Shown here one piece after another: positions 1-64,000 of a DNA stretch of 64,000 nt. A model generated the notes under the pieces. It worked only from the letters and a program-made list of their open reading frames with translations. It had not been told where the DNA came from and did not search any database. The position numbers were made by a program, and so were the translations under genes. This stretch comes from Convolutriloba macropyga (taxonomy: Eukaryota). The stretch lies in assembly GCF_964194025.1 (NCBI RefSeq), contig NC_134476.1:28954001-29018000 (forward strand). Direction: 5' to 3'. Every line of letters starts with the position of its first letter. Within the stretch, counting starts at the first letter, position 1.

Positions 1-1293
1 GTTGAAATTCCGGGTCAGTATGAATGTAGCAAACGGCCAGATGTAAATGCACATGTTAAAATCAGTGGGTTCAGAAACGACATTCGAGTCATGGAATCGA
101 TCCGTAAACCAAGAAGAATCTGTATTCTCGGCTCTGATGAAAAGGAGTACTCGTTTCTACTAAAAGGTGGCGAAGACTTAAGACAAGATGCTAGGCTGAT
201 GAAAGTTTTTAAACTGATGAACACAATTCTGAAAACAAACCCTGAAAGCAATAAGCGAAATTTATGGATTCAAACCTATGACGTCACTCCAATGACCTTG
301 AAATTGGGTTTGATTCAGTGGGTACCAAATACGACCACTTATCAGTTATTCTTTGAGAAAATTTGCGGGGATGCCAAAATTGATCAGGCCAAACGAGCCA
401 TGCACCAGAAAGTGACGGCGTTCATGCCTGGGAAAGACGTGACAAAATTCTTCTACTTGTGGACAAAAGGAGCAAAACAGTCAGAATCTCAACAAGTAAT
501 TGAAACTTGCGCTGGAATTTTGAACAAATTCAGTTTCCGAAAAGCGATAGAAAAATTGGCAATATCACCTGATGCTTTCATAGTACTGCGTGATCGCTTT
601 GTAAGAAGTTATTCCTGCATGAGTATTGCACACTACATTCTGGGAATCGGTGACAGGCATACAAGCAACACTCTGATCGACCTGCAAACTTGTACGGCTG
701 TTGGAATTGACTTCGGACATGCGTTTGGAACCGCGACTCAATTCTTGCCAGTTCCAGAGTTGGTTCCGTTTAGGTTCACTCCGATGATTTCAAACTTAAC
801 GGTTCCTCAAGTTGCTCCAACAGGTGGTGTTGCGCATGCTGCTATGTTGAAAACATTAGAAGCTCTCAGAGAAAATCAGGAATCGCTCATGAATATTCTT
901 CAAATTTTCTTACGAGAGCCTGTTTTGGATTGGGTTGAATTCGCAACTAGGCAAGTGAACGCGATGCGGCGTTCAGGAAATTTAGACGGAGAACTAGAGG
1001 AAACAAAAATGGTATGGTACCCAAAACAAAAGCTGAAAGGTGTGGAGCAAAAACTAAATGGTTGGAATCCTTTGCATCTGATTAAGTCTGAAGAGCTCGA
1101 TCTGAACAGTTTTGTTATGAAAGATTCAGCTGCGTTGTTACGGATTTTACTGGGCGATAAAATGGATGTGAGGTGGGCTTTACAGAACGAGCAGAAATTG
1201 ACTGCTCATCAGCAAGTCACGTGCTTGTTAGACCAGGCAACTGATCCCAAATTACTCGGAAGAGCCTGGCTTGGGTGGAGTCCTTTTGCTTGA
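1..1293 (+). CDS. PRKDC: DNA-dependent protein kinase catalytic subunit, C-terminal part (PIKK kinase domain + FATC); 5' end lies outside the window
   Basis: Frame is open from base 1 (VEIPGQY...). Motifs LLKGGEDLRQD, YILGIGDRH..N, GIDFGHAFGTATQFLPVPELVPFR and FATC CLLDQATDPKLLGRAWLGWSPFA match DNA-PKcs signatures. Confidence 0.95.
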   Translation, partial: VEIPGQYECSKRPDVNAHVKISGFRNDIRVMESIRKPRRICILGSDEKEYSFLLKGGEDLRQDARLMKVFKLMNTILKTNPESNKRNLWIQTYDVTPMTLKLGLIQWVPNTTTYQLFFEKICGDAKIDQAKRAMHQKVTAFMPGKDVTKFFYLWTKGAKQSESQQVIETCAGILNKFSFRKAIEKLAISPDAFIVLRDRFVRSYSCMSIAHYILGIGDRHTSNTLIDLQTCTAVGIDFGHAFGTATQFLPVPELVPFRFTPMISNLTVPQVAPTGGVAHAAMLKTLEALRENQESLMNILQIFLREPVLDWVEFATRQVNAMRRSGNLDGELEETKMVWYPKQKLKGVEQKLNGWNPLHLIKSEELDLNSFVMKDSAALLRILLGDKMDVRWALQNEQKLTAHQQVTCLLDQATDPKLLGRAWLGWSPFA

Positions 1294-1604
1294 TATGAAA
1301 CTCCGATTGTCTGTCATTAAACTTATGAGGTTTCGTAACATTTCGTAAACTACCTTGATTAATTTTCCCTCAAAATTTAAATTGTACATAATGAGCTGTC
1401 TTCATACCAGTCCTCAAGCCTAGTCAAATAAATGATAATGAAAATTTTCAAAATTGTCAAGACGTTTTAGCCAAGGAGTTCAAAGCAAATACTGCTTAGC
1501 GTTAAGATCAGAATTGGACAAGAAATGAAGACGTCGTAATGCTTTTAAGGGAAACTGTACTGAAACATATTAAGGTTATTTTCTAAAAAAAATGTTAGGC
1601 TTTG

Positions 1605-1800
1605 ATTTTTGTTCCGACCCATTTTAGTGTGGGGAGGAAGTATATACTCAAATGCGTTTTTTGTTCAGTCGATTTTGGCCGATCGTTATAATCCATGTAG
1701 AGAGTTGTGAGTGGTATCCTTAGAAAGCCCGTCCAGCACAGATTATGAAATTGAAATGATTTTTTGATTTTTGTTTTTTTTTTTTTCAGGGAGTAATTGA
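1605..1800 (+). mobile_element. 5' end of a HINE/Helentron-like dispersed repeat, same family as 20589-22975
   Basis: TTTTTTGTTCCGACCC...GGGGAGGAAGTATATACTCAAATG...GAGTGGTATC...AAAGCCCGTCCAGC aligns with 20596-20780. 3' end not located. Confidence 0.6.
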
Positions 1801-4800
1801 GGTTTTAAGTTTTGTGAATAGTAGACGATATTCCTGCGTTTTTATTCACATTTTCCGTATTTTCGAGCAAATTTGTGTTAATTTTGCTAAAATATCTTAA
1901 ATTTTTAACGGTAGTGATGTTGACATTGTAGTGACATTTTAAAGGTTGTACATTTTGTAGTCAAATTTGCACTCCCGCTGGCTTTAGGTGTCTTCTGCAA
2001 TTATAATTTTGGCAGTTTGTCGCAAAGTTAAGCTCGATAATTATACAAAACGCACTATTTATTTTTGATATACTGAAAAATTGTGCTTAAAAATTGATCT
2101 ATTTCGTAACCGTTTGAACAATTGAGTGTTTTTTTAGCCGCGCAGCATTATCAGGGCTGATATTGATCTCACCATGGATCCTTACGTGAAAAATTTTTTT
2201 TTCTTAGATTTTAATGGAGCGCGGCTTTTTTAAAAAATATTTCCGCATTTATAGTTATATGTAAATTACTAACTCAGAGTTAAGCTCATGGTTTTTATGG
2301 CTCTGACTAATTGTTTTCTTAATGTCTTCATTGACTTATGTTTTGTTTTCATTTTTTATAGTTTTTGTAGTCCATTAACTTAGTCTACCCAATCAAAGAT
2401 CCAAGAGGTATATATGAACCTAGACAATGCTTTCAGTTGTTATCTAATGTCTCTTATAGCTTTGAAGATGTATAAAAAAATTTGGTGAATTTTTGAACTT
2501 CGCCTATTTTTATCTTATTTCTAATTAACTTCTGCCGTAGTCTCATTAAAAACAATCGGAAACCCATTTCTTTTCGTTATAATTTAATGTCTGTGCCGGT
2601 TTTATCTTTAACCAATGGTTTCTTGGTTTTGGTGCTACGAGTTTACTTTTTTAAATATGAGCATGTTTGCACATTTTAGAAGTTCATTTTATTTCCTAGA
2701 CGAATTATTACATTATTGACAGGTCCAATTGAGGGAAAACGTAGTTGGGAAAATGCGTTTAAAAAAAGCTGAGTCTGAATATACTATTTGTTTTTTGTTA
2801 AATAGTTAATGCTTTTGGGCTGAGACACAGTTCTCTCGCAAAATTAAGTAGATTTTTTAAAACTTTTTCCTATGTTTGTCTTTGGTTGTTTTATGAAATA
2901 TATCTGATTATGATTTTTCTCAATTGCTTCACTAGGACGTACGACTGAACCTTTTTAAAGACTTAACTTATAGCTATTTGTTTAATGACTTTCAAGTAAA
3001 CTTTTAAAGAAAACTTTTTTGCCTTCGGTTTTGTCAGCATGTAACTCAATATCAATAATGAAAAGTCTCAACTACTTTTGTTGATTCAAACTTTTTTCGT
3101 TTGGTTATGTTTTGACTCATGGCTTTCACCTGTTATTTTTAATAGAAAATATTTGTGCTTTATATACTGCTAAATATTCATTTCGTTGTCTAGGAAGTCT
3201 TATATAAGGAAAACGCGTTGATGGTCTGATGAAAACCAACTGATGATTTACAATTCCTGTAGATCAAACCTTATAATTATAGTGCCTTGACACTATGGTG
3301 TCGTAAAATTGTTTCTGAAGTTTTGGCTTCTGCCTGTTGTTAATTTGTGGTCTCACGACTTATTCTGTAAATAACAGGCACAATTGGCTTCCTGAGTTAT
3401 GGCAACATAATTCATCTCTTTTTGTTGAAACCTTATGTCTGTTTGGACTTTTGAAAGTATTTGTTTCAAAAATATTTGTATTTTTGAGCCACGCTTTTTT
3501 TTCAAGTAGTTTTTCGGTGTATTTGTAGCTTAGTCTCTGTAAAGACAGGTCACAGTCCGTTTCTTGTGAGCTATAATTTAATCTTTACAACGGTTTTGGT
3601 TTCAACCATTTGTTTCTCGGCTTTCTATTTACTCTTACTACGAGATTCCTTGAAATTTTTGAGATTTTTATATATACATTTTAAAGCTCGTATGACAGCT
3701 GAAAGGTTGTACATTTTTGTAGTGTTATGACGTACACTGGATAATGACAGGTCTCAATTTCTTCTTACGGAGATATAAATAAAGTTTTACTAAATGGTTG
3801 TTTTTCAAAAATGGAGATACGTATTTTTGAACTTCGCACCTTTTTGCGCTGTTTTGTCGACCTTTTACCTATACCATAATCTGAGAACATCAACTTGAAA
3901 ATGTTTTGCGTATACTGGAATTAAAACAGAGTGATTGTCTTCCTGAAATCATTTTGTACACATTAGCAGATACTACAATTTTGAATTAATTTTTGATACC
4001 TTTTTTAGTGCAAAAGTAAGAAAATGCGGTTATTCAAAAGTCAACGCAACTAATTGTTACATTACTTGTAATGTGGGAATAAAAATCGGAGAATCTTTCT
4101 GGGAAAGAGTGGTACAATTTGACAGCTCAGTAGGTTTTGAATCCATTTTCTCTTGATTTTTTCCTTGTTTTTGTGCCTTGAGCTTAATGCTCAGAAAACA
4201 TCTCCCTAAATAGTACCAATGGTTGAATAGATTTTAGTAACTCAGATTTTAAGAGTGTTGGACACATTAATAGCACGAAATTCAAGTTTAAAAAGTTAAT
4301 TTGGATAATTTCAAGTTTGGACACTTTTCGTCTATTTTGCGCTGTTTTCAATTGAGCAAAGTTGTTGTTTGCTTACAAATTACTCATCTCGTTTGTTAAG
4401 AGAGTTGCTTTTGAGAACACTTTGTTAAAACTGAAACAGATTTTTGCAATTTTCAACTTTTCGCGCTTTGTCTTTGTGAGTCTGTTTGGGCCTGAAGAGC
4501 TCAGTAAGAATTATCTGAGCTGCCCAGCACTCTGTTACCGCGAATAGAAATTAGTTTTTCTCGATGGCTAAAACGCAAGATGGGCCACAAAGTAATTATC
4601 TAAATTTTATGATTTTTGAGAAATTTGTTTCTTAGCAAATAATTTTAAGCGATAAGAAATCTTCGTTTTTTATCTATAGTTTTTTAATAATAAATTTTGA
4701 TTTTTATTTTTTAGACTTGTACCCTTTGCTTTTTTAGACTTGTACCCTTTGCTTAAATTTATTTCACATAGTGATCTTAATTGCATGAAAACCTATATTT

Positions 4801-5269
4801 ATAGTATTTAGAGCGGTCTTTTTTTTTATTTGCTTGGAAGCCAGAATTTTTTGGTCTGAGTGCCTCGTCAAATATTTCTCACATCGTTTGGTTTTAAATG
4901 CGCTGCCCTTCAGTGGAGGGTAGGCTAACAATTTGTATGTCCCAGATATACGTTTTAATGACAGTTTTAACACAAAATGAATAATGGATACTAGAGTTTT
5001 TCTTTAAAAAGGTATTACTTTCTGACATAAAGGAACTAAAAAAAGTTTGAAGAAGTTTATTGAAATATTTTCCATCAATTGTAATAGTTATAAATAGATG
5101 ACTGAATTTCCTTTGCTCTAATTGAACATCTAAACAAAAATTTGAAGTTGAACAGAAATTGCAGAATAAACCATTTTTCTCAATCTTTTCTAACAACAAT
5201 AGAACTCCCAATAAAAAACAGTTTAGGTGAAGATAGAATTTCAATTTGAGAATGGAATGAATAAGAACG

Positions 5270-6855
5270 GAAAAAGTGTTGAAAAATGGCAGCAGTCGGT
5301 ATCAAGGGATATATGTAGTTGTTTAAGTTAAAACTGAGAATTACAGAAAACAAGCAATATTGGCTAATGAAGGTTTTTCACCAGAAAAAAAATTTTCGGA
5401 AAAGTAACATTTTTCAAAAAATGCAGCGAAAAACAGGCAAAAAGAACTTGACACTTCTTTAAGAGCGTCAACGCGAGCTGATTTGAAACACTTTTTTCCC
5501 AGCTTTCAGAAATATATTTCTCGACTTCGTTTTGAATCGAATAAAAAACCGCTCAGAATCGTGAATCCAAATTTAACCTGTAAGAATAAACATGACCTGG
5601 GTAGTACAATAACAATTTTACTCAGTTTTCTTTTAGTGCTGATTCAAAGTTGGCAGTTTGATTCTAGCACTTTTATTTGGAGTATATCCTGAAAACAAAA
5701 AAATATTGAAACAAGAATTTTGTCAAAGCCAAGATAGGGACCAAAATTGGTCTAACTCGATCAGAGGTTTTTCTGAAAAGTTAACCAATCTAAATCAGAA
5801 GAAAAACATATTTTGAGGTGTCGTTAATGACAAAAAATAAACCAGTGTCAAACAATGATACCACATTAGGCTCTCTTAGTACTAAGTGTGAATGCTTACA
5901 ATACATCTTGAAAAACTATAGGGCAGAAACAAAAATTGTAAAACAAGATCTGGTTGTCAACACTTAAAATATTCAAAAGTAAAATAATGGAGGTAAATGT
6001 ATTGAAAGCGATGATGATTTTTTTCACAATTTTTGCACTAAAAAAATTAGAAAGATATACCGCATTTCTTGCAAACTTCACCTTAATTTCACTTTGAGAA
6101 CGGAACAGATAAGAACGGGAGAATGTTTGCAAAAATGGAAGCAGGTGGTGGCAGGGGATGTATATAGTTGTCCTATTTAAATTTGAGATATACAGAATAC
6201 AAAGACGGTTTTTTTACCAACAAAAGTTCCGCAAAATCCCAAGTTTTAAAAAAAGACATAGCATTGAGAACATAAAAATGAACTTGAACTTTCTGGAAGA
6301 GAGTGAATGTTGAGCTGATTTGGACACCTTTCTCCCAGCCCTCGGAATTGTTTTTATTGACTTCACTGTTTTACTGAATCAGAAAAATCTCAGAATCAAA
6401 ATTTAACCAGTAAAAAATTAACGACAACTGTGCATTTCAATGACATTTTTACTCATAGCTTTCTATAAGTACGGTTCCAAAGTTGACAGTTGAATTCCAT
6501 CACTTTTAACCGGAACAAAATTGGTCTGCCTCGATCAGAGGTGTTGCTGAAAAATTGACCAACCTATATAAAAATATACTTTGGGTTGTTGTTAATGACA
6601 AAAATGGAACAGTGTCAAGTACTGGGACCACATTAGACTCTATAAGATTTAATTTTGATTGCTTACAGTACATCTTGAATAACTATATGGCAGAAAAGCA
6701 AGAAACAATTGTAAAAAGATCTAGTTATCAACGCTTAAAGTATCCAAAGTAAAATAATCGGGGTAAAGCTTTGAACGGATAATGGTTTTTTGTCTTGTGG
6801 TATGATAGACAAAATTAGAGTGATATGAAGCAATTCTTACACACTTCACCTCAAG
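5270..6855. repeat. Degenerate tandem duplication, unit ~0.8 kb
   Basis: Blocks GAGCTGATTT, CAAAATTGGTCT..CTCGATCAGAGG, ACCACATTAG, GCTTACA.TACATCTTGAA and ACTTCACCT occur in the same order in ~5270-6090 and ~6125-6855. Confidence 0.75.
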
Positions 6856-9163
6856 TTTTTTGATAAAATTATGTATGTTTTTTCATTGCGTTGAATTATT
6901 TTTTTTCTAATATAAATGTGGCGGACACATTTTTGCCTCTGCAAAAAAATAAAGTAAAAATTTTTCACCATTCTATTTCACGGTGCCTTTTATAGACAAA
7001 ACCAAGCGTTGTTTAATTATGCAATGAATGCTATAATTATTAGATGGGGAAATTGACCAGTTGGATGACGAGTAGACATATAATTCGTTTTAGTACTTGA
7101 CTAACAACAAATTTGTACGATATGCGGTTGATTGGGTCAAAATTGAATGATAAAAGAAATGGTTATTTTTTTTCATCTTCTTGATTGCAAAGATGGCCAC
7201 TTCGTTCTTTCCTGGTTTAAATTATCAGCTTTTTTGAGTCAATTTTTTTTGTTTACGCATTGTTGAGAAAAAAACAGAAAACCTAATTGTAGCCCGTGAA
7301 GTTTGTTTTTTTACCAAAGAAATAGACAATAAGAAGGAAATAGAAAAGTTTGGGGGCTGGAGGGGAAGAAGGCTATTAAATTATGTAACAAAATTTTGAA
7401 AAAATTTTTCGTTAAAAATGTTAATAATATTTTAATGTATTATACATATTTACCAAAGTTTTTCCGATGTGACCAAAACAGAAAAAAAGGATTTGAAAGA
7501 GTTTGAACAAACGCATAATTTTTAATCTAAAAATCAAGAGCTTAAAGTAACTTTACTTTTTTCCGTTACACTCTAATAAAAACTCTTAAAACAATACACC
7601 TTGAAGTTGTTTTCTATGGTTTCGCTTAACTGGAACCTTACCAAAAACAAATAACTGTGATAGTCCCGAAAAGAAAAAAAAAGTATTGAGAAAGAGATCG
7701 AGGAAAAGAGAACGAGAAAAAAATAACTCGAACATTTTCCTTCGACATTTGTTTGTTTTTCTGGACCATAAAGCCGAGTTGCTTCTGTGCACCTATACGC
7801 GTTTTTGTTACTATTTGAATCAACGCAAATTTCATTCTATCTTAAGAGTATTGAGTAACATCAGAAAAAAATTGTCTTTTCAAGAAGTTTTTTTTTGCAA
7901 ATCTATGTTGAGCTACACTAAATCTAGTATCTACTTCTTTATTTGAGAAGCAATTGAAAATTTTTTTTTCATATTCTATTTTCTGTTGAATAATCCTATT
8001 GAATCCAGTGACTCACAAGATAAACTTTTACATAAGGTTTCGGTTGACGAAAAATTTCAGGCAATAAAAAATAAGAAGTTATCAGTATGACTTCGCTCGT
8101 TTAAAAAAATATAAAAATTCGTATATCATGAATTTTTTTTTTATAAAAGATGAAATCGTATTGTTTTTGTACAATTATGCGCATAATTGTCATCTTTCTT
8201 TAAAATCTTCCACCTAGCTTTTATGGACTTAATTTGACAGCAAATTTGCGTATGTGGGTTTTAGAGGACCTCCGAAAGATTAAACGGAAGCGCTCGAGGA
8301 AAGAGCGATAAAATAAATGTTTCAACTAACTTGACTTCAATGTCGTAAATTGACTTTGATCTCTCTGCTGTCTATTTGTTTGTGCCAGATTAATTAGCAA
8401 TCAGATTTGACGTAATTTCTGCGGATGTCATTTTTTAAGATTCATTTCAATTAATAGAAACAGTTTTCCTTTAATTGTTTTAAAAAATCTTTATTTAAGA
8501 CATTTTGGAACTTTTCTTATCTAAAAACCGCAAAATACTAGCCAAAACTATGTGTTCCATTTGCTTAAGGGTTTGTACGCACAGTCTCGAAAGAGCCTTC
8601 CTATTTGGTTTAATTGAGTTCAGAATGTCACCAAATTTGGACAATTCGAAAACAATTCCCTGTCACATTCCCTGCTAACCGTTGCAAAAGTTCTGCATTC
8701 GAAATTCAAGTCGTATACTGCGATAAAATCATATAAAAATTGTTGAATTGTATAGTTCCATGGATTAACATTTCGACTTGAGAGCTTACTTTTCCCGGGA
8801 ATTTTAATTTGTTTCAGTTTCACTGATCGTGAGCGCTTAGATTTCAATTGAAATTTACAGTTTTTCTAAATTTTTTTAAAGCGGTTGCCCACAAAAGATT
8901 GCGATATAAATTTCAGCTTTGGAAGAAAGAAAAATTTGCGAGTATGTTAAATCCTGAAAAGTTCCAAATTCTGCATTATCATCCTGTTTTAAATTGCTAT
9001 GTGCTGTTGTCCTCATAACGCTGGAAAAAGCATACAGTATAGATTGCTTGATAATAATCGGCCACTAACGGCCCCCACTGTATCAAAATCTAAACTGAGT
9101 AAGGATAGAGACACTATGATTTATAGTCATTTCTGTTTTTTTTTCATATTCTATTCTAAATTT

Positions 9164-9400
9164 GAGTACAGAGCCCGTTACTTTACAAAAATTTACTCCA
9201 CTCCTTCACTCCGCAAAACATCAATTCAAGATGGCCAACGCCAATATTAAAAAAATGGAAACTCTGCCCGCCAAAAAAGTGGCAACTTGAATTTGTCCAA
9301 ATAACACGTGTAAAACAGTAACTCTCCGATAAAAGAGACCGAACATGACTTTACTTTACTGATTTTACATTACTAGAAACGTGTTCTCTACACATAGAGT
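9164..9400 (+). repeat. ~235-bp repeat unit; a circularly permuted copy lies at 18687-18903
   Basis: Shared blocks GAGTACAGAGCCCGTTACTTTACAAA and CATCAATTCAAGATGGCCAA...GTGTTCTCTACACATAGAGT. Confidence 0.8.
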
Positions 9401-10255
9401 GTAAAGTTTTTTGATAATTTTCTGCACGAACTTTTTTTTGCAATCCTCCTGATAAACATTTTTTCTTGCTCAGAAGCACCCACTTTTTTCCACCCACTCT
9501 ATTCAATATAACTTGAGTTTTTCGATGACAGTGCGGTGGTGGAAATATAATTTCTACAGTTACTGGAATTGCAAAAGATTTATTTGTTGGCGGATTTCTG
9601 TCTCGGTGGTATTCTATGACACTTGTCATTCTTTGACATTTTTTTAATACAAAGGAAAAAAGTCAAATTCTAAATTGTGACCTTCTTTTTTTGGAAAATT
9701 TAGGTTTCAGTAGTCACCTTGAGAAGGGCAAGACATTTATTTTCAGAATCAAACGTTACCGCAGATGATCAGCCTAGGCCTCAGACTTCACCTAAAAAGT
9801 CCTGTTCCCCCGATGAAAATCGTTGATTCAAAAACTCAAACTTTTCTTAGCATAGCTTGAGCAAAGAAGCAACCGTTCATTTTCTGAAAATTCTGGCAAA
9901 ATCAAACTTTTGGGCAAATAATTATTGATTTTCATGCGAATCTTATAAGAAAGGACACTCTTGTTAATAGAAAAAGCTGCAAAAAAGTTTCATAGACAAA
10001 TTTTACCTTTTAGGAATCAGATAGTAAAATTTGTTGAAATTTTTTTCAACTTTTGTTACAAACTTCCTTTTTCTTTGTAGATGAGTAACTGTGATTTCCT
10101 TAGCAAGAAAAGCTCTTCGGTAGTTTAAAGCGGCAGCAGTAAATTAATTTAGCGAAACAAAGAAGTTTTTTGCTGTTTTTGCGGATTGATTGAAAAGTGA
10201 AAGCTACTTGACCAGAATACTTGAAAACAATTGATCAAAAGAGCCAGTTGATTGG

Positions 10256-11832
10256 CAAGATAAGCTTTGTACGCGTATTGCTATTTTTTTCAACGCAGAT
10301 AGCAAAATCGCGATCCATACTTATGACAACATAGCTTCTACGAACTTCAGATTTTTCTTTTATTATGTCTTCTGTCTCAGCAGTTACAGTTGAAGTCCCT
10401 TTTTCCTGGTTACAGACGTTACCAAATAGATGAAGGAAGTTTTTTTTCCAAAGGTCGCAGTAGTCACCAAATATCACATCAGGGGTCAAATTTTTTCAGA
10501 AAAAGTGGTTTCAGGCGTCACCTCACAGGGTTTGAAGATTGATGATTAAAGAACGGTTTCACTCGTTACTTTCACATAAGGACTCTTCAATTTGGTGTTT
10601 AAAACAGAAAAAAAAGACAATTTTCAACAAAAAATATTTTCCTGCCAAAAACTTCTTTGCAAGGTACCTAAATTTGTGTTCAGTCGCTTGTGTTGCCTGA
10701 ACGCATCGCCTAATTACGAATTAAGCAAAGCTTTTCCTAAATTCGAATAAATCGAAGCTTTTTTCTATGATCCTTGCCTCAAAAACACAACTATTTAGGG
10801 TCTCCTTCAGTTGAAGCTTTATAGAAACATCTGGAAAAAAATATTGAGAGTAACTAACAAAAGCAAAGTGCTTGGTTTATTGTAACAATTATTAAGTCTT
10901 CCTAAGTTTTTTGGTCAAACGTTTTTAAACAAAAATAGCAATTATTTGAGTCTGTTCACGGAACAATTGTTTTACGCTCGCACGTTTGACAGTTTTTCCT
11001 TTTTTATTAAACAAAAGCCAGAAAGCTAGATTTAGCTTACTAATACAGTGTAACAGTTTTCAAGAATTATGCTTCGAGAAAGTATGAAACGGAATATCTA
11101 TTATTTGGTCTAACTGTTGAATTGGTTTTGGGCTTGTCAAACCCTTATCCCATTCAAAATTGCGCCACAAAGAAATTTTTTGAGCCGTTTTTACCTATCT
11201 CAGACTAAGAAAGAACTCAACACTGACAAAGAGATCAAAACAACAATATGACAAAGAAAAACACCCAGAGCTGCCAAAATTGCCAGAAAAACACCCAGAG
11301 TTGATAAGCAAGATAAGATTTGTACGCGTATTGCTATTTTTTTCAACTCAGATAGCAAAATCGTGATCCATACTTATGACAACATAGCTTCTACGAACTT
11401 AAGATTTTTCTTTTATTATGTCCTCTGTCTCAGCAGGTACAGTTGAAGTCCCTTTTTCCTGGTTACAGACGTTACCAAATAGATGAAGGAAGTTTTTTTC
11501 CAAAGGTCGCAGTAGTCACCAAATAACACATCAGGGGTCAAATTTTTTCAGAAAAAGTGGTTTCAGGCGTCACCTCACAGGATTTGAAGATTGATGATTA
11601 AAGAACGGTTTCACTCGTTATTTTCACATAAAGACTCTTCAATTTGGTGTTTAGAACAGAAAAAAAGACACTTCAACAAAAAATATCTTCCTGCCAAAAA
11701 CTTCTTTGCAAGGTACCTAAACTTGTGTTCAGTCGCTTGTGTTGCCTGAACGCATCGCCTAATTACGAATTAAGCGAAGCTTTTCCTAAATTCGATTAAA
11801 TCGAAGCTTTTTTCTATGATCCTTGCCTCAAG
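10256..11832 (+). repeat. ~525-bp direct repeat pair (10256-10782 and 11309-11832), high identity
   Basis: Near-identical from CAAGATAAG.TTTGTACGCGTATTG to TATGATCCTTGCCTCAA. Confidence 0.9.
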
Positions 11833-11834
11833 CA

Positions 11835-14800
11835 GTCGTCAACACAATTTCGATATGACATTAGCTTCAGATTGAAGTGCAGCTTGCGCCTTCTTGGTTC
11901 TAACAGATCATCGCCAACATGAACCGAGAAGTCAACACAGGCAGTTCAGGATAACAACATTGAAGTTAAAGCTCTACTTCAACCACCACCAATACCTCAC
12001 TGGACAAAACCTTCCCCCTTTTTGCCAACAAACAGAAATGCACAACCGCTGTTGTCAAAATTTTTGAAAACTAGTCAAACTTTCCCAGCAAAAAAGGTCA
12101 AATCGAAACAGCAACTGGATATATTCACAAATCCGTTTGTCTTTGACACCATTCAAACTGATGGACTGAACCCCAAGGCAGCAGGAGACGTCACATTACT
12201 TCCTACAACACAACCAATAGACGTTACTTTTGAATATGATGTAACTTTCAACACAATAGTTAATGTTTGGCCGAAAAATTCAACCGTCAACAGCCACAAG
12301 CACAACTGTTGACGCCAAATTACATAAAACAAACGTTCAAAATACAAAGCAAAAACCTGAAAAAACTTCAGGACATAGTAAAAACGACATTGAACCTGAC
12401 ATAAATCGTCAACAAAAAATACCTGCTGAGGATACGTATCTGCAGACTTATCAACTTGCTAATGAAATTAGATTTTACAAGAAAATCTAGAAAAAATATG
12501 CTGTACCTAACGACTTTGATAACATACCATTTTTTGCAACTATCTCACCTTGTGCCATCCAATGCCATATGAACAAACCCGGGAGCCCTTTTTAGTAATT
12601 CCAGCTGAAGAAACTCATCAGCTACTTTTCAAAAACCGTGAAACACAGATCAGGTGTGAAAGTTCGACTGCACAGAACCAATCGGAAGTGCATGTTCTTT
12701 CCACTACAAGAGATAACATAAGCAGCAAAGAGACAGCGCCAGCAGTTGTTACACCAAAAATAGAGAATCAGGAACCACAAGTAGACTCTGGAGAACTTGA
12801 CATCAATGTACAAAGACTCAAAGAGCAAGTATGTCAAAATCAAACACAAAATGTACAGCAAGCCGCAATGAGTACAGAAAAAATAGACAATTATCAGTTT
12901 ACTTCTTCACTATGACAGAAACTACAATTGTTTCAAAAGTGGGAAACAAGTACCCGAGAGTACCGGTGGCCAATTCTCAATTGAATGTTCAAACAAACCT
13001 TGGCACTTTTCAAAACGCATTGACGTCTAACGAAAAGAGGGATAACATATCTGCTGCAAATGGACAGCAATTGAACCATCCTTTTAACACCATCAACTCG
13101 GTCGCAACGAAGAATATTGCGCACATTACAGACAATCAGACAGCTGGTATTTCACAAGCGTGGCAGAAATTATACCAGCAACAGCTTCTTGGCAACCACT
13201 TGGTTCACATTGAGATTGAGAACAACATCGAACCGATTAATTTTGGTACAACCCTACAGGACGAGAACAATTAATGATTGTAATTCGACATCGACAAAGC
13301 AGTTTGTAGGAGTAACAAATTCCGACAAAAAGTAGAAACCTGATCAATTACAATTGAACAACGGACCCACGGCCACAACGATTTATAACAACAGAAATAA
13401 CTACAAAAATGATATATTTCAATTGCCTGGTCCAACATTTTCAAAGTTTAATGATAACAGCAATCCAAATCCTTCTAATTTTGCTCAGTTACAAGAATTT
13501 TTGCTACTACCAGTTCCATAAAACTTATGCAAAAACTACATTACCGACAACAAGGTAAGTAACAAGCAAGCCACCAAACTACCACAACTGTCACTGCCGC
13601 ACTTCAGTGGCAACCCTGTAAGATACCATGAATGGATTAACATTGTTTTTTCTGTGGTTCATATCAATGCTGGTATAACTGACACACTCGATCACGTGTC
13701 TCCAAAACTCAGACTATGGGAAAGCAAAACAAACCCTCGAGTCCTACTCCTGTAACCCAGCGTTTTATGAAACAGCTCTAAATGAACTGATGATCCATTT
13801 ATAAGACCCAAGTGTTGTAATAAGCGCCATCATTGACTCGAGTCATGGCACGCCAGTGATTCAAATAATAAAAAATGTTTTGTCGCATTGTCAAATTTTC
13901 TAAAGCACTTAGTTCACACATTTGATTACCTTGGCTTTCAGACAGATCATCAGAGCTCCACACTGCTCAAAAATCAAAAGATAAAATGCCATACGATATT
14001 TTGTTGAACTGAGTTGAAAATTGGCTCACAACAACAGCTAAAGCAGCGTCACTTCGTTAATTTCAACATTTTTTAGAACTTCATGCTCAAATTTATAATA
14101 CCTTAAACTGCGACCAAACCTTTACGTCATTCAGACAACAACAAAACAACATAAGCAACGTCAAAGAATTTATTGTTCCGATGGCTCACTTTAAACCAGT
14201 ATTACAAAAATATAACCATAAACTCTTGCAGTTAACAACCTAACGTTGTTTGCAACCTACAAGTAAATCACAAATAACCACTGCTAATAGGAAATGGCCA
14301 TCCTCAGTACCAATCTGAAACAACGCGAAAAATAAAGGAGAGCATCAAAAAAATCGACATTGCTCGCAATTCAATAATAATCATTTTTGGCAACTTGTCC
14401 CGACTACCAAAAGCGATCACTACAAGATCGATATAAAATCGTTATCAAGAACAAATTGTGCACGGATTGATTGAGCAATAATCATCTCCGACAAAATTGT
14501 TCATCAAAAAAGAACTGCCAAGCCGGCAACGGCCGAGATCATTCTACTCAACACGACCCATCAAAACAAGTTATGCAACCGCCAGTAGCGCTCTCAAAAA
14601 GATCTGCTCTGTTCAGTCCTACACAGCATTCATCAAATAAAGTGTCACAAAAAGCCAAAACAAACAACAACACTGTCGCTACGGACAATCTTTTGGTAAA
14701 ACGAAAGAGCCAAATACTCAAAAGATTAACCTTGATCCTCCTTCTTACAACCAAAGCTTCTATGTAAATCAAAAAGCGTCTCCTCCAAAAAATTGGTTTG

Positions 14801-17800
14801 AACAGCTAGAGCTCATGCTATTGTCTTTTGTCAATAGCAACAAAGTATTATACGTTTTTATACGTATGAACTCATAGATCATGGCAGCCAGTTCACATGC
14901 TTGCTTGTCACCATAACAAACATTCTAGCACTTCCTTGCTTCCATCGGCTACTCTCCAGTACATAAACACCCAGAACAAAACGCCACTCTCAAAGATAAC
15001 CAGACCAGTCAATATCACCCCAAATAAGTCATTGAGACAGAGCTTCGAGATATCTTGTGCCATCTGCACGCCAGCAATGCACGTCACACCAGCCAACATA
15101 TTTGAGCTGAATCAAATATGTGACTCATTCAATAATCTCCAGCACATCCAATTCCCTCAGGTTGATGGTGGCAAAACTGGAGCCTTCTTAGGTGTAAACA
15201 CTTTCGTTTACACTAATCTAATCAAAGTAATACCCGGAAATATAATTCAACCGTTTGGTGTGAGATAAACCTTGGATGGACCTTAGCTGAGGATTATGAA
15301 ATTTCTCTCAATCATTCAGAATCTACATTTAATCATCGTTCAACAACAGCCAAACCATTTGTTAACATGTTTCAAGACCGTAGACGGAAAAACCACATTT
15401 TAGCAAACTAGTTGAGCAATTCTGGAAAATTGAAAGCGAAGGATCTCAGGAAGAGAGATCAGTTCTTTCAGATGAAGACAATGATGCCCTAATAGTTTTT
15501 CGAAAAAAAAAACACATAATTCTGAAAAGTATGAATTTGGTTTTCCCTGGAAAACGCCTTGCCTTTTGGAGATCAATTTTCACTGTGCTCTTAATCAGCT
15601 CCAGTGCTTAGAGAAAAGATTAGGTAATGATCCCACGCTGAAAAAAAATACGATCAAACGCTTCAACAGACTTAAGCAAAAGTTACATAAAACCGTTCAT
15701 GACATAACCTGAACCTAAATAATAGGGTACCTGCAACATCATCCGGTTAAAAATCCGAACAATCTGGGAAAAATTCGACGGTTGGAAAATGCTGCATCAA
15801 GGTATTGATGAAAGTCATGGAACTGCAACTTCTGGACCAGATCTCTTGAACAGCTTACTTGGTATCTTGTTATGTTTTCGTGAATATCCAGTTGCAATAC
15901 TTGCAAAGGTTGAAATTATGTTCATGCAAATTGCTGTCAAACAAGAAGTATAATCAGCACTTCGCTTTCTCTGGCCGAAAAACAGTTTTATAAAGCAATA
16001 TCAGTTCACTCGCTTGATTTCTGGGGCAATTTGGTTGCCCCAAATGGCCATCTTTGTCCTAAATCAATGTGCTAAAGACAATGCAGCAAATTTTTCCAAA
16101 ACTTTTCCAGCAATAACGAAACCACTTTACATGGACGTCTACGTTCATTAGCTGCCCACTATCACTGAAGCGAAAGACACTGTAATGCAAGTCAAAGAAT
16201 GCCTCCATTGAGGAGGTTTCAAATTGACCAAGTTCTTATCAAGTTGTCCTGAAGCGCTGGAACGAATTTCATTTGAAGACTTAGACAAGTCAAAAAATTT
16301 CACGCGCATATTATGACAGAAATAGAGTTTCGTCTTTTTGCGTCGATTTTCGACCCAATCGGGATTGCATCGCCAGTGACTACACGCTTCCAGATTCTTT
16401 TGCCACAAATTCGGCAACTCGGTTCTAAATTTGACATACCGCTACCTGAGAAATTACATAAACTGCGGTAGAAAATACTAAACAGCTCTTTCGGATCACC
16501 CTCAATTGAACATTCGCGAGCACTCAATTATCTTGCGAGTTCACATGAAATTAAACGTCAATTGGTTGTCTTTGTGGATGCATTGACTTGCGCTATGGCA
16601 TCAGTAACTTATCTCCGGAGTTATGAGGTTAACACCAAGAAAACAAAAACCAATTTCATAATCAGTAAATGTAAAGTAACTCCAATAAAAGCGTTAAACG
16701 TTCCAAAACTTGCACTTGAGGCCGTAATAATCGGGATTCAATTACTCAAAACAGTTCCAAAAGAGACAACTCCCAAATTTCAAGAGACAAATATTTGGAG
16801 AGACAGTCGTGTTGTTTTTGATTGGATTGCTTCTAAGAAGAAACAGAAACTGTTTGTCGCCAACCAGCTCAGATAAATACACGCATCTTGGAAATCCAGT
16901 CAATGGCTTTATATACCAACAAATCAATATCCTGCATACCATAGAATACATGGCTTAGAACCAGAAGAATTAGGTTCTAAATGGTTACAGGCTCATGATT
17001 TCCTAAAGAACCATTACACCGACTGGAACTCAGCTCGCAAAAAAATAGTTACTGCTTCACACAACTTGTACATCAAAATCAAATGAACCAGTCATTGATC
17101 CAACACAGTTTCGATGTTGGACAAAACTGCTGTTAACACTCACAGCTATTTACAACCTTCTCTACAGAATTTAAAAAGAACAAAATAACAAAACACAATA
17201 CACTGCAGATGGCGTCAGTCAAGCACAACGTCACTTAATGCGGGTTTCACAGTAAAACATCTTCCATTCAACTATTCAGTCGCTAAGAAGAGGACTTAAA
17301 TTAGACTCCAAGTGCAAGAAACGATCCTGAAAACCGTACTTAGAGAAGATAGAAAACTGAGATCACAAGGCCGACTTCATTTTGCTCCTGAAGAAATACA
17401 ATTAGCTAAATTACCAATAATTTTTCGTGCCAAAGACTCAAAAACATGCCTGTATCTTGAGCATGTGCATTGAATTTGTATACACCATCAAAACGTTTGT
17501 TCAACAATGATACGTTGTCATCGGTCTGAGGAAAATTTTGTTTAGCATCCCATTTCGTTGTTTTTATTTGGATGCTCAAAATATCCAGCCATTAATGACT
17601 CCACTGCCACTGTGCAGGTTTCCTGATACTCAATCATAGTTCCCAATCGCTAATACAGGAATTGATTTTTTCGGACCCTTCTGTATCCAAGACACCAAAG
17701 ACAACCTCACCAAGTACTACGGCTGCCTTTTCACATGCATGGTCCAACGTGCTGCACATCTAGAGTCATGCCCTGATTTAAACACTGACTCTTTTCTCAT

Positions 17801-18540
17801 TGTCCTCCGACATTTCAAATCACTAATAATTCAACCAAAACTTATCATGAGTGACAACGGCAAAGCCTTTGTTGGAGCAAACGAACAAGTAAAGCTATCC
17901 GTCCTTAGTCTCGACAATCAACGCATTGCCTCTGATTTTCTTATAAAGAACACAATTTGGAAATTTAACCCGCCATACGGACCGCTTTTTGGTGGTGCAT
18001 GGGAACGGTTGATCAAAAAAGCTAAACGGATCTTTTTGATTGTTCTAGTGAGCAAGAGGCTTACATCAGATGTTTTCCACGCCATCATGGTTGAAATCCA
18101 AAGCCTGCTAAACTCTCGACCACTTACACATGTGCCTGACGTACCAAACAATGAAGAACTCATCACCCCAAAGCATTTCCTGGTGCGGAGACCATACAAT
18201 TCACTGCTGCCGGGACAGTTTTCATTAGCTATGCCAGCATCTTCCAGGTCGTGGAAAAACGTACAGCAGCTTATGAATCACGTCTGGGGATGCCTAGTTA
18301 AAGAGTACTTTCCCACTTTGACGAAGCGAAGCAAATGGTCCGAACCGAGTGATTCATTGGACGTCAATGACCTGGTGTGAATCCTCAAAAACCTCACTCT
18401 GCGTGGGATATGGCCTCTGGAACGAATTGTGGAAACGTTGCCTGGAAAAAATGGATCTGTACCCGTTTTCAAGGTAAAAACGGCTCACGGTACGTACGTC
18501 CTTCTCTTTACCGGTATAGCGCGTGTTTTCGCTGATTAAC
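11835..18540 (+). mobile_element. Decayed BEL/Pao LTR retrotransposon, internal gag-pol region; LTRs not found; 5' boundary approximate
   Basis: Fragments: gag KLPQLSLPHFSGNP (~13575), Cys/His knuckles (~14350-14560), RT HHPV..PN..GKIR, GPDLLNSLLGILL.FRE, FYMD(V), Pao RNase H region VFVDA/VPKLALEA, integrase GIDFFGPF, SDNGKAFVGA, PPYGPLFGGAWER, LLNSRPL. Many stops and frameshifts. Confidence 0.9.
17739..18380 (+). pseudogene. BEL/Pao integrase fragment
   Basis: SDNGKAFVGA, WKFNPPYGPLFGGAWERLI, NSRPLT, W...EY.PTL.KR.KW. Confidence 0.9.
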
Positions 18541-18686
18541 CGTTTTTGCTCACTTTTTCTCAGAAACGAAATTGAAGCAAACGCGAGCTACCATATGGTA
18601 CATCATTCGTCCCAGCTATTGGTTACGTCATTCGCCCTTTTTTGGTTTAGTTTATGGGTTTCCTCTCCCAGCAGCCTGTTGATGAT

Positions 18687-18903
18687 ACATCAATTCAAGA
18701 TGGCCAAAACCAATATTACAAAGTTGAAACTCTGCCCACCAAAAAGTGGCATTTTGAATTTGTCCAAATAACACGTGTTAAACAGCAACTCTCCAATAAA
18801 AGAGACTGAACATGACTTTATATTACTGAATTTACATTACAAGAAATGTGTTCTCTACACATAGAGTACAGAGCCCGTTACTTTACAAATTTTTACTCCA
18901 CTC
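18687..18903 (+). repeat. Second, permuted copy of the 9164-9400 unit
   Basis: Same blocks in B-A order instead of A-B. Confidence 0.8.
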
Positions 18904-21044
18904 AATTTCCAAAATGGGCGTTTTTAAATCCGATAACTATCAAGCATTAGCATTCGAACAAACAAACTCTGATAAAATAATGGACAATGAAATGGTGACC
19001 GCTGTTCTTGCCGACTCTGAGGTACTGACGTTCCTTCACTTTGATCTCGCGACCACCAACCACTACAATAGGTAAAATTTGCTCAACAAGTTTTGAACTC
19101 CAGTCATTTTAAAGGGTGAGCTAAGTCCGTCAGTGCCTTTTCTTGAAAAAAGCAATTTATGTAAATAAAAAACTTGGAGCAAAAGTTGAAGAAAATTCTA
19201 AATACCGATGAAAACCTCTGGAATTGATTCGAAACAAAACTTGACACAACAATCATCTGAGTGACTTTTCAAAATCAAATAAATTTTTTAATTCGTTAAA
19301 CTGGTCAATATTATCGAGAAAGCCGAAAAAACTAATATGATGAAAAACCAACAACTTTTTTCAGTTAATTTTGTCGCAAGCTGCCATCCAAGACAGTCAT
19401 TCAGAGTTTTCAGTGAGATAAAAAGTAGTAGATAACGACCACAAAATGACAAAAAATAAGAAACAAATGAAACTGATCAATGATTAATGATAACAATATT
19501 CAAAGCACATCTTCCCAAGTTATGAGGTCAGAAAAAATAGTAATCAGGGACCCTATGAAACAGATGGCGCTCTAAGCAACTAAAAAGCAACAAATCTAAA
19601 ATGCAAGAAATATTTCATTATCTCATCAAAGTGAAGCTCATTATAAAGTCAACAATATCCTCATAAGAGTAGAACAAACGATATTAGTTTAGAGAAAGCT
19701 GTCTACTGAGGCATTATATCTCAAAACATATAACTAGAAAAATGGGCAAAAACATAAAAAGTAGACAATAAGTAGGCAAAATAATGATATAATTCAAACT
19801 TTGTAAAATAAAATCTCAGAGCTGTAATTATCTTGTTTCTAACAACTTAAATTTCGCCAAGGGGGTTACGAAAATTTCTGTAGGTACAAGAAATATAACA
19901 GGAAAACTCTTCAACTGCATAAAAGTAAAATTCTTCTCTCCCTCTCTCTGAGTAAAACACGGATAATATAACCTTTTTCTTTTATTTTTGGTAAACGCTG
20001 AAATCATTCGAGTTGTACAAGCGACAACGCCTAAAAAGGAACCATTTGAGTAGCTGATGACGGCTTTTGAAAACGGCTATATGATAGGCTAGAACATTTT
20101 CTGTGCGAAGCGCTACAATAAAGTTGTTGAAAGTCTACTCGAGCAGGCAGTCGTTTACCGGAAAAATTTTTTGTCTAACTGAGACAAATACTAATCAGGC
20201 ATAATTTAAACCAAATGGATAAACAGAATATTACAAATAGTAAATGGTCTTAACCTCATCCAAATTTCAATTAACAAAACTCAATTTATGCAACCAGTTT
20301 CAAACTCTTTTGTTCCATTACCATAAATATTCTTATTTTTACTTTTTTCATTTGGCATTTATCTTACAGACCGTTTTGGGGGATGCTCTGAGGGCACGCA
20401 GTGCAAAAACCCACGCAATTACTTGCAAGATCTTGGAAAGATCCGCGACAGGACTTGGCAGATTTTGTCTAGATCTAGCCAAGGATGTTGACGACTTGCG
20501 CGAACTTTTAATCAGTTTGCGCCGGTTTCCAAGATCTTGAGAGGCTTGTTGTGGGAGTCAAAACTTGTGAATAGGACCAATAGGAGGCTTTTAATTGTTC
20601 CGACCCCATCATATGGGGGGGAGGAACTATATACTCAAATGGGTTTTTTTTTGTTCAGTGAATTTTCGCCGATCGATATATTCATCGTAGAAACTTATGA
20701 GTGGTATCATTAAAAAGCCCGTCCAGCGTAGATTATAGAATTAAAAAGATTTTTTCGAAATTCATTTTTTACAGGGAGTTATCGAGCTCCAAAATTTTGT
20801 GATCATTCTGGCGTTTTTGTTCACTTTTACAGTTTTTTTTCACTTTTCCGATAAAAGCATGTGTCATATCATTGAAAAGCCCTTTGAAATAGATTATATA
20901 AGTTTTTTTTGAAAAATCCCTGATCAGGTAATATATTTTTTTAGTTATCATATTGACATTTTCGTGGTGTCAAAGTGACCACTTAAGAAAGAATTTTTTT
21001 AATTTGTCTGAAAGCTTTTATTGTTAATATTCCAATTGGGAAGG

Positions 21045-21280
21045 ACTTTTGAGTCGAGCGTTTTGAGTCTAGCCTACTTCAGTCGAGTGTTTCTGAGTCG
21101 AGCATTTGTGTGTTTCTACCGTTTTTAATTCAAGCATTTTTGAGTCGAGCTTTTTTGAGTCCAACCTTTTTTCTTTGAGTGTTTTTGAGTCGAGAAGTTG
21201 CAAGTCGAGCGTTTTTGAGTTTAGCATTTTTGAGGCAATCATTTGCGAGTCGAGCCGTTTGGAATCCAGCGTCTTTCAGC
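21045..21280 (+). repeat. ~20-bp minisatellite, core TTTTGAGTCGAGC, ~11-12 degenerate copies
   Basis: Core recurs at ~20-bp period. Confidence 0.85.
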
Positions 21281-21729
21281 TAAATTTGTCCAATTTTGGA
21301 GAACAGTTCTAAAGGAAACTTTTTGAATCTATTCTGTTTGGCATTCGCACAACTCAACGCTTATATGCCTTGCCGTTTTAGATTTTCGGTTTTTGGATAG
21401 CAAATTACCGTGTAAAAATATTCACTGCGCCTAGGGTAGAATGATACCAATTTCGTAAAACCTTCGAAACAGAATAGATTCAAAAATTTCTAATTTCTGT
21501 CTGGAAAAGGCAAAAACAAAATTTTTGGTTTTTGCCAGTTAAGGTTATTAAAAAATTATTAAAAGGCTTTAGAAAGTTAAATTTAAAAAAGTTATGTCAC
21601 CCTGATTTGGGGTTTTTGAACAATAAAGTTCGAAAACACCAAATCAGATTGACAAAACCTTTCTAAATTTAAATTTCAAGAACTAGCAGATTTGGATCTA
21701 GTCTATCCCCCACCAAAGTGGGTATCTAT

Positions 21730-22379
21730 TTTTACGCCGCCCCACGCCTACGTGCTGTTGTTTTACACAGTGATACGCTGCATCAGGACTCTTGAATTGT
21801 AAATGGTAGTAATGAAAAAAGATAGGGGGCGGCGGAGCAGAACAGATCCCATAATTTTTTCCCCTTGTCTAAAAAACAGGGGTCTTCCAATTATAGGACC
21901 CCCCCCCCACCTCAACTTAGTGGTCAGATAACCTATAGCCCCCCCAGTCATAGTAATTATACAATAATGGGGGCTAAAATTTCATGGGGGATATAATGGG
22001 AAAGACCGAAATATAGATCTGCACAACTTTAGTTCATATGTAGTTGAAACCTATTCAATAAATGGTCTTTCACATTATAACCCCCTGCAATTATAGCTCC
22101 CCATTATGGTATATTTACCATGACTGGAGGTTATAAGTTATATAACCACTAAACTGGGGGGGGTTATAATGGGTAAGACCCCATTATTGAGCCTGTTTCA
22201 ACTAAAAATTTATAAAAAAATGTGTCGGTCTATCTTTTAGATATGGGGGGAGAATTATGGGATCTATTTCCCCCGCCCTCCGTACCTTGTTTCTTATTAC
22301 TACGTTTTACAATTCATGTGTTGTGATGCAGAGTATTACTGTGCAAAACATTAGCATGTAGGCGTGGGGTGGCGTAAAA
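21730..22379. mobile_element. Foldback/MITE element, ~650 bp, imperfectly palindromic over most of its length
   Basis: TTTTACGCCGCCCCACGCCTACGTGCT... at the left is the reverse complement of ...AGCATGTAGGCGTGGGGTGGCGTAAAA at the right; arms pair for ~280 bp. Confidence 0.85.
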
Positions 22380-22385
22380 GTTACG

Positions 22386-22503
22386 GGTCGTTCCCATTAT
22401 AGACCCCCCATGAAATTTTAGCCACCATTATGGTATAATTACCATGATGGGGGCTATAGGTTATCTGACAACTAAGCTGGTGGGGGCTATATTGGGAAAG
22501 ACC
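22386..22503. mobile_element. ~120-bp mini-MITE, TIR GGTCTTTCCCATTAT; other copies at 21881-22007, 22064-22180 and a split copy at 33311-33417/34549-34561
   Basis: Self-complementary ends and a shared internal sequence among four copies. Confidence 0.7.
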
Positions 22504-24378
22504 CAAAGTTACATACCCACTTTGCTGGGGGGGATAGATTGGTTCCAAAACTGATGGTTGCAATAATAGCTTTGACCTCATTCTGATGGTGATAATTAAA
22601 ATGGGAGTAAATTGTATTGTGTTTGCAGAAATCAAACGTGCGTTCAAATCATCAAAAAAGTTGTGATTTTTGGCAGAGTTGTTTTGCTGCTGATGATTTC
22701 GCGCCAAGTCAAAAATTGCAGCGACAAAGAATTTTTTGCTCATCTCAATCTATAGAAGTCAACAGAAGTTATATTGTTGGGAAAAAAGTCGGTGTCCCCA
22801 AAGTACTAAATATCATCCCCCAAAAAAAAAACATACATACACAAAAACACACACATACCCAAACACACACACACACACACACACACAATCATGTATGCGT
22901 GGAGGGCGTTCGAAGTGGTTGGGGGGGGGGGTCGGAACATAATGTGCTGTGCACATTATCACGATTCGCCTTGTTTTAATTTTAATTTTAAAACTATTCT
23001 TAACAAATTTTAAACAGTTGATCTGCTGTGCTCACCCAAAAGATAAACACTAAGCAACAGAAACTAGACAAAAGCAAGTATGCAGAATCGACATAGGAAA
23101 TGGCTAAAAGCTTTGAAAGAAGTACAGTTGCCTAGAGAATCAAGTGAAATCCTCATTTCAGTGAAATCCTCGAATCAAGTAAAAGGCTAAAAACAATTTG
23201 TGTCGTATCACTTAAGAACAAGAGCTATTCAGCGCCAAATACCCAATGGTCTTTTTTTAATTGTTTCATTGTGTTAGTTAAGCGTATGGGTCAGTGAATA
23301 CTACAATTCAGTGTGGGAATTGCGCTCAAGCCCAACGAAAATTATTTTGACAGAACTTAAATTTTGTAGCAGTAAGAATGCACAAAATATACTTCACAGT
23401 CATCACACCCTAGTTGATGAGAAATTCAATCGTTTTTGATGAAATCCTGAATCGTTTGCAAATTCTCAAGTTTTTCCTGTGACAAATTATGGCCTCAACT
23501 TTTTAGCATGTATTAGCAATAGGGATAAGAAAACGCCACCTAGAAATTCAAGGCAGATCATGGAGTGAGTAATCTTTGACGAACATTTTCCTCACTAAAT
23601 CTAATGTTCTTTTATCAGATCAGCGTGGGCAGAAACACTGCCCCTCAAACAAAGACCATGATCACGGTGTAATGTGGAAGTTAATTGCTCAATTATTGTC
23701 TGTCGCATGGAAGGCTGCCATGTGTGAGACAAAAAATTGTGCGTCTGCGGATTTTGTGAGAAATATATTTTTTATCATATTGTTTACTTTAATGCGCTTC
23801 ATTTTGAAATATTTCACAGCTTCAAAACACGCTCATGAATGGAATAATGTTTCGCAGCTGTACACATTCATGAATGGAACGAAACAAATTCAATTACAAC
23901 AATTACAACAAATTCATAATTTAACATGTGAAAAAATGGCATGATTTTTCGTTCAATCAAAACTTCATTCTTTTCTTGCATAAGGATTTGAGAAAACAGC
24001 TTGAAAAGAGAGCTTGTTCTGCCATTCTCATGGTAGAACAAGCTCGTTTTTAGAATAATTTGATACCTTGTTCTATCTTTTTTTTACTGAGGTCTCTTTA
24101 AATTAAAAAAAAACTCTATCAGTCTTGGAACCTGTTTCGGTGTTCAATTTTTTTGCACTTATAGTTCTTTATTGAGTCATTTTGGTCAGTTTTGGTTGAG
24201 GCCGTTTCTGAATCACAAATTAGATCTTCCTGATAACCTCTTTTTTGCATTTACTTGTCCTAAGAAGGATAACAAGAAAATTGAGTTAAAAATCAGATCC
24301 CAATGACAAATTAATCAAACATTCCTTTTACATGGCCGAATATTAACAAAACAATATTTCCGATTCTGTCAATGATTG

Positions 24379-24973
24379 TGTCGTACAGATTTACAATCTG
24401 TAGGAATGAGTTGTTTCGTGGTACCAATTAGCTTTCTCTACAGCGGCCAATTTAAGGATGAATTGGCGGAGCGGTTTAATGCTTTTATTTGTTGCTTTAG
24501 AATTAACTATTTGAGTTACAGAATTTAGGTTGAATTGGCGGAGCGAAATCGCGTTCAATTATTTGTAGAGTATTTCGCTCAGCGAAAGATACCAAAATTT
24601 TGATGCGTCTGAATTTAGACTTTGGCGAATCAGATTCTAGTTAAGAGAGAGAGTCAACTATTTTGAATTACGAAATTAAGAAGAATGAAATTAGACAAAA
24701 TTAACAAAACTGCTTAACAATTTGTTCATAAGGTAACATTACTAAATGCGGCATCTTACAATCACGAGACAAGGTGAACAGACAAAAGATCAAGCACAGG
24801 ATGTAAACAAATTTACAAGTATGAAATCATAAGATTCGATCTTAAAAATTAAAACTAAATGAATGAACAAATTAAAGGTAAATGAAATGAACTAAATTAA
24901 GTAAAACAGAAAATGATGCAAATTAGCTAGACCAATTAATAATCTCAAACTAAAAATGTACTATTGTATCACA
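24379..24973 (-). repeat. 3' LTR of the Gypsy element
   Basis: Direct repeat of 30738-31334, preceded on the minus strand by the polypurine tract. Confidence 0.95.
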
Positions 24974-25104
24974 TTTCCCCCTTGGCGAAAATAAATAACA
25001 TGTTATTTATCAGAAAATTAATAGTCATATGTACTTGTTAAAATAATTAATACTGTAATGTTTTAATCAGAGTTTTGAATGCAACAGTTTTACTTAAATA
25101 CACA

Positions 25105-28100
25105 TTAATCACTTTCACTTTCGTAATATCTCTCCGTTTCGCCAACTGTCATAGACAACTCTGGTTCTTCGTAATTGGGAGAGACGTAGAATTGAGTTGG
25201 GTATGAGGTTGTTGGAGAGCATGGGCCGACTGTAAAGTTAGACTCCTCTTGATTAGACTGTGCTGCAGCAGTTTGTATGGCCGAGATTATTGATTTATTT
25301 TCAATTTGTTGTTTCTTAATGTTTTGTCGTCTTCTTTGTTTCCCAATTGCTGCAGTACTTGGGGTTGTGGGAGGGCAAGTTTGAATTGGAGTCACATATT
25401 TGTCCGATTCTGTGGTCGATATTGCGGAGCGTTTTCTTTTTGAGGGAAGTAACGCTACTGATGCTTTTGTAGCTGCTTTTCTCTTTGGCCTGCTTGCTGG
25501 CTCCGCGATAACAATACTTGAAGTTGGTAATCCCATTGGCACCGCGAGATCGTTACTCGATTCTGTAGGTTGATTTGGCGGCGCCGTTGACTGTTGTTTC
25601 TTAGGCTTTGTTGGCATTCTTACTCGGAGGGCACGTGTAACATTGGAGTGAATTGACGACACTGTACTGACGTCATCTGCCACTTTTCTATGTTTCATTC
25701 GTTTTCCACCTTCTAACTTTTTCCTGGATACCTTTGCATGGTGGTTTATGAGTTGCTCAGTTGTTTTGCCCGTGGGAAGTTTTGGTCGTCGGTTAGCGTA
25801 TACCTGCAGTTCTGTGTCTCGTTCCGCCTTCGTCCCAAACGTTGCTAGATCTGAGTTCCTGATTATTACCTCTCTCTTGCCCGGTTCTTTAATTACTGAA
25901 GTGTGTTCATTTGTTTTAATTACTGACGATCCTGGTGCTAGGACGTCATATAAGCCGTCGAGACTTTTCTTTAATCTTTTTGTTCGTGGTCTCTTTTTAG
26001 CCAATTTTACCTCCAGTGATGTTTCTGTTCTGGGTATCGATTGGCCGACATCTGGATGAGAAATTAATCTCGATTCCTTGTTTGGGTCCTCCTTTTGTCT
26101 TTTCATCGCCTCTTTGCCCAGTTTGTCCTTGTTCACCTCTATTTCAATATCACTTCGCTCATCATTGTTCCAGTTTTCGTCTGTGATAAGCTGGTCCCAT
26201 CTGACAGTCTCCAAATCTAAATATTTGTTTAGAATGTTTTTGTAAGTTAAACTTTTTGGATCTGGTTTAGTCGCTATATTGCTTAATGGTGTATTCGCTT
26301 TTCTGCCAAAATGTGCCTCAAATGGTGATATGTTAATAGTCTTTTGACGACATATTCGTAACTGATAAATTTTTGAATTTATTGATGCTTTCACATTAAA
26401 TTGATTTTGCGCCGTCGTTTTAATACAGGCTAAGCGATTCTTGATTGTTTGAATGAGTCTTTCAACCAAACCAATTGTTCTGTGGTCGTGTATTGGCGCC
26501 TCGATTAGCTGTATGTTATTTTGAGTACAAAAGGTTTCAATTTGTTGCCCCGTTTGACATCTAGCTTGATCCAATCTAATTGCGCGGGGTATACCGTGTA
26601 GCAAAACATATTCTTGAAGAAACTTTAAAATATTATCTGCATTAGCTCTATCAAATACTTGTGCTGTTGGGAATTTCGAAAATCGATCAATACATGCAAG
26701 AAAATAAATCTCTTGATTTTTTTCATTATAGATGGGTCCTCCAAAATCAATTTGAATTTCCTCATTAGGAACTTTACATAACTTTAATGGTGTCCATTTA
26801 ATTGCTGGTATAATAGGTTTTAAATTTTTACCAATCTTGACACAGGGGTTGCACTTTGCTGTTTTGGTTGCTATGTCCCTGTGCATATATGGCCACCACG
26901 CGTGTGTTGCCATATCAGTTATTCCCCATGTGCCAGGATGAGTTGCGTGGATTGCGTCTACATAAGCATCTTTGATTGCATGGGAAAGAGCAATTCTGTC
27001 ATCTATGCAGACACACCCGTTCTTCACATGCAAGTGTTTCCAGAAGGAATGAATGTAAGGTGATATTTGTCTACATCTATCTTCATTGTCCGTCAAAATG
27101 CAGTCGCGAATCTCTTTCAAGATCGCGTCCTTGGTTGTCAGGCTGGCCATTAGAGAGCTGGAGAAGATCTTGGAGAGCGCGAAGTTGAATGAGTCCAGGT
27201 ACAAATCGTCTACTGACGGCGAAGTGGCTGTTGTATCAGTAGTGGGTGTTATTGGAGTCACGGGTGCTGCTTGGACCGTAGAAGGTCCCTCTTCTGCAAA
27301 ACGTACTCTCGATGGGGTCGATTGTTTAAATGTCATCAGCGTTTCATCATCGGAAGTTGATTGGGACATCATGTAAACGTTCTTGAATTTCCTTGCGATT
27401 CGTTGAAAGTGATTTAAATTAGAGAGTGACTGTTCGGTGGGTTGGTTTAAGGCAAAAAGCGAGTGAGGATTGTTAGTTGTCTCGATTTTGGGGATGGAAT
27501 TTAAATTATTGATTGTTAATTCGCTAATTGAGTCGTCAATTTGCGTGCTTGTAGAATGTTCTGGATTTCGCGGTGCGAATTCACTACATAAGTTATTAGT
27601 GGAATTTGGATTATTTACGACGCAGTTTGTAGATTGATTTCGCGCTCCGAAATCGACGTAATTTTCGGCATTTAATAAGAAGCGTTTCACACTACATTTA
27701 ATTACATCCAATTTAGCTACAATAAACTGCTCGTCATATGCGGAAATATTAGCAGCTTGTTGATACGGGTCGCGAGATATATAATCCACTAATCCCATTT
27801 TTGTGCCCGGAAGGTGATCAATCGAGAAGTCAAATGGTAGTAAACGATCTACCCAACGTGTCAGTCTACTATTATATGATTTGTTAGATCTATTTTCTCT
27901 CATAATTGAGAGAAGTGCTCTATGATCAGTTATCACAGTAAAAGGTTTGCCGTATAAATAATACTTAAAATGTTCCACGGACCAAACAACACCCAGAAGT
28001 TCTAGTTCGTTTATACTATATCTGTCTTCAACAGAGTTCAAAAATCGTGACGCGAATGCTACTGTATGCCACCCATTAGGTGTTCGTTGTTCCAATGCAC

Positions 28101-30738
28101 ATCCCAATCCTTTACGCGAGGCGTCACATTTAATTCGTGTTTCTAATTCCGGGTTGAAATGTTTATTTTCAGTGGTTTCCGTAATTTGTTCTTGTATTAA
28201 AGAAAATTGTTTATCGTGCTCTTCCGTCCAAAGAAATTTTGAATTTTTCTTAAGTAATGGTCGTAGGGGGTAACATAATTGTGACAAATTCGGGATAAAT
28301 TTTCCTAGATGGTGTACAGAACCCATAAAAGAGCGAAGTTTTTTAAGATTAGTGGGTGCCGATAATTTTCCAATTGCATCCGTTTTACTTGAAAGTGGGC
28401 TTACACCTGATTGTGTAATATTATGACCGAGCCATTCAATCGTTTTTTTCGCGAAATGACATTTTGCAAGATTTATGCGTAAGTTTTCTTGATCCAGTTT
28501 TATTAGACATTTTCGTACCAAGTCTAGATGTTTTTCGATTCCACCTCTGCTAACAATCAAAATATCATCTAAGAAACAGAAAGTATTTTCCAAATCGGCA
28601 AGAGTACAATCAATAGCTTTTTGGAATTCAGCTGGCATGTCCGTTAAACCGTAAAATCCAGTTTTAAATCGATATGTGCCGGTCATATCTCCACTAACAA
28701 TATTAAAGTTACAATGGCGGGCCGTATCACTGTGTAGCTTTAGTTGACTATAAGCGTTTTGCAAATCAAGAGTTGTGAAATAAGCGGTCTCCTGCGGCAC
28801 CGTTGACAGTGTTTGCAAAATTGTTTGAATTAGCGAATCTATATTGGGCATTTGATACTTGTTTTTATGAAAAGCTTTGTTTAAGATTTTTGAATCGAGT
28901 GCTGTTTTGATTTATTTGTCCTTTTTTACCGTAATGACAATCGGAGATATGAAAAATTGATCAGAACAGTTGTTTAATTTTTCGATATGTCCTTCATTCA
29001 ACAGTTTTTCTAATTCAATTTTCACTTTCGTTTGGAGGTGTATGGGCACTTTTCGTCCTTTTTGATGTATTACTCGATAATTTTTGTGAAATCTTGAATT
29101 GACCGTGTGATTTTTTGATTTTCCAATGCGGGATATCAAATCAGGAAACTCCTTTGCCAGTGATTTCTTTATTGCACAAGGTGGATCTATATTGTTAACT
29201 TCTGTTTGCGGACAAGGCTTCTGAGAAATTGTGATGCCTAACTGATCAAAAAGGTCTCGTCCTAATATTGGTCGAAACCCATCGGCTACAACTGTTATTT
29301 TTGCTTTCTGAATGCTCCAATCATTACATTTGACCGGCGTTTTCAAAGTGCCAACGGGTTGAACGATATCGTTAGAAAATGACTTCAATTCCAATGGTCT
29401 TTTCTCCGACCATTGTGATTGAGCACAATTGAGCATTATTTCTCTTGCAAGCGACATATTAATAATGGTACAACCACTACCGGAGTCGAGAAGTAAATCA
29501 CAGTTTGTGTTTGCGATTGTTAATGACAAATTTTTCAGTGCTAAATTTGGTGAACTCATATTTTCAACTGTTGCAACGTAATTATCATCCGAAGAATCAT
29601 AGTCTGAGTTGATTTGCTCATTATAATTGATATAATTGACGTTCTGATTTTCCTGACTAGAGTTTTGATTAGATGTTTCAACCGTTTCTACAGTGTTAAT
29701 GCGATTGGTTTGTTGAGTGTTTCTTGTATTATTAAGTCTTCGACGACATACCTTAGCGAAATGGTTTTGCAAACCACAGTGGTTACATTTCTTACCCATT
29801 GCGGGGCAAACCTGACGATGTGTAGGTGTCCAGATTTGACCACAACCACGACATTGTCCAACGGATGCACGGTTGGTGACTGCTCTGCTTGATTGAGTTC
29901 CACGTACACCCGCGCCGCGAAATCGATTTAATTGTTGTATTGCGTTCACCCTACTACCAGTTGCTCCGTTATTAGATGAAATTCTTTGCTGATTCTGATT
30001 ACCCATTACCATTTTGACTGCGATGCTGAGTGCCCTCTCTGGTTCAACTGTATCCCGTAGAAGCTCTCGCTGAATGTCATCATCCAGCATGTTAGTGATG
30101 AAAATGTCCCTGATGATGGCTTCTTCACGGTTTTCAAAGTCGCAATTTTCAGCCAATTCTTTCAAGATGCTGTAGAATTGCTCTACAGTTTCGCCCTTCT
30201 TTTGCTTCCGAGAGAAGAACACATAACGATCAAATGTGATGTTTCTTGGGCGGATAAAGGCAATCTCCATCATTTCCCAGAGTTTGAGGGTAGTCAAATC
30301 GTAAATATTGTCGTGCGGGAATTTTTGTGTTAGTAATCGTCTTCCTTCAGTACCAATACTTAGGTACAATAGAGATACGCATTTTTGATCACACAAATTC
30401 CATGGACGCTCCCCGCATAGTATTCCCGCTTCTGTTATCTTTTGACATTTTAGTTCCCATTGCAACTTCAACTGGTTGTTTCTTATTCTACGCTCTCTCT
30501 CTGCTTCCTCGGCTGTGTCGTCAATCGGCATCTCGTACTTCGGTTCCGCTGGCAGACGAACTGTCGATGGTTTGGGTTGTAGCAATGTGTCTATAGTGAT
30601 ATTCTCGCGAGCGAGAATCGCTAGTTTTAATTGAATTCTCCATTTCTCCCATCTGATTGGTGGGTCTGAAGTTGGTCGTTCCCAAATTGGCTCTACCGAC
30701 AACGGTGTTTTTCTCGATTCTCGAGCTGGCTGCGCCAT
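25105..30738 (-). pseudogene. Gypsy gag-pro-RT-RNaseH-integrase single ORF with one in-frame stop at 28912-28914
   Basis: ORFs 28912-30786 and 25105-28851 are in the same frame (KDK*IKTALDSK). Knuckles CRGC...CPAMGKKCNHCGLQNHFAKVC, protease LLDSGSG, RT LDLQNAYSQ/FLDD, RNase H CDAS..ELE..TDH, integrase H-H-C-C and D-D-E (IDFGG, RLDQ, GLVER), long basic C-tail. Confidence 0.95.
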
Positions 30739-31334
30739 GTCGTACAGATTTACAATCTGTAGGAATGAGTTGTTTCGTGGTACCAATTAGCTTTCTCTAC
30801 AGCGGCCAATTTAGGGGTGAATTGGCGGAGCGGTTTAATGCTTTTATTTGTTGCTTTAGAATTAACTATTTGAGTTACAGAATTTAAGTCAAATTGGCGG
30901 AGCGAAATCGCGTTCAATTATTTGTAGAGTATTTCGCTCAGCGAAAGATACCAAAATTTTGATGCGTCTGAATTTAGACTTTGGCGAATCAGATTCTAGT
31001 TAAGAGAGAGAGAGTCAACTAATTTGAATTACGAAATTGAGAAGAATGAAATTAGACAAAATTAACAAAACTGCTTAACAATTTGTTCATAAGGTAACAT
31101 TACTAAATGCGGCAACTTACAATCACGAGACAAGGTGAACAGACAAAAGATCATGCACAGGATGTAAACAAATTTACAAGTATGAAATCATAAGATTCGA
31201 TCTTCAAAATTAAAACTAAATGAATGAACAAATTAAAGGTAAATGAAATGAACTAAATTAAGTTAAACAGAAAATGAACCAAATTAGCTACACCAAATAA
31301 TAATCTCAAACTAAAAATGTACTATTGTGCCACA
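30738..31334 (-). repeat. 5' LTR of the Gypsy element
   Basis: Direct repeat of 24379-24973, followed on the minus strand by the PBS. Confidence 0.95.
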
Positions 31335-32596
31335 GATTGTTTAGATTTTTTGAAGCGGCGGCCTGTTCAAAAATGAACCTAAATAATGTATGATTTTCTC
31401 TGATGAAAATTTTCTTTAACAAGATTTGGAGGCGCACAAGCTATCGTCCCAATTATGAAAACCTTCCGTGCAGCAACAGTTGTTGTGCATACAGTTTCTT
31501 TTGTACAACCCAATCGCAAATCTGTACGAAAGTCTAACAGTGCATATTGATCGAAGAATATTGCTTTGTGTAGAAAATTTTTTTATTGCGTTTTTACTCA
31601 TTCTGCGCTGTCTATTCCAGACTAATCATTCTACTTGCAGGTAATGCTTCTTTATAACCATATAAATTATCTTTATATATTTAAAAACACTTTTTGTGGC
31701 TTTTGTTTTTGCGGATTTATTTTTGTTGTTAACTCATAGATGTTTGCTGGTAAAGTGTGATTCGACTGCAATTTGGATTGCTGTGGAAAAGCGCAACTGC
31801 TTCTATTGGGTACTAAGTTGTCGGCATAACATAATAGATCTCAGTAATTTTGTTTCGACTCCTGATACAGATCAGATATGGAAAAAATCAAAAATTTTGG
31901 CCACTAGTTTTTCTCCTTGCTTTCGATCACCTGAGAGCGATTCCCTAATTTAAACATGTTTCACGCTGGAACTCAATATTGATTTCAACACAATCAGGAT
32001 GTTCTCATTCTCAATTGCCTTGATAGCAGCTGATTCCGATTGACAAAGAAGTTATTAGTTTTTTTTATCTTATTGATAAAATCATGCATAGAGCTTGTAT
32101 TTTGTGCAAACTCCTGTTTAATTGCTGGTATTATGACTGAGGATGTTCGTATTTTTGGCCCGCTTTGTTGAACAGGAAATCATGGCGTCGGAATAAACTA
32201 AAATTTCTAAATCATCACAGGTCAGCAATGAAAGGACTAAAAATCGAAATCGTAAAACAATTCAAAAAAGAAGGGATTACAGTTCATCTTCTTGACCGAA
32301 CCCCAAAATTTTTGCTGTGTTATCCGAGAGCATTAAACTTCTAAAACTGGCCGGGTCGAAATTCTCTCCCCCCCCCCCCCCTCCCCAAAAAAAAGAAGTT
32401 AGAGTGGGACTGCAATGGGAAATTTTTTTAGGAAGATGCAACCTAAAACGTTTACATCTATTTGCCAGAAGATTCCAAAGGGGGTTAAATATTGTAAGAG
32501 TGAGTGGTTGCGTGATGATTTATTTCCCTCACCCTTTCATCTTTTTGGCCTGTCAAGGCAGTTAAAATGGTGTAAGAGTAACTTTTTTGAAAGTCA

Positions 32597-33255
32597 TCCC
32601 ATTGCTGCCCACTTTCATATCGCGATTTTGGTCGCGGGAGGGCGTTATTCCTCAAAATTTCTCCAATTGAAGCCCACTCTTAAATAAAATTTTGGCCAGG
32701 GTGTAATTCCTCGGATGTTCTCCCATTGCAGCTTATTCTTACATCGCAATTTCTGCCTGGGTTAATTTTTCAAATGTATTCCGATGTATACCACTCTATG
32801 CATCTCAATTTTGGCCAGGGTTGATTCCTCAAAAATCCCTCCATTGCAATCTTGTGCAGCCCGCTAATAGATCGCAGTTTTGGCCAGGGAGAAATTCATC
32901 AAGGTCTTGCCATTGCAGGCCCCTCTTATATCGCAATTTTTGCCAAGGGTTGACTCCTCAAAAGTTCTCCGATTGCGGCACACTCTTTTCGGGGTACAAT
33001 TCTGACCAGGGTTAATTCTTCAAAATTCTTCCCATTGTAGCCTATTGAACCTTACTCTTATATCGCAATTGTGGCCAGAGTAAATTCCGTAAAAAACCTT
33101 GCATTGCAGCCCACTCTTATATCTCAACTTTGGCCACAGTGGAATTCTTCAAAAGTATTACCACTACAGCCCACTCTTACATCGCAATTTTGGCCAAAGG
33201 TTAAGTCCTCAGAAGTCCTCCCGTTTCAGGCCCACTCTTACATCATTTTTCCCCA
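32597..33255 (+). repeat. ~58-bp tandem satellite, ~10-11 degenerate copies
   Basis: Consensus ~AATTTTGGCCAGGGTTAATTCCTCAAAA.TCTCCCATTGCAGCCCACTCTTATATCGC. Confidence 0.9.
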
Positions 33256-33417
33256 GCCCGATCAATTTACCCCCTTACTCTTACATCAGTTTACCCCGCA
33301 TAGAGAAATTGGGATCTTTCCCATTATAGTGCCCCCAGCTTACTGGTCAGATAATGTATAGCACCCCAATCATACTGTTTATTGCATATTGGGCCGCTAC
33401 AATTTCTTGAGGGGCTA

Positions 33418-34548
33418 TCCGGGTCAAGATTTTTCACAAAAGTTATGTAAGAAATGTGCTGACAAGCGGTAAAAAAAATATTTTGTAGCGGATAAACCTC
33501 ACATAATTATCCGCTTAATATTATGAATTTTCAACACATATTCTAAACCCTTTCAGCATGTTTCAACACATTAAGCGGATAATTGTGAAAGATTTGTCCC
33601 ATGAAAAATATCTTTTCAGCGCTTGTCACTGCATTTCTTGCGTTTATTTCAGTTTTTTCACCACCTATCTTTCATAATTTCAACGCTTTCCGTACTAAAT
33701 TTTGGCACTTTCAGCACTTATCTTATGTATTCTTGAGATTTTTTTTTGAATTTTTCTCTACTTCTTTACATACAGATGCAGCACCAGAGCAAGACTAAAC
33801 AGCAGTGCATAAGAGCAGTCCAATTTAAAACAAGTTGAAAATCTGTCTGAAACTTAAGAGTTTTGTCAACTCTTAAGATAAGGCAGTTATCTCAGCAGTT
33901 ATTTTTGATTGTTTTATGACTCTACAAAATTGCAAAAGTTGGAGAACCGTAATTACTGACTACGTCACAGGCAATAGTGAGCAATAAAATTGCACGTAAA
34001 ATTTTGTGTGAGGAAAGTGCTGATAGCGCTGGAATTCTGTTTTTTTGAAGTGTTGAAATCATGTAAGAATTATGCTGAACATTTGAAGTGTTGAATTTAT
34101 GTAAGGAATGTGTTCAAAAAAGTGCTTAATTTTTGTAAGAAACGTGCTGAATTTAGATAAGAAATGTGCTGAATGCGGTGAAATTCTCTGTTTTTCCGGA
34201 GTGCTGAAACTATGCAAGAATTAAGCTAATTTTTTAATGTGTTGATATTATGTAAGGAATGTGTTGAAAGATGTGCTAAATTTTTGTACGAAATGTGTTG
34301 AAATTATGTAAGGAATGTGCTCAAAGTGCTGAATTTGGGATTTTTTGAAGTGCTGAATTTTTATAAGAGAATTGCTGAAAAATTTGCCGAAATTATTCAA
34401 GAATTGAGTTGACAAGCGCTGAAAAAATTTTATTCAGCACATTCCGCACCTAAAACTAGACTTTCAACACATTCAGCATATTCCTTGCAAAATTTCAGCT
34501 CATTCAGCGCATCTCTTGCAAAATTTTGCGCTCACATCTTGACCCGGT
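33418..34548. mobile_element. Non-autonomous TIR element with internal GTGCTGAA/TATGTAAG sub-repeats, probable TA target
   Basis: Ends CCGGGTCAAGAT (33419) and ATCTTGACCCGG (34547); TA on both flanks; it splits a mini-MITE. Confidence 0.75.
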
Positions 34549-34992
34549 TAAAATGGGAACCAGCCGACAAATTAACCCCCCACGCACTTTGCAACAAAAT
34601 GGGAGGACTTTATGGAGGACATTCAACCCGGGTGGCAGCAAATTTCTCATTTTTCCCTTTTCGGCTAAACTCCCTGTCGGCCAATTTTTCTAACCCCTTG
34701 CTGGGCTGTTGTTTTTGCCTTGTATAGTCTTCTAAGGTAAATCTCCAATTTATCACATCTATACTGTGTTGATTTCTACATCGCCTTTTTTGATATACAT
34801 CCGTTTCGATGCATGTTCCGTTCTTTTTTGTACTTCCTCCTGGAGGCTAGCTTTAATTCAAAAAAGCTTGATCCTTGGAAGAATCAAGCTTTGTTTGGCT
34901 TTTCGTTGCTTATGTCGCAAGAAAAACTCTGCATTAGGAATAGTCGAATTCCTTGGGTGCTCGTGGGTTTTTCACTACTTCTAAAATACGTA

Positions 34993-35875
34993 AGTAATAT
35001 ATAGGTGAGCTACCCTCCCCGGGGGTGAGGTCCCCCATGTATTAAGATAGGGTATAGCGTAATTTCCAGGAGATAGGGGCCTCTCACATGTTATAAGATA
35101 GGGTATAGATTGCATGTAATAAGATTAGCCGGCTACATGTACTAAGATTAGTTATAGCCGCCGACATGTATTAAGATTAGTTTTAGCCGGCGACGTGTAT
35201 TAAGATTAGTTATAGCCGGCGAAATGTATTAGGATTAGGTATAGCCGCGGAGATGTATTAAGGTTAGTTATAGGTGCCACCATGTATTAAGATAGGGTAT
35301 AGATTTTGTGCATGTATTTGTGCACTCATATATGCTAGTAGTATAGTCGGTGCAAATGTGGGGGGGGGGGGGTAGGTTTGGAGACGCTCCTGATTGGCTG
35401 AAATTTTCAGGGGAAAATATCAATTTTTGTGTAGTTATTAAGTGTTTACTTGAGAACAATAGAATTGGCGAGGGTAATTAATTGCTGTAATTATCTAGGG
35501 GGTAATTATGTGACATTGTCAATTTTGGTTGTTAAGCTTTCGGTCAATTGCAAAGATTGTTCCCCTAATTGTTTGAATCAATTGTGTAACAGTTGTCTTT
35601 TGCGCGCTCATTAATTGGAAAAAGTTCAATGATAGCAAGAGGTAGTTTTGATCTACCGTCCTCTGGGTTATGGGCCCAGCGCGCTCCCACTGCGCCATCT
35701 TGCTAATTACATGCATATATGCATTTTTTTTGTACATTATTTGAAAAAAGATGTTAATTAACAGAAAAAAAATGAATTAAAATAGTATAAAATGACAGAC
35801 AAATTAAAAATTATGAGCATCAAAATACAAAATTACTCAATCATTTACAATAAATTGTATAAATTTCAATGAACA
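34993..35875 (+). repeat. Polinton left TIR, with 29-bp tandem repeats (CATGTATTAAGATTAGTTATAGCCGGCGA) and a tRNA gene
   Basis: Reverse complement of 52959-53947. Confidence 0.93.
35633..35704 (-). tRNA. Initiator tRNA-Met (CAT) inside the left TIR
   Basis: AGCAAGATGGCGCAGTGGGAGCGCGCTGGGCCCATAACCCAGAGGACGGTAGATCAAAACTACCTCTTGCTA. 72 nt, all four stems pair, A1:U72, three G:C pairs at the bottom of the anticodon stem, C33, A54/A60 T-loop, T5 terminator ~10 nt downstream. Confidence 0.92.
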
Positions 35876-35971
35876 AGAAAAAAACATGAATTAAAATAGT
35901 ATATAATTACAGACACAGTATAAATGCAATTGTGAATATTAAGGAACTGTGATATAGCAAAACTATTTGAG

Positions 35972-38900
35972 TTATATGTTGAGTGGTGCTGTGTGAATAC
36001 CGTCAGACTGAACAATGCTCTTAAGGTAGAAACAAGACAGTCCCTTCTTTGTCTGCTCATACGTAGCAACACAATGGTTTATTGTTCTGAACCCTCTATA
36101 TGTTGAAGTAAGATTGATATTTTCATCCATCAAACGTCGATATTTCTCCATTGTTCCATCTCCGTTTTCTTCTAGTGTTCTTTTGTTGAGACCTTTACTA
36201 CTGAACTTGTATTTGTCAGACTGTGAATCGTAGCAACAATAAGATTTGCTACAAAGTCAAATCTTTTCCGTTAATCTGAATTCTTCCTTGAAGAGCCCTG
36301 GTTCCCGTTTACCATGCTTCTTATACTTAGAGCAACACGTTCTAGGGAAGAAACCTTGAATAGCAACTGCTTGAAAAGAGTCATTACAGTCCTGCTGTCT
36401 GAATGCTTCCCATTCTTGTTTTTTAGCAAGTCGAATACAATCATACAAATTCTCATGAGCTAGGGCTAAGTAGAGAGAACCTGTATCCATCTCTAACTCC
36501 TCGAATTTATTGACATCGCAAAATCTGTCAAAGAAGCTATAGTAGAGCTCCAATATTCGTAGTTTAGCGTACTGAAGTATGAAGAATCCAACTATTATAG
36601 GTTCGCGGTGTTCAATTTTTGATTTTGCTAGTTTAACTTCGTCAAGCTCATTTGAGACATTGTTCAAACGCTTAAACATTTTTCCATTGATTGCTTTGTG
36701 CGTCTTCTCATCGTTCAAATATTTGATCTCTGTATGTTTGCTTCTGTCCATAATCTGATAACCGTAAGAGCTATTACCCAATAATTTCATGGTCTCAGCA
36801 ACAACGCTGGAATCAGTATTTTCATCTTCACCCCTTCTAGCGTCTACCACTGACTGTACAAAGGTGTTGAAACATTTTCTTGGCGTGTACTGTACAAATC
36901 TATAAATTCGTGTACATTTCAGACCGAGAATGATGTAGAAATTTAGTAGGGGAGTACTAATTGTTCCATTTTCCAGATTGAAATTTGAAATTAGCATTCG
37001 CTGAGGTTGCTTCAGTAAGTTGTTTTCAACAGCGTAATCTCTCATATAATCCCCAATATCAGCTCGACTAACGTTGAAATTTTTGAAAATAGGCGGGAAA
37101 TTCGAAAACTTGTACTTCAAGCCTGCGGGAACTTCCAAATCACATTGTACGTATCCAAATATCTCTCCATCTCTTATTTAGCTAGTCAAGACTCTTGCTT
37201 CAAAGGAAGTTTGAAAGGAAAGTTCTTTCTCACGTGATTTCTAACATTTTTTTCTTTAAAACTTTCCCACCATTTACATTCCCTGAATTCAACAATCTTA
37301 TATCCTTTACTTTTTAGGTAATCTCTTCTCAATTCATCATGTTCTCTTTTCCTAATCCCTCTCTGTGTTTCCTCTTCCGAGAGACTTGCTTTAGCTTCCT
37401 GACAAGGACAGAAATGAAAGTACCAACCCATGGCTTCAAACACCGTATTAAAATGTGCGCAAAATCCGTCTACGCTAAAACAATCAATCTCCTTCTGTTT
37501 TCCGGTTGTGTAGTAGCTCTCAATTTTACATTCCGGACGTTGTGATTGAAGTTATGACATAACCATGTTCTCAATTGTTCGAGATCTGTTTGTTCGAGCC
37601 CTGAATTTTTGAGAATCTGTATCAAGTTCCCATAGAGTGTAAAGTCCAGTGGGAATTTCTTGACACATTGAAAAGGGATAGAGTTGGCTAGCGTCAATAT
37701 GTCCGCTAGACTTGCAAAGGTTTTCAGTGTTTTGTATGAAGGCCTGATCAACTACTGCCTTTCTGGTGAAAACAATAGATGGACCAACAGTCATATCTTC
37801 ACGTATTTTGTCAAGTAAATCCTTGTCAGCTTCAACAAATGGTAAAAATTTGTGGTTTGTTGACATGTGAAGACAGATATTAGCCAAGTTCGGAAGTGTG
37901 CATCCGAGTTGTAACATATCGATACCCTTGTTGTAATAAAACTCCATCATTTTTTGCATTGCCTCCAATGTTGGAACAACATCTTTGTTGTTGTACCTCT
38001 TGACAAAATCTCTGAATGTAGCCATTTGTTCTTGATACCAGACCACTTTCAGGTAATTGTAATTGTCAATTCCAGATGGAGGAACAGTTTTCAACCTCAA
38101 CTTTTTTTTTAACTCTTGTTGAGAAAATCCACTGTTAAGCAATTTAGTGAAATCAGTAAATTCCTTCTCCAGTGGATTATAATTTCTCAGTTTGCTAAAG
38201 AAACTGTCGTAAGGAGGGAGAAAAGTTGCTTCGAGCTTTTCAGGAGAGTCAAACCACTCATAGGGGAAGAATTCTTTAGTCTCACTTGTCTTGTATGCTT
38301 TAGGGAAAAAATCAAGTGAGGTAACTCCACCGAGAAAATTGAGGATATCGAGAGATTGTACATCACCAAATTAAAGAGAAACAAAGTAATTTGCCTCCTT
38401 TTTAATAACAGTAGGTTGAAAGTCGCGCTCAGGAATAAGATAGGGCAGGAGATAGGACTTAATGAGATTTAAATCATATTTACCACTATTGAATCGGAAC
38501 ACAGTTAAAGTATTCACATAACGCTCAAAGTGTTGCTGTAAGTCCAAAAGCTGGTTTTTCTGCATTTGGAGAAATTGCGTAGACATATCAACTTCATCAT
38601 CTTCTTCGACACGTTCATCTTCACACTCAAATGCTGAAGCGTTTTGATCTTTTCTTTTACTTAATTTTTCCCAAATTGCGTTAACTCGTGCTCTGATTAT
38701 TGCTTCAATAGAGGAAAACTTTGTCCGCGTTTCAGTTTTACTTTTGTTTGCTAATTCTTCAATGGCTTCAACAAAAGATGTAATGAGAGCTTTCGGATCT
38801 TTATCGCATAGGAAGACAGGTTCATCAATTAAATTGGAGAAAATAGAAACAGAGAATGGTTCATGCTTTCCAATCCAAATGGTTGTGTTTGTATCTTTTA

Positions 38901-40326
38901 ATTGCTCGGAGGGTACACATATCGATTCAAAGTCAAAAGTAGCCAAGTTTTTGAACAATTTTTGATCATCGTTGTAAGAAATTCCAAATCCGTCAAGTTT
39001 ATCAAAAAAGGTCTCGCGCAATGTATACACACTCTTTGGGTAAACATGCTGTACTCTATCTTTACACGTTTTAACATGGCGGTTGAAATTTCCCGCTTTC
39101 TGAATGAACGTATCGCAACTTAGGCAACGGAATCGTTTAAAGAATGTGTTAATATCATCCACATAGCATATGTGGTTGTTGTAACGTAATAAATTAATAT
39201 TTTGCTCATACATTTCAACATTTCTCCTCGCAAATTCACCAACAAAACCTCCATCTACAATGTCATTATTGTAAATAAGTAAGTTGTGCTTTATCGCAAT
39301 TTCAACAAACACAAGATGATCGATCGATACCCCTCTGAAATTGATTGCGTCATGTCCAGATTCATGGAGGAATGCACTAAACAAATATTTTGCATTGGTC
39401 TCAAGCTCCTATGATCCATATAAGTGAACAGCTATAGCTCGGAATAAGCAAAGATAGTCTTTATAAGTCTCGCCTTAGCCATTCGATACAAGACAATTCA
39501 CATCTGATCGTCGAAGTAACTGTTCAGGAAGAACAGCGTCGATACATCCCATTGGAATGCTTTTTAGGAGAGCGCAGAATATTGTAGATTTGTAGTCAGA
39601 GCAAATCGCCATTTTGTATTCTCCCGCTCCTGAGCACAAGTCTCCACTAAATCCATCTTTTCAATCCTGTCCTGAAGAGAGACTAAGTCTCCTTTGGAAC
39701 AGAGTAAATGAGATTTCTCGAAGAAGGTGTTGTTCTCGTGAGCGTAGAAGTATCGATACTCGTCCGTATCCACATTTCTTAATTAAATCCTAGAGCCAAG
39801 TTGACTTTGGCAGCACAGTTGTATTTTGCGAATACTTCTTTCAACTTTTTATTAATTTCATGAGGATCGAGCTTGGACAGCTTGAAGTTGAACAGTTGAT
39901 GTCTCCCATTTTCCATCTCAGTATCGTCAAAAAAGTGCTGACAAGCACTAAGTTCTTGTTGCAGCTGCTCGTTGTCTTTTTCCATTTCCTCTGATTCTAG
40001 AACTTCGTTAAGTTTTCACTCGATTATGTCCCAACTTTTGTTGAAGTTCAATGCTTTCTCCTCCTGTGTTGTTGAAGAGAATAGAAACTCGGAAACTCCT
40101 CCAAGCATACAGTACACACAGTACTTATCTTTGTATCCTTAGGAGCGTGATGCTTAGCAATATGGTAATTCATGTCTTCTTTCTTCTTTGTACTTAAATG
40201 TGGACATTTGGGACAAAATAAAGTCGCATTATCACAAGACTGCTTGTGTCTTGCCATATTCTTCTTCACCACCATTTTGTTGCACTTAATGCATTTCACT
40301 GGGAGATTTCTATCGAAAGAAGGCAT
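35972..40326 (-). pseudogene. Protein-primed family B DNA polymerase with N-terminal C2H2/C2HC zinc fingers and a Vsr-like insertion; many frameshifts and stops
   Basis: ExoI FDFES, ExoII FNSGKYDL, ExoIII YNNKDV, motif A IDASQLYP, motif B KLLGNSSYGY, motif C MDT(G)S, KSY, SKG. Start MPSFDRN at 40326; C-terminus ...APLNI* at 35972. Confidence 0.93.
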
Positions 40327-41068
40327 TGTTTTGGTACAAGATGAAACAAATTCGGGTATTGTGACGAGCAACTATTTGTGAAAATAACAAAGTGAGAATG
40401 AAAGAAATTATTTTTGTACAATTAGGGAACGCAGCTATGACACATCACTCCATATATGGAAATTTATCATTTCCACTTTACGAAGCTTTTTGTCATAACC
40501 GAACATTCGAGAACATAATGAATAAAGCAATCAGATTCTTCCATTTTGAAATACCTTAAATTTTTATGAACATTCTTTTTAAATGAGTGAATTTATTCCT
40601 TGGCGTAAACTCAAAAATATCAAATCATTCTTATATCTTCTTCTTAATCATATCTGTTACATTTTAAATAAGTTTTCATATTTCATCCAGCCATAATCCA
40701 AAAACAGACTCACAACAAATTCAAACAAATTGTTCCAATCTTTACAAAATCTGAGATTCATATTTGTGTCTATCCACAATTGACAGAATTCGGTGCTTGC
40801 AAACAAATCTAGTCGTATTGAAAATTGAAATTAGCACATGAATATGCTTTTACGACAATATTAATTATGACGAAAACAAATATTCATCCATACTTCAGGA
40901 ACAAATTTTTACTGTACAACTTAACGGTATTGTCGTGGAACCCCTCAACCAATAAAAATCCCGTGTTAAAGAAACTATTCTGAAGATGAACGATTTTGTT
41001 TTGTGTAATTGTTTCTTGATTTTATTTTTCTTTTACATAAACAGAGTATTGCGTGAAATTTTGCTCAT

Positions 41069-41380
41069 TTGCGAAAAATGTTAATTAAAAATCATTTACA
41101 GTTGTTGGAAAAAATATATAAGAGGAAAGTAGGAATTGCCGATGCTTACAAAGTTGACGAGATTGATGTTGATTCCTACTTTTTCTACAATTTCTTGGAC
41201 ATTTCCGTTCAGAATAACAGAATATTCCGATTTAGTAAAGGATTTGAATCTGCAACATTTTCCATTAAAAAATTCAAATATGATGATTATATAACGAAAC
41301 AATCGTTTGATTTATCGTCAGAGCTACACATTAACAAGTACAAAATTTTATTTATTTTGAATTCTGTTACCGAAATTTAA
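41069..41380 (+). pseudogene. Polinton accessory ORF fragment, function unknown
   Basis: 103-aa ORF inside the element; no recognisable motif. Confidence 0.35.
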
Positions 41381-41555
41381 GAACAGTACAGACATCTAGC
41401 ACAAGCGAACTGTATTCCAATTCCTGACTCCATAGCAATCACTTCATCTGTACAAAGCGCGTTGTTTTTTCATTACTATACAGATTACAATTCTGAAGGG
41501 GTAAAAATTTGATTTGGAATTCGGCTCCCAAATATAAATATACAAAAGTTCTGTT

Positions 41556-41940
41556 CCAAATATGGAACACTTTCCGAGATTCATTTAAAATTTAACGAAT
41601 TTGAACAATTTTATCATAGCTTGACCTTTTTGGTAAATTATGTCAGTTCGTTCCCACTCAGCTATCCTTATTTAGTAAAAAAGTAGTCATATCATGTGTT
41701 ATATGTATTATTCGAAAACCATATTTGGCTTCTATTCACGCATTGATGTTCCTGTTTCGTATACGAGCGTCATTCTATAACAAATTCTTCCATATTTGGT
41801 TACGTTAAAAATTTACATTTGATGTTTTGGTTACTAACGTCACTTTTTCTACAAAATATTTCCTTCTTTGGTTACTTTGTTCTTATTGGAAGGAATTCAC
41901 TATAAATAGGAGCGATATAGTTAGACATTATCATTCTCTT
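41556..41940 (+). promoter_or_regulatory. Putative Pol II promoter: three CArG boxes, TATA/MEF2-like CTATAAATAG and Inr-like TCATTC
   Basis: CCAAATATGG at 41556, CCATATTTGG at 41719 and 41790, CTATAAATAG at 41900-41909, TCATTC at 41931 (30 bp after TATA), upstream of ORF 42095. Confidence 0.55.
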
Positions 41941-42094
41941 TCATTTCCTCAAAAATAATTTCACCTCTGTTCCTCATCGTCCTGCTAACTATTCATCAAA
42001 ACTTTATCCTACATTCACATTCTTCTTATCTACAGAGCTTACTTCAGTTTTAACGATTATCTGTTTCTAACTTCTATCAAATAATCTGAACAAA

Positions 42095-42817
42095 ATGGAG
42101 TTTAATGTGCAAAACAATAGTCTTCTGTACTCATTTTCCTTCACTGAGGAGACTGCTCGGATAAGTGTTAAAGACTTATCAAACGGATTATATGACTCTG
42201 TAATCAATTTACCCATCACTGTGTGGCATATTATTGAGCACCAGCGACAACAGTTCGACACCTATCATCAGGGTCAGGTTCCAATTACGGAGAATTAGCT
42301 CGGAACTCAAGCGATGGGACACGAAGTTGCTGTTATTAGTGGACACCACTATCCTCACGTTGCTGGGACAGAATTTTCGCTGAACTACGTCGCTGGCAAC
42401 ATTCAATACACTTTCGCTTGGGAAGAAGGGCAAATTCACAACTCTTGGTTCTCTAGCCCGGATGTAAATCAAGTTTTGAGTTCAGTGGAAGAGTCAGGGA
42501 ATTTGCTTCAAACTGTGTTTGGCTTTGATGGGAGTGAGCTAAGTGTTGATACTAGCACCTGTTCAGCGAATGATCAGCAGAAATTTGATCCGGCGCAGTA
42601 CTATGGTTCTACTGATATGTCGGCTACTCGTTCAATGACAACACCTTCCATAGAGGATGGAACAGCCCTCAATCCAATTTTGCTTACTGATGAAAATTCA
42701 ACAACTTCAATCAGCGTTCAACCAACTGATCCTCCAGTATTATTTGAACGTTCCAGACCTTTTGGGAATGAGTTTCAAAACTTGCCAGAGTATGTTGTGA
42801 GAACTCTATTTGAGTAG
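42095..42817 (+). pseudogene. Polinton accessory protein (acidic, Ser/Thr-rich C-half); two in-frame ORFs separated by one stop
   Basis: ORFs 42095-42298 and 42314-42817 share a frame. Confidence 0.5.
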
Positions 42818-42984
42818 ATTTGAGTTGGTAAAATTTTTCAGCTTCATTTGTAATCAATTTTAACGGAATAGTTGTATGTTGATTTATACATTTTCCTGGT
42901 GATGAATTTAAACAATCTTTATAATATAATCTTTCTTATGTGAGCTTTCTTTTCTAAACCAGTTCAAAAGGATATCATCAAATA

Positions 42985-43450
42985 AAAATTTGATATTTAA
43001 ACCTTTGTTACCAAACTTGATATTTAACGGTAAGAGCGTTATAAAAACTCGACATTTAACAAAAATACTTGATCAAAAATTTGATATTTAAGAAAAAAAC
43101 TGAACAGAAATTTGATTTCTATGAAAAAAACCTGTATGAAAACTTGATTTTTAAGTTGTTATAGTAAATGAAAACTTGTCATTTTAAAAATTAAAAAATC
43201 TCTTCATTTTCTGCGTTAAATTATACTGTAAACTGGTAAAATTTGCGCTTTATTGTATCCAATTGGAAACGGTTTGTTGATATTTAAACAAAAAAATTGA
43301 ATGAAAACTCGACATTTAACGAAAATTTTGTCGAAAAAACTCGACTTTTATTGAAAATAATTGTTCCAAAACCCAAAATTTAACAAAAATTTTTGTGAGA
43401 AAACTCGACTTTTAAAAGAATAATTTGTTGCAAAACAGGACATTTAACAG
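42985..43450 (+). repeat. Degenerate array of AAAACTYGAYATTTAAC, ~12-13 copies
   Basis: Exact AAAACTCGACATTTAAC at ~43044 and ~43305, with variants at ~30-35 bp spacing. Confidence 0.75.
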
Positions 43451-43830
43451 ATTAGAGGTATCAATTTAAACATTCAAGAAAAAGATTGTAAAAATTGAGA
43501 AATTGAATTTTTTTGATTTTTAACTCAAAATATAAAACTGATACTATGTGAATCATTGTCATGCAATTACAAATCTTTTACTTTCTAGTTTCAAGATATA
43601 ACAGAGAGTTATCAATTAAGCCATGACCATCTAACAAACGGTCAACAATTTTTATCAGTTCACTCTCATATTTTGAGTTTTTAATAGATTGAATTCTGTC
43701 CAGAAAGGAAGATCCTATGGTTTGTGTGCTTACATTTCTTTGTTCGGCTCGCAGTAGATGTCTCTTGAACTTCTTTCTACTCAATCCCTTTTTTGGACAC
43801 ACTAGGTAACTTCTCAACAAAATTGTTTTA

Positions 43831-44175
43831 CTAATTGTGTTGTTCTGCTCTGTTTAACTGAGTAAAGACAAGTCCCGATTCTTCCAAAATATTGCCAAAA
43901 AATTGATGTTTATATAATGTATATAAACAATCGACCGCCTTGTAAAAATAAGAAAGATCTTGCAGTCTTTGAAGCAAGTCATCGGTGGAGGAAGAAATGA
44001 GAACTGTGTGATATCGACAGGTTGTCAGGGGACAGAAACTGTTGTGTGAATCAACAACATTTTCATTTGTACGAATATATGATCTATAATCTTTGCCAGA
44101 TACAGATATACACAACGCCTTTTCACAAAAACTTTTGTAAAAGTGTGGTAAAATCTGACACATAACTGCTGCCAT
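43831..44175 (-). CDS. Polinton accessory protein, unknown function (Cys/His-containing)
   Basis: 114-aa ATG-initiated ORF diverging from the CArG cluster. Confidence 0.45.
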   Translation of the reverse strand: MAAVMCQILPHFYKSFCEKALCISVSGKDYRSYIRTNENVVDSHNSFCPLTTCRYHTVLISSSTDDLLQRLQDLSYFYKAVDCLYTLYKHQFFGNILEESGLVFTQLNRAEQHN

Positions 44176-44197
44176 TCTGTAAAATTATTTAGTACGT

Positions 44198-44330
44198 TCA
44201 AATAAGGAAATCAATTTCTTTAGAACTTATATTTCAAATAAGGAAACTAACTTTTTATTATAACTAAAGCCAAATTCCAAATAAGGAAATCAACTTATTT
44301 ATTATAAACGAATTCAAATTCCAAATAAGG
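44198..44330. promoter_or_regulatory. Four tandem CArG-type motifs YCAAATAAGGAAA between divergent genes
   Basis: TCAAATAAGG at 44198 and 44234; CCAAATAAGG at 44277 and 44321. Confidence 0.65.
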
Positions 44331-44375
44331 AAACAAATGAAATTGTCTTGTGCAATTTAAAATCTCATTTGAACT

Positions 44376-44498
44376 ATGAATCAATTCAAGAAACAGCGGA
44401 TTAAGAAATTTCGATGTTTTACTTGTTCAAACTATTTCCGTCACTACTTCTCTCTAATGCAACACAGACGTGCTAAACACAAAGACGCTTTTCTATAA
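44376..44498 (+). CDS. 40-aa single C2H2 zinc-finger microprotein (absent from the ORF track)
   Basis: MNQFKKQRIKKFRCFTCSNYFRHYFSLMQHRRAKHKDAFL*: F-x-C-x2-C-x3-F-x5-L-x2-H-x4-H. Confidence 0.65.
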   Translation: MNQFKKQRIKKFRCFTCSNYFRHYFSLMQHRRAKHKDAFL

Positions 44499-44707
44499 TG
44501 ATTCAAAAGTTTTCTTTATTGAAAATTTCTGATTAGAAATCCTTTTTTAGGGAAGAAGTATAAACAGACACATTTTTCTCTTTCTTTTTAGGAAATTGTG
44601 TGAAAACACTGATGTCATTAGCATAAAAAGAAATTGTGTGTTGTAGAGGGCTTTAATTTTAAGCAAATCATTTAATCAACTTCTCGCAGCTTACTCAAGT
44701 TACGTAA

Positions 44708-45290
44708 ATGTCTCTCTCCAAAGTTTCTCTTTTTTACTCGAGCGCTCCATCAATGTTTACAAATTCACAACCTAAATTGGGTACTGATTCGGTCCCATTT
44801 CATATTGATTTTGGCTCTAATACAAACAGATTTGGGAGATTTACTGTGTCCCAAATATTTAGAAATGTACAAAATTACTCTGAACCAGCTTTTCAAGTCT
44901 TCAAAAAAGATAAATGTGCAACATTTGAAAAGTGCCATTAGTTGAAAATTGGAGATTACGAATTCAAGAAATTTTGTCTCCTGAAGAACGATCTGCTGAA
45001 TGGAGACTGGGAAATTCGAGAAAATCCAGCTCAATTTGAAAAGAACCCAAAAATGGAAGACGCGCTGCAACAATGTCACAAAGCAAGAGAGATCAGCATT
45101 GGAAAAAATCGAAGGCTCTACGTTACCTTTATACAGTACGTTCCGAACAATCCAGCTTCAATTTATGTCCAGATCCGACTATTTTGTCGCAAAGAGAGCA
45201 ATGAGTTCAAGCAAGTGATTTACGTCAGCTATTAAATGGAAGAAATCAAAGAACTGATTGAAAATCTTAAAGATTTCTCTCATATTGAAC
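44708..45290 (+). pseudogene. Putative PC4-like ssDNA-binding protein (possibly two tandem domains), with in-frame stops
   Basis: ISIGKNRRLYVTF...IYVQIRLF...VSY*MEEIKEL resembles the PC4/p15 pattern; ORFs 44708-44941 and 44942-45235 are in frame. Confidence 0.45.
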
Positions 45291-45421
45291 AACGTACATT
45301 TCAATAACTACTGCTGCGCATTATTATAATGATTTTCTATATTGAATGATGAATATTTGGTGATTATATGTATTTGTCTTTCAGCAAACAATTTTTCATA
45401 TGAAACTTTCTTCTTCTTAGA

Positions 45422-45790
45422 ATGAGTTGGGATATTGGATGCTCTAGAAACATTTTCTTAAGTCTCAGAGACAAATCAAAAGTTTTTCATGTCAGGTTAC
45501 ATCACGAGCTTGAAAGGTATTCATATACAGTTCTTGAAGCGAAAAATTTTCCCAATATGGATATTTTAGACGTAGAGTCCCAAATTTCAGAATTCAAGTG
45601 GGTTATTCATAATGGACTGCGCAGAACAACTCTAACATATCGTTCTGACAAACAAGAAATTTCCATTTCTCAACATCGCATGAACGGATATCAGTGGAGT
45701 TTTCTTACAAAGATTGATTTGAAAAAAAGGAGTATAAAAATCTAGTAGAGCATCTACCCACCCTTCTTTCCTATATAGAAAATTACAAAA
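45422..45790 (+). pseudogene. Accessory protein, possibly also PC4-like
   Basis: WDIGCSRNIFLS...VFHVRL resembles the upstream ORF. Confidence 0.3.
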
Positions 45791-45827
45791 AGACTTGCAT
45801 TATTTTGGACGAAGCAACTCAGAGTTA

Positions 45828-46231
45828 ATGAATATTGTTACTCTGGTAAAAATTTTCAATTGTTACGGAAGCAAATTTAAATGTTTCCAACGAACGAAAA
45901 ACGTTAAAACTGTTTTCTCGCAGCTTGCAAAATTTGGGACCGAAATGTCGATTTGGACGGAATTGATCAAAAGTTTCCTCATGGAGGAAGAATTGGATAT
46001 GGAAATTCTCTTTTGGATTTTTTCTTAGCTAGATCAAAAATTTTTCGTCTACATGCAATTTTACATGATTCTGCTGGAGCTGTAAAAACAACAACAGACG
46101 AAGGACCCGGTTATTGTTACATGCTGCCGCAGTTACCCAGCTCCTGTCTTCTAGGTCATATAACTGGATTATTCTTTTGTCTCTATATCAAAGTTTGTCA
46201 TCCTCATATTTTCAAAATACTAGATTGTTAA
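45828..46231 (+). pseudogene. Putative phospholipase A2-like protein, frameshifted
   Basis: GGRIGYGNS...RLHAILHDSAG resembles the GxG loop + HD dyad of viral PLA2 domains. Confidence 0.4.
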
Positions 46232-46234
46232 TCA

Positions 46235-46711
46235 TTTGTCAATTATCTCAGCTAAAAAAAGGACTACTCTCGTTGTGTTTGATCAGTTGTCAAGGAGCTG
46301 GGAATTTTCAAGGACGGAATTGTGTTGGGATATATAATCCTCCCACCAAATGACTACAAGCCAACATTTCAAGCAAAGTGGAACACAAAGAATTTACATG
46401 GAATCAACTGGAATAATGGAAAAGTGGATTACTCAGATCATCCAATCATAATTGATCAACATTGTTCTCCTACAACCGAATATTTTGCCAAAGGATTGGA
46501 AAAATGTAAAATCCTATCCAATTACTTGTGTAAGGATGTGGAAAATTTGGACTATTTTGGATGTCCAAAAGCCTCTAAGTTGACTTCCAACGAAGATACT
46601 ATCTGGGAATGTAGTAACTACCACTTCCGACACAAAAAAACATTACACTGTGCAGAGAAGAAAGCTTATGCTTATGCAACTTGGGTTCTTAATTTTTTTG
46701 ACAAAAGTTAA
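46235..46711 (+). pseudogene. Putative DnaQ/DEDD-like exonuclease of Polinton type; N-terminus disrupted
   Basis: LHGINWNNG..DY, YFAKGLEKC..L, VENL..FGCP, C...H....HCA.KK pattern. Confidence 0.55.
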
Positions 46712-47102
46712 TATTTGTAAAAATTCTTATGTACTTTGATTGTAATATATCATATTATCTCTTAGTTAATTTTTAAAGTTGTTTTATTCTTTTAAAAAAC
46801 ATAGAAAAGTTGCTTCAAAAATGAGAAAATTGAACAAATTTTGTCCTAGCGTTACACAGTTATTCTTCATTTCAACTCTGTCGTTTTTCTTAAATTTGAA
46901 TTTATTTTCCTTTTTAATGCTTTCTGTTATTAATTCTTGTGAAGAGACAGTGTTTTGGCTCTCGCTGTTGTTTGTTTCTTTTTTATGTTTATAAGCTTAT
47001 CCCATTTTTTTATTTATTTACATCGCTATTCAGCTGGAACATTTTTTCTAATGTCTCAATGATAACGTTTAAAAGACTGAGCATACGGATAAAGGATTAA
47101 TT

Positions 47103-47329
47103 TTGTGTAATTTTGTATTTGATGATAATAATCAAGAACGACAATCATGGAAATGTTTTGGACAGATCTGTAGTAGGTCTCTAGTCATTTTTCTGTCCCA
47201 ATTTTTTGTTATACTGGTAATTCTGGCCTGTTGTATAGTACGAATAACATTGGCTAGAAGAAACAACAGTTTGGATTGCAATCTTTTCTAGTACAGTTGG
47301 TTATATTTTACCTTCACCTAAATTATGAA
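47103..47329 (+). pseudogene. Small two-TM Polinton membrane protein, frameshifted
   Basis: SRSLVIFLSQFFVILVILACCIV and, after the shift, VWIAIFSSTVGYILPSPKL*; its stop overlaps the ATPase ATG (ATGA). Confidence 0.55.
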
Positions 47330-48152
47330 CAAGATAATTTCCACAAAAGAACGAACTTTTATTTCATTGGTTGGTCAAAGCGGGTCTGGGAAATCTCATC
47401 TTATACATGAATGGTTAACATTTGGAACTTTTCAACCAGAGTTCGACAAAATTTACTACTTCTATCAACATTATCAATCTCTTTATGGTTTAATGTCTAA
47501 AAATGTTAAAAATATTGAGTTTAAAGAAGGAGTTGGCTTTGAGTTTATTCAAAACCTCCCGAATAACGGAACAAAGTATCTGTTAAAGTTTGACGACTCT
47601 TATGAGGAAATTTCCAGCTCTAAAGATTTTGTTAAAATTGCAACAGCTGGAAGACATAAAGGACTCAGCACAATATATATCAAACACAATTTATTTCATC
47701 GGAGTAGATTAAGAAGAGATATAGAGTTACAAAATACTCATATTGTCTTGTTCAAACCTCCTAGAGATGTACTGCAAATAAAAACTCTGAGTCAACAGTT
47801 GGGATTAGGTTCACAATTAAGAGATTGGCATACCAAAGCAAGTTCTATTCCTTATGGTTATTTACTTAATGATTTAACTCCCGAAACAGTCGACACTCTT
47901 CGATTTTGTACAAATAGTGGATCGATTCCTTCAATTTTTTTCCTTCCACAACATAACGGACAGCGGACCACATTTTTGAGTGATGAGCACACAACATCTC
48001 TCTACTCTGACAACGTTCCAAAGTTATTCCCGGAACTTCAAAAGAACTTACCTAAAAAAATTTCCAAAAGAGTTTTTTCAGTTTCTAAACGAGTGCCTCG
48101 TAACCTGCTCAGAGGAAAACTGCGAGATATTCAAAAACAAGATGTAATATAG
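47325..48152 (+). CDS. A32/FtsK-family genome packaging ATPase
   Basis: Walker A GQSGSGKS, Walker B LLKFDD, AGRH.G.STIYIKHNLF, QNTHIVLFK.PRD..Q. The 3' end runs into the next ORF by frameshift. Confidence 0.93.
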   Translation: MNKIISTKERTFISLVGQSGSGKSHLIHEWLTFGTFQPEFDKIYYFYQHYQSLYGLMSKNVKNIEFKEGVGFEFIQNLPNNGTKYLLKFDDSYEEISSSKDFVKIATAGRHKGLSTIYIKHNLFHRSRLRRDIELQNTHIVLFKPPRDVLQIKTLSQQLGLGSQLRDWHTKASSIPYGYLLNDLTPETVDTLRFCTNSGSIPSIFFLPQHNGQRTTFLSDEHTTSLYSDNVPKLFPELQKNLPKKISKRVFSVSKRVPRNLLRGKLRDIQKQDVI

Positions 48153-48284
48153 TATCAAGACGAAATTCATCAGCTTATTCTAACAAGAACTGGAATAAAT
48201 AAAAAGAGAGCGATTTTAAGTTCAAGGAAAGGAATAGAACTTATATCAATTTTAACTCCGTCTATCATTAACCGTCTTTCATGA
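48030..48284 (+). pseudogene. Small basic Polinton protein, disrupted
   Basis: FLNECL.NLLRGKL...KKRAILSSRKGIELISILTPSIINRLS* reconstructed across frames. Confidence 0.45.
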
Positions 48285-48285
48285 A

Positions 48286-48693
48286 ATGGAACAGTTTGTT
48301 TTGATTCCTCAGCAGCTTTACGAACAAAAATTCAAATTAAATGTGTACAAATTGGACAAGAGTGAGGGAAAAGTTAACTTCGTACCACAAAATTTAGATT
48401 CTCTTCACAAGGAAATCACCAATAACACTAAATCATTCAAAAACGACTCAGTTGTAGATCAAATACTGAAATTTCCTCGAATCAAGCTGTCCCTCAGTGA
48501 CTCCATTTTACTGGATGGAAGAGATACAAATGTAGCATTTACCGATTTTATTTACGCTTTGAAGAGAAAAAATATTGAATTTCTTGATATCTATTACACA
48601 ATACTTGATGCTACAGGGATAAGTCTGAACAAAATTATAAACAAGGCTGCCAAAAGCAAAGACAGAGGGAGTTGGATCCCTTTCAAAATCTGA
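48286..48693 (+). CDS. Polinton hypothetical protein directly upstream of the integrase
   Basis: Intact 135-aa ORF MEQFVLIP...GSWIPFKI, tightly packed between neighbours. Confidence 0.6.
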   Translation: MEQFVLIPQQLYEQKFKLNVYKLDKSEGKVNFVPQNLDSLHKEITNNTKSFKNDSVVDQILKFPRIKLSLSDSILLDGRDTNVAFTDFIYALKRKNIEFLDIYYTILDATGISLNKIINKAAKSKDRGSWIPFKI

Positions 48694-49578
48694 AAAAGCG
48701 AAACTTCAACGATTATACAAAGAAGAAAAAGCTGCATTTGGATCGGATAGAAATCTTCAGAAAGCGAGCGATCTTTAAAGAAGCAAGGTTATTTCATTTC
48801 TCCACGCTAAAATTTCCTATACAAAATATCGTCGAGCAAATCGACATTTTAGACGATTACCTGCATTTGCAAAGCGGATAAATGAAATAAGTGCCCTTGA
48901 TTTAGCTTTTATGGACAAATTGTCAGAGTTTAGTAGCGGATTGAAGTATTTATTAATCTGCGTTGATGTATTTTCTCGTTTTGTCCGTGTTCAACAATGA
49001 AATCAAAGAATTCTACAGATGCTCTAGCAGCTTTCAAAAAAAATCTACGAAAAAAAAAGTATGGGTCGATCAAGGAACAGAGTTTGGTGGCGAAATTAGG
49101 AAATTTAGTAGACAAAAGAAATTAAAAGTTATTCAACGAGAAGTGAAACAAAAGCTGCCGTAGCTGAGAGAGCTAACAGATCTTTGAAAAACATTATTTA
49201 TCGCTTCATGGAAGAAAACGGGTATAAGTACCTTTTAAAAATGAGCTCTTTCCTAAATACAATGAATGGTAGAGTAAATACATCTACAGGTAAAGCTCCA
49301 AAGGAGGTAAAAAACAAAGACTTTCTATCAATTTTTTTTTTTATAAAATCCGATCAGTCAATACAAAAAAACCTTGGTTTAAAGCAGGGGATAAAATACG
49401 GATTTCGAAATACGATATTCCTTTTAGAAAAGGATACAAGTCACAGTTCATGGGTGAAATTTTTGAAAATTTTAAGATTGCTACTCACAAACCTCCAACA
49501 TAGAACCTCAAGGGAGAGCAGGGTGATGAAATACTAGGAAAAATTTATGAACAAGAACTCTCAAAGTGTGTCATCTAG
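48672..49578 (+). pseudogene. Polinton retroviral-like (rve) integrase, frameshifted
   Basis: LDLAFMDKL, KYLLICVDVFSRF, VWVDQGTEFGG, KAAVAERANRSLKNIIYR, F.KGYK.QF..EIF.I, G..YEQEL. Confidence 0.9.
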
Positions 49579-49580
49579 TG

Positions 49581-50340
49581 ATGATTTCTTATACGGTAGA
49601 GCTGGTTTCCAACGCATCTTTTGATTGTTATCCAAATAATACATTGAGTTCTTTTACCAATTTCCTTCCAGAACTGATTAACCTTGAAGGAGAATGGGAG
49701 GTGGCAATAAACGGACTATCATATCCAACTTTGTACCAGAATATTACTGATGGAAATTTTTTATATCTAGATGCTGCAACTCCATATACAAAACCTTCCG
49801 ATTATTATACAATTGATGCAGAACTATATCCATCAATATCTGATGTTGTGAACGAAATGAACAAAAAAAATTCAGGAAAGAGAAAAGTATGAGAAAACTC
49901 CAATCAAATTAAGTCAACAGATTTACACAGAGAATCTCCTTAAGTCTTCCTAATGAAAACTCGTTACTAGTTACTTTCAGTACCGATCTCTTTCACGTAT
50001 TTGGTTGTGATGAAGCTGTTTACGGAATGGGAGTTAATATGAGTGGTCTTGGACCACATTTTCCTAAATTTCCTTACGATATTATTCGAATTCATACTCT
50101 CATGATATACAGTGATATTGTTGAATACAGTATTCTAGGTGATACAAAAGCCGCGCATTTGAGATGTATTGCGTTTATTTCTAAAATTTAAAATGGAGAC
50201 ATAATATCTACTGGACAATATATGAATTATCAAAACTTTCCAAATCTACATTTTAAAAAAATTCTGAAAAATTCTTTCCACAGCATTAAACTTGAGCTCA
50301 GCGACTCATACGTTGGAAAAGTTCCCTTCAAGTTTACGAA
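49581..50340 (+). pseudogene. Minor capsid (penton) protein, frameshifted
   Basis: VELVSNAS...YPNNTLSSFTNFLP..INLEGEWEVA; C-terminal MIYSDIVEY..LGDTKA..LR. Confidence 0.85.
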
Positions 50341-50344
50341 AAAA

Positions 50345-50700
50345 GGTTGCAGACAGTGATTTACCGTATTTTCGTGGTTATTCAAGATAAAGGGGAAGAG
50401 GATTTGGTGCTTTAGCACAAACAATTGGGAGGACTGCAATTCCATTTTTGAGACAATATGTTGTACCAGCAGCTAAAAGAGTTGGTGCTGACTTGATTGA
50501 ATTAGCTGCGCCAGAAATCGGAAAGGTATTAGCTGGAAGGAAAAGTTAAAATATGCTGCCACAGATGTTGGAAAGAAAACTTCAGTAAACAGCTAGGAGG
50601 ACGAAAACCTTAACGACGTTTTATTCGAAAACGCTCGACAAAAATCAGTCGAGGTCGGCGAACTAGGAGGGATATTTTTTTAATACTAAAGTGAATACCA
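50345..50700 (+). pseudogene. Putative virion core/membrane-active protein (YFRG...RGRGFG motif, Arg-rich tail)
   Basis: LPYFRGYSR*RGRGFGALAQTIGRTAIPFLRQYVVPAAKRVGADL...KQLGG...RGRRTRRDIF. Confidence 0.6.
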
Positions 50701-52013
50701 GATCAACAAATGATAGTAATTTCCGTTATGGACACTTTACCAATTCTTGCTTGGAGATTTTTGAAAAAATTCCGGTTTTGGAAACAATTGAATCCTCCCA
50801 TATTCAAGAAGTTTATCCCAGTAATTCATTGAATGAAAGCAGCATTGAATTTGAATTTGAAACTGATAGAATCATTTATCTTGATATGAGAGATATTCAT
50901 TTACAAATTAAAGTTGGATTGCAAAAGGGAAGATTATTTGTAGAGAAAAGAGAGAAGCATGGAAAAACAGATATCGGTATGACTTTCACTGATGATGATT
51001 TACAATATTTGACTCATGTCAGCAGTTTTTTACACTCTCTTTTCTCCATCTGCGAAGTGTGCTTAAACAATCAACAAGTGTACAACTTTAACGGACTCTA
51101 TGGTCACAAAGCTCTGATATCCAATGAATTCAATGCTTCTACAATGAAAAATGAAGGAATTGTGGCTTGTCATGGATACGAATTTGAGAAAGATCCTAGT
51201 GATCATGAAAAAAGCCCGTTAATAGACAGGGAAGAAGAGCTTTTGTTGAAAGATGGGGCCACCTTATATGGTAAACTTGCAATCGACTTATTTCGATGTG
51301 AAGAATTATTACTTCCAAATACAAAAATTAGAGTCAAATTGATTCGCGCGAGACAAAATTTTTACATGATTTCCTACAATCCTCATGTTTCCCTTAGAGT
51401 TCTCGACTGTTCACTTTTTACGAGACGTTTAGTCGTTAATGAAGTCTGTCAACAGACAATCAAGTATCAACTAACACATCAACCAGCTTGCTATATTTTA
51501 ATGGAGACAATTGCGCGAACATTTATTTCTCCTTCAGGACAAAACCAAATTAATCAGGAAAATTTTTTCAATAATGCTCCAATCAGGCGAATTGCAATAG
51601 CAATGAACACTAATTCAGCATTCACTGGACATTTTCAAGAAAATCCTTTTCATTATCAAAAGTTTGGACTGCGGGAGCTGAGAATTGTTCGAGGGGGGAG
51701 AGCTGTTGTCTCCATTGATACAACCAACAATTGTAGAGTTTATGTTAAAACAATGAAGGCAATGAACTTCAACGAAGAAATTCCTGCGTTACCCAATGAT
51801 TTTTTTACAGATCATTGTGTGCTTGTATTCAATCTCACCTCACTGCAAGATGCTGATAAAAATGTTCATTATCTTGAACTCAGTGGGGAAAGTCTTCGTT
51901 TAGAAATGTTCTTTGAACGTCCGCTAACCAATGTAACCGAGTTAATTGTTCTAGGAGGACGAATCTCAACAGTTATAATTGATCAGTTTGGAACAGTTGC
52001 AAAAAATGTCTGA
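50691..52013 (+). CDS. Double jelly-roll major capsid protein
   Basis: 440 aa; LEIF...VLETIE...EVYP, IEFEF...YLD, LHSLFS..V.LN, DLF..E.LLP.., N.AF.G....NPF.YQ.F, VFNLTS, G.LRLE..F..PL. Confidence 0.9.
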   Translation: MNTRSTNDSNFRYGHFTNSCLEIFEKIPVLETIESSHIQEVYPSNSLNESSIEFEFETDRIIYLDMRDIHLQIKVGLQKGRLFVEKREKHGKTDIGMTFTDDDLQYLTHVSSFLHSLFSICEVCLNNQQVYNFNGLYGHKALISNEFNASTMKNEGIVACHGYEFEKDPSDHEKSPLIDREEELLLKDGATLYGKLAIDLFRCEELLLPNTKIRVKLIRARQNFYMISYNPHVSLRVLDCSLFTRRLVVNEVCQQTIKYQLTHQPACYILMETIARTFISPSGQNQINQENFFNNAPIRRIAIAMNTNSAFTGHFQENPFHYQKFGLRELRIVRGGRAVVSIDTTNNCRVYVKTMKAMNFNEEIPALPNDFFTDHCVLVFNLTSLQDADKNVHYLELSGESLRLEMFFERPLTNVTELIVLGGRISTVIIDQFGTVAKNV

Positions 52014-52424
52014 AGAACTCTGCATTAATCAAGATTTTTTAATTTTTTTTTCAATTTTTTCATGATTTTTATATCATTGCCTTCTGGGTCGGAACATTTG
52101 TGGGATATGTACTTTCATCACCCAGTTGCAACCCCTTTCATACTATTATATCAAGATAGGGAATGGTAGACCTACATCAAACTTATATGTATACCCTATT
52201 TGTGCGGTATTCCTGGGACTTTCAATCATCATCATTATCTTTCATCCCGATTTCACCAGTAACACTGAAGACCGAGTAAGTAAATCTACAGAAGATCTGA
52301 TACGTACAGTTCCCCAATCTAAGGATTGTTGTTTTTTGAAAAGAACGAATCATTTCAACTTGATTGTAATGTGAGAAATCCCTGTTCCAAAGGAGCTTGC
52401 GAATTGAAACAGAAAATTATTTGT

Positions 52425-52824
52425 CATTGATAATAAATCTCTTCAACAAATTAAAGAACGTTTTCCTGAGCTAAAAGTCAAATACATTGTATTGTTTCCG
52501 GCAGATTTCATTCCAAATTTACCCAAATTCAGCTTTGCAATCATTAACACTGCTTCGAGTAAAGAAGTCGGTGAACATTGGATATTGATTGCTCGACTCA
52601 ACAGAAATTACTATTATGCGGATTCTCTTGCTCGATCAGTAACACATATCGAATTTTTAGGTAAAAAGTACCAAAAAATAAAACATCGACCACTTCAGAA
52701 GATGCAAAATTTGTGTGGATTCTACGCAATTTTTGCAGCATTTCAACTATTTAAAATTTTCCAAACCAACTTGAATAGTATTCATGATGTGCACGTGTTA
52801 ATTTTTATAAGAAACTATATGTAG
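52425..52824 (+). pseudogene. Adenain-like cysteine maturation protease; 5' end damaged
   Basis: FPAD..P, IINT....GEHW, YYADSL, PLQ...NLCGFYAI (His-Asp-Gln-Cys order). Confidence 0.9.
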
Positions 52825-52958
52825 TAGTGTTCATTTTGATACTTAATAAGCTGAAGTTAATAGAGTCGATAGTATTTGTTTCTCGTAACAGTTTCTCGTG
52901 AGTTTTTTAAACTTTTTTAAATCGAACTTCAATAACCACTCGGCTAAGTGTACCGTAA

Positions 52959-53947
52959 TGTTCATTGAAATTTATACAGTTTTTTGTAAATGATTGAGTA
53001 ATTTTGTATTTTGTTGCTCATAATTTATTCTGTGTCTGTCATTTTATACTATTTTAAATCATTTTTTTTCCTTTATATAACATGTTTTTTCAAATAATGT
53101 ACCGAAGAAATTCATATATGCATGTAATTAGCAAGATGGCGCATTGAGAGCGCGCTGGGCCCATAACCCAGAGGACGGTAGATCAAAACTACCTCTTGCT
53201 ATCATTGAACTTTTTCCAATTAATGAGCGCGCAAAAGACAACTGTTACACAATTGATTCAAACAATTAGGGGAACAATCTTTGCAATTGACCGAAAGCTT
53301 AACAACCAAAATTCAACATGTCACATAAATACACTCAGATAATTAGGGTAATTGAAAACCCACGCCAATTAACTTCACAGTTTAATATGACCTAAAATTT
53401 GTAAACAAAAATTCAACATGTCACATAATTACCCCTCAGATAATTACAGCAATTAAATACCCACACCAATTCTATTGTTCTCAAGTAAACTTTTAATAAC
53501 TACACAAAAATTGATATTTTCCCCTCGAAATTTAAGCCAATCAGGGGTGTCTCCGAACCTACCCCCCACATTTGCACCGACAATACTACTAGCATATGTG
53601 CATGCACAAATACATGCACAAAACCTATACCCTATCCTAATACATGGCGGCAACTACAACTAACCTTAATACATCTCCGCGGCTATAACTAATCTTAATA
53701 CATGTCGCCGGCTATAACTAATCTTAATACATGTCGCCGGCTATAACTAATCTTAATACATGACGGCGGCTATAACTAATCTTAATACATGTCGCCGACT
53801 AATCTTATTACATGCAATCTATACCCTATCTTAATACATGTGAGAGGCCCCTATCTCCTGGAAATTACACTATACCTTATCTTAATACATGTGGACCTCA
53901 ACCCCCCCCCCCCCCCCCGGGGGAGGGTAGCTCACGTATATACTAAT
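52959..53947 (-). repeat. Polinton right TIR, including an extra ~100-bp internal duplication near 53310-53410
   Basis: Reverse complement of 34993-35875; AAAATTCAACATGTCACATAA occurs twice here. Confidence 0.93.
53130..53201 (+). tRNA. Initiator tRNA-Met (CAT) inside the right TIR, two D-loop substitutions
   Basis: Identical to the left copy except D-loop ATTGAGA versus AGTGGGA; TTTTT at 53211-53215. Confidence 0.85.
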
Positions 53948-54699
53948 TACGTAACTGCTTTTCGATGTTCATTTGTGTTCACTTGCTGAGTGAAGTTGAA
54001 TTAACGTCTCATATATGAAACAGCAAAGAAGTCTATCTGAAGTTGTAGATAGACGGAATTACCGAGGGATGAAAGCTAGATAGAGTTTTGAAAACAAAGT
54101 TTCACAATTCGTTGAGCTATTGGCTCTTTCATGAAGAAGAATAGGTAACAGTAGATTAGGTGAGGATCGGAAATAATGGGGACGCCACAGAGCTTGAATG
54201 TACAGGAGTTATCGTCGCTTTGAAGAAAACTGTCAGGGTTAGCACACTCCGTTGGAGTAGAAAAGGGCGAATGGGCGTCGTTCCCTAACCCCGCACATTT
54301 GTACCGGAGAAAATCTGTATTGAACAGATATTATAATAATGCCATCTATATGAGGTTCAACACCATTTTTTGAAAAACAGCTCAGCTATAGGCGTCAAGT
54401 GCCGTTCAACCAGATCATCAGAATCCTGAGAAAAATTCATGCCATACATTGTCGCGGGCAAAATTACGGAGCATGGTAGGCGATAGGTGGACTTGAAAGA
54501 TATTGAGAATAAATTGACTTTGTTCCTAAGGTAGTATATATCATTTCTCGCTATTGATTTGCCGTGTTTAAAAGGTTTTTATGGTGACAATTTGGCGAAG
54601 AAGAAGAAGATCGAATAAACCATCAAATCACACTGACAAAATGTCGAAATTATTTCCAGATTTAAAAAAACATTAAATTTGGTTGGTCAAGAGTTTTTT

Positions 54700-56900
54700 G
54701 TAGAATTTTTGTAAGAGTGTCAACTTTAAAATGTGATTACAAAAAAAATTTGTTTGGTTGTTAAAAAGGTTAGCTTACAGTCCATTGGCATAGAACGTGG
54801 CAATCATTTGCCTGTTTTTTGGCGAGCAGTCTCTTTTAATGCGTGTATATCTTGAAATATCAACTTCTTCAAAAGCATTATGGTTGATGTGTACCTGCTT
54901 ACTCCGCCCAAACTTTTCCAATAAACGGCTTTTGTTTTTTGATAATGCTGCTTTATATCGATTTCAAAAAATTGACGTACCTCTCTAGTCCGTAAGTTGA
55001 GGCTGGAAAAACAATTATTTGAAAAGATTTTGAGCTGAGTTGAAGTTGACTTTTTGCAGATTTAGTTTGTAGAGTATTGAAGCTACTGAATGATAAGTTT
55101 TGTTCGTTATGTGCTTTAGATGATAACTGGGGGATAACGTGCTTGAAAAAATTACATCTAGATAACAGATAGTGTTGATAATTTCAAATTCTCCCTTTGA
55201 TATCTAGAATTTTTCATCGACAGCTAAACGGCCATCTGTTCTGTGTTTTTTGCTTTTGTCTTTTCATTATTGATTTTCAAATAGTTCCTGCTACAGTACT
55301 TGTTCAGATTATTCAAAGTTTGTTGTAGTTGGCATTGGCTGTTGCTCCCAAGAACTAGGTTATCAGCGTAAAATATAACAACTAGCCCCTTGCATTTCAA
55401 CTCATTATATAAGTTTCCTATTAAAAAACGAAATAAAAGTGGTGAGAGTTTGTTTTCACGAGCTACTCCTGTTTTCAGCTCTACCTCATTTGACAAGAAA
55501 TTGCCATCAAGGATCTGCTGGAAGTTGCATTTCAGCACTGATTGTTATGTGTGCAGCATGTACCCATGGAGACGCAGTTTTATCAGCTTTGCAAACAGCA
55601 GGTTCCTCTTTACGAAATTGAATGATTTTTTGTAGTCATTGAAACAGGCATAGAATTTGCCATTGCAGCTGATGTTTCGCTTGACTGCTCTTTTCAAGTG
55701 TGAAACTGCTTCGATTGCTGACAGTTTTTGTCTGAAACCATATAAGCTTGTTGGTAAAATTTGATTTCGCTCGACCCATGTGCGTAAACGCTGGTAAATG
55801 ATACCCGTGATTAACTTGCACATGCAACATAACAGGCTAAAGCCTCTGTAGGAACTTTGTTCTGTTTTGCTCCCTTTGCCTTTGTAAAATGGTTTCGTAT
55901 ATCAGAGTTCCAAAATCGTGTAACAATATGCTCCGCAAAGCAGAGGTTGAATATATAATTTACGTATCTTTGAAATTGCTGAAAAGCTAATTTAAAACAA
56001 GTGTTCATTTTTCCATCTGGTCCCGCTTCTTTACCAATTTTTAACTTTAAAACTTCCTCAGTAATTTCTTCGTTTAATTGGATCATTGAAATGTCCGGTA
56101 CAACTCCAGTTTGCGAAACAATAATCCTGGTTTTCTAAGGTTCATTCGTCTAAAAGTTTATCCGATATTTGGTTCTCAGCTTTAAACGAACCTTGGAAAT
56201 ATGATTCCCAAGTTGGAATTGTATTTCCGGACGCTTTTTTAAATATTTTCTTTGATTTCTGAAATTCCCAAAATTCTCGCCTTTCAGACTCCGCTTTTCT
56301 GAACAGGAAACTATTACGATCTATTTCGTGCATCAATTTGTTTTTTGCAGTTTTTTAAAGGCTTTTTTGCTTTGTCTCTGTTTGTATTCAGCTTTCAGCT
56401 GCTCATGCAATTAGTTCTCTTTTGAACCATTTCGGTGATTTTCTTTCAGGCAGAACGGTTGCCAATTCATGAGTAACCTTGTTGAATTCGTCATACGATG
56501 TGTCTATTGTGTTGCTATTGTGTTGACTTTAAACACTTTTGATTCTTTCTCTCAACGTCGAATTTTTGCATTTGCCTCTTTCTGCTTTCAGCTATATCTT
56601 GTCCATCTTTTATGTCAAAGCATAAAAAAATCTGTTTTTGCTTTGTTAAGAATGAATTGTTGATCTTTATCTGTTTAAAGTGTTCTAGGAGTTCCTTGCT
56701 TACGAAAAATAAATCGATAACGCGATAACAAAAATAAAATATTGACGTTAATACAATGATGATTCCAGTTAACTAAAAATTCGTAGAGTGAGTTGCCTCT
56801 TTCCGTTGCGTCGAGTCTGCAATTGAAGTCGCCGCATAGGCCCACTATAACGCCCATTATCAGTAAAATACAACATCTAGTTATCGTTTTTTTATTAAAA
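54700..56900 (-). mobile_element. Decayed non-LTR retrotransposon (APE endonuclease + RT)
   Basis: CGDFNCR (APE), KEAGPDG, YGFR, ACFNDYKKSFNFV, GV....LSPLLF, FYADNLVL, LKIN.EKTK. Confidence 0.85.
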
Positions 56901-57960
56901 TTTTTCGTTCGTTCTGTGAATATGGTATTGCCAACATGATCATCTGAAAAAAAATGATTTAAGAAGAAAAGTTAGCCTTTTAAATTAACATCGTGGCATA
57001 CGTGGTGTTTGATTGGTCGAGGAATGTATTTGATAACGAAGCATGCATGCGCTCTCTGCTCTCCTAGTTTTATTTTGTTCTGACTATTTGTCTTCAAGTC
57101 CATCGTCTTGGATCTCTTTGACTGAAGAAATTTCCATCGAATGTTGGGCAAATAACTTTTGTCGAGATTACTGTGTACAATATTAATAGCCTCGGTTAAT
57201 TGTTTATCTATGGAAGCCAACAGTGCTGAAACTTTTAAAAATGCAACGTGCCGATAGCTCTGATTAGGAAGAAGTCACCATTCAAGAGTCACCATTTTTC
57301 AACATTTTAGGTAACTCATTGTAAATTCTTGAATTAGTTTCGAATGGTATCCGTTGACTATTAAATCACCTAATTACATGTATATTCCAGTTTGCTGTTT
57401 AAGTTGTCCGCGGTAAAATGTCTATTTCAAATCTTTTGGTGAAAACAATTGTGGTACTGTTTGGGTGATTCTAAGAGCTGCAAGAAGTGGAGTGAAAATA
57501 TTGTGTCTGTTTTTTAGGCATTTTAGCACCCTGCTTTAATTTTATTCCCCCAGCTTAAACTTGCACAACTTACTCTATAGCGGCAGGGGAAGGCTCTTAC
57601 AATTAGAGGACTCAATAAGTTTTTGTATTGATTCTGTCCTCCCATCTTGTAAGTGGAGACATGACATGATTGCAACTATCACTTTATTTTGCAAATAGAT
57701 TTAATCGAGTTGATTTTTACCTAGCGATGAAAGGAATGGCGAAAACGTTTGTCTTTTTGATTTATCATATTGACTTATATCTTTTCCTATATACTATAGT
57801 TTGTAATTGCAATTGCGGAAATTGTGATCTAAATCGAAAGATATGAATCAACATACATAGACTCTAAAGCGTGGACTACAACAACTATTTCTTTAATAAT
57901 TATCTCTGGTATTTTTTCGGTATATTGTTTGATTAATGGCTTCCATCTTCTAGGTTAGTT

Positions 57961-59535
57961 ATGTCCAGAGTGTACGATACCATCGAACCAGCTGTCATTG
58001 ACGATGTCATGTTGACAATGGCAATCAAAGAGCAAGGTCCTAAAAATCAGGCAGGTAAAATAGCTGACCAGGAAGGCATTGAATACAAAGACGTGTTAGC
58101 TCTGAGGCTAGACTTTAGAAATATTCTCCAGATTGAAAACCTCTGGAGTTTTTCGAACCTTGTTAGATTGGCACTAGACAACAATATAATTGAAAGAATT
58201 GACGGATTGGAAACTTTAGTGCATTTGGTTTGGCTTGACTTGTCCTTCAACAATATAGAGACAATTGATGGCTTGAATAGTCTAACTAAACTGCAAGATC
58301 TCACTCTCTGCAGCAACAGAATAACAAAAATAGAAAACCTAGATGCCCTAGAAGAGCTGCAAGTTTTATCCCTTGGATGCAATTTCCTCTCTGAATTAAA
58401 CAATCTGGTATATTTGCGACAATTCAAGAACTTGCAGAGCATAAATTTATCACAAAATCCTTTCTGCCAAAAAGAGGACTATAAAGCGTTCACTATTGCC
58501 TACCTACCAAATCTGGTCTATCTTGATTTTCGGATGATTGATCCTGAATCACGTGCAGCAGCGAAAGAAAAGTATTTCATGGATCTAGGCCAGCTTGAGG
58601 AAGAAGAAGTAATTGTCCAGAGGAAAAAATCCGAGGAAAAGAAGCAAGTTGAGGCATTGGAGTTACACACATTGGCCTACGTGGAGCATTTAGATGGAAA
58701 CGCGCTTTATCTCGAAATGTATGACGAAGACTCAGATGGCAAAAAGTTGAACAAACTTCCGAGCATGGAAGAAGACATTCTGCCTGTTTTTGAAGAAAAA
58801 TTCTCTGACGTGTGCATGAAAATTTTTGAGTACGGAATGGAAGCTGCTGAAGTGAGGAACTCCGAAGTGGACACGTTTTTCACTTGTGTTGAAGACGCCA
58901 AATCAGCTAACAGAGCAAAATCTGCAGATGCCGTGGAACAGTTCACGAACTACAAGATGGACGTTTTCGCTAAAATATCTAGTACGAAGGAACAAGCCTA
59001 CGTGGACTCTCTGTTGACTAAATTTAACGAAGAGCGTCAGAATTTGTGGGATACACTAATGACACTCGAGTTGCAACTGGTGGATCAATTAGAAGATACA
59101 ATCAAAGAGTTCGAAAGGAACTTAGCAGAACTGGTATCTGGGTTTCTGGAAAAGATTCAAGCGAGGTTCGTTCAATTGCGTGATCTGGAAAACACGCATA
59201 GCGAGAAGCTGTTGGAAATTTCAATCAACATGTTGGAAAAAATCTTGAAGAGCGAAGTTGACGCTGATCAAATAACAGACGACCTACGAGAACTCTTCGT
59301 GGACAAAGACAGCGTAACGAATGCCGTCAGTGCTTCGCATGATCGGCATTTGTACGTTATTGATGCTCGCGAGGATCGGATCGTGAGTCGGATCAATGGT
59401 TGGATGACCAACTTGATTGATCAGATCCACGCCAAGGAGGAAATCGAGAGGAACCGAAACCGAGTGGTGGAAATCAACCATCTGTGCGACAATCTCAGAG
59501 AAGAAATGGACAGCATGGATATGGCGGCTGTTTGA
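57961..59535 (+). CDS. DRC3: Dynein regulatory complex subunit 3 (LRRC48); LRRs + coiled coil, single coding exon
   Basis: MSRVYDTIEPAVID..., LRLDFRNILQIENLW.F, LALDNNIIERIDGL, WLDLSFNNI, LPNLVYLDFR, LMTLELQLVDQLE, HD.HL..ID.RED, RNRNRV.EI. Confidence 0.93.
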   Translation: MSRVYDTIEPAVIDDVMLTMAIKEQGPKNQAGKIADQEGIEYKDVLALRLDFRNILQIENLWSFSNLVRLALDNNIIERIDGLETLVHLVWLDLSFNNIETIDGLNSLTKLQDLTLCSNRITKIENLDALEELQVLSLGCNFLSELNNLVYLRQFKNLQSINLSQNPFCQKEDYKAFTIAYLPNLVYLDFRMIDPESRAAAKEKYFMDLGQLEEEEVIVQRKKSEEKKQVEALELHTLAYVEHLDGNALYLEMYDEDSDGKKLNKLPSMEEDILPVFEEKFSDVCMKIFEYGMEAAEVRNSEVDTFFTCVEDAKSANRAKSADAVEQFTNYKMDVFAKISSTKEQAYVDSLLTKFNEERQNLWDTLMTLELQLVDQLEDTIKEFERNLAELVSGFLEKIQARFVQLRDLENTHSEKLLEISINMLEKILKSEVDADQITDDLRELFVDKDSVTNAVSASHDRHLYVIDAREDRIVSRINGWMTNLIDQIHAKEEIERNRNRVVEINHLCDNLREEMDSMDMAAV

Positions 59536-60309
59536 AACTTCCAAAAAATTTCCGTATTTCCGTTTAATAAACCTGGTACCTGTTTCCTCCTGTGACAATT
59601 TAAAAAATAATTAGAATTATGCAAGCAATCTAATGCGTGTTCTGGTTCTGATAATGATTTATGAGGTTCGGAAAAAGGGGTGGAAACAGTTTCAAAACCT
59701 GAACTAACAAATGTGAAATCAACTGCTCTTATGTGTTGGATCTGTTGAGGCAAATGCAGCGTTTGTCAACGTTGCATTTGATGTGAATGTTCTGACATTG
59801 GTATATAATAAGGATCCAATTCATAATAAAAATGGCGATGACGACGCTCATTGAATTTGATTTAGGTTTAGCTGTGCTATGAAAACATGGCTCTTTTGAT
59901 CACGTTGCTGTTTATGTTCACAGGAAACAATTTCTGGATTTGATATGTGACAATGAGTTATTTAATGCGATCAGCAATTGATGCGAGGTACCCGAAATAA
60001 AAAGCAGCGTGAATATTGGCCCTATTGAAATAGCTTCATTAATTCATCTTTGATGTCAATTTGGATCCACATTGCCACAAAAGTGTTCTAGAATGAAATC
60101 GAAGGGCTATCATGAAATATACATATCATCTTTCCTTATTAGTTGAACATTAACCATTTAGATAACTTGAGTTTTTTTCAAATGCCTTTTTGGTTTTTGG
60201 ATACAGGCAAGAATACAAAAAATTATAAAATTCGGAATACTCAAATAAAAATCCCTGGAAGTGAAATATTGAAATCATCTGCATTAGCTAGTTTTCTGCT
60301 GCCAGACTG

Positions 60310-60811
60310 CCCGGGTCGAGGTTTGGTCAAAAAATAATGTAAGATTAGCGGTGAACAGCGGTGAAGAAAACTTTTTTTTTCACCGCATAGCGCCCGCATT
60401 TTTTAGCGGTGAATTTTTATAAGATTTGGGATTTTAGCGGTGAAATTTTTATTTTCACCGCATTCACAGGATTTTTTACAAAAAGAAACTGACGTACTCG
60501 GGTTTGAACCTCTCACCTCCTGCATGTGAACAATCTCTAATTCCACTGCTCCCTCTGTCACTAAGTTCAACGATATTTCCTGTGAATTTGACATAAGCTT
60601 TGAATTTAGTGGTGCATTTTTGTAAGATTTGCAATTTTAGCGCTCAAAAAATTTTTTCACCGTTACCAGCAGAATACGGCGAAAAAAATTCCGCTTAAAA
60701 GTTTTTTTCACCGCATTCATTGCATTGAGCGCAAATCTTACTTTTTATTCAAATTCAACGCAAATCTTACGTCTTTTAGCTACTTTTAGAGCAGTGACAA
60801 CTCGAACCGGG
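60310..60811. mobile_element. ~500-bp TIR element related to 33418-34548
   Basis: Ends CCCGGGTCGAG and CTCGAACCGGG; inner inverted blocks GTAAGATT.GCG...GCGGTGAA / TTCACCGC...CGCAAATCTTAC. Confidence 0.6.
60491..60561 (-). pseudogene. Degenerate tRNA-derived sequence (Val-CAC-like or SINE head)
   Basis: A-box-like GGAGCAGTGG, loop TTCACAT, B-box GGTTCAAACC; stems pair poorly. Confidence 0.5.
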
Positions 60812-63800
60812 TGTCAGATGCTGTTTTTTTTCGGGCTGGGCAAACCTGCCTCAGGAGAGCTGTAAATTTGAACACTTCGTTGTCGTTACTGTTGTAGCTG
60901 GTGATTAAACTGTGGTTCAGATCTCAGTAGAGCAAGGTTGGGTAAAGTGAGGGGGTATCAGGGGGCTATGTGGACCAAGAAGGAAAGGGCAAACAACGTG
61001 GATTTTCTGGCAGTAGGTCTCGCCGGACTTTCTGTTAGGCCTTCTGGTTAAAGGTTGATCTGCTCAACCTTCCGAAATTAAGTGGCGGTGGTGGTGCGAC
61101 AACCGGACGTCAGAGAGTCCTGCTAATCGCCTTTTTTATCGCCTTGTAAGCGACATCAATATTGGTGGTATCCAGAAAAAAACATGTTATTTTAGTTCCT
61201 TTTAAGACATGTCCGTGTTATCCTTTGTCCACTGTTGTTGTTTATTGGCAGCAGTTGAGAAGTTTGTTAAGATTTGGTTGAGCAATCTTTTAATATCAGA
61301 GAATCAACCGTTTTTCAAGTTTTTAATATCAACAGAAACAGTAATTAAGCGTAGGTTTACTCATGGTTTGCCCAAATATAAAACATAGATAGTGTTTAGT
61401 AATGTAATTGTAACAAGAGGGCTCGTGCTAGTCTGTGTTGTAACAGAATTTCAATGTCCAATTTCTAGCATTGTCAAAAACGTTCTTTTTGGCATCAGAG
61501 AAATTATTATTTTTTGTCTTAGAATTATCTTAGAACAACTAGAACATGCTTCTTTTGGAGATTTTGGAAGTTCCGTGCACTTTTGAAACAAATTAATGAA
61601 AAAATTAAACGACGGAAATTTTCAGAAGTCTTTAAAACAAGAGTTGTTCCACACTGTCGTTTTATATAATTTTTTAATGTTTACTTTTTTATTTGGATTC
61701 ACACTTTTTTTCAACTTGTTTTTTCACTCCTAAGAGAGTGCAAAAAAATTAACAAAACGTGTTTGATAAAAACTCAGTTATTCAGAAAAATGATTTTCTA
61801 ATCCTTTTTTTCCTCCCAAAATATGCGCCTCTTTTCGGATTTGACTTTTTCTAATTCCTTTCATTTGCAAAAATCATTTCCGGTTATGTGTTTTCAATTA
61901 CAAAAATTGCTCACTGCATTGGAGTAAGAACTCACCTAAACTTTAATTTTAAAATGAATTTTTCGGCTGCTTCCCGATTGCTTTTTACGGCATTTTTTTT
62001 TCAATCCATATTGTTTTCCTGTTGACCAATTTCCCTTCACTTGGAATACATCGTAGTAGTAACGTCAAAAGTTTTTCCCTTAACTTATTTAATTTGTTTT
62101 TTAGTAGCTAAAAGAAAGGAGTAATTCTGTTGCTTTTATTGAGTGGTGACTTTTGAAAAACTAAGTCGTGAAAAAATCTGCAACAGGTGGTAAAACAAAC
62201 TGATTTTTCAAAAGTGGAAGTCGTCTCCAGAGCTAAGCACCTCAAGGTTTGTAACTATTAAATTGAAAAAAATCGACTGCAAGGGCCCACTTCGATTTTA
62301 AAATTAATTGCTTGTTTCCAGAATGTAGTCTTTGATCTTTGAGATATATTGCTGCTTCTTTGTATCTATGTTTCTCGTTATTGACCAAGACAACCAGGTT
62401 CTGAAAATTATCTCATAGAGAAAAGCGAAGTTTCAAGACAAGAATCTTGAATTTGAAAAAAAAAATATTGCAACTATAGTCAGTATTAGGGCGATTTTTT
62501 TTCTTTCAAACTGAAAGTCTAGCTGAGAAGCTCCATTGCATTTTTCCATGCCTGGCAAGCAATGTGTTTACATTGTCAAGAGTTTTTATTTTGGAATCGG
62601 ATATCTGTAAAAAGCTGAAACCGTTGGATTGAATTGATATCTTTTGGTAAAAGTTTAAGTCTCAATTTTGATGTTGGAAGTTTACTCGCCTCGGGTTGCA
62701 TTGTTTGTTGCTTCCTCCGATTTTACTATGAAATTATAGGTCAAAATTTGCGACTGGCAATTACCAAAGTCACGAATATTTTTTAATTGCTGATAAATTT
62801 TATGTTTTTGAGCTACAAAAAACAGTAAGGATAAATATTTTCGGTAAGACGCCGTTGCTAATAGTGGCCTGTTTAAAGCTAGAGAACACAATCATCATCT
62901 TTTCACTACAAAACTATCGGCATTCTCAAATTCAATTTAGTAAAGTTTTTAAGAGTCTTCAAAACTAAAACACATGAAAAATAACTGTCATGTTGAAAAA
63001 TCGGATTGGATATTTTTTCCAAAGGAAACAGCTTTGAAGTGAATTTTCTCTTCCGAGCCCTCATTTCGACATAACTTTGTGACGCTAGTTTATTTGAAAC
63101 CTATATGTTACAGCCAAAGTACATATTTGGAGATTTCTAACTTTACTCTAAATTTTAGATTATATGATTTTTGTAAATTTTCAAAAATTGACTTTTCAAA
63201 GCAAAAAATATTTTCCTTGAAATTCACCTCAGGATATTGCTAATTGTTGAGATGTTTTTTTCATAAAAATGAACGGAATCCTGTATATTGGTACTAAAGT
63301 TTTTCCAACAAATCTTGTACGGTGCTTCTTTTATATATTAGCATCGAGGACCATTTTAAAATAAATTGCATTAACTCATATCTGTATGAGCTGATAGTTT
63401 AATGAGGCTAAAACTGAAGCTCAAAAATGGGTGACAAATCATTGTAAATTTCGGTTAACTCAAGACGCTATTACAAAAGGAACCCAAAATCAATTGATGA
63501 ATATTGTTAAGTACACTAATATCTGTCATTACGTTGCAAATATCGGATTTGTCGAGTAAATTTACTCGATTTTGTCACTATTTTTCACGACCCTCTTTTA
63601 AGCCTAATTATATGCTCAAAATTTTGGACATGGGTTACGTTCATCCGTGAATGCTAGTGACGTAATCCACGTTTTTCTGTCACTTATGTCCACGATTTTA
63701 GTAACTAATTTTCATCATAAAATAAAATTGCTCAAAATGAAAAATGGTGACGAGTTGCAACGAAACGCCAATTTTCTTCAAAACCGCAATCAGGTCATTT

Positions 63801-64000
63801 GCTACGTAATGGTTTATTTAACTCAATGTTTCAATTTACAGCTTTTATACTGGCTATCCAATCAAACATACGATAGGTTAGACCTTTTTATGCGGACGCA
63901 CATTATAGATCCTCCTTTTTGAAAATATTGCAAGACCTCGAAACCTGATTGTGTTGAGCGGAAGTTGCTACAGATACTTGAGCGCCTAACAGACTACTCA

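What the first reader, a model, noticed from the sequence alone, without database searches (positions are those of the whole stretch)
35633..35704. Polinton/Maverick carries an initiator tRNA-Met gene in each terminal inverted repeat
Seen: a 72-nt tRNA at 35633-35704 (-) and its mirror at 53130-53201 (+), 640-750 bp inside each terminus, both pointing outward, each followed by a T5 run. Established: A1:U72, three G:C pairs in the anticodon stem, C33 and A54/A60 mark eukaryotic initiator tRNA. The acceptor stem (AGCAAGA/TCTTGCT) and T stem (GGTAG/CTACC) differ from the common animal iMet (AGCAGAG/CTCTGCT; GATGG/CCATC) yet pair perfectly, so the changes are compensatory. Inference: this is an element-encoded Pol III gene. 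It could supply Met-tRNAi when eIF2 ternary complex is limiting (compare the Pol III VA RNAs of the related adenoviruses) or act as a TFIIIC barrier at both provirus ends. I do not know of tRNA-iMet as a standard Polinton TIR component.
Basis: partly seen in the sequence, partly recalled or inferred. Interest (0 to 1): 0.92.

Follow-up and report, generated by a model that had tools for sequence, protein, structure and literature searches.

The report
Initiator tRNA gene carried by Maverick
A dead, 19-kb virus-like transposon (Maverick/Polinton) in an acoel worm genome carries a complete initiator methionine tRNA gene near each end; relatives show it is a small captured cassette found in one branch of the family, usually at one end only, so it is real and unusual but not a standard part of these elements.

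Summary
Rfam finds two 72-nt tRNAs at 35633-35704 (-) and 53130-53201 (+), each pointing outward and each followed by a T5 run. They carry the eukaryotic initiator signatures. The right copy has two D-loop substitutions.

The host element is a decayed Polinton/Maverick at 34993-53947, with a 6-bp target duplication. The host is an acoel worm.

Relatives change the interpretation:
- Eleven close relatives carry the identical tRNA, at the right end.
- The three left ends I could fetch from that group lack a roughly 131-bp cassette (59 bp plus the tRNA).
- The window's left arm shows the footprint of right-arm sequence copied across.
- A sister lineage has a diverged initiator tRNA about 60 bp away, in the opposite orientation.
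- More distant relatives with complete ends have none.
- No copies occur in about 190 kb of host flank, so it is not a SINE head.

Integrated copies decay like their flanks. Between lineages the tRNA is more conserved than its neighbours, with no pair-breaking changes.

Most likely this is a captured Pol III gene supplying initiator tRNA to the active element. A neutral passenger remains plausible. Function is untested.

The parts
35633..35704 (-). Left initiator-type tRNA-Met gene. It is identical to the founder sequence of the type A relatives.
   Evidence: Rfam 60.3 bits. ARAGORN tRNA-Met CAT. Own model R1 103.8 bits. Identical to 9 of the 11 type A right-end copies.
53130..53201 (+). Right initiator-type tRNA-Met gene, with two D-loop substitutions. 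One removes a conserved G of the D loop.
   Evidence: Rfam 55.6 bits. Not called by ARAGORN. Alignment.
35619..35623 (-). T5 run nine bases after the left tRNA (Pol III terminator-like).
   Evidence: Read from the sequence. The same T run is present in left arms of relatives that lack the tRNA, so it predates the cassette.
53211..53215 (+). T5 run nine bases after the right tRNA.
   Evidence: Read from the sequence.
53073..53201 (+). Right-arm tRNA cassette, about 130 bp: a 9-mer, about 50 bp of 5' flank, and the tRNA. This block is what is missing from the left arms of relatives.
   Evidence: Comparison of right ends (L001) with left ends (L028, L030, L031). Bounds are approximate at the 5' side.
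35633..35875 (-). Left-arm segment copied from the right arm: 171 bp of right-arm-specific sequence plus the tRNA. It sits next to a duplicated 'anchor' at 35875-35925.
   Evidence: blastn of the window's left arm against left and right ends of relatives. Inverted-repeat pairs I1 and I12.
34993..35875 (.). Left terminal inverted repeat.
   Evidence: Inverted-repeat pairs I1-I3 and I14, 86-94% complementary. Terminus set by the TSD.
52959..53947 (.). Right terminal inverted repeat.
34987..34992 (.). Left copy of the 6-bp target-site duplication TACGTA.
   Evidence: Read from the sequence. A relative whose two ends were both fetched (L009/L028) also has a 6-bp duplication.
53948..53953 (.). Right copy of the 6-bp target-site duplication TACGTA.
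35126..35293 (.). Left subterminal array of 29-bp tandem repeats (5.8 copies), with the core ATCTTAATACAT on the other strand.
   Evidence: TRF. The core motif is kept at the ends of relatives down to 52% capsid-protein identity.
53634..53801 (.). Right subterminal array of 29-bp tandem repeats (5.8 copies).
   Evidence: TRF.
35975..40275 (-). Protein-primed family B DNA polymerase gene with an N-terminal C2H2 zinc-finger part. Broken: about 11 in-frame stops and at least 2 frameshifts.
   Evidence: tblastn of ORFs from relative L030. PF03175 is precomputed on homologues P0196 and P0225. zf-C2H2 hits.
47325..48199 (+). A32-like packaging ATPase gene. Broken: at least 1 frameshift.
   Evidence: Pox_A32 at 22.7 bits on the intact relative, against a cut-off of 22.8. 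Weak on the window ORF. Break count.
48647..49575 (+). Retroviral-type (rve) integrase gene. Broken: at least 1 frameshift and several stops. The raw count of 14 stops is probably inflated by a low-identity alignment piece.
   Evidence: PF00665 at E 4.3e-12 on intact relative L012. Break count.
49581..50329 (+). 270-aa gene of unknown family, in the position expected for a minor capsid protein. Broken: 2 stops and at least 1 frameshift.
   Evidence: No Pfam hit. The role is inferred from gene order only.
50691..52013 (+). 440-aa ORF, unbroken. Probable double jelly-roll major capsid protein.
   Evidence: 705 homologues. The AlphaFold model is poor (pLDDT 47.7), but its Foldseek matches are mostly major capsid proteins of giant viruses, virophages, adomaviruses and adintoviruses, at TM 0.2-0.33.
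52426..52824 (+). Adenain-like cysteine protease gene, with no stop or frameshift across the 132 aligned codons.
   Evidence: Peptidase_C5 at E 0.0013 and 18.9 bits on the intact relative, below the cut-off..

Best explanation
What it is (shown). A cassette of about 131 bp, made of 59 bp of 5' flank plus a complete initiator-type tRNA-Met gene, sits at the inner edge of the right terminal inverted repeat in one clade of a Maverick/Polinton family of acoel worms. It lies just upstream of a T run that was already there. The cassette travelled with the element during amplification. In the lineage that produced the window's copy, right-arm sequence including the cassette was copied into the left arm, which lengthened the inverted repeat. 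That is why this copy has two mirror-image genes. The window's element later died: most of its genes are broken, one tRNA is pristine and one is damaged.

How it works (inferred). In an active element the gene is transcribed by RNA polymerase III from its internal promoter and ended at the T run. It adds Met-tRNAi to the cell's pool while the element's genes are being expressed. This is the role usually assigned to tRNA genes of giant viruses, phages and polinton-like viruses.

My confidence in the anatomy and history is about 0.85. My confidence in the functional step (a useful gene product rather than a passenger) is about 0.4. The figure given is for the whole statement.
For: Real tRNA with initiator signatures:
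- Rfam scores and alignments and own model.
- 99.3% of pair cells form standard pairs.
- The signature residues match those listed in PMC3950347.

Element-borne:
- All 11 close (type A) right ends carry it at the same place.
- None was found in about 190 kb of host flank, within the 526,585 bases searched.

A cassette at one end:
- The left ends L028, L030 and L031 lack exactly this block.
- L028 and L009 are the two ends of one element, with a matching 6-bp duplication.

Copying from right to left in the window.

A second arrangement. Type B (L002, L007) has a diverged initiator tRNA on the other side of the same conserved motif, inverted, with unrelated flanks. This means either a second capture of the same tRNA species or retention through a rearrangement.

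Constraint:
- The type A and type B founder sequences differ at 7 of 72 positions. None breaks a pair (P about 0.009).
- That is 9.7% divergence against about 26% in the adjacent DNA (Fisher p about 0.0015).
- The window lineage and type A share no difference in the tRNA, against 39 of 709 positions in the TIR flanks (P about 0.02-0.04).

Parallel: giant-virus contigs keep a near-identical initiator tRNA (66 of 72) in their tRNA arrays.
Against: - There are no expression, processing or charging data.
- After integration the tRNA decays like its flanks. Diversity among young copies is 0.0076, against 0.005-0.012 in the flanks. Private hits fall on the anticodon, conserved D-loop bases and a D-stem pair.
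- The conservation tests are weak. With flanks of only 150 bp on each side, Fisher p is 0.14. The A-versus-B test assumes common descent within the element; if the two were captured separately, the constraint acted in the host.
- More distant relatives do without the gene.
- Type B has discriminator G and U33, which may lower its use as an initiator.
- Extra initiator tRNA is not known to relieve eIF2-based shut-off.
- The host's own initiator tRNA genes could not be examined.
Confidence: 0.45

Rival explanations
1. Neutral passenger. A fragment of host DNA holding an initiator tRNA gene was patched into the right arm of one master element. It hitch-hiked through the burst and was duplicated by arm-to-arm copying. 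It does nothing for the element.
For: - The cassette is small, lineage-restricted and missing from one arm in most relatives.
- It is absent from more distant relatives.
- Integrated copies decay at the flank rate.
- The conservation signal is weak when only near flanks are used.
Against: - Two different arrangements of the same tRNA species lie within about 60 bp in sister lineages.
- None of the 7 founder differences breaks a pair.
- There is no shared change in the tRNA along the lineage leading to the window, while flanks changed by 5.5%.
Confidence: 0.3
2. Cis-acting DNA element. The tRNA gene recruits TFIIIC and Pol III and acts as a chromatin boundary or nucleosome-free anchor at the edge of the inverted repeat. 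This shields the element's genes (or its ends) from silencing. The RNA product itself would be irrelevant.
For: - Its position at the inner edge of the inverted repeat is kept in both arrangements, and orientation does not matter.
- tRNA genes are established boundary elements in yeast and mammals (general knowledge, not tested here).
Against: - Most relatives have it at one end only, so it cannot bracket the provirus.
- The whole cloverleaf and the initiator signatures are kept, not just the promoter boxes.
- Nothing here tests chromatin.
Confidence: 0.12
3. RNA-processing signal. In type A the tRNA lies downstream of, and on the same strand as, the capsid-protease gene block. RNase P and RNase Z cleavage of a read-through transcript would then shape the 3' end of late messages.
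For: Same-strand position about 300 bp after the last gene in type A.
Against: Type B has it on the opposite strand. The window's left copy is antisense to the polymerase gene next to it. There are no transcript data.
Confidence: 0.05
4. Nested small transposon or SINE head. The tRNA would be the promoter end of a tRNA-derived repeat that happened to land in the inverted repeat.
For: The cassette is flanked by an imperfect 9-bp direct repeat (6 of 9 identical).
Against: - There are no other copies in 526,585 bases, including about 190 kb of host flank.
- The tRNA is complete and canonical, and it sits at the 3' end of the cassette, not the 5' end.
- There is no body or tail.
Confidence: 0.03

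Closest known systems
tRNA genes of giant viruses (Nucleocytoviricota tRNA arrays)
   Same: These viruses also carry an initiator-type tRNA-Met. In 11 giant-virus-type contigs it is 66 of 72 identical to the Maverick copy, with identical acceptor and T arms.
   Different: There it is one gene in an array of 5-7 tRNAs in a large viral genome. Here it is a single gene in the inverted repeat of a 19-kb integrating element of an animal.
tRNA genes reported in polinton-like viruses and virophages of protists (PMC12220804) and in some MELD viruses (PMC8502044, Figure 6 legend)
   Same: Small virus-like elements of the same broad realm that carry single tRNA genes. Those authors also propose a translational role.
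   Different: The reported cases are elongator tRNAs (His, Leu, Arg) in protist elements or in non-Polinton replicase groups. I found no paper linking a Polinton/Maverick to an initiator tRNA.
Canonical Polinton/Maverick elements
   Same: Protein-primed polymerase, rve integrase, A32-like ATPase, adenain-like protease, capsid-like gene, long inverted repeats, 6-bp target duplication and a size of about 19 kb.
   Different: A tRNA gene is not part of the described core. Within this family it is present only in one clade.
Pol III genes of animal DNA viruses (adenovirus VA RNAs; tRNA-like TMER genes of murid gammaherpesvirus 68) - recalled from knowledge, not retrieved by any tool
   Same: Virus-borne Pol III genes with internal promoters, placed near a genome end.
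   Different: VA RNAs are not tRNAs, and Rfam found no such match. TMERs are tRNA-like, are not charged, and are fused to microRNA hairpins. Here the T run follows nine bases after a canonical tRNA, which leaves no room for a hairpin.

Membership tests
Eukaryotic cytoplasmic initiator tRNA-Met | tRNA cloverleaf above the Rfam gathering score, with anticodon CAU | tested here: met
   60.3 and 55.6 bits against a gathering score of 29. ARAGORN calls Met CAT for the left copy. 99.3% of pair cells are standard pairs.
Eukaryotic cytoplasmic initiator tRNA-Met | Signature residues: A1:U72, C3:G70, three G:C pairs closing the anticodon stem, A54 and A60 (listed in PMC3950347) | tested here: met
   Read from the Rfam alignment and from alignment A4. 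Type B keeps them too, but has U33 and discriminator G.
Eukaryotic cytoplasmic initiator tRNA-Met | Transcribed, processed, charged with methionine and used by eIF2 | not testable with these tools
   No expression or biochemical data are available here.
Eukaryotic cytoplasmic initiator tRNA-Met | Same sequence as, or derived from, the host's own initiator tRNA genes | not tested
   No host initiator tRNA gene outside a Maverick was present in the 526,585 bases available. The acoel assemblies cannot be searched by DNA with these tools.
Polinton/Maverick | Protein-primed family B DNA polymerase | tested here: met
   Homologues 65-67% identical to the window ORF carry PF03175. The window ORFs themselves give no Pfam or PDB sequence hit.
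Polinton/Maverick | Retroviral-type (rve) integrase | tested here: met
   PF00665 at E 4.3e-12 on intact relative L012. The window copy is broken.
Polinton/Maverick | A32/FtsK-like packaging ATPase and adenain-like protease | tested here: inconclusive
   Pox_A32 scores 22.7 bits against a cut-off of 22.8. Peptidase_C5 scores 18.9 bits against 21.3.
Polinton/Maverick | Double jelly-roll major capsid protein | tested here: inconclusive
   The model has pLDDT 47.7. Foldseek matches are mostly capsid proteins, but TM is only 0.2-0.33. The profile search of PDB sequences gave nothing meaningful.
Polinton/Maverick | Long terminal inverted repeats, 6-bp target-site duplication, size 15-20 kb | tested here: met
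   Arms of about 880-990 bp, 86-94% complementary. TACGTA duplication in the window. TCTGTC for L009/L028. Element length 18,955 bp.
tRNA-derived SINE | Many dispersed copies, with a tRNA-related head followed by an unrelated body and a tail | tested here: not met
   Only the 15 Maverick-end copies were found in 526,585 bases. The tRNA is complete and is followed at once by the T run.
Virus-encoded tRNA genes | tRNA gene inside the element's bounds and inherited with it | tested here: met
   Inside the TSD-bounded element. Found at the same site in all 11 type A right ends fetched.
Virus-encoded tRNA genes | Kept under selection in the element lineage | tested here: inconclusive
   The between-lineage tests favour constraint. 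They are weak, or they depend on common descent of types A and B. There is no constraint within integrated copies.
tDNA chromatin boundary | TFIIIC/Pol III occupancy and a chromatin discontinuity at the site | not testable with these tools
   No chromatin data are available.

The most novel reading that the evidence does not exclude
One clade of animal Mavericks has been selected, possibly twice independently (types A and B), to carry its own initiator tRNA gene. This would converge on giant viruses that keep a near-identical gene, and would imply that the supply or integrity of initiator tRNA limits replication of DNA viruses in eukaryotic cells.
Probability: 0.25. Interest if true: 0.65.

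Novelty: new member of a known kind. Interest (0 to 1): 0.45.

Why it matters
Virus-borne tRNA genes are well known in phages, giant viruses and protist polinton-like viruses. I found no report of one in an animal Maverick, nor of an initiator tRNA in any Polinton.

If the gene is active, three things follow:
- Mavericks could add to the host's count of initiator tRNA genes.
- There would be a natural marker (the cassette-specific variants) for following expression of these elements with ordinary tRNA sequencing.
- It would be a second, independent case beside giant viruses in which a eukaryotic DNA virus keeps this particular tRNA.

The arm-to-arm copying seen in the window is also a clear example of how the inverted repeats of these elements grow.

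If the gene is a passenger, it is an ordinary cargo capture.

Tried and rejected
- Sequence searches of PDB with two polymerase ORFs of the window gave nothing usable. The polymerase identity rests on Pfam hits precomputed for homologues.
- The AlphaFold model of the 440-aa protein was poor. Its fold matches are a hint only. A profile search of PDB sequences gave only chance-level hits.
- A search of IMG/VR for relatives of the capsid-like protein found none. The IMG/VR and JGI metagenome pattern scans found the tRNA only in giant-virus-type tRNA arrays. Neither collection gave any Maverick or cellular context.
- The 66%-identity relatives in Tara Oceans and other marine metagenomes sit on contigs that stop just after the protease gene, so they say nothing about the ends.
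- The sample accessions appear in no paper. The tRNA names I searched for (tRNA-Met, -His, -Leu, -Ile) do not occur in the two supplementary files held as text for the polinton-like-virus paper.
The reference would have had to come from memory.
- Rejected: SINE head; a TMER-like tRNA-microRNA unit (the T run is too close); a target-site relic (the gene lies 640-746 bp inside the termini).

Full report
**Observation**

Rfam finds exactly two matches in the window, both to the tRNA family. One is at 35633-35704 on the minus strand (60.3 bits, E 1.5e-10). The other is at 53130-53201 on the plus strand (55.6 bits, E 2.8e-09). The gathering score is 29. ARAGORN calls only the left one, as tRNA-Met with anticodon CAT. 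The two copies differ at two D-loop positions, both changed in the right copy.

Read from the alignment, the gene has A1:U72, C3:G70, three G:C pairs at the bottom of the anticodon stem, C33, A54, A60 and discriminator A. These are the signature residues of eukaryotic initiator tRNA as listed in PMC3950347.

**The element**

The inverted repeats are about 880-990 bp long and 86-94% complementary. In the window this gives bounds of 34993-53947 (18,955 bp), flanked by a 6-bp duplication, TACGTA. A relative whose two ends were both fetched (L009 and L028, one contig) has a matching 6-bp duplication, TCTGTC.

Evidence for the gene content comes mainly from intact relatives:
- rve integrase: PF00665, E 4.3e-12.
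- A32-like ATPase: 22.7 bits, at the cut-off of 22.8.
- Adenain-like protease: 18.9 bits, below the cut-off of 21.3.
- Protein-primed polymerase: homologues of the window's polymerase ORF carry PF03175.
- Capsid: the 440-aa ORF gave a poor model (pLDDT 47.7). Its fold matches are nevertheless mostly double jelly-roll capsid proteins.

This is a Polinton/Maverick.

The host is an acoel worm. An intronless ORF at 57961-59535 is 90% identical to a dynein regulatory complex subunit 3-like protein of Symsagittifera roscoffensis. Base composition fits published acoel genomes, and Mavericks make up 4.5% of the Praesagittifera naikaiensis genome.

**State of this copy**

The copy is dead. I measured it against ORFs of relatives:
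- The polymerase has about 11 in-frame stops and at least 2 frameshifts.
- The integrase has at least 1 frameshift and several stops.
- The ATPase has at least 1 frameshift.
- Most small genes have one to three stops, a frameshift, or both.
- The capsid-like gene and the protease are unbroken.

**What relatives show**

The capsid-like protein has 705 homologues, all from ENA assemblies. I fetched the DNA around a sample of them.

- Type A right ends. All 11 right ends of the closest group (about 90% protein identity, one assembly) carry the tRNA at the same place and in the same outward orientation. Nine are letter-identical to the window's left copy. One has a changed anticodon. One has two substitutions.
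- Type A left ends. The three left ends fetched from the same group lack the tRNA (L028, L030, L031). Two of them belong to the same elements as fetched right ends. What is missing is one block of about 131 bp: a 9-mer, about 50 bp, and the 72-nt gene. Its outer edge falls exactly at the end of the tRNA. The T run that follows the gene is present in these 'empty' arms, so it predates the cassette.
- Type B. A sister group (82-83% identity; L002, L007) has an initiator-type tRNA on the opposite strand, on the other side of the same short conserved motif, abutting the tandem repeats. Its flanks are unrelated to those of type A.
- More distant relatives with complete ends have no tRNA and no remnant of one. 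These are L005 (63% identity), L006 (52%), L029 and L032.

**Why the window has two copies**

The window's left arm reads, from the inside outward, as follows. First comes sequence specific to left ends, including a 45-bp 'anchor' that both arms share. Then comes 171 bp that in relatives occurs only at the right end, including a second anchor. Then come the tRNA and the common repeat (pairs I1 and I12).

This is the footprint of right-arm sequence copied into the left arm, which lengthened the inverted repeat. The opposite reading, loss from the left arm in relatives, would need an extra deletion with exactly placed edges. I therefore take the one-ended state as the older one.

**Not a SINE and not special stems**

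A covariance model built from the copies found only the 15 known ones in 526,585 bases, which include about 190 kb of host flank.

Pattern scans of IMG/VR and of JGI metagenomes found the same T arm and acceptor strand in 11 contigs. All are in tRNA arrays of the giant-virus type. Two are named giant-virus bins, and the others share their gene order. That tRNA is 66 of 72 identical to the Maverick one. Its acceptor and T stems are identical, and it has one compensatory pair change in the anticodon stem.

**Selection**

Among the young integrated copies, nucleotide diversity in the tRNA is 0.0076. This equals that of the flanks, at 0.005-0.012. Private changes hit the anticodon, conserved D-loop bases and a D-stem pair. 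Integrated copies therefore decay neutrally.

Between lineages the picture differs:
- The window's two arms share no difference from type A within the tRNA, against 39 of 709 positions in the rest of the repeat (P about 0.02-0.04). With only the near flanks the test is not significant.
- The type A and type B founders differ at 7 of 72 positions, none of which breaks a pair (P about 0.009). Adjacent DNA is about 26% diverged (Fisher p about 0.0015).
- If A and B descend from one capture, this is constraint within the element. If they were captured separately, the same tRNA species was taken twice within about 60 bp, which is itself unlikely by chance.

Either way a non-neutral role is somewhat favoured, but the evidence is modest.

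**Mechanism**

The anatomy and history described above are shown. The function is inferred.

My preferred reading is a Pol III gene that supplies initiator tRNA while the element is expressed, as proposed for other virus-borne tRNAs (PMC12220804). The alternatives are:
- a neutral passenger;
- a cis-acting TFIIIC/Pol III chromatin element;
- a processing signal for late transcripts.

The last fits type A only.

**Known or new**

tRNA genes are reported in polinton-like viruses and virophages and in some mid-size linear DNA viruses. I found no paper that links a Polinton or Maverick to an initiator tRNA. I file it as a new member of a known kind, virus-borne tRNA genes, with moderate interest. 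It is real, element-borne and oddly specific. It is also lineage-restricted, usually single, untested for function, and dead in this window.

I stopped there and used none of those letters in any call, script, note or conclusion.

Noticed in passing
window 35126-35293 and 53634-53801; also L001, L002, L005, L006, L007, L028-L032: The subterminal 29-bp tandem repeats have a 12-base core (ATCTTAATACAT) that is kept at the ends of family members down to 52% capsid-protein identity. Copy number ranges from about 3 to more than 24. They are candidate binding sites for the element's integrase or terminal protein.
   Followed up: partly
window 35875-35925 with 53023-53073: The left arm holds two copies of a 45-bp 'anchor' segment. 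This is the footprint of right-arm sequence copied into the left arm, which lengthened the inverted repeat.
   Followed up: yes
L001:12400-12545 against L028:11160-11190: The tRNA cassette is flanked by an imperfect 9-bp direct repeat (6 of 9 identical). This might be an old duplication made at insertion. How the cassette got in is unexplained.
   Followed up: partly
L003, L004, L033-L041: Eleven environmental contigs of giant-virus type carry an identical initiator-type tRNA-Met inside arrays in the order Leu-Gln-Lys-Met-Glu-Asn. That tRNA is 66 of 72 identical to the Maverick gene.
   Followed up: partly
L018-L027: A 464-aa relative of the capsid-like protein (66% identity) occurs with exactly the same sequence on contigs from at least ten marine metagenome samples, including Tara Oceans samples. 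The neighbouring genes are intact. This points to either a widespread host or a circulating virus-like form. The contigs stop before the ends.
   Followed up: partly
window 25105-30786 (-): Two long ORFs (1248 and 624 aa) of a Gypsy-type LTR retrotransposon, with reverse transcriptase, RNase H and integrase domains.
   Followed up: partly
window 57961-59535 (+): An intronless 524-aa ORF for a dynein regulatory complex subunit 3-like protein. It is 100% identical to an ENA protein and 90% identical to one from Symsagittifera roscoffensis. Being intronless, it may be a retrocopy.
   Followed up: partly
window 91-1293 (+): A 400-aa ORF encoding the C-terminal kinase and FATC domains of a PI3K-related kinase. 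This is a host gene exon at the edge of the window.
   Followed up: no
window 35360-35373 and 53900-53919; also L030:11795-11815: Homopolymer G/C tracts of variable length lie close to the termini of many copies.
   Followed up: no
L017 and L030 (one element on contig ctg36049_55x_l): The six bases flanking the two ends of this element do not match (GAATCC against AAAAAG), unlike the L009/L028 pair. This may reflect recombination between copies or a flank deletion.
   Followed up: no
L030:6577-10014: In relatives the polymerase ORF starts with a C2H2 zinc-finger segment. In the window the same segment is a separate short ORF (40048-40371).
   Followed up: no

Follow-up and report, generated by a model that had tools for sequence, protein, structure and literature searches.

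To our knowledge, what triggers the expression and replication of Polintons in animals is essentially unknown. In their relatives among protists, a giant virus acts as the trigger, according to the accessible text of PMC8097293. We analysed a 64,000-nucleotide stretch of the genome of Convolutriloba macropyga (NC_134476.1; hereafter the window), in which a degenerate Polinton/Maverick copy has a cluster of CArG boxes in its central region, and asked whether such an element could be transcribed under the control of host SRF. The CArG box, CC(A/T)6GG, is the binding word of SRF.

The element and its gene order

The element (34993..53947, ~19.0 kb) has terminal inverted repeats of ~0.9-1 kb, is flanked by a 6-bp target duplication, TACGTA (34987-34992 and 53948-53953), and ends in AGTAAT//ACTAAT, with one mismatch per end against the (AGT)2//(ACT)2 motifs. 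The Polinton gene set (pPolB, integrase, A32 ATPase, protease and capsid) is present, with gene remnants. The element fits the definition of Polintons/Mavericks in the accessible part of PMC8097293, and its terminal inverted repeats, 6-bp target duplication and core genes are shared with, and its ends resemble the AGT/ACT-type ends of, the animal elements described in the portions consulted of PMC8097293 and PMC8502044.

The protein-primed DNA polymerase B (pPolB; 35975..40326, minus strand, ATG at 40326) lies in several pieces in this copy. PolB motifs are present, identity to a 1402-aa ORF of locus L106 is 35-59%, and the N-terminus carries C2H2 fingers (zf-C2H2 match); Pfam PF03175 gave no match on it. 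Rightwards follow a 202-aa ORF (41078..41686, plus strand) and a 240-aa ORF (42095..42817, plus strand, downstream of promoter P2), both broken in this copy and of unassigned function, a tail-to-tail gap with a 32-bp repeat (42818..43577), and two 199-aa ORFs, likewise broken, on the minus (43578..44175) and plus (44708..45307) strands. The former is homologous to an ORF of L106. The product of the latter is likely an ssDNA-binding protein with a tandem PUR/PC4/Whirly-like fold, as predicted from its subfamily-B homologue (model pLDDT 85; Foldseek match to Pur-alpha, E 2e-4, TM 0.4). The ATPase/integrase/capsid/protease module occupies 47325..52824 (plus strand) and holds a single CArG box, at 51262, which is coding. 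Its integrase was recognised by the rve domain of the L106 homologue (39-47% identity to the window), the ATPase and protease by weak Pox_A32 and Peptidase_C5 matches; we infer the capsid gene, which has no Pfam match, from size and position.

CArG boxes in the window and chance expectation

The eight perfect boxes of the original prediction were all found, as were its near matches at 44198 and 44234 (TCAAATAAGG) and the distance of 124 bp between the 40450 site and the pPolB start. Its chance expectation of ~0.3 is close to the 0.2-0.3 obtained here. Dinucleotide shuffles gave a mean of 0.21 and reached eight sites in 0 of 500 cases, and the best 4331-bp stretch in 300 shuffles of the whole window contained at most four. 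The host background of 25 CArG boxes per 360 kb corresponds to 0.30 expected; 60 PF03175 loci, which represent another pPolB element devoid of similarity to the window Polinton, were used for background only. Control patterns were found once (spacer 5), once (spacer 7) and not at all (GG(W6)CC). CC(A/T)6GG is thereby above background, as is proper to an SRF-type CArG element, and a ninth, coding box at 45047 lies just beyond the range initially considered.

The eight sites had been counted as independent and mostly outside the larger ORFs. The second statement holds for five of the eight, which are intergenic; the first does not, as three are coding and two of the five (44277 and 44321) are units of one 44-bp repeat. 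The promoter-type gaps, 1.44 kb in total, are thus left with about four independent intergenic boxes (Poisson P ~4e-6).

Sites in the three head-of-gene gaps

Gap P1, between the divergent pPolB and the 80-aa and 202-aa ORFs, holds the box CCATATATGG at 40450..40459, which has a homologous CArG in subfamilies A, B and C. Gap P2 contains two copies of CCATATTTGG, at 41719..41728 and 41790..41799, the latter with a TATA box 110 bp downstream. This TATA box, CTATAAATAG, which also fits the MEF2 consensus, belongs to a core-promoter block (41835..41909, plus strand) with a CRE-like AACGTCA and an inverted CCAAT box (ATTGG); the block is kept in 18/21 A, 8/9 B and 8/8 C copies.

The left part of gap P3 (44198..44334) consists of the 44-bp tandem repeat, amplified in subfamily A, with CCAAATAAGG at 44277 and 44321 and both near matches; that at 44234 is a unit of the same repeat and a perfect CArG in 19/20 sister copies. 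In the right part (44541..44617) two decayed boxes, at 44541-44551 and 44583-44592, precede a CRE-like TGATGTCA (44610-44617), and are perfect in 20/20 and 18/20 sister copies, respectively. No RNA family match was obtained, and the fold of P3 is not unusual (z -0.45).

The coding boxes differ in standing. The one at 41556..41565, in the 202-aa ORF, reads P-N-M-E and is perfect in all three subfamilies with three different cores; it is largely explainable by its codons, and dual use is possible. The box at 43787 (P-K-K-G, minus-strand 199-aa ORF) is window-only, being missing from 20/20 sister copies, and that at 44771 (P-K-L-G), which like 45047 lies in the plus-strand 199-aa ORF, is confined to subfamily A.

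Conservation across three subfamilies

The ~19-kb Polinton occurs in three subfamilies, A, B and C, two of which show 73-76% identity to the window. The 20 subfamily-A copies were counted as one lineage because they are 99% alike. The subfamilies have common ancestry. Lack of conservation among copies had been named beforehand as grounds for abandoning the SRF reading; CArG boxes proved to be kept in P1-P3 of all three subfamilies, with at least one box in 32/33 (P1), 36/37 (P2, with the coding site counted in for C) and 37/37 (P3) scored copies. Forty copies were entered, of which 3-7 per gap remained unscored. The convergent gap, which has no CArG in the window and serves as an internal negative control, had a box in 0/37 scored copies, and sites were also absent from the termini.

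Intergenic totals are five in the window, eight in A, six in B and four in C, against shuffle means of ~0.1 (0/1000 each). Between subfamilies the A/T cores change while CC..GG stays constant, and sites turn over; three-way column identity across the CArG-bearing stretches is 45-57%. Flanks of the type (A/T)AA adjoin 15/36 half-sites vs 3/42 in the background (Fisher P 4e-4). The boxes are, overall, both conserved and promoter-proximal, as judged by start codons and the TATA box.

Partner sites

P1 of subfamilies B and C has the arrangement CArG-aaa-CRE-ttt-MEF2 with fixed spacing: CArG-aaa-CRE in 9/9 B and 8/8 C copies, CRE-ttt-MEF2 in 6/9 and 8/8. The 19-bp composite has 185 exact matches in the genome and its reversed control none; the partner motifs were chosen after viewing the alignment. 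In subfamily A, including the window, CRE and MEF2 partners were found at P1 in 0/21 copies. These partner sites had been overlooked earlier. No Ets core lies within 30 bp of the P1 CArG in 4/4 representatives, with scattered cores elsewhere, so the conserved Ets site beside the box that marks a TCF-type serum response element is lacking.

Host factors and host promoters

The host search with PF00319 gave three matches, namely SRF (two exons) and MEF2. The genome encodes one SRF, an SRF-type MADS protein (best PDB match SRF, E 7e-10), along with an MRTF-like gene with RPEL and SAP and Jun-like, Fos-like and CREB-like bZIPs. Perfect CArG boxes stand at -195, -204 and -236 from the ATG of actin genes L111, L118 and L119, i.e., in three of six genes with located start and three of the 13 actin-family loci examined (P ~0.002); a fourth canonical actin (L120) has no proximal box, nor was one found at the host SRF, MEF2 and Jun-like genes. 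For the Fos-like genes, no first exons were located. One actin box, TTACCATAAAAGGAAA, is identical over 16 bp to a subfamily-C Polinton site and is not Polinton-derived. The three actin promoters share with the Polinton the word itself, flanks of a similar TT(A/T)..(A/T)AA type and a comparable spacing to the start codon, but have single sites, with no adjoining CRE seen.

Probable role of host SRF and competing explanations

From sequence, we consider it probable that host SRF drives the replication-side genes of this Polinton family. The element likely borrows the host SRF pathway, because the SRF word is kept before DNA-copying genes in three diverged lineages. Host SRF would bind the CArG boxes in P1-P3 and activate polymerase II transcription of pPolB, of the gene for the predicted ssDNA-binding protein and of four ORFs without characterised products. 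Its partners would be CREB/ATF/AP-1 of the host, joined in two of the subfamilies by MEF2, with sites 3 bp apart. SRF binding, promoter activity and upkeep of the sites by selection during active spread are what we infer from these patterns; among cofactor routes, MRTF is favoured over TCF. The proposed wiring to host SRF is well supported, if indirectly, by the position in promoter gaps, the conservation with core turnover, the presence of host SRF, the word and flanks shared with actin and the failure to find a MADS domain in the element. Its wound/immediate-early part gained no direct support: conserved Ets sites are missing beside the boxes, and proximal CArG boxes were not found at the host Jun-like, SRF and MEF2 genes. 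A signal-gated early programme is a tentative extension that we regard as rather doubtful. In it, a switch of SRF, CREB/AP-1 and MEF2 copied from host immediate-early logic would wake the replication genes in response to wounding, to growth signals or to remodelling of actin, and the hundreds of copies would also have spread clusters of SRF-responsive enhancers across the host genome. With a named host factor and defined sites, the question of the Polinton trigger becomes directly testable.

The same boxes could also serve to silence. SRF can act as a repressor when paired with certain cofactors, and YY1 is a competitor for CArG boxes. Host SRF, or a different host protein such as YY1 at the sites containing CCAT, might repress or park the element, which could, for instance, stay latent in muscle or soma. 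We think this unlikely: the partner sites CRE, CCAAT and TATA are activating promoter parts, and many conserved boxes lack CCAT. Least probable, and largely refuted, is neutrality, by which the sites reflect inheritance from one ancestor, tandem duplication and Pro-x-x-Gly/Glu codons. The coding sites, the tandem-repeat units and the window-only 43787 fit it well enough, but 4-8 intergenic sites per subfamily survive ~25% divergence, with cores altered and some positions new, and are confined to head-of-gene gaps; control patterns remain near chance.

We give little probability, too, to recognition of the palindrome by a dimeric protein of the element itself, for which it would mark a private promoter, an origin or a signal for packaging; the candidates would be the zinc fingers of pPolB and the product of the 202-, 240-, 80- or 199-aa ORF. 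Several ORFs adjoining the sites lack an assigned function or known fold, and another Maverick family of the same genome has a TBP-like ORF. This ORF, considered as a candidate, is absent from the window family, and no MADS domain was matched across hundreds of copies, so that no self-contained regulon with an element-coded MADS or TBP was found. The 202-aa ORF, considered as a MADS protein for its KRKxGI likeness, was rejected (hhalign probability vs SRF 2.7%); it has no Pfam or PDB match and no MADS similarity, and its model (pLDDT 36) is unusable. The plus-strand 199-aa protein has the predicted ssDNA-binding type of fold, the CArG word recurs with its flanks in actin promoters of the host, and the termini have no sites. 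L106 keeps homologous ORFs, yet its divergent promoter has no CArG. No CArG cluster was seen in a distant relative or in the interior of another Maverick family of this genome. Relatives with a capsid identity of 51-64% were also encountered; a search with other capsid relatives uncovered no family in this genome at a greater distance, and viral contigs yielded neither a relative nor the composite motif. The probable use of host SRF here and a private TBP-like gene in another family suggest that Polinton lineages within one genome differ in transcription strategy.

Comparison with known systems

SRF use is already known for HCMV and HTLV-1; no paper tying Polintons to CArG or SRF was found in the openly available main texts searched. 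In the accessible text of the animal Maverick/Polinton papers (PMC8097293, PMC8502044) neither promoter elements nor transcription factors of the host are described for the elements; there the word 'promoter' occurs twice in PMC8097293, once about a host gene, and not at all in PMC8502044.

At the HCMV major immediate-early enhancer, host SRF and several CRE sites are in use, and HCMV resembles the Polinton as a nuclear DNA virus with SRF and CRE sites at an early promoter; it differs in having an SRF/ELK-1 ternary site in one enhancer, experimentally shown (PMC7690695, text consulted in part), whereas the Polinton has putative SRF sites in three promoter gaps, with MEF2 partners and no conserved Ets site. 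Clustered SRF, CREB and MEF2 consensus sites form the Arc SARE, a mammalian enhancer with shown inducibility (PMC3561385, portion available). Subfamilies B and C likewise hold SRF/CRE/MEF2 sites within ~35 bp upstream of pPolB; unlike in SARE, as there described, the triple is missing at P1 of subfamily A and the window.

HTLV-1 has an intragenic SRF/ELK-1 enhancer in coding sequence that affects neighbouring host transcription (PMC9065021), and avian leukosis virus a CArG box in U3 (PMC3080830). Going by the excerpts available, both are, like the Polinton, integrated viruses with internal SRF sites, but they belong to the retroviruses and have one or two sites, whereas the Polinton is a self-synthesising DNA element with hundreds of copies. 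Such a high-copy element with 6-12 CArG boxes could also influence neighbouring host genes.

CArG boxes of the Polinton

The 19-kb Polinton (34993-53947) is bounded by inverted repeats and a TACGTA duplication, and its genes are largely broken in the window copy. The pPolB gene runs leftwards from 40326, and the genes for ATPase, integrase, capsid and protease are located right of 47325. Between them, individual sister copies carry ORFs of 80, 202 and 240 aa (plus strand), 199 aa (minus) and 199 aa (plus). This layout gives three head-of-gene gaps: P1 precedes pPolB, P2 precedes the 240-aa ORF, and P3 separates the divergent pair of 199-aa ORFs. A fourth gap is tail-to-tail. A modelled homologue of the plus-strand 199-aa protein (pLDDT 85) resembles Pur-alpha, MRP and Whirly proteins in fold, with E 2e-4 and a TM of about 0.4, which suggests that it is likely a single-stranded DNA-binding protein and that the CArG region would serve the replication side of the element. 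The tail-to-tail gap is filled with 32-bp tandem repeats (43043-43449). Both terminal inverted repeats contain 5.8 copies of a 29-bp tandem repeat (35126-35293 and 53634-53801), and no CArG was found in these arrays.

All eight perfect CC(A/T)6GG words that the original prediction placed in the central region were verified at their coordinates. Their enrichment, also claimed there, held against 500 dinucleotide shuffles of the 4331 bases (mean 0.21, maximum 2); when the whole window was shuffled 300 times, no 4331-bp stretch had more than four. Markov backgrounds of order 2-5 predicted 0.28-0.36 boxes and the genomic background 0.30 (25 CArG in 360 kb from 60 unrelated loci), and pattern controls confined the excess to the six-base spacer and the CC..GG order. 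The raw count overstates how many boxes are independent: those at 41556, 43787 and 44771 are in coding frames, 43787 is private to the window (missing in 20/20 sister copies), and 44277 and 44321 both belong to one 44-bp tandem repeat, each as a unit.

Conservation and partner sites

A DNA search of the genome gave 597 candidate places, of which 40 were scored; 20 copies from these, all of subfamily A, made up the first sample. The second comprised 20 loci chosen via capsid searches, which yielded subfamilies B and C and one extra A copy. The 20 subfamily-A copies are 99% alike, 93% identical to the window and carry 9-11 CArG each; B and C are about 75% and 73% identical to the window. Intergenic boxes in P1, P2, the convergent gap and P3 number 1, 2, 0, 2 in the window, 1, 2, 0, 5 in A, 1, 3, 0, 2 in B and 1, 1, 0, 2 in C (shuffle means 0.07-0.10; 0/1000 shuffles matched the window or any subfamily). 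At least one box was present in P1 of 32/33, P2 of 36/37 and P3 of 37/37 scored copies and in the convergent gap of 0/37, with 3 to 7 of the 40 copies per gap not anchored and the P2 window of C taking in a coding site; an intergenic P2 box occurs in 6/8 full C copies. Conservation among family copies thus holds for P1-P3 across A, B and C. Stretches on the pPolB and capsid sides had 0-1 CArG per 7-8 kb (six stretches).

Upstream of pPolB, subfamily C has an AP-1 site, CArG, aaa, TGACGTCA, ttt and CTATTTTTAG, in that order, the last being a MEF2 consensus. The arrangement in subfamily B is the same, but with TGACGTAA. Among patterns picked post hoc from the alignment, CArG-aaa-CRE occurs in 9/9 B, 8/8 C and 0/21 A copies, a CRE-tta-CArG-like unit of P3 in 20/21 A, 7/9 B and 8/8 C, an AACGTCA-CCAAT-TATA block of P2 in 18/21 A, 8/9 B and 8/8 C, and a 19-bp composite 185 times in the genome, versus 0 for its reversed control. 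No conserved Ets site was found beside the CArG boxes. One A copy has a perfect second CArG (L091:1815-1824) where B and C have the MEF2 consensus, which suggests a MADS site able to switch type.

Host factors and possible mechanism

A PF00319 search of the host gave three matches, two SRF exons (the first with human SRF as best match, E 7e-10) and one MEF2 exon. The host also has an RPEL+SAP gene and bZIPs that are presumably Jun-, Fos- and CREB-like, as named by motif. Among 13 actin-family loci, a perfect CArG precedes the ATG of three canonical actins (at -195, -204 and -236), and one of these boxes matches the subfamily-C site across 16 bp but has no other similarity to the element; none was found in a fourth canonical actin or two divergent actins. 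The divergent paralogues L112 and L114, which lack CArG, both have a MEF2-like site some 350 bp before the ATG, with AAACGTCA and a TATA box after it. Flanks of the (A/T)AA type accompany 15/36 Polinton half-sites versus 3/42 in the background. Proximal CArG was not found at the host SRF, MEF2 and Jun-like genes, which counts against the proposed immediate-early reading.

Judging from these sequences, host SRF probably occupies the Polinton boxes and, with bZIP and MEF2 partners, would activate the replication genes for transcription by polymerase II; that the sites instead serve repression we regard as unlikely. The sequence is compatible with wound-response, muscle or germline expression alike. 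Neutral sites are very improbable: A/T cores vary among subfamilies and some boxes are at new positions, in stretches whose three-way identity is 45-57%, and such turnover with CArG kept is the pattern expected if selection acts on the consensus and not on the sequence. An element-coded protein as the CArG binder is also doubtful. The distant relatives L106 and L107 (metagenome contigs, 42% capsid identity) have one and no CArG, CCAAT boxes and an E-box stand instead in the homologous divergent gap of L106, and a second Maverick family of the same genome (27-28% capsid identity, TBP-like ORF) has none in its interior in 4/4 copies. Among the elements compared, the cluster is therefore lineage-specific, which a clade-wide element protein fits less well than recruitment of a host factor.

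Both the HCMV immediate-early enhancer (PMC7690695) and HTLV-1 (PMC9065021) are established users of SRF, a conserved CArG is described for the LTR of avian leukosis virus (PMC3080830), and clustered SRF, CREB and MEF2 sites define the Arc synaptic activity-responsive element (PMC3561385). Among the papers listed by literature searches, none linked Polintons with CArG or SRF, and passages of PMC8097293 and PMC8502044 on Polintons/Mavericks describe no such promoter. The Polinton cluster is a real and conserved feature.

Other elements and host genes

The Maverick family with the TBP-like ORF has one TTTCCATATAAGG close to one end in 4/4 copies, identical to the subfamily-B pPolB site and possibly a convergent SRF site. 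This strong CArG (L155:7873-7882; also L157, L158 and L160) lies about 115 bp from the element end and overlaps a CCAAT box. Another pPolB element (L024-L083) is very abundant (3892 candidate places), its genes having no similarity to those of the window Polinton. The window also contains the C-terminal region of a host gene for a PIKK kinase (PI3/4-kinase and FATC; 91-1293) and a host gene for a leucine-rich-repeat protein (57961-59535). A Gypsy-type LTR retrotransposon (24379-31304) with two long ORFs and LTRs 97-98% identical has a CArG in one LTR (30806), the other being one base off.
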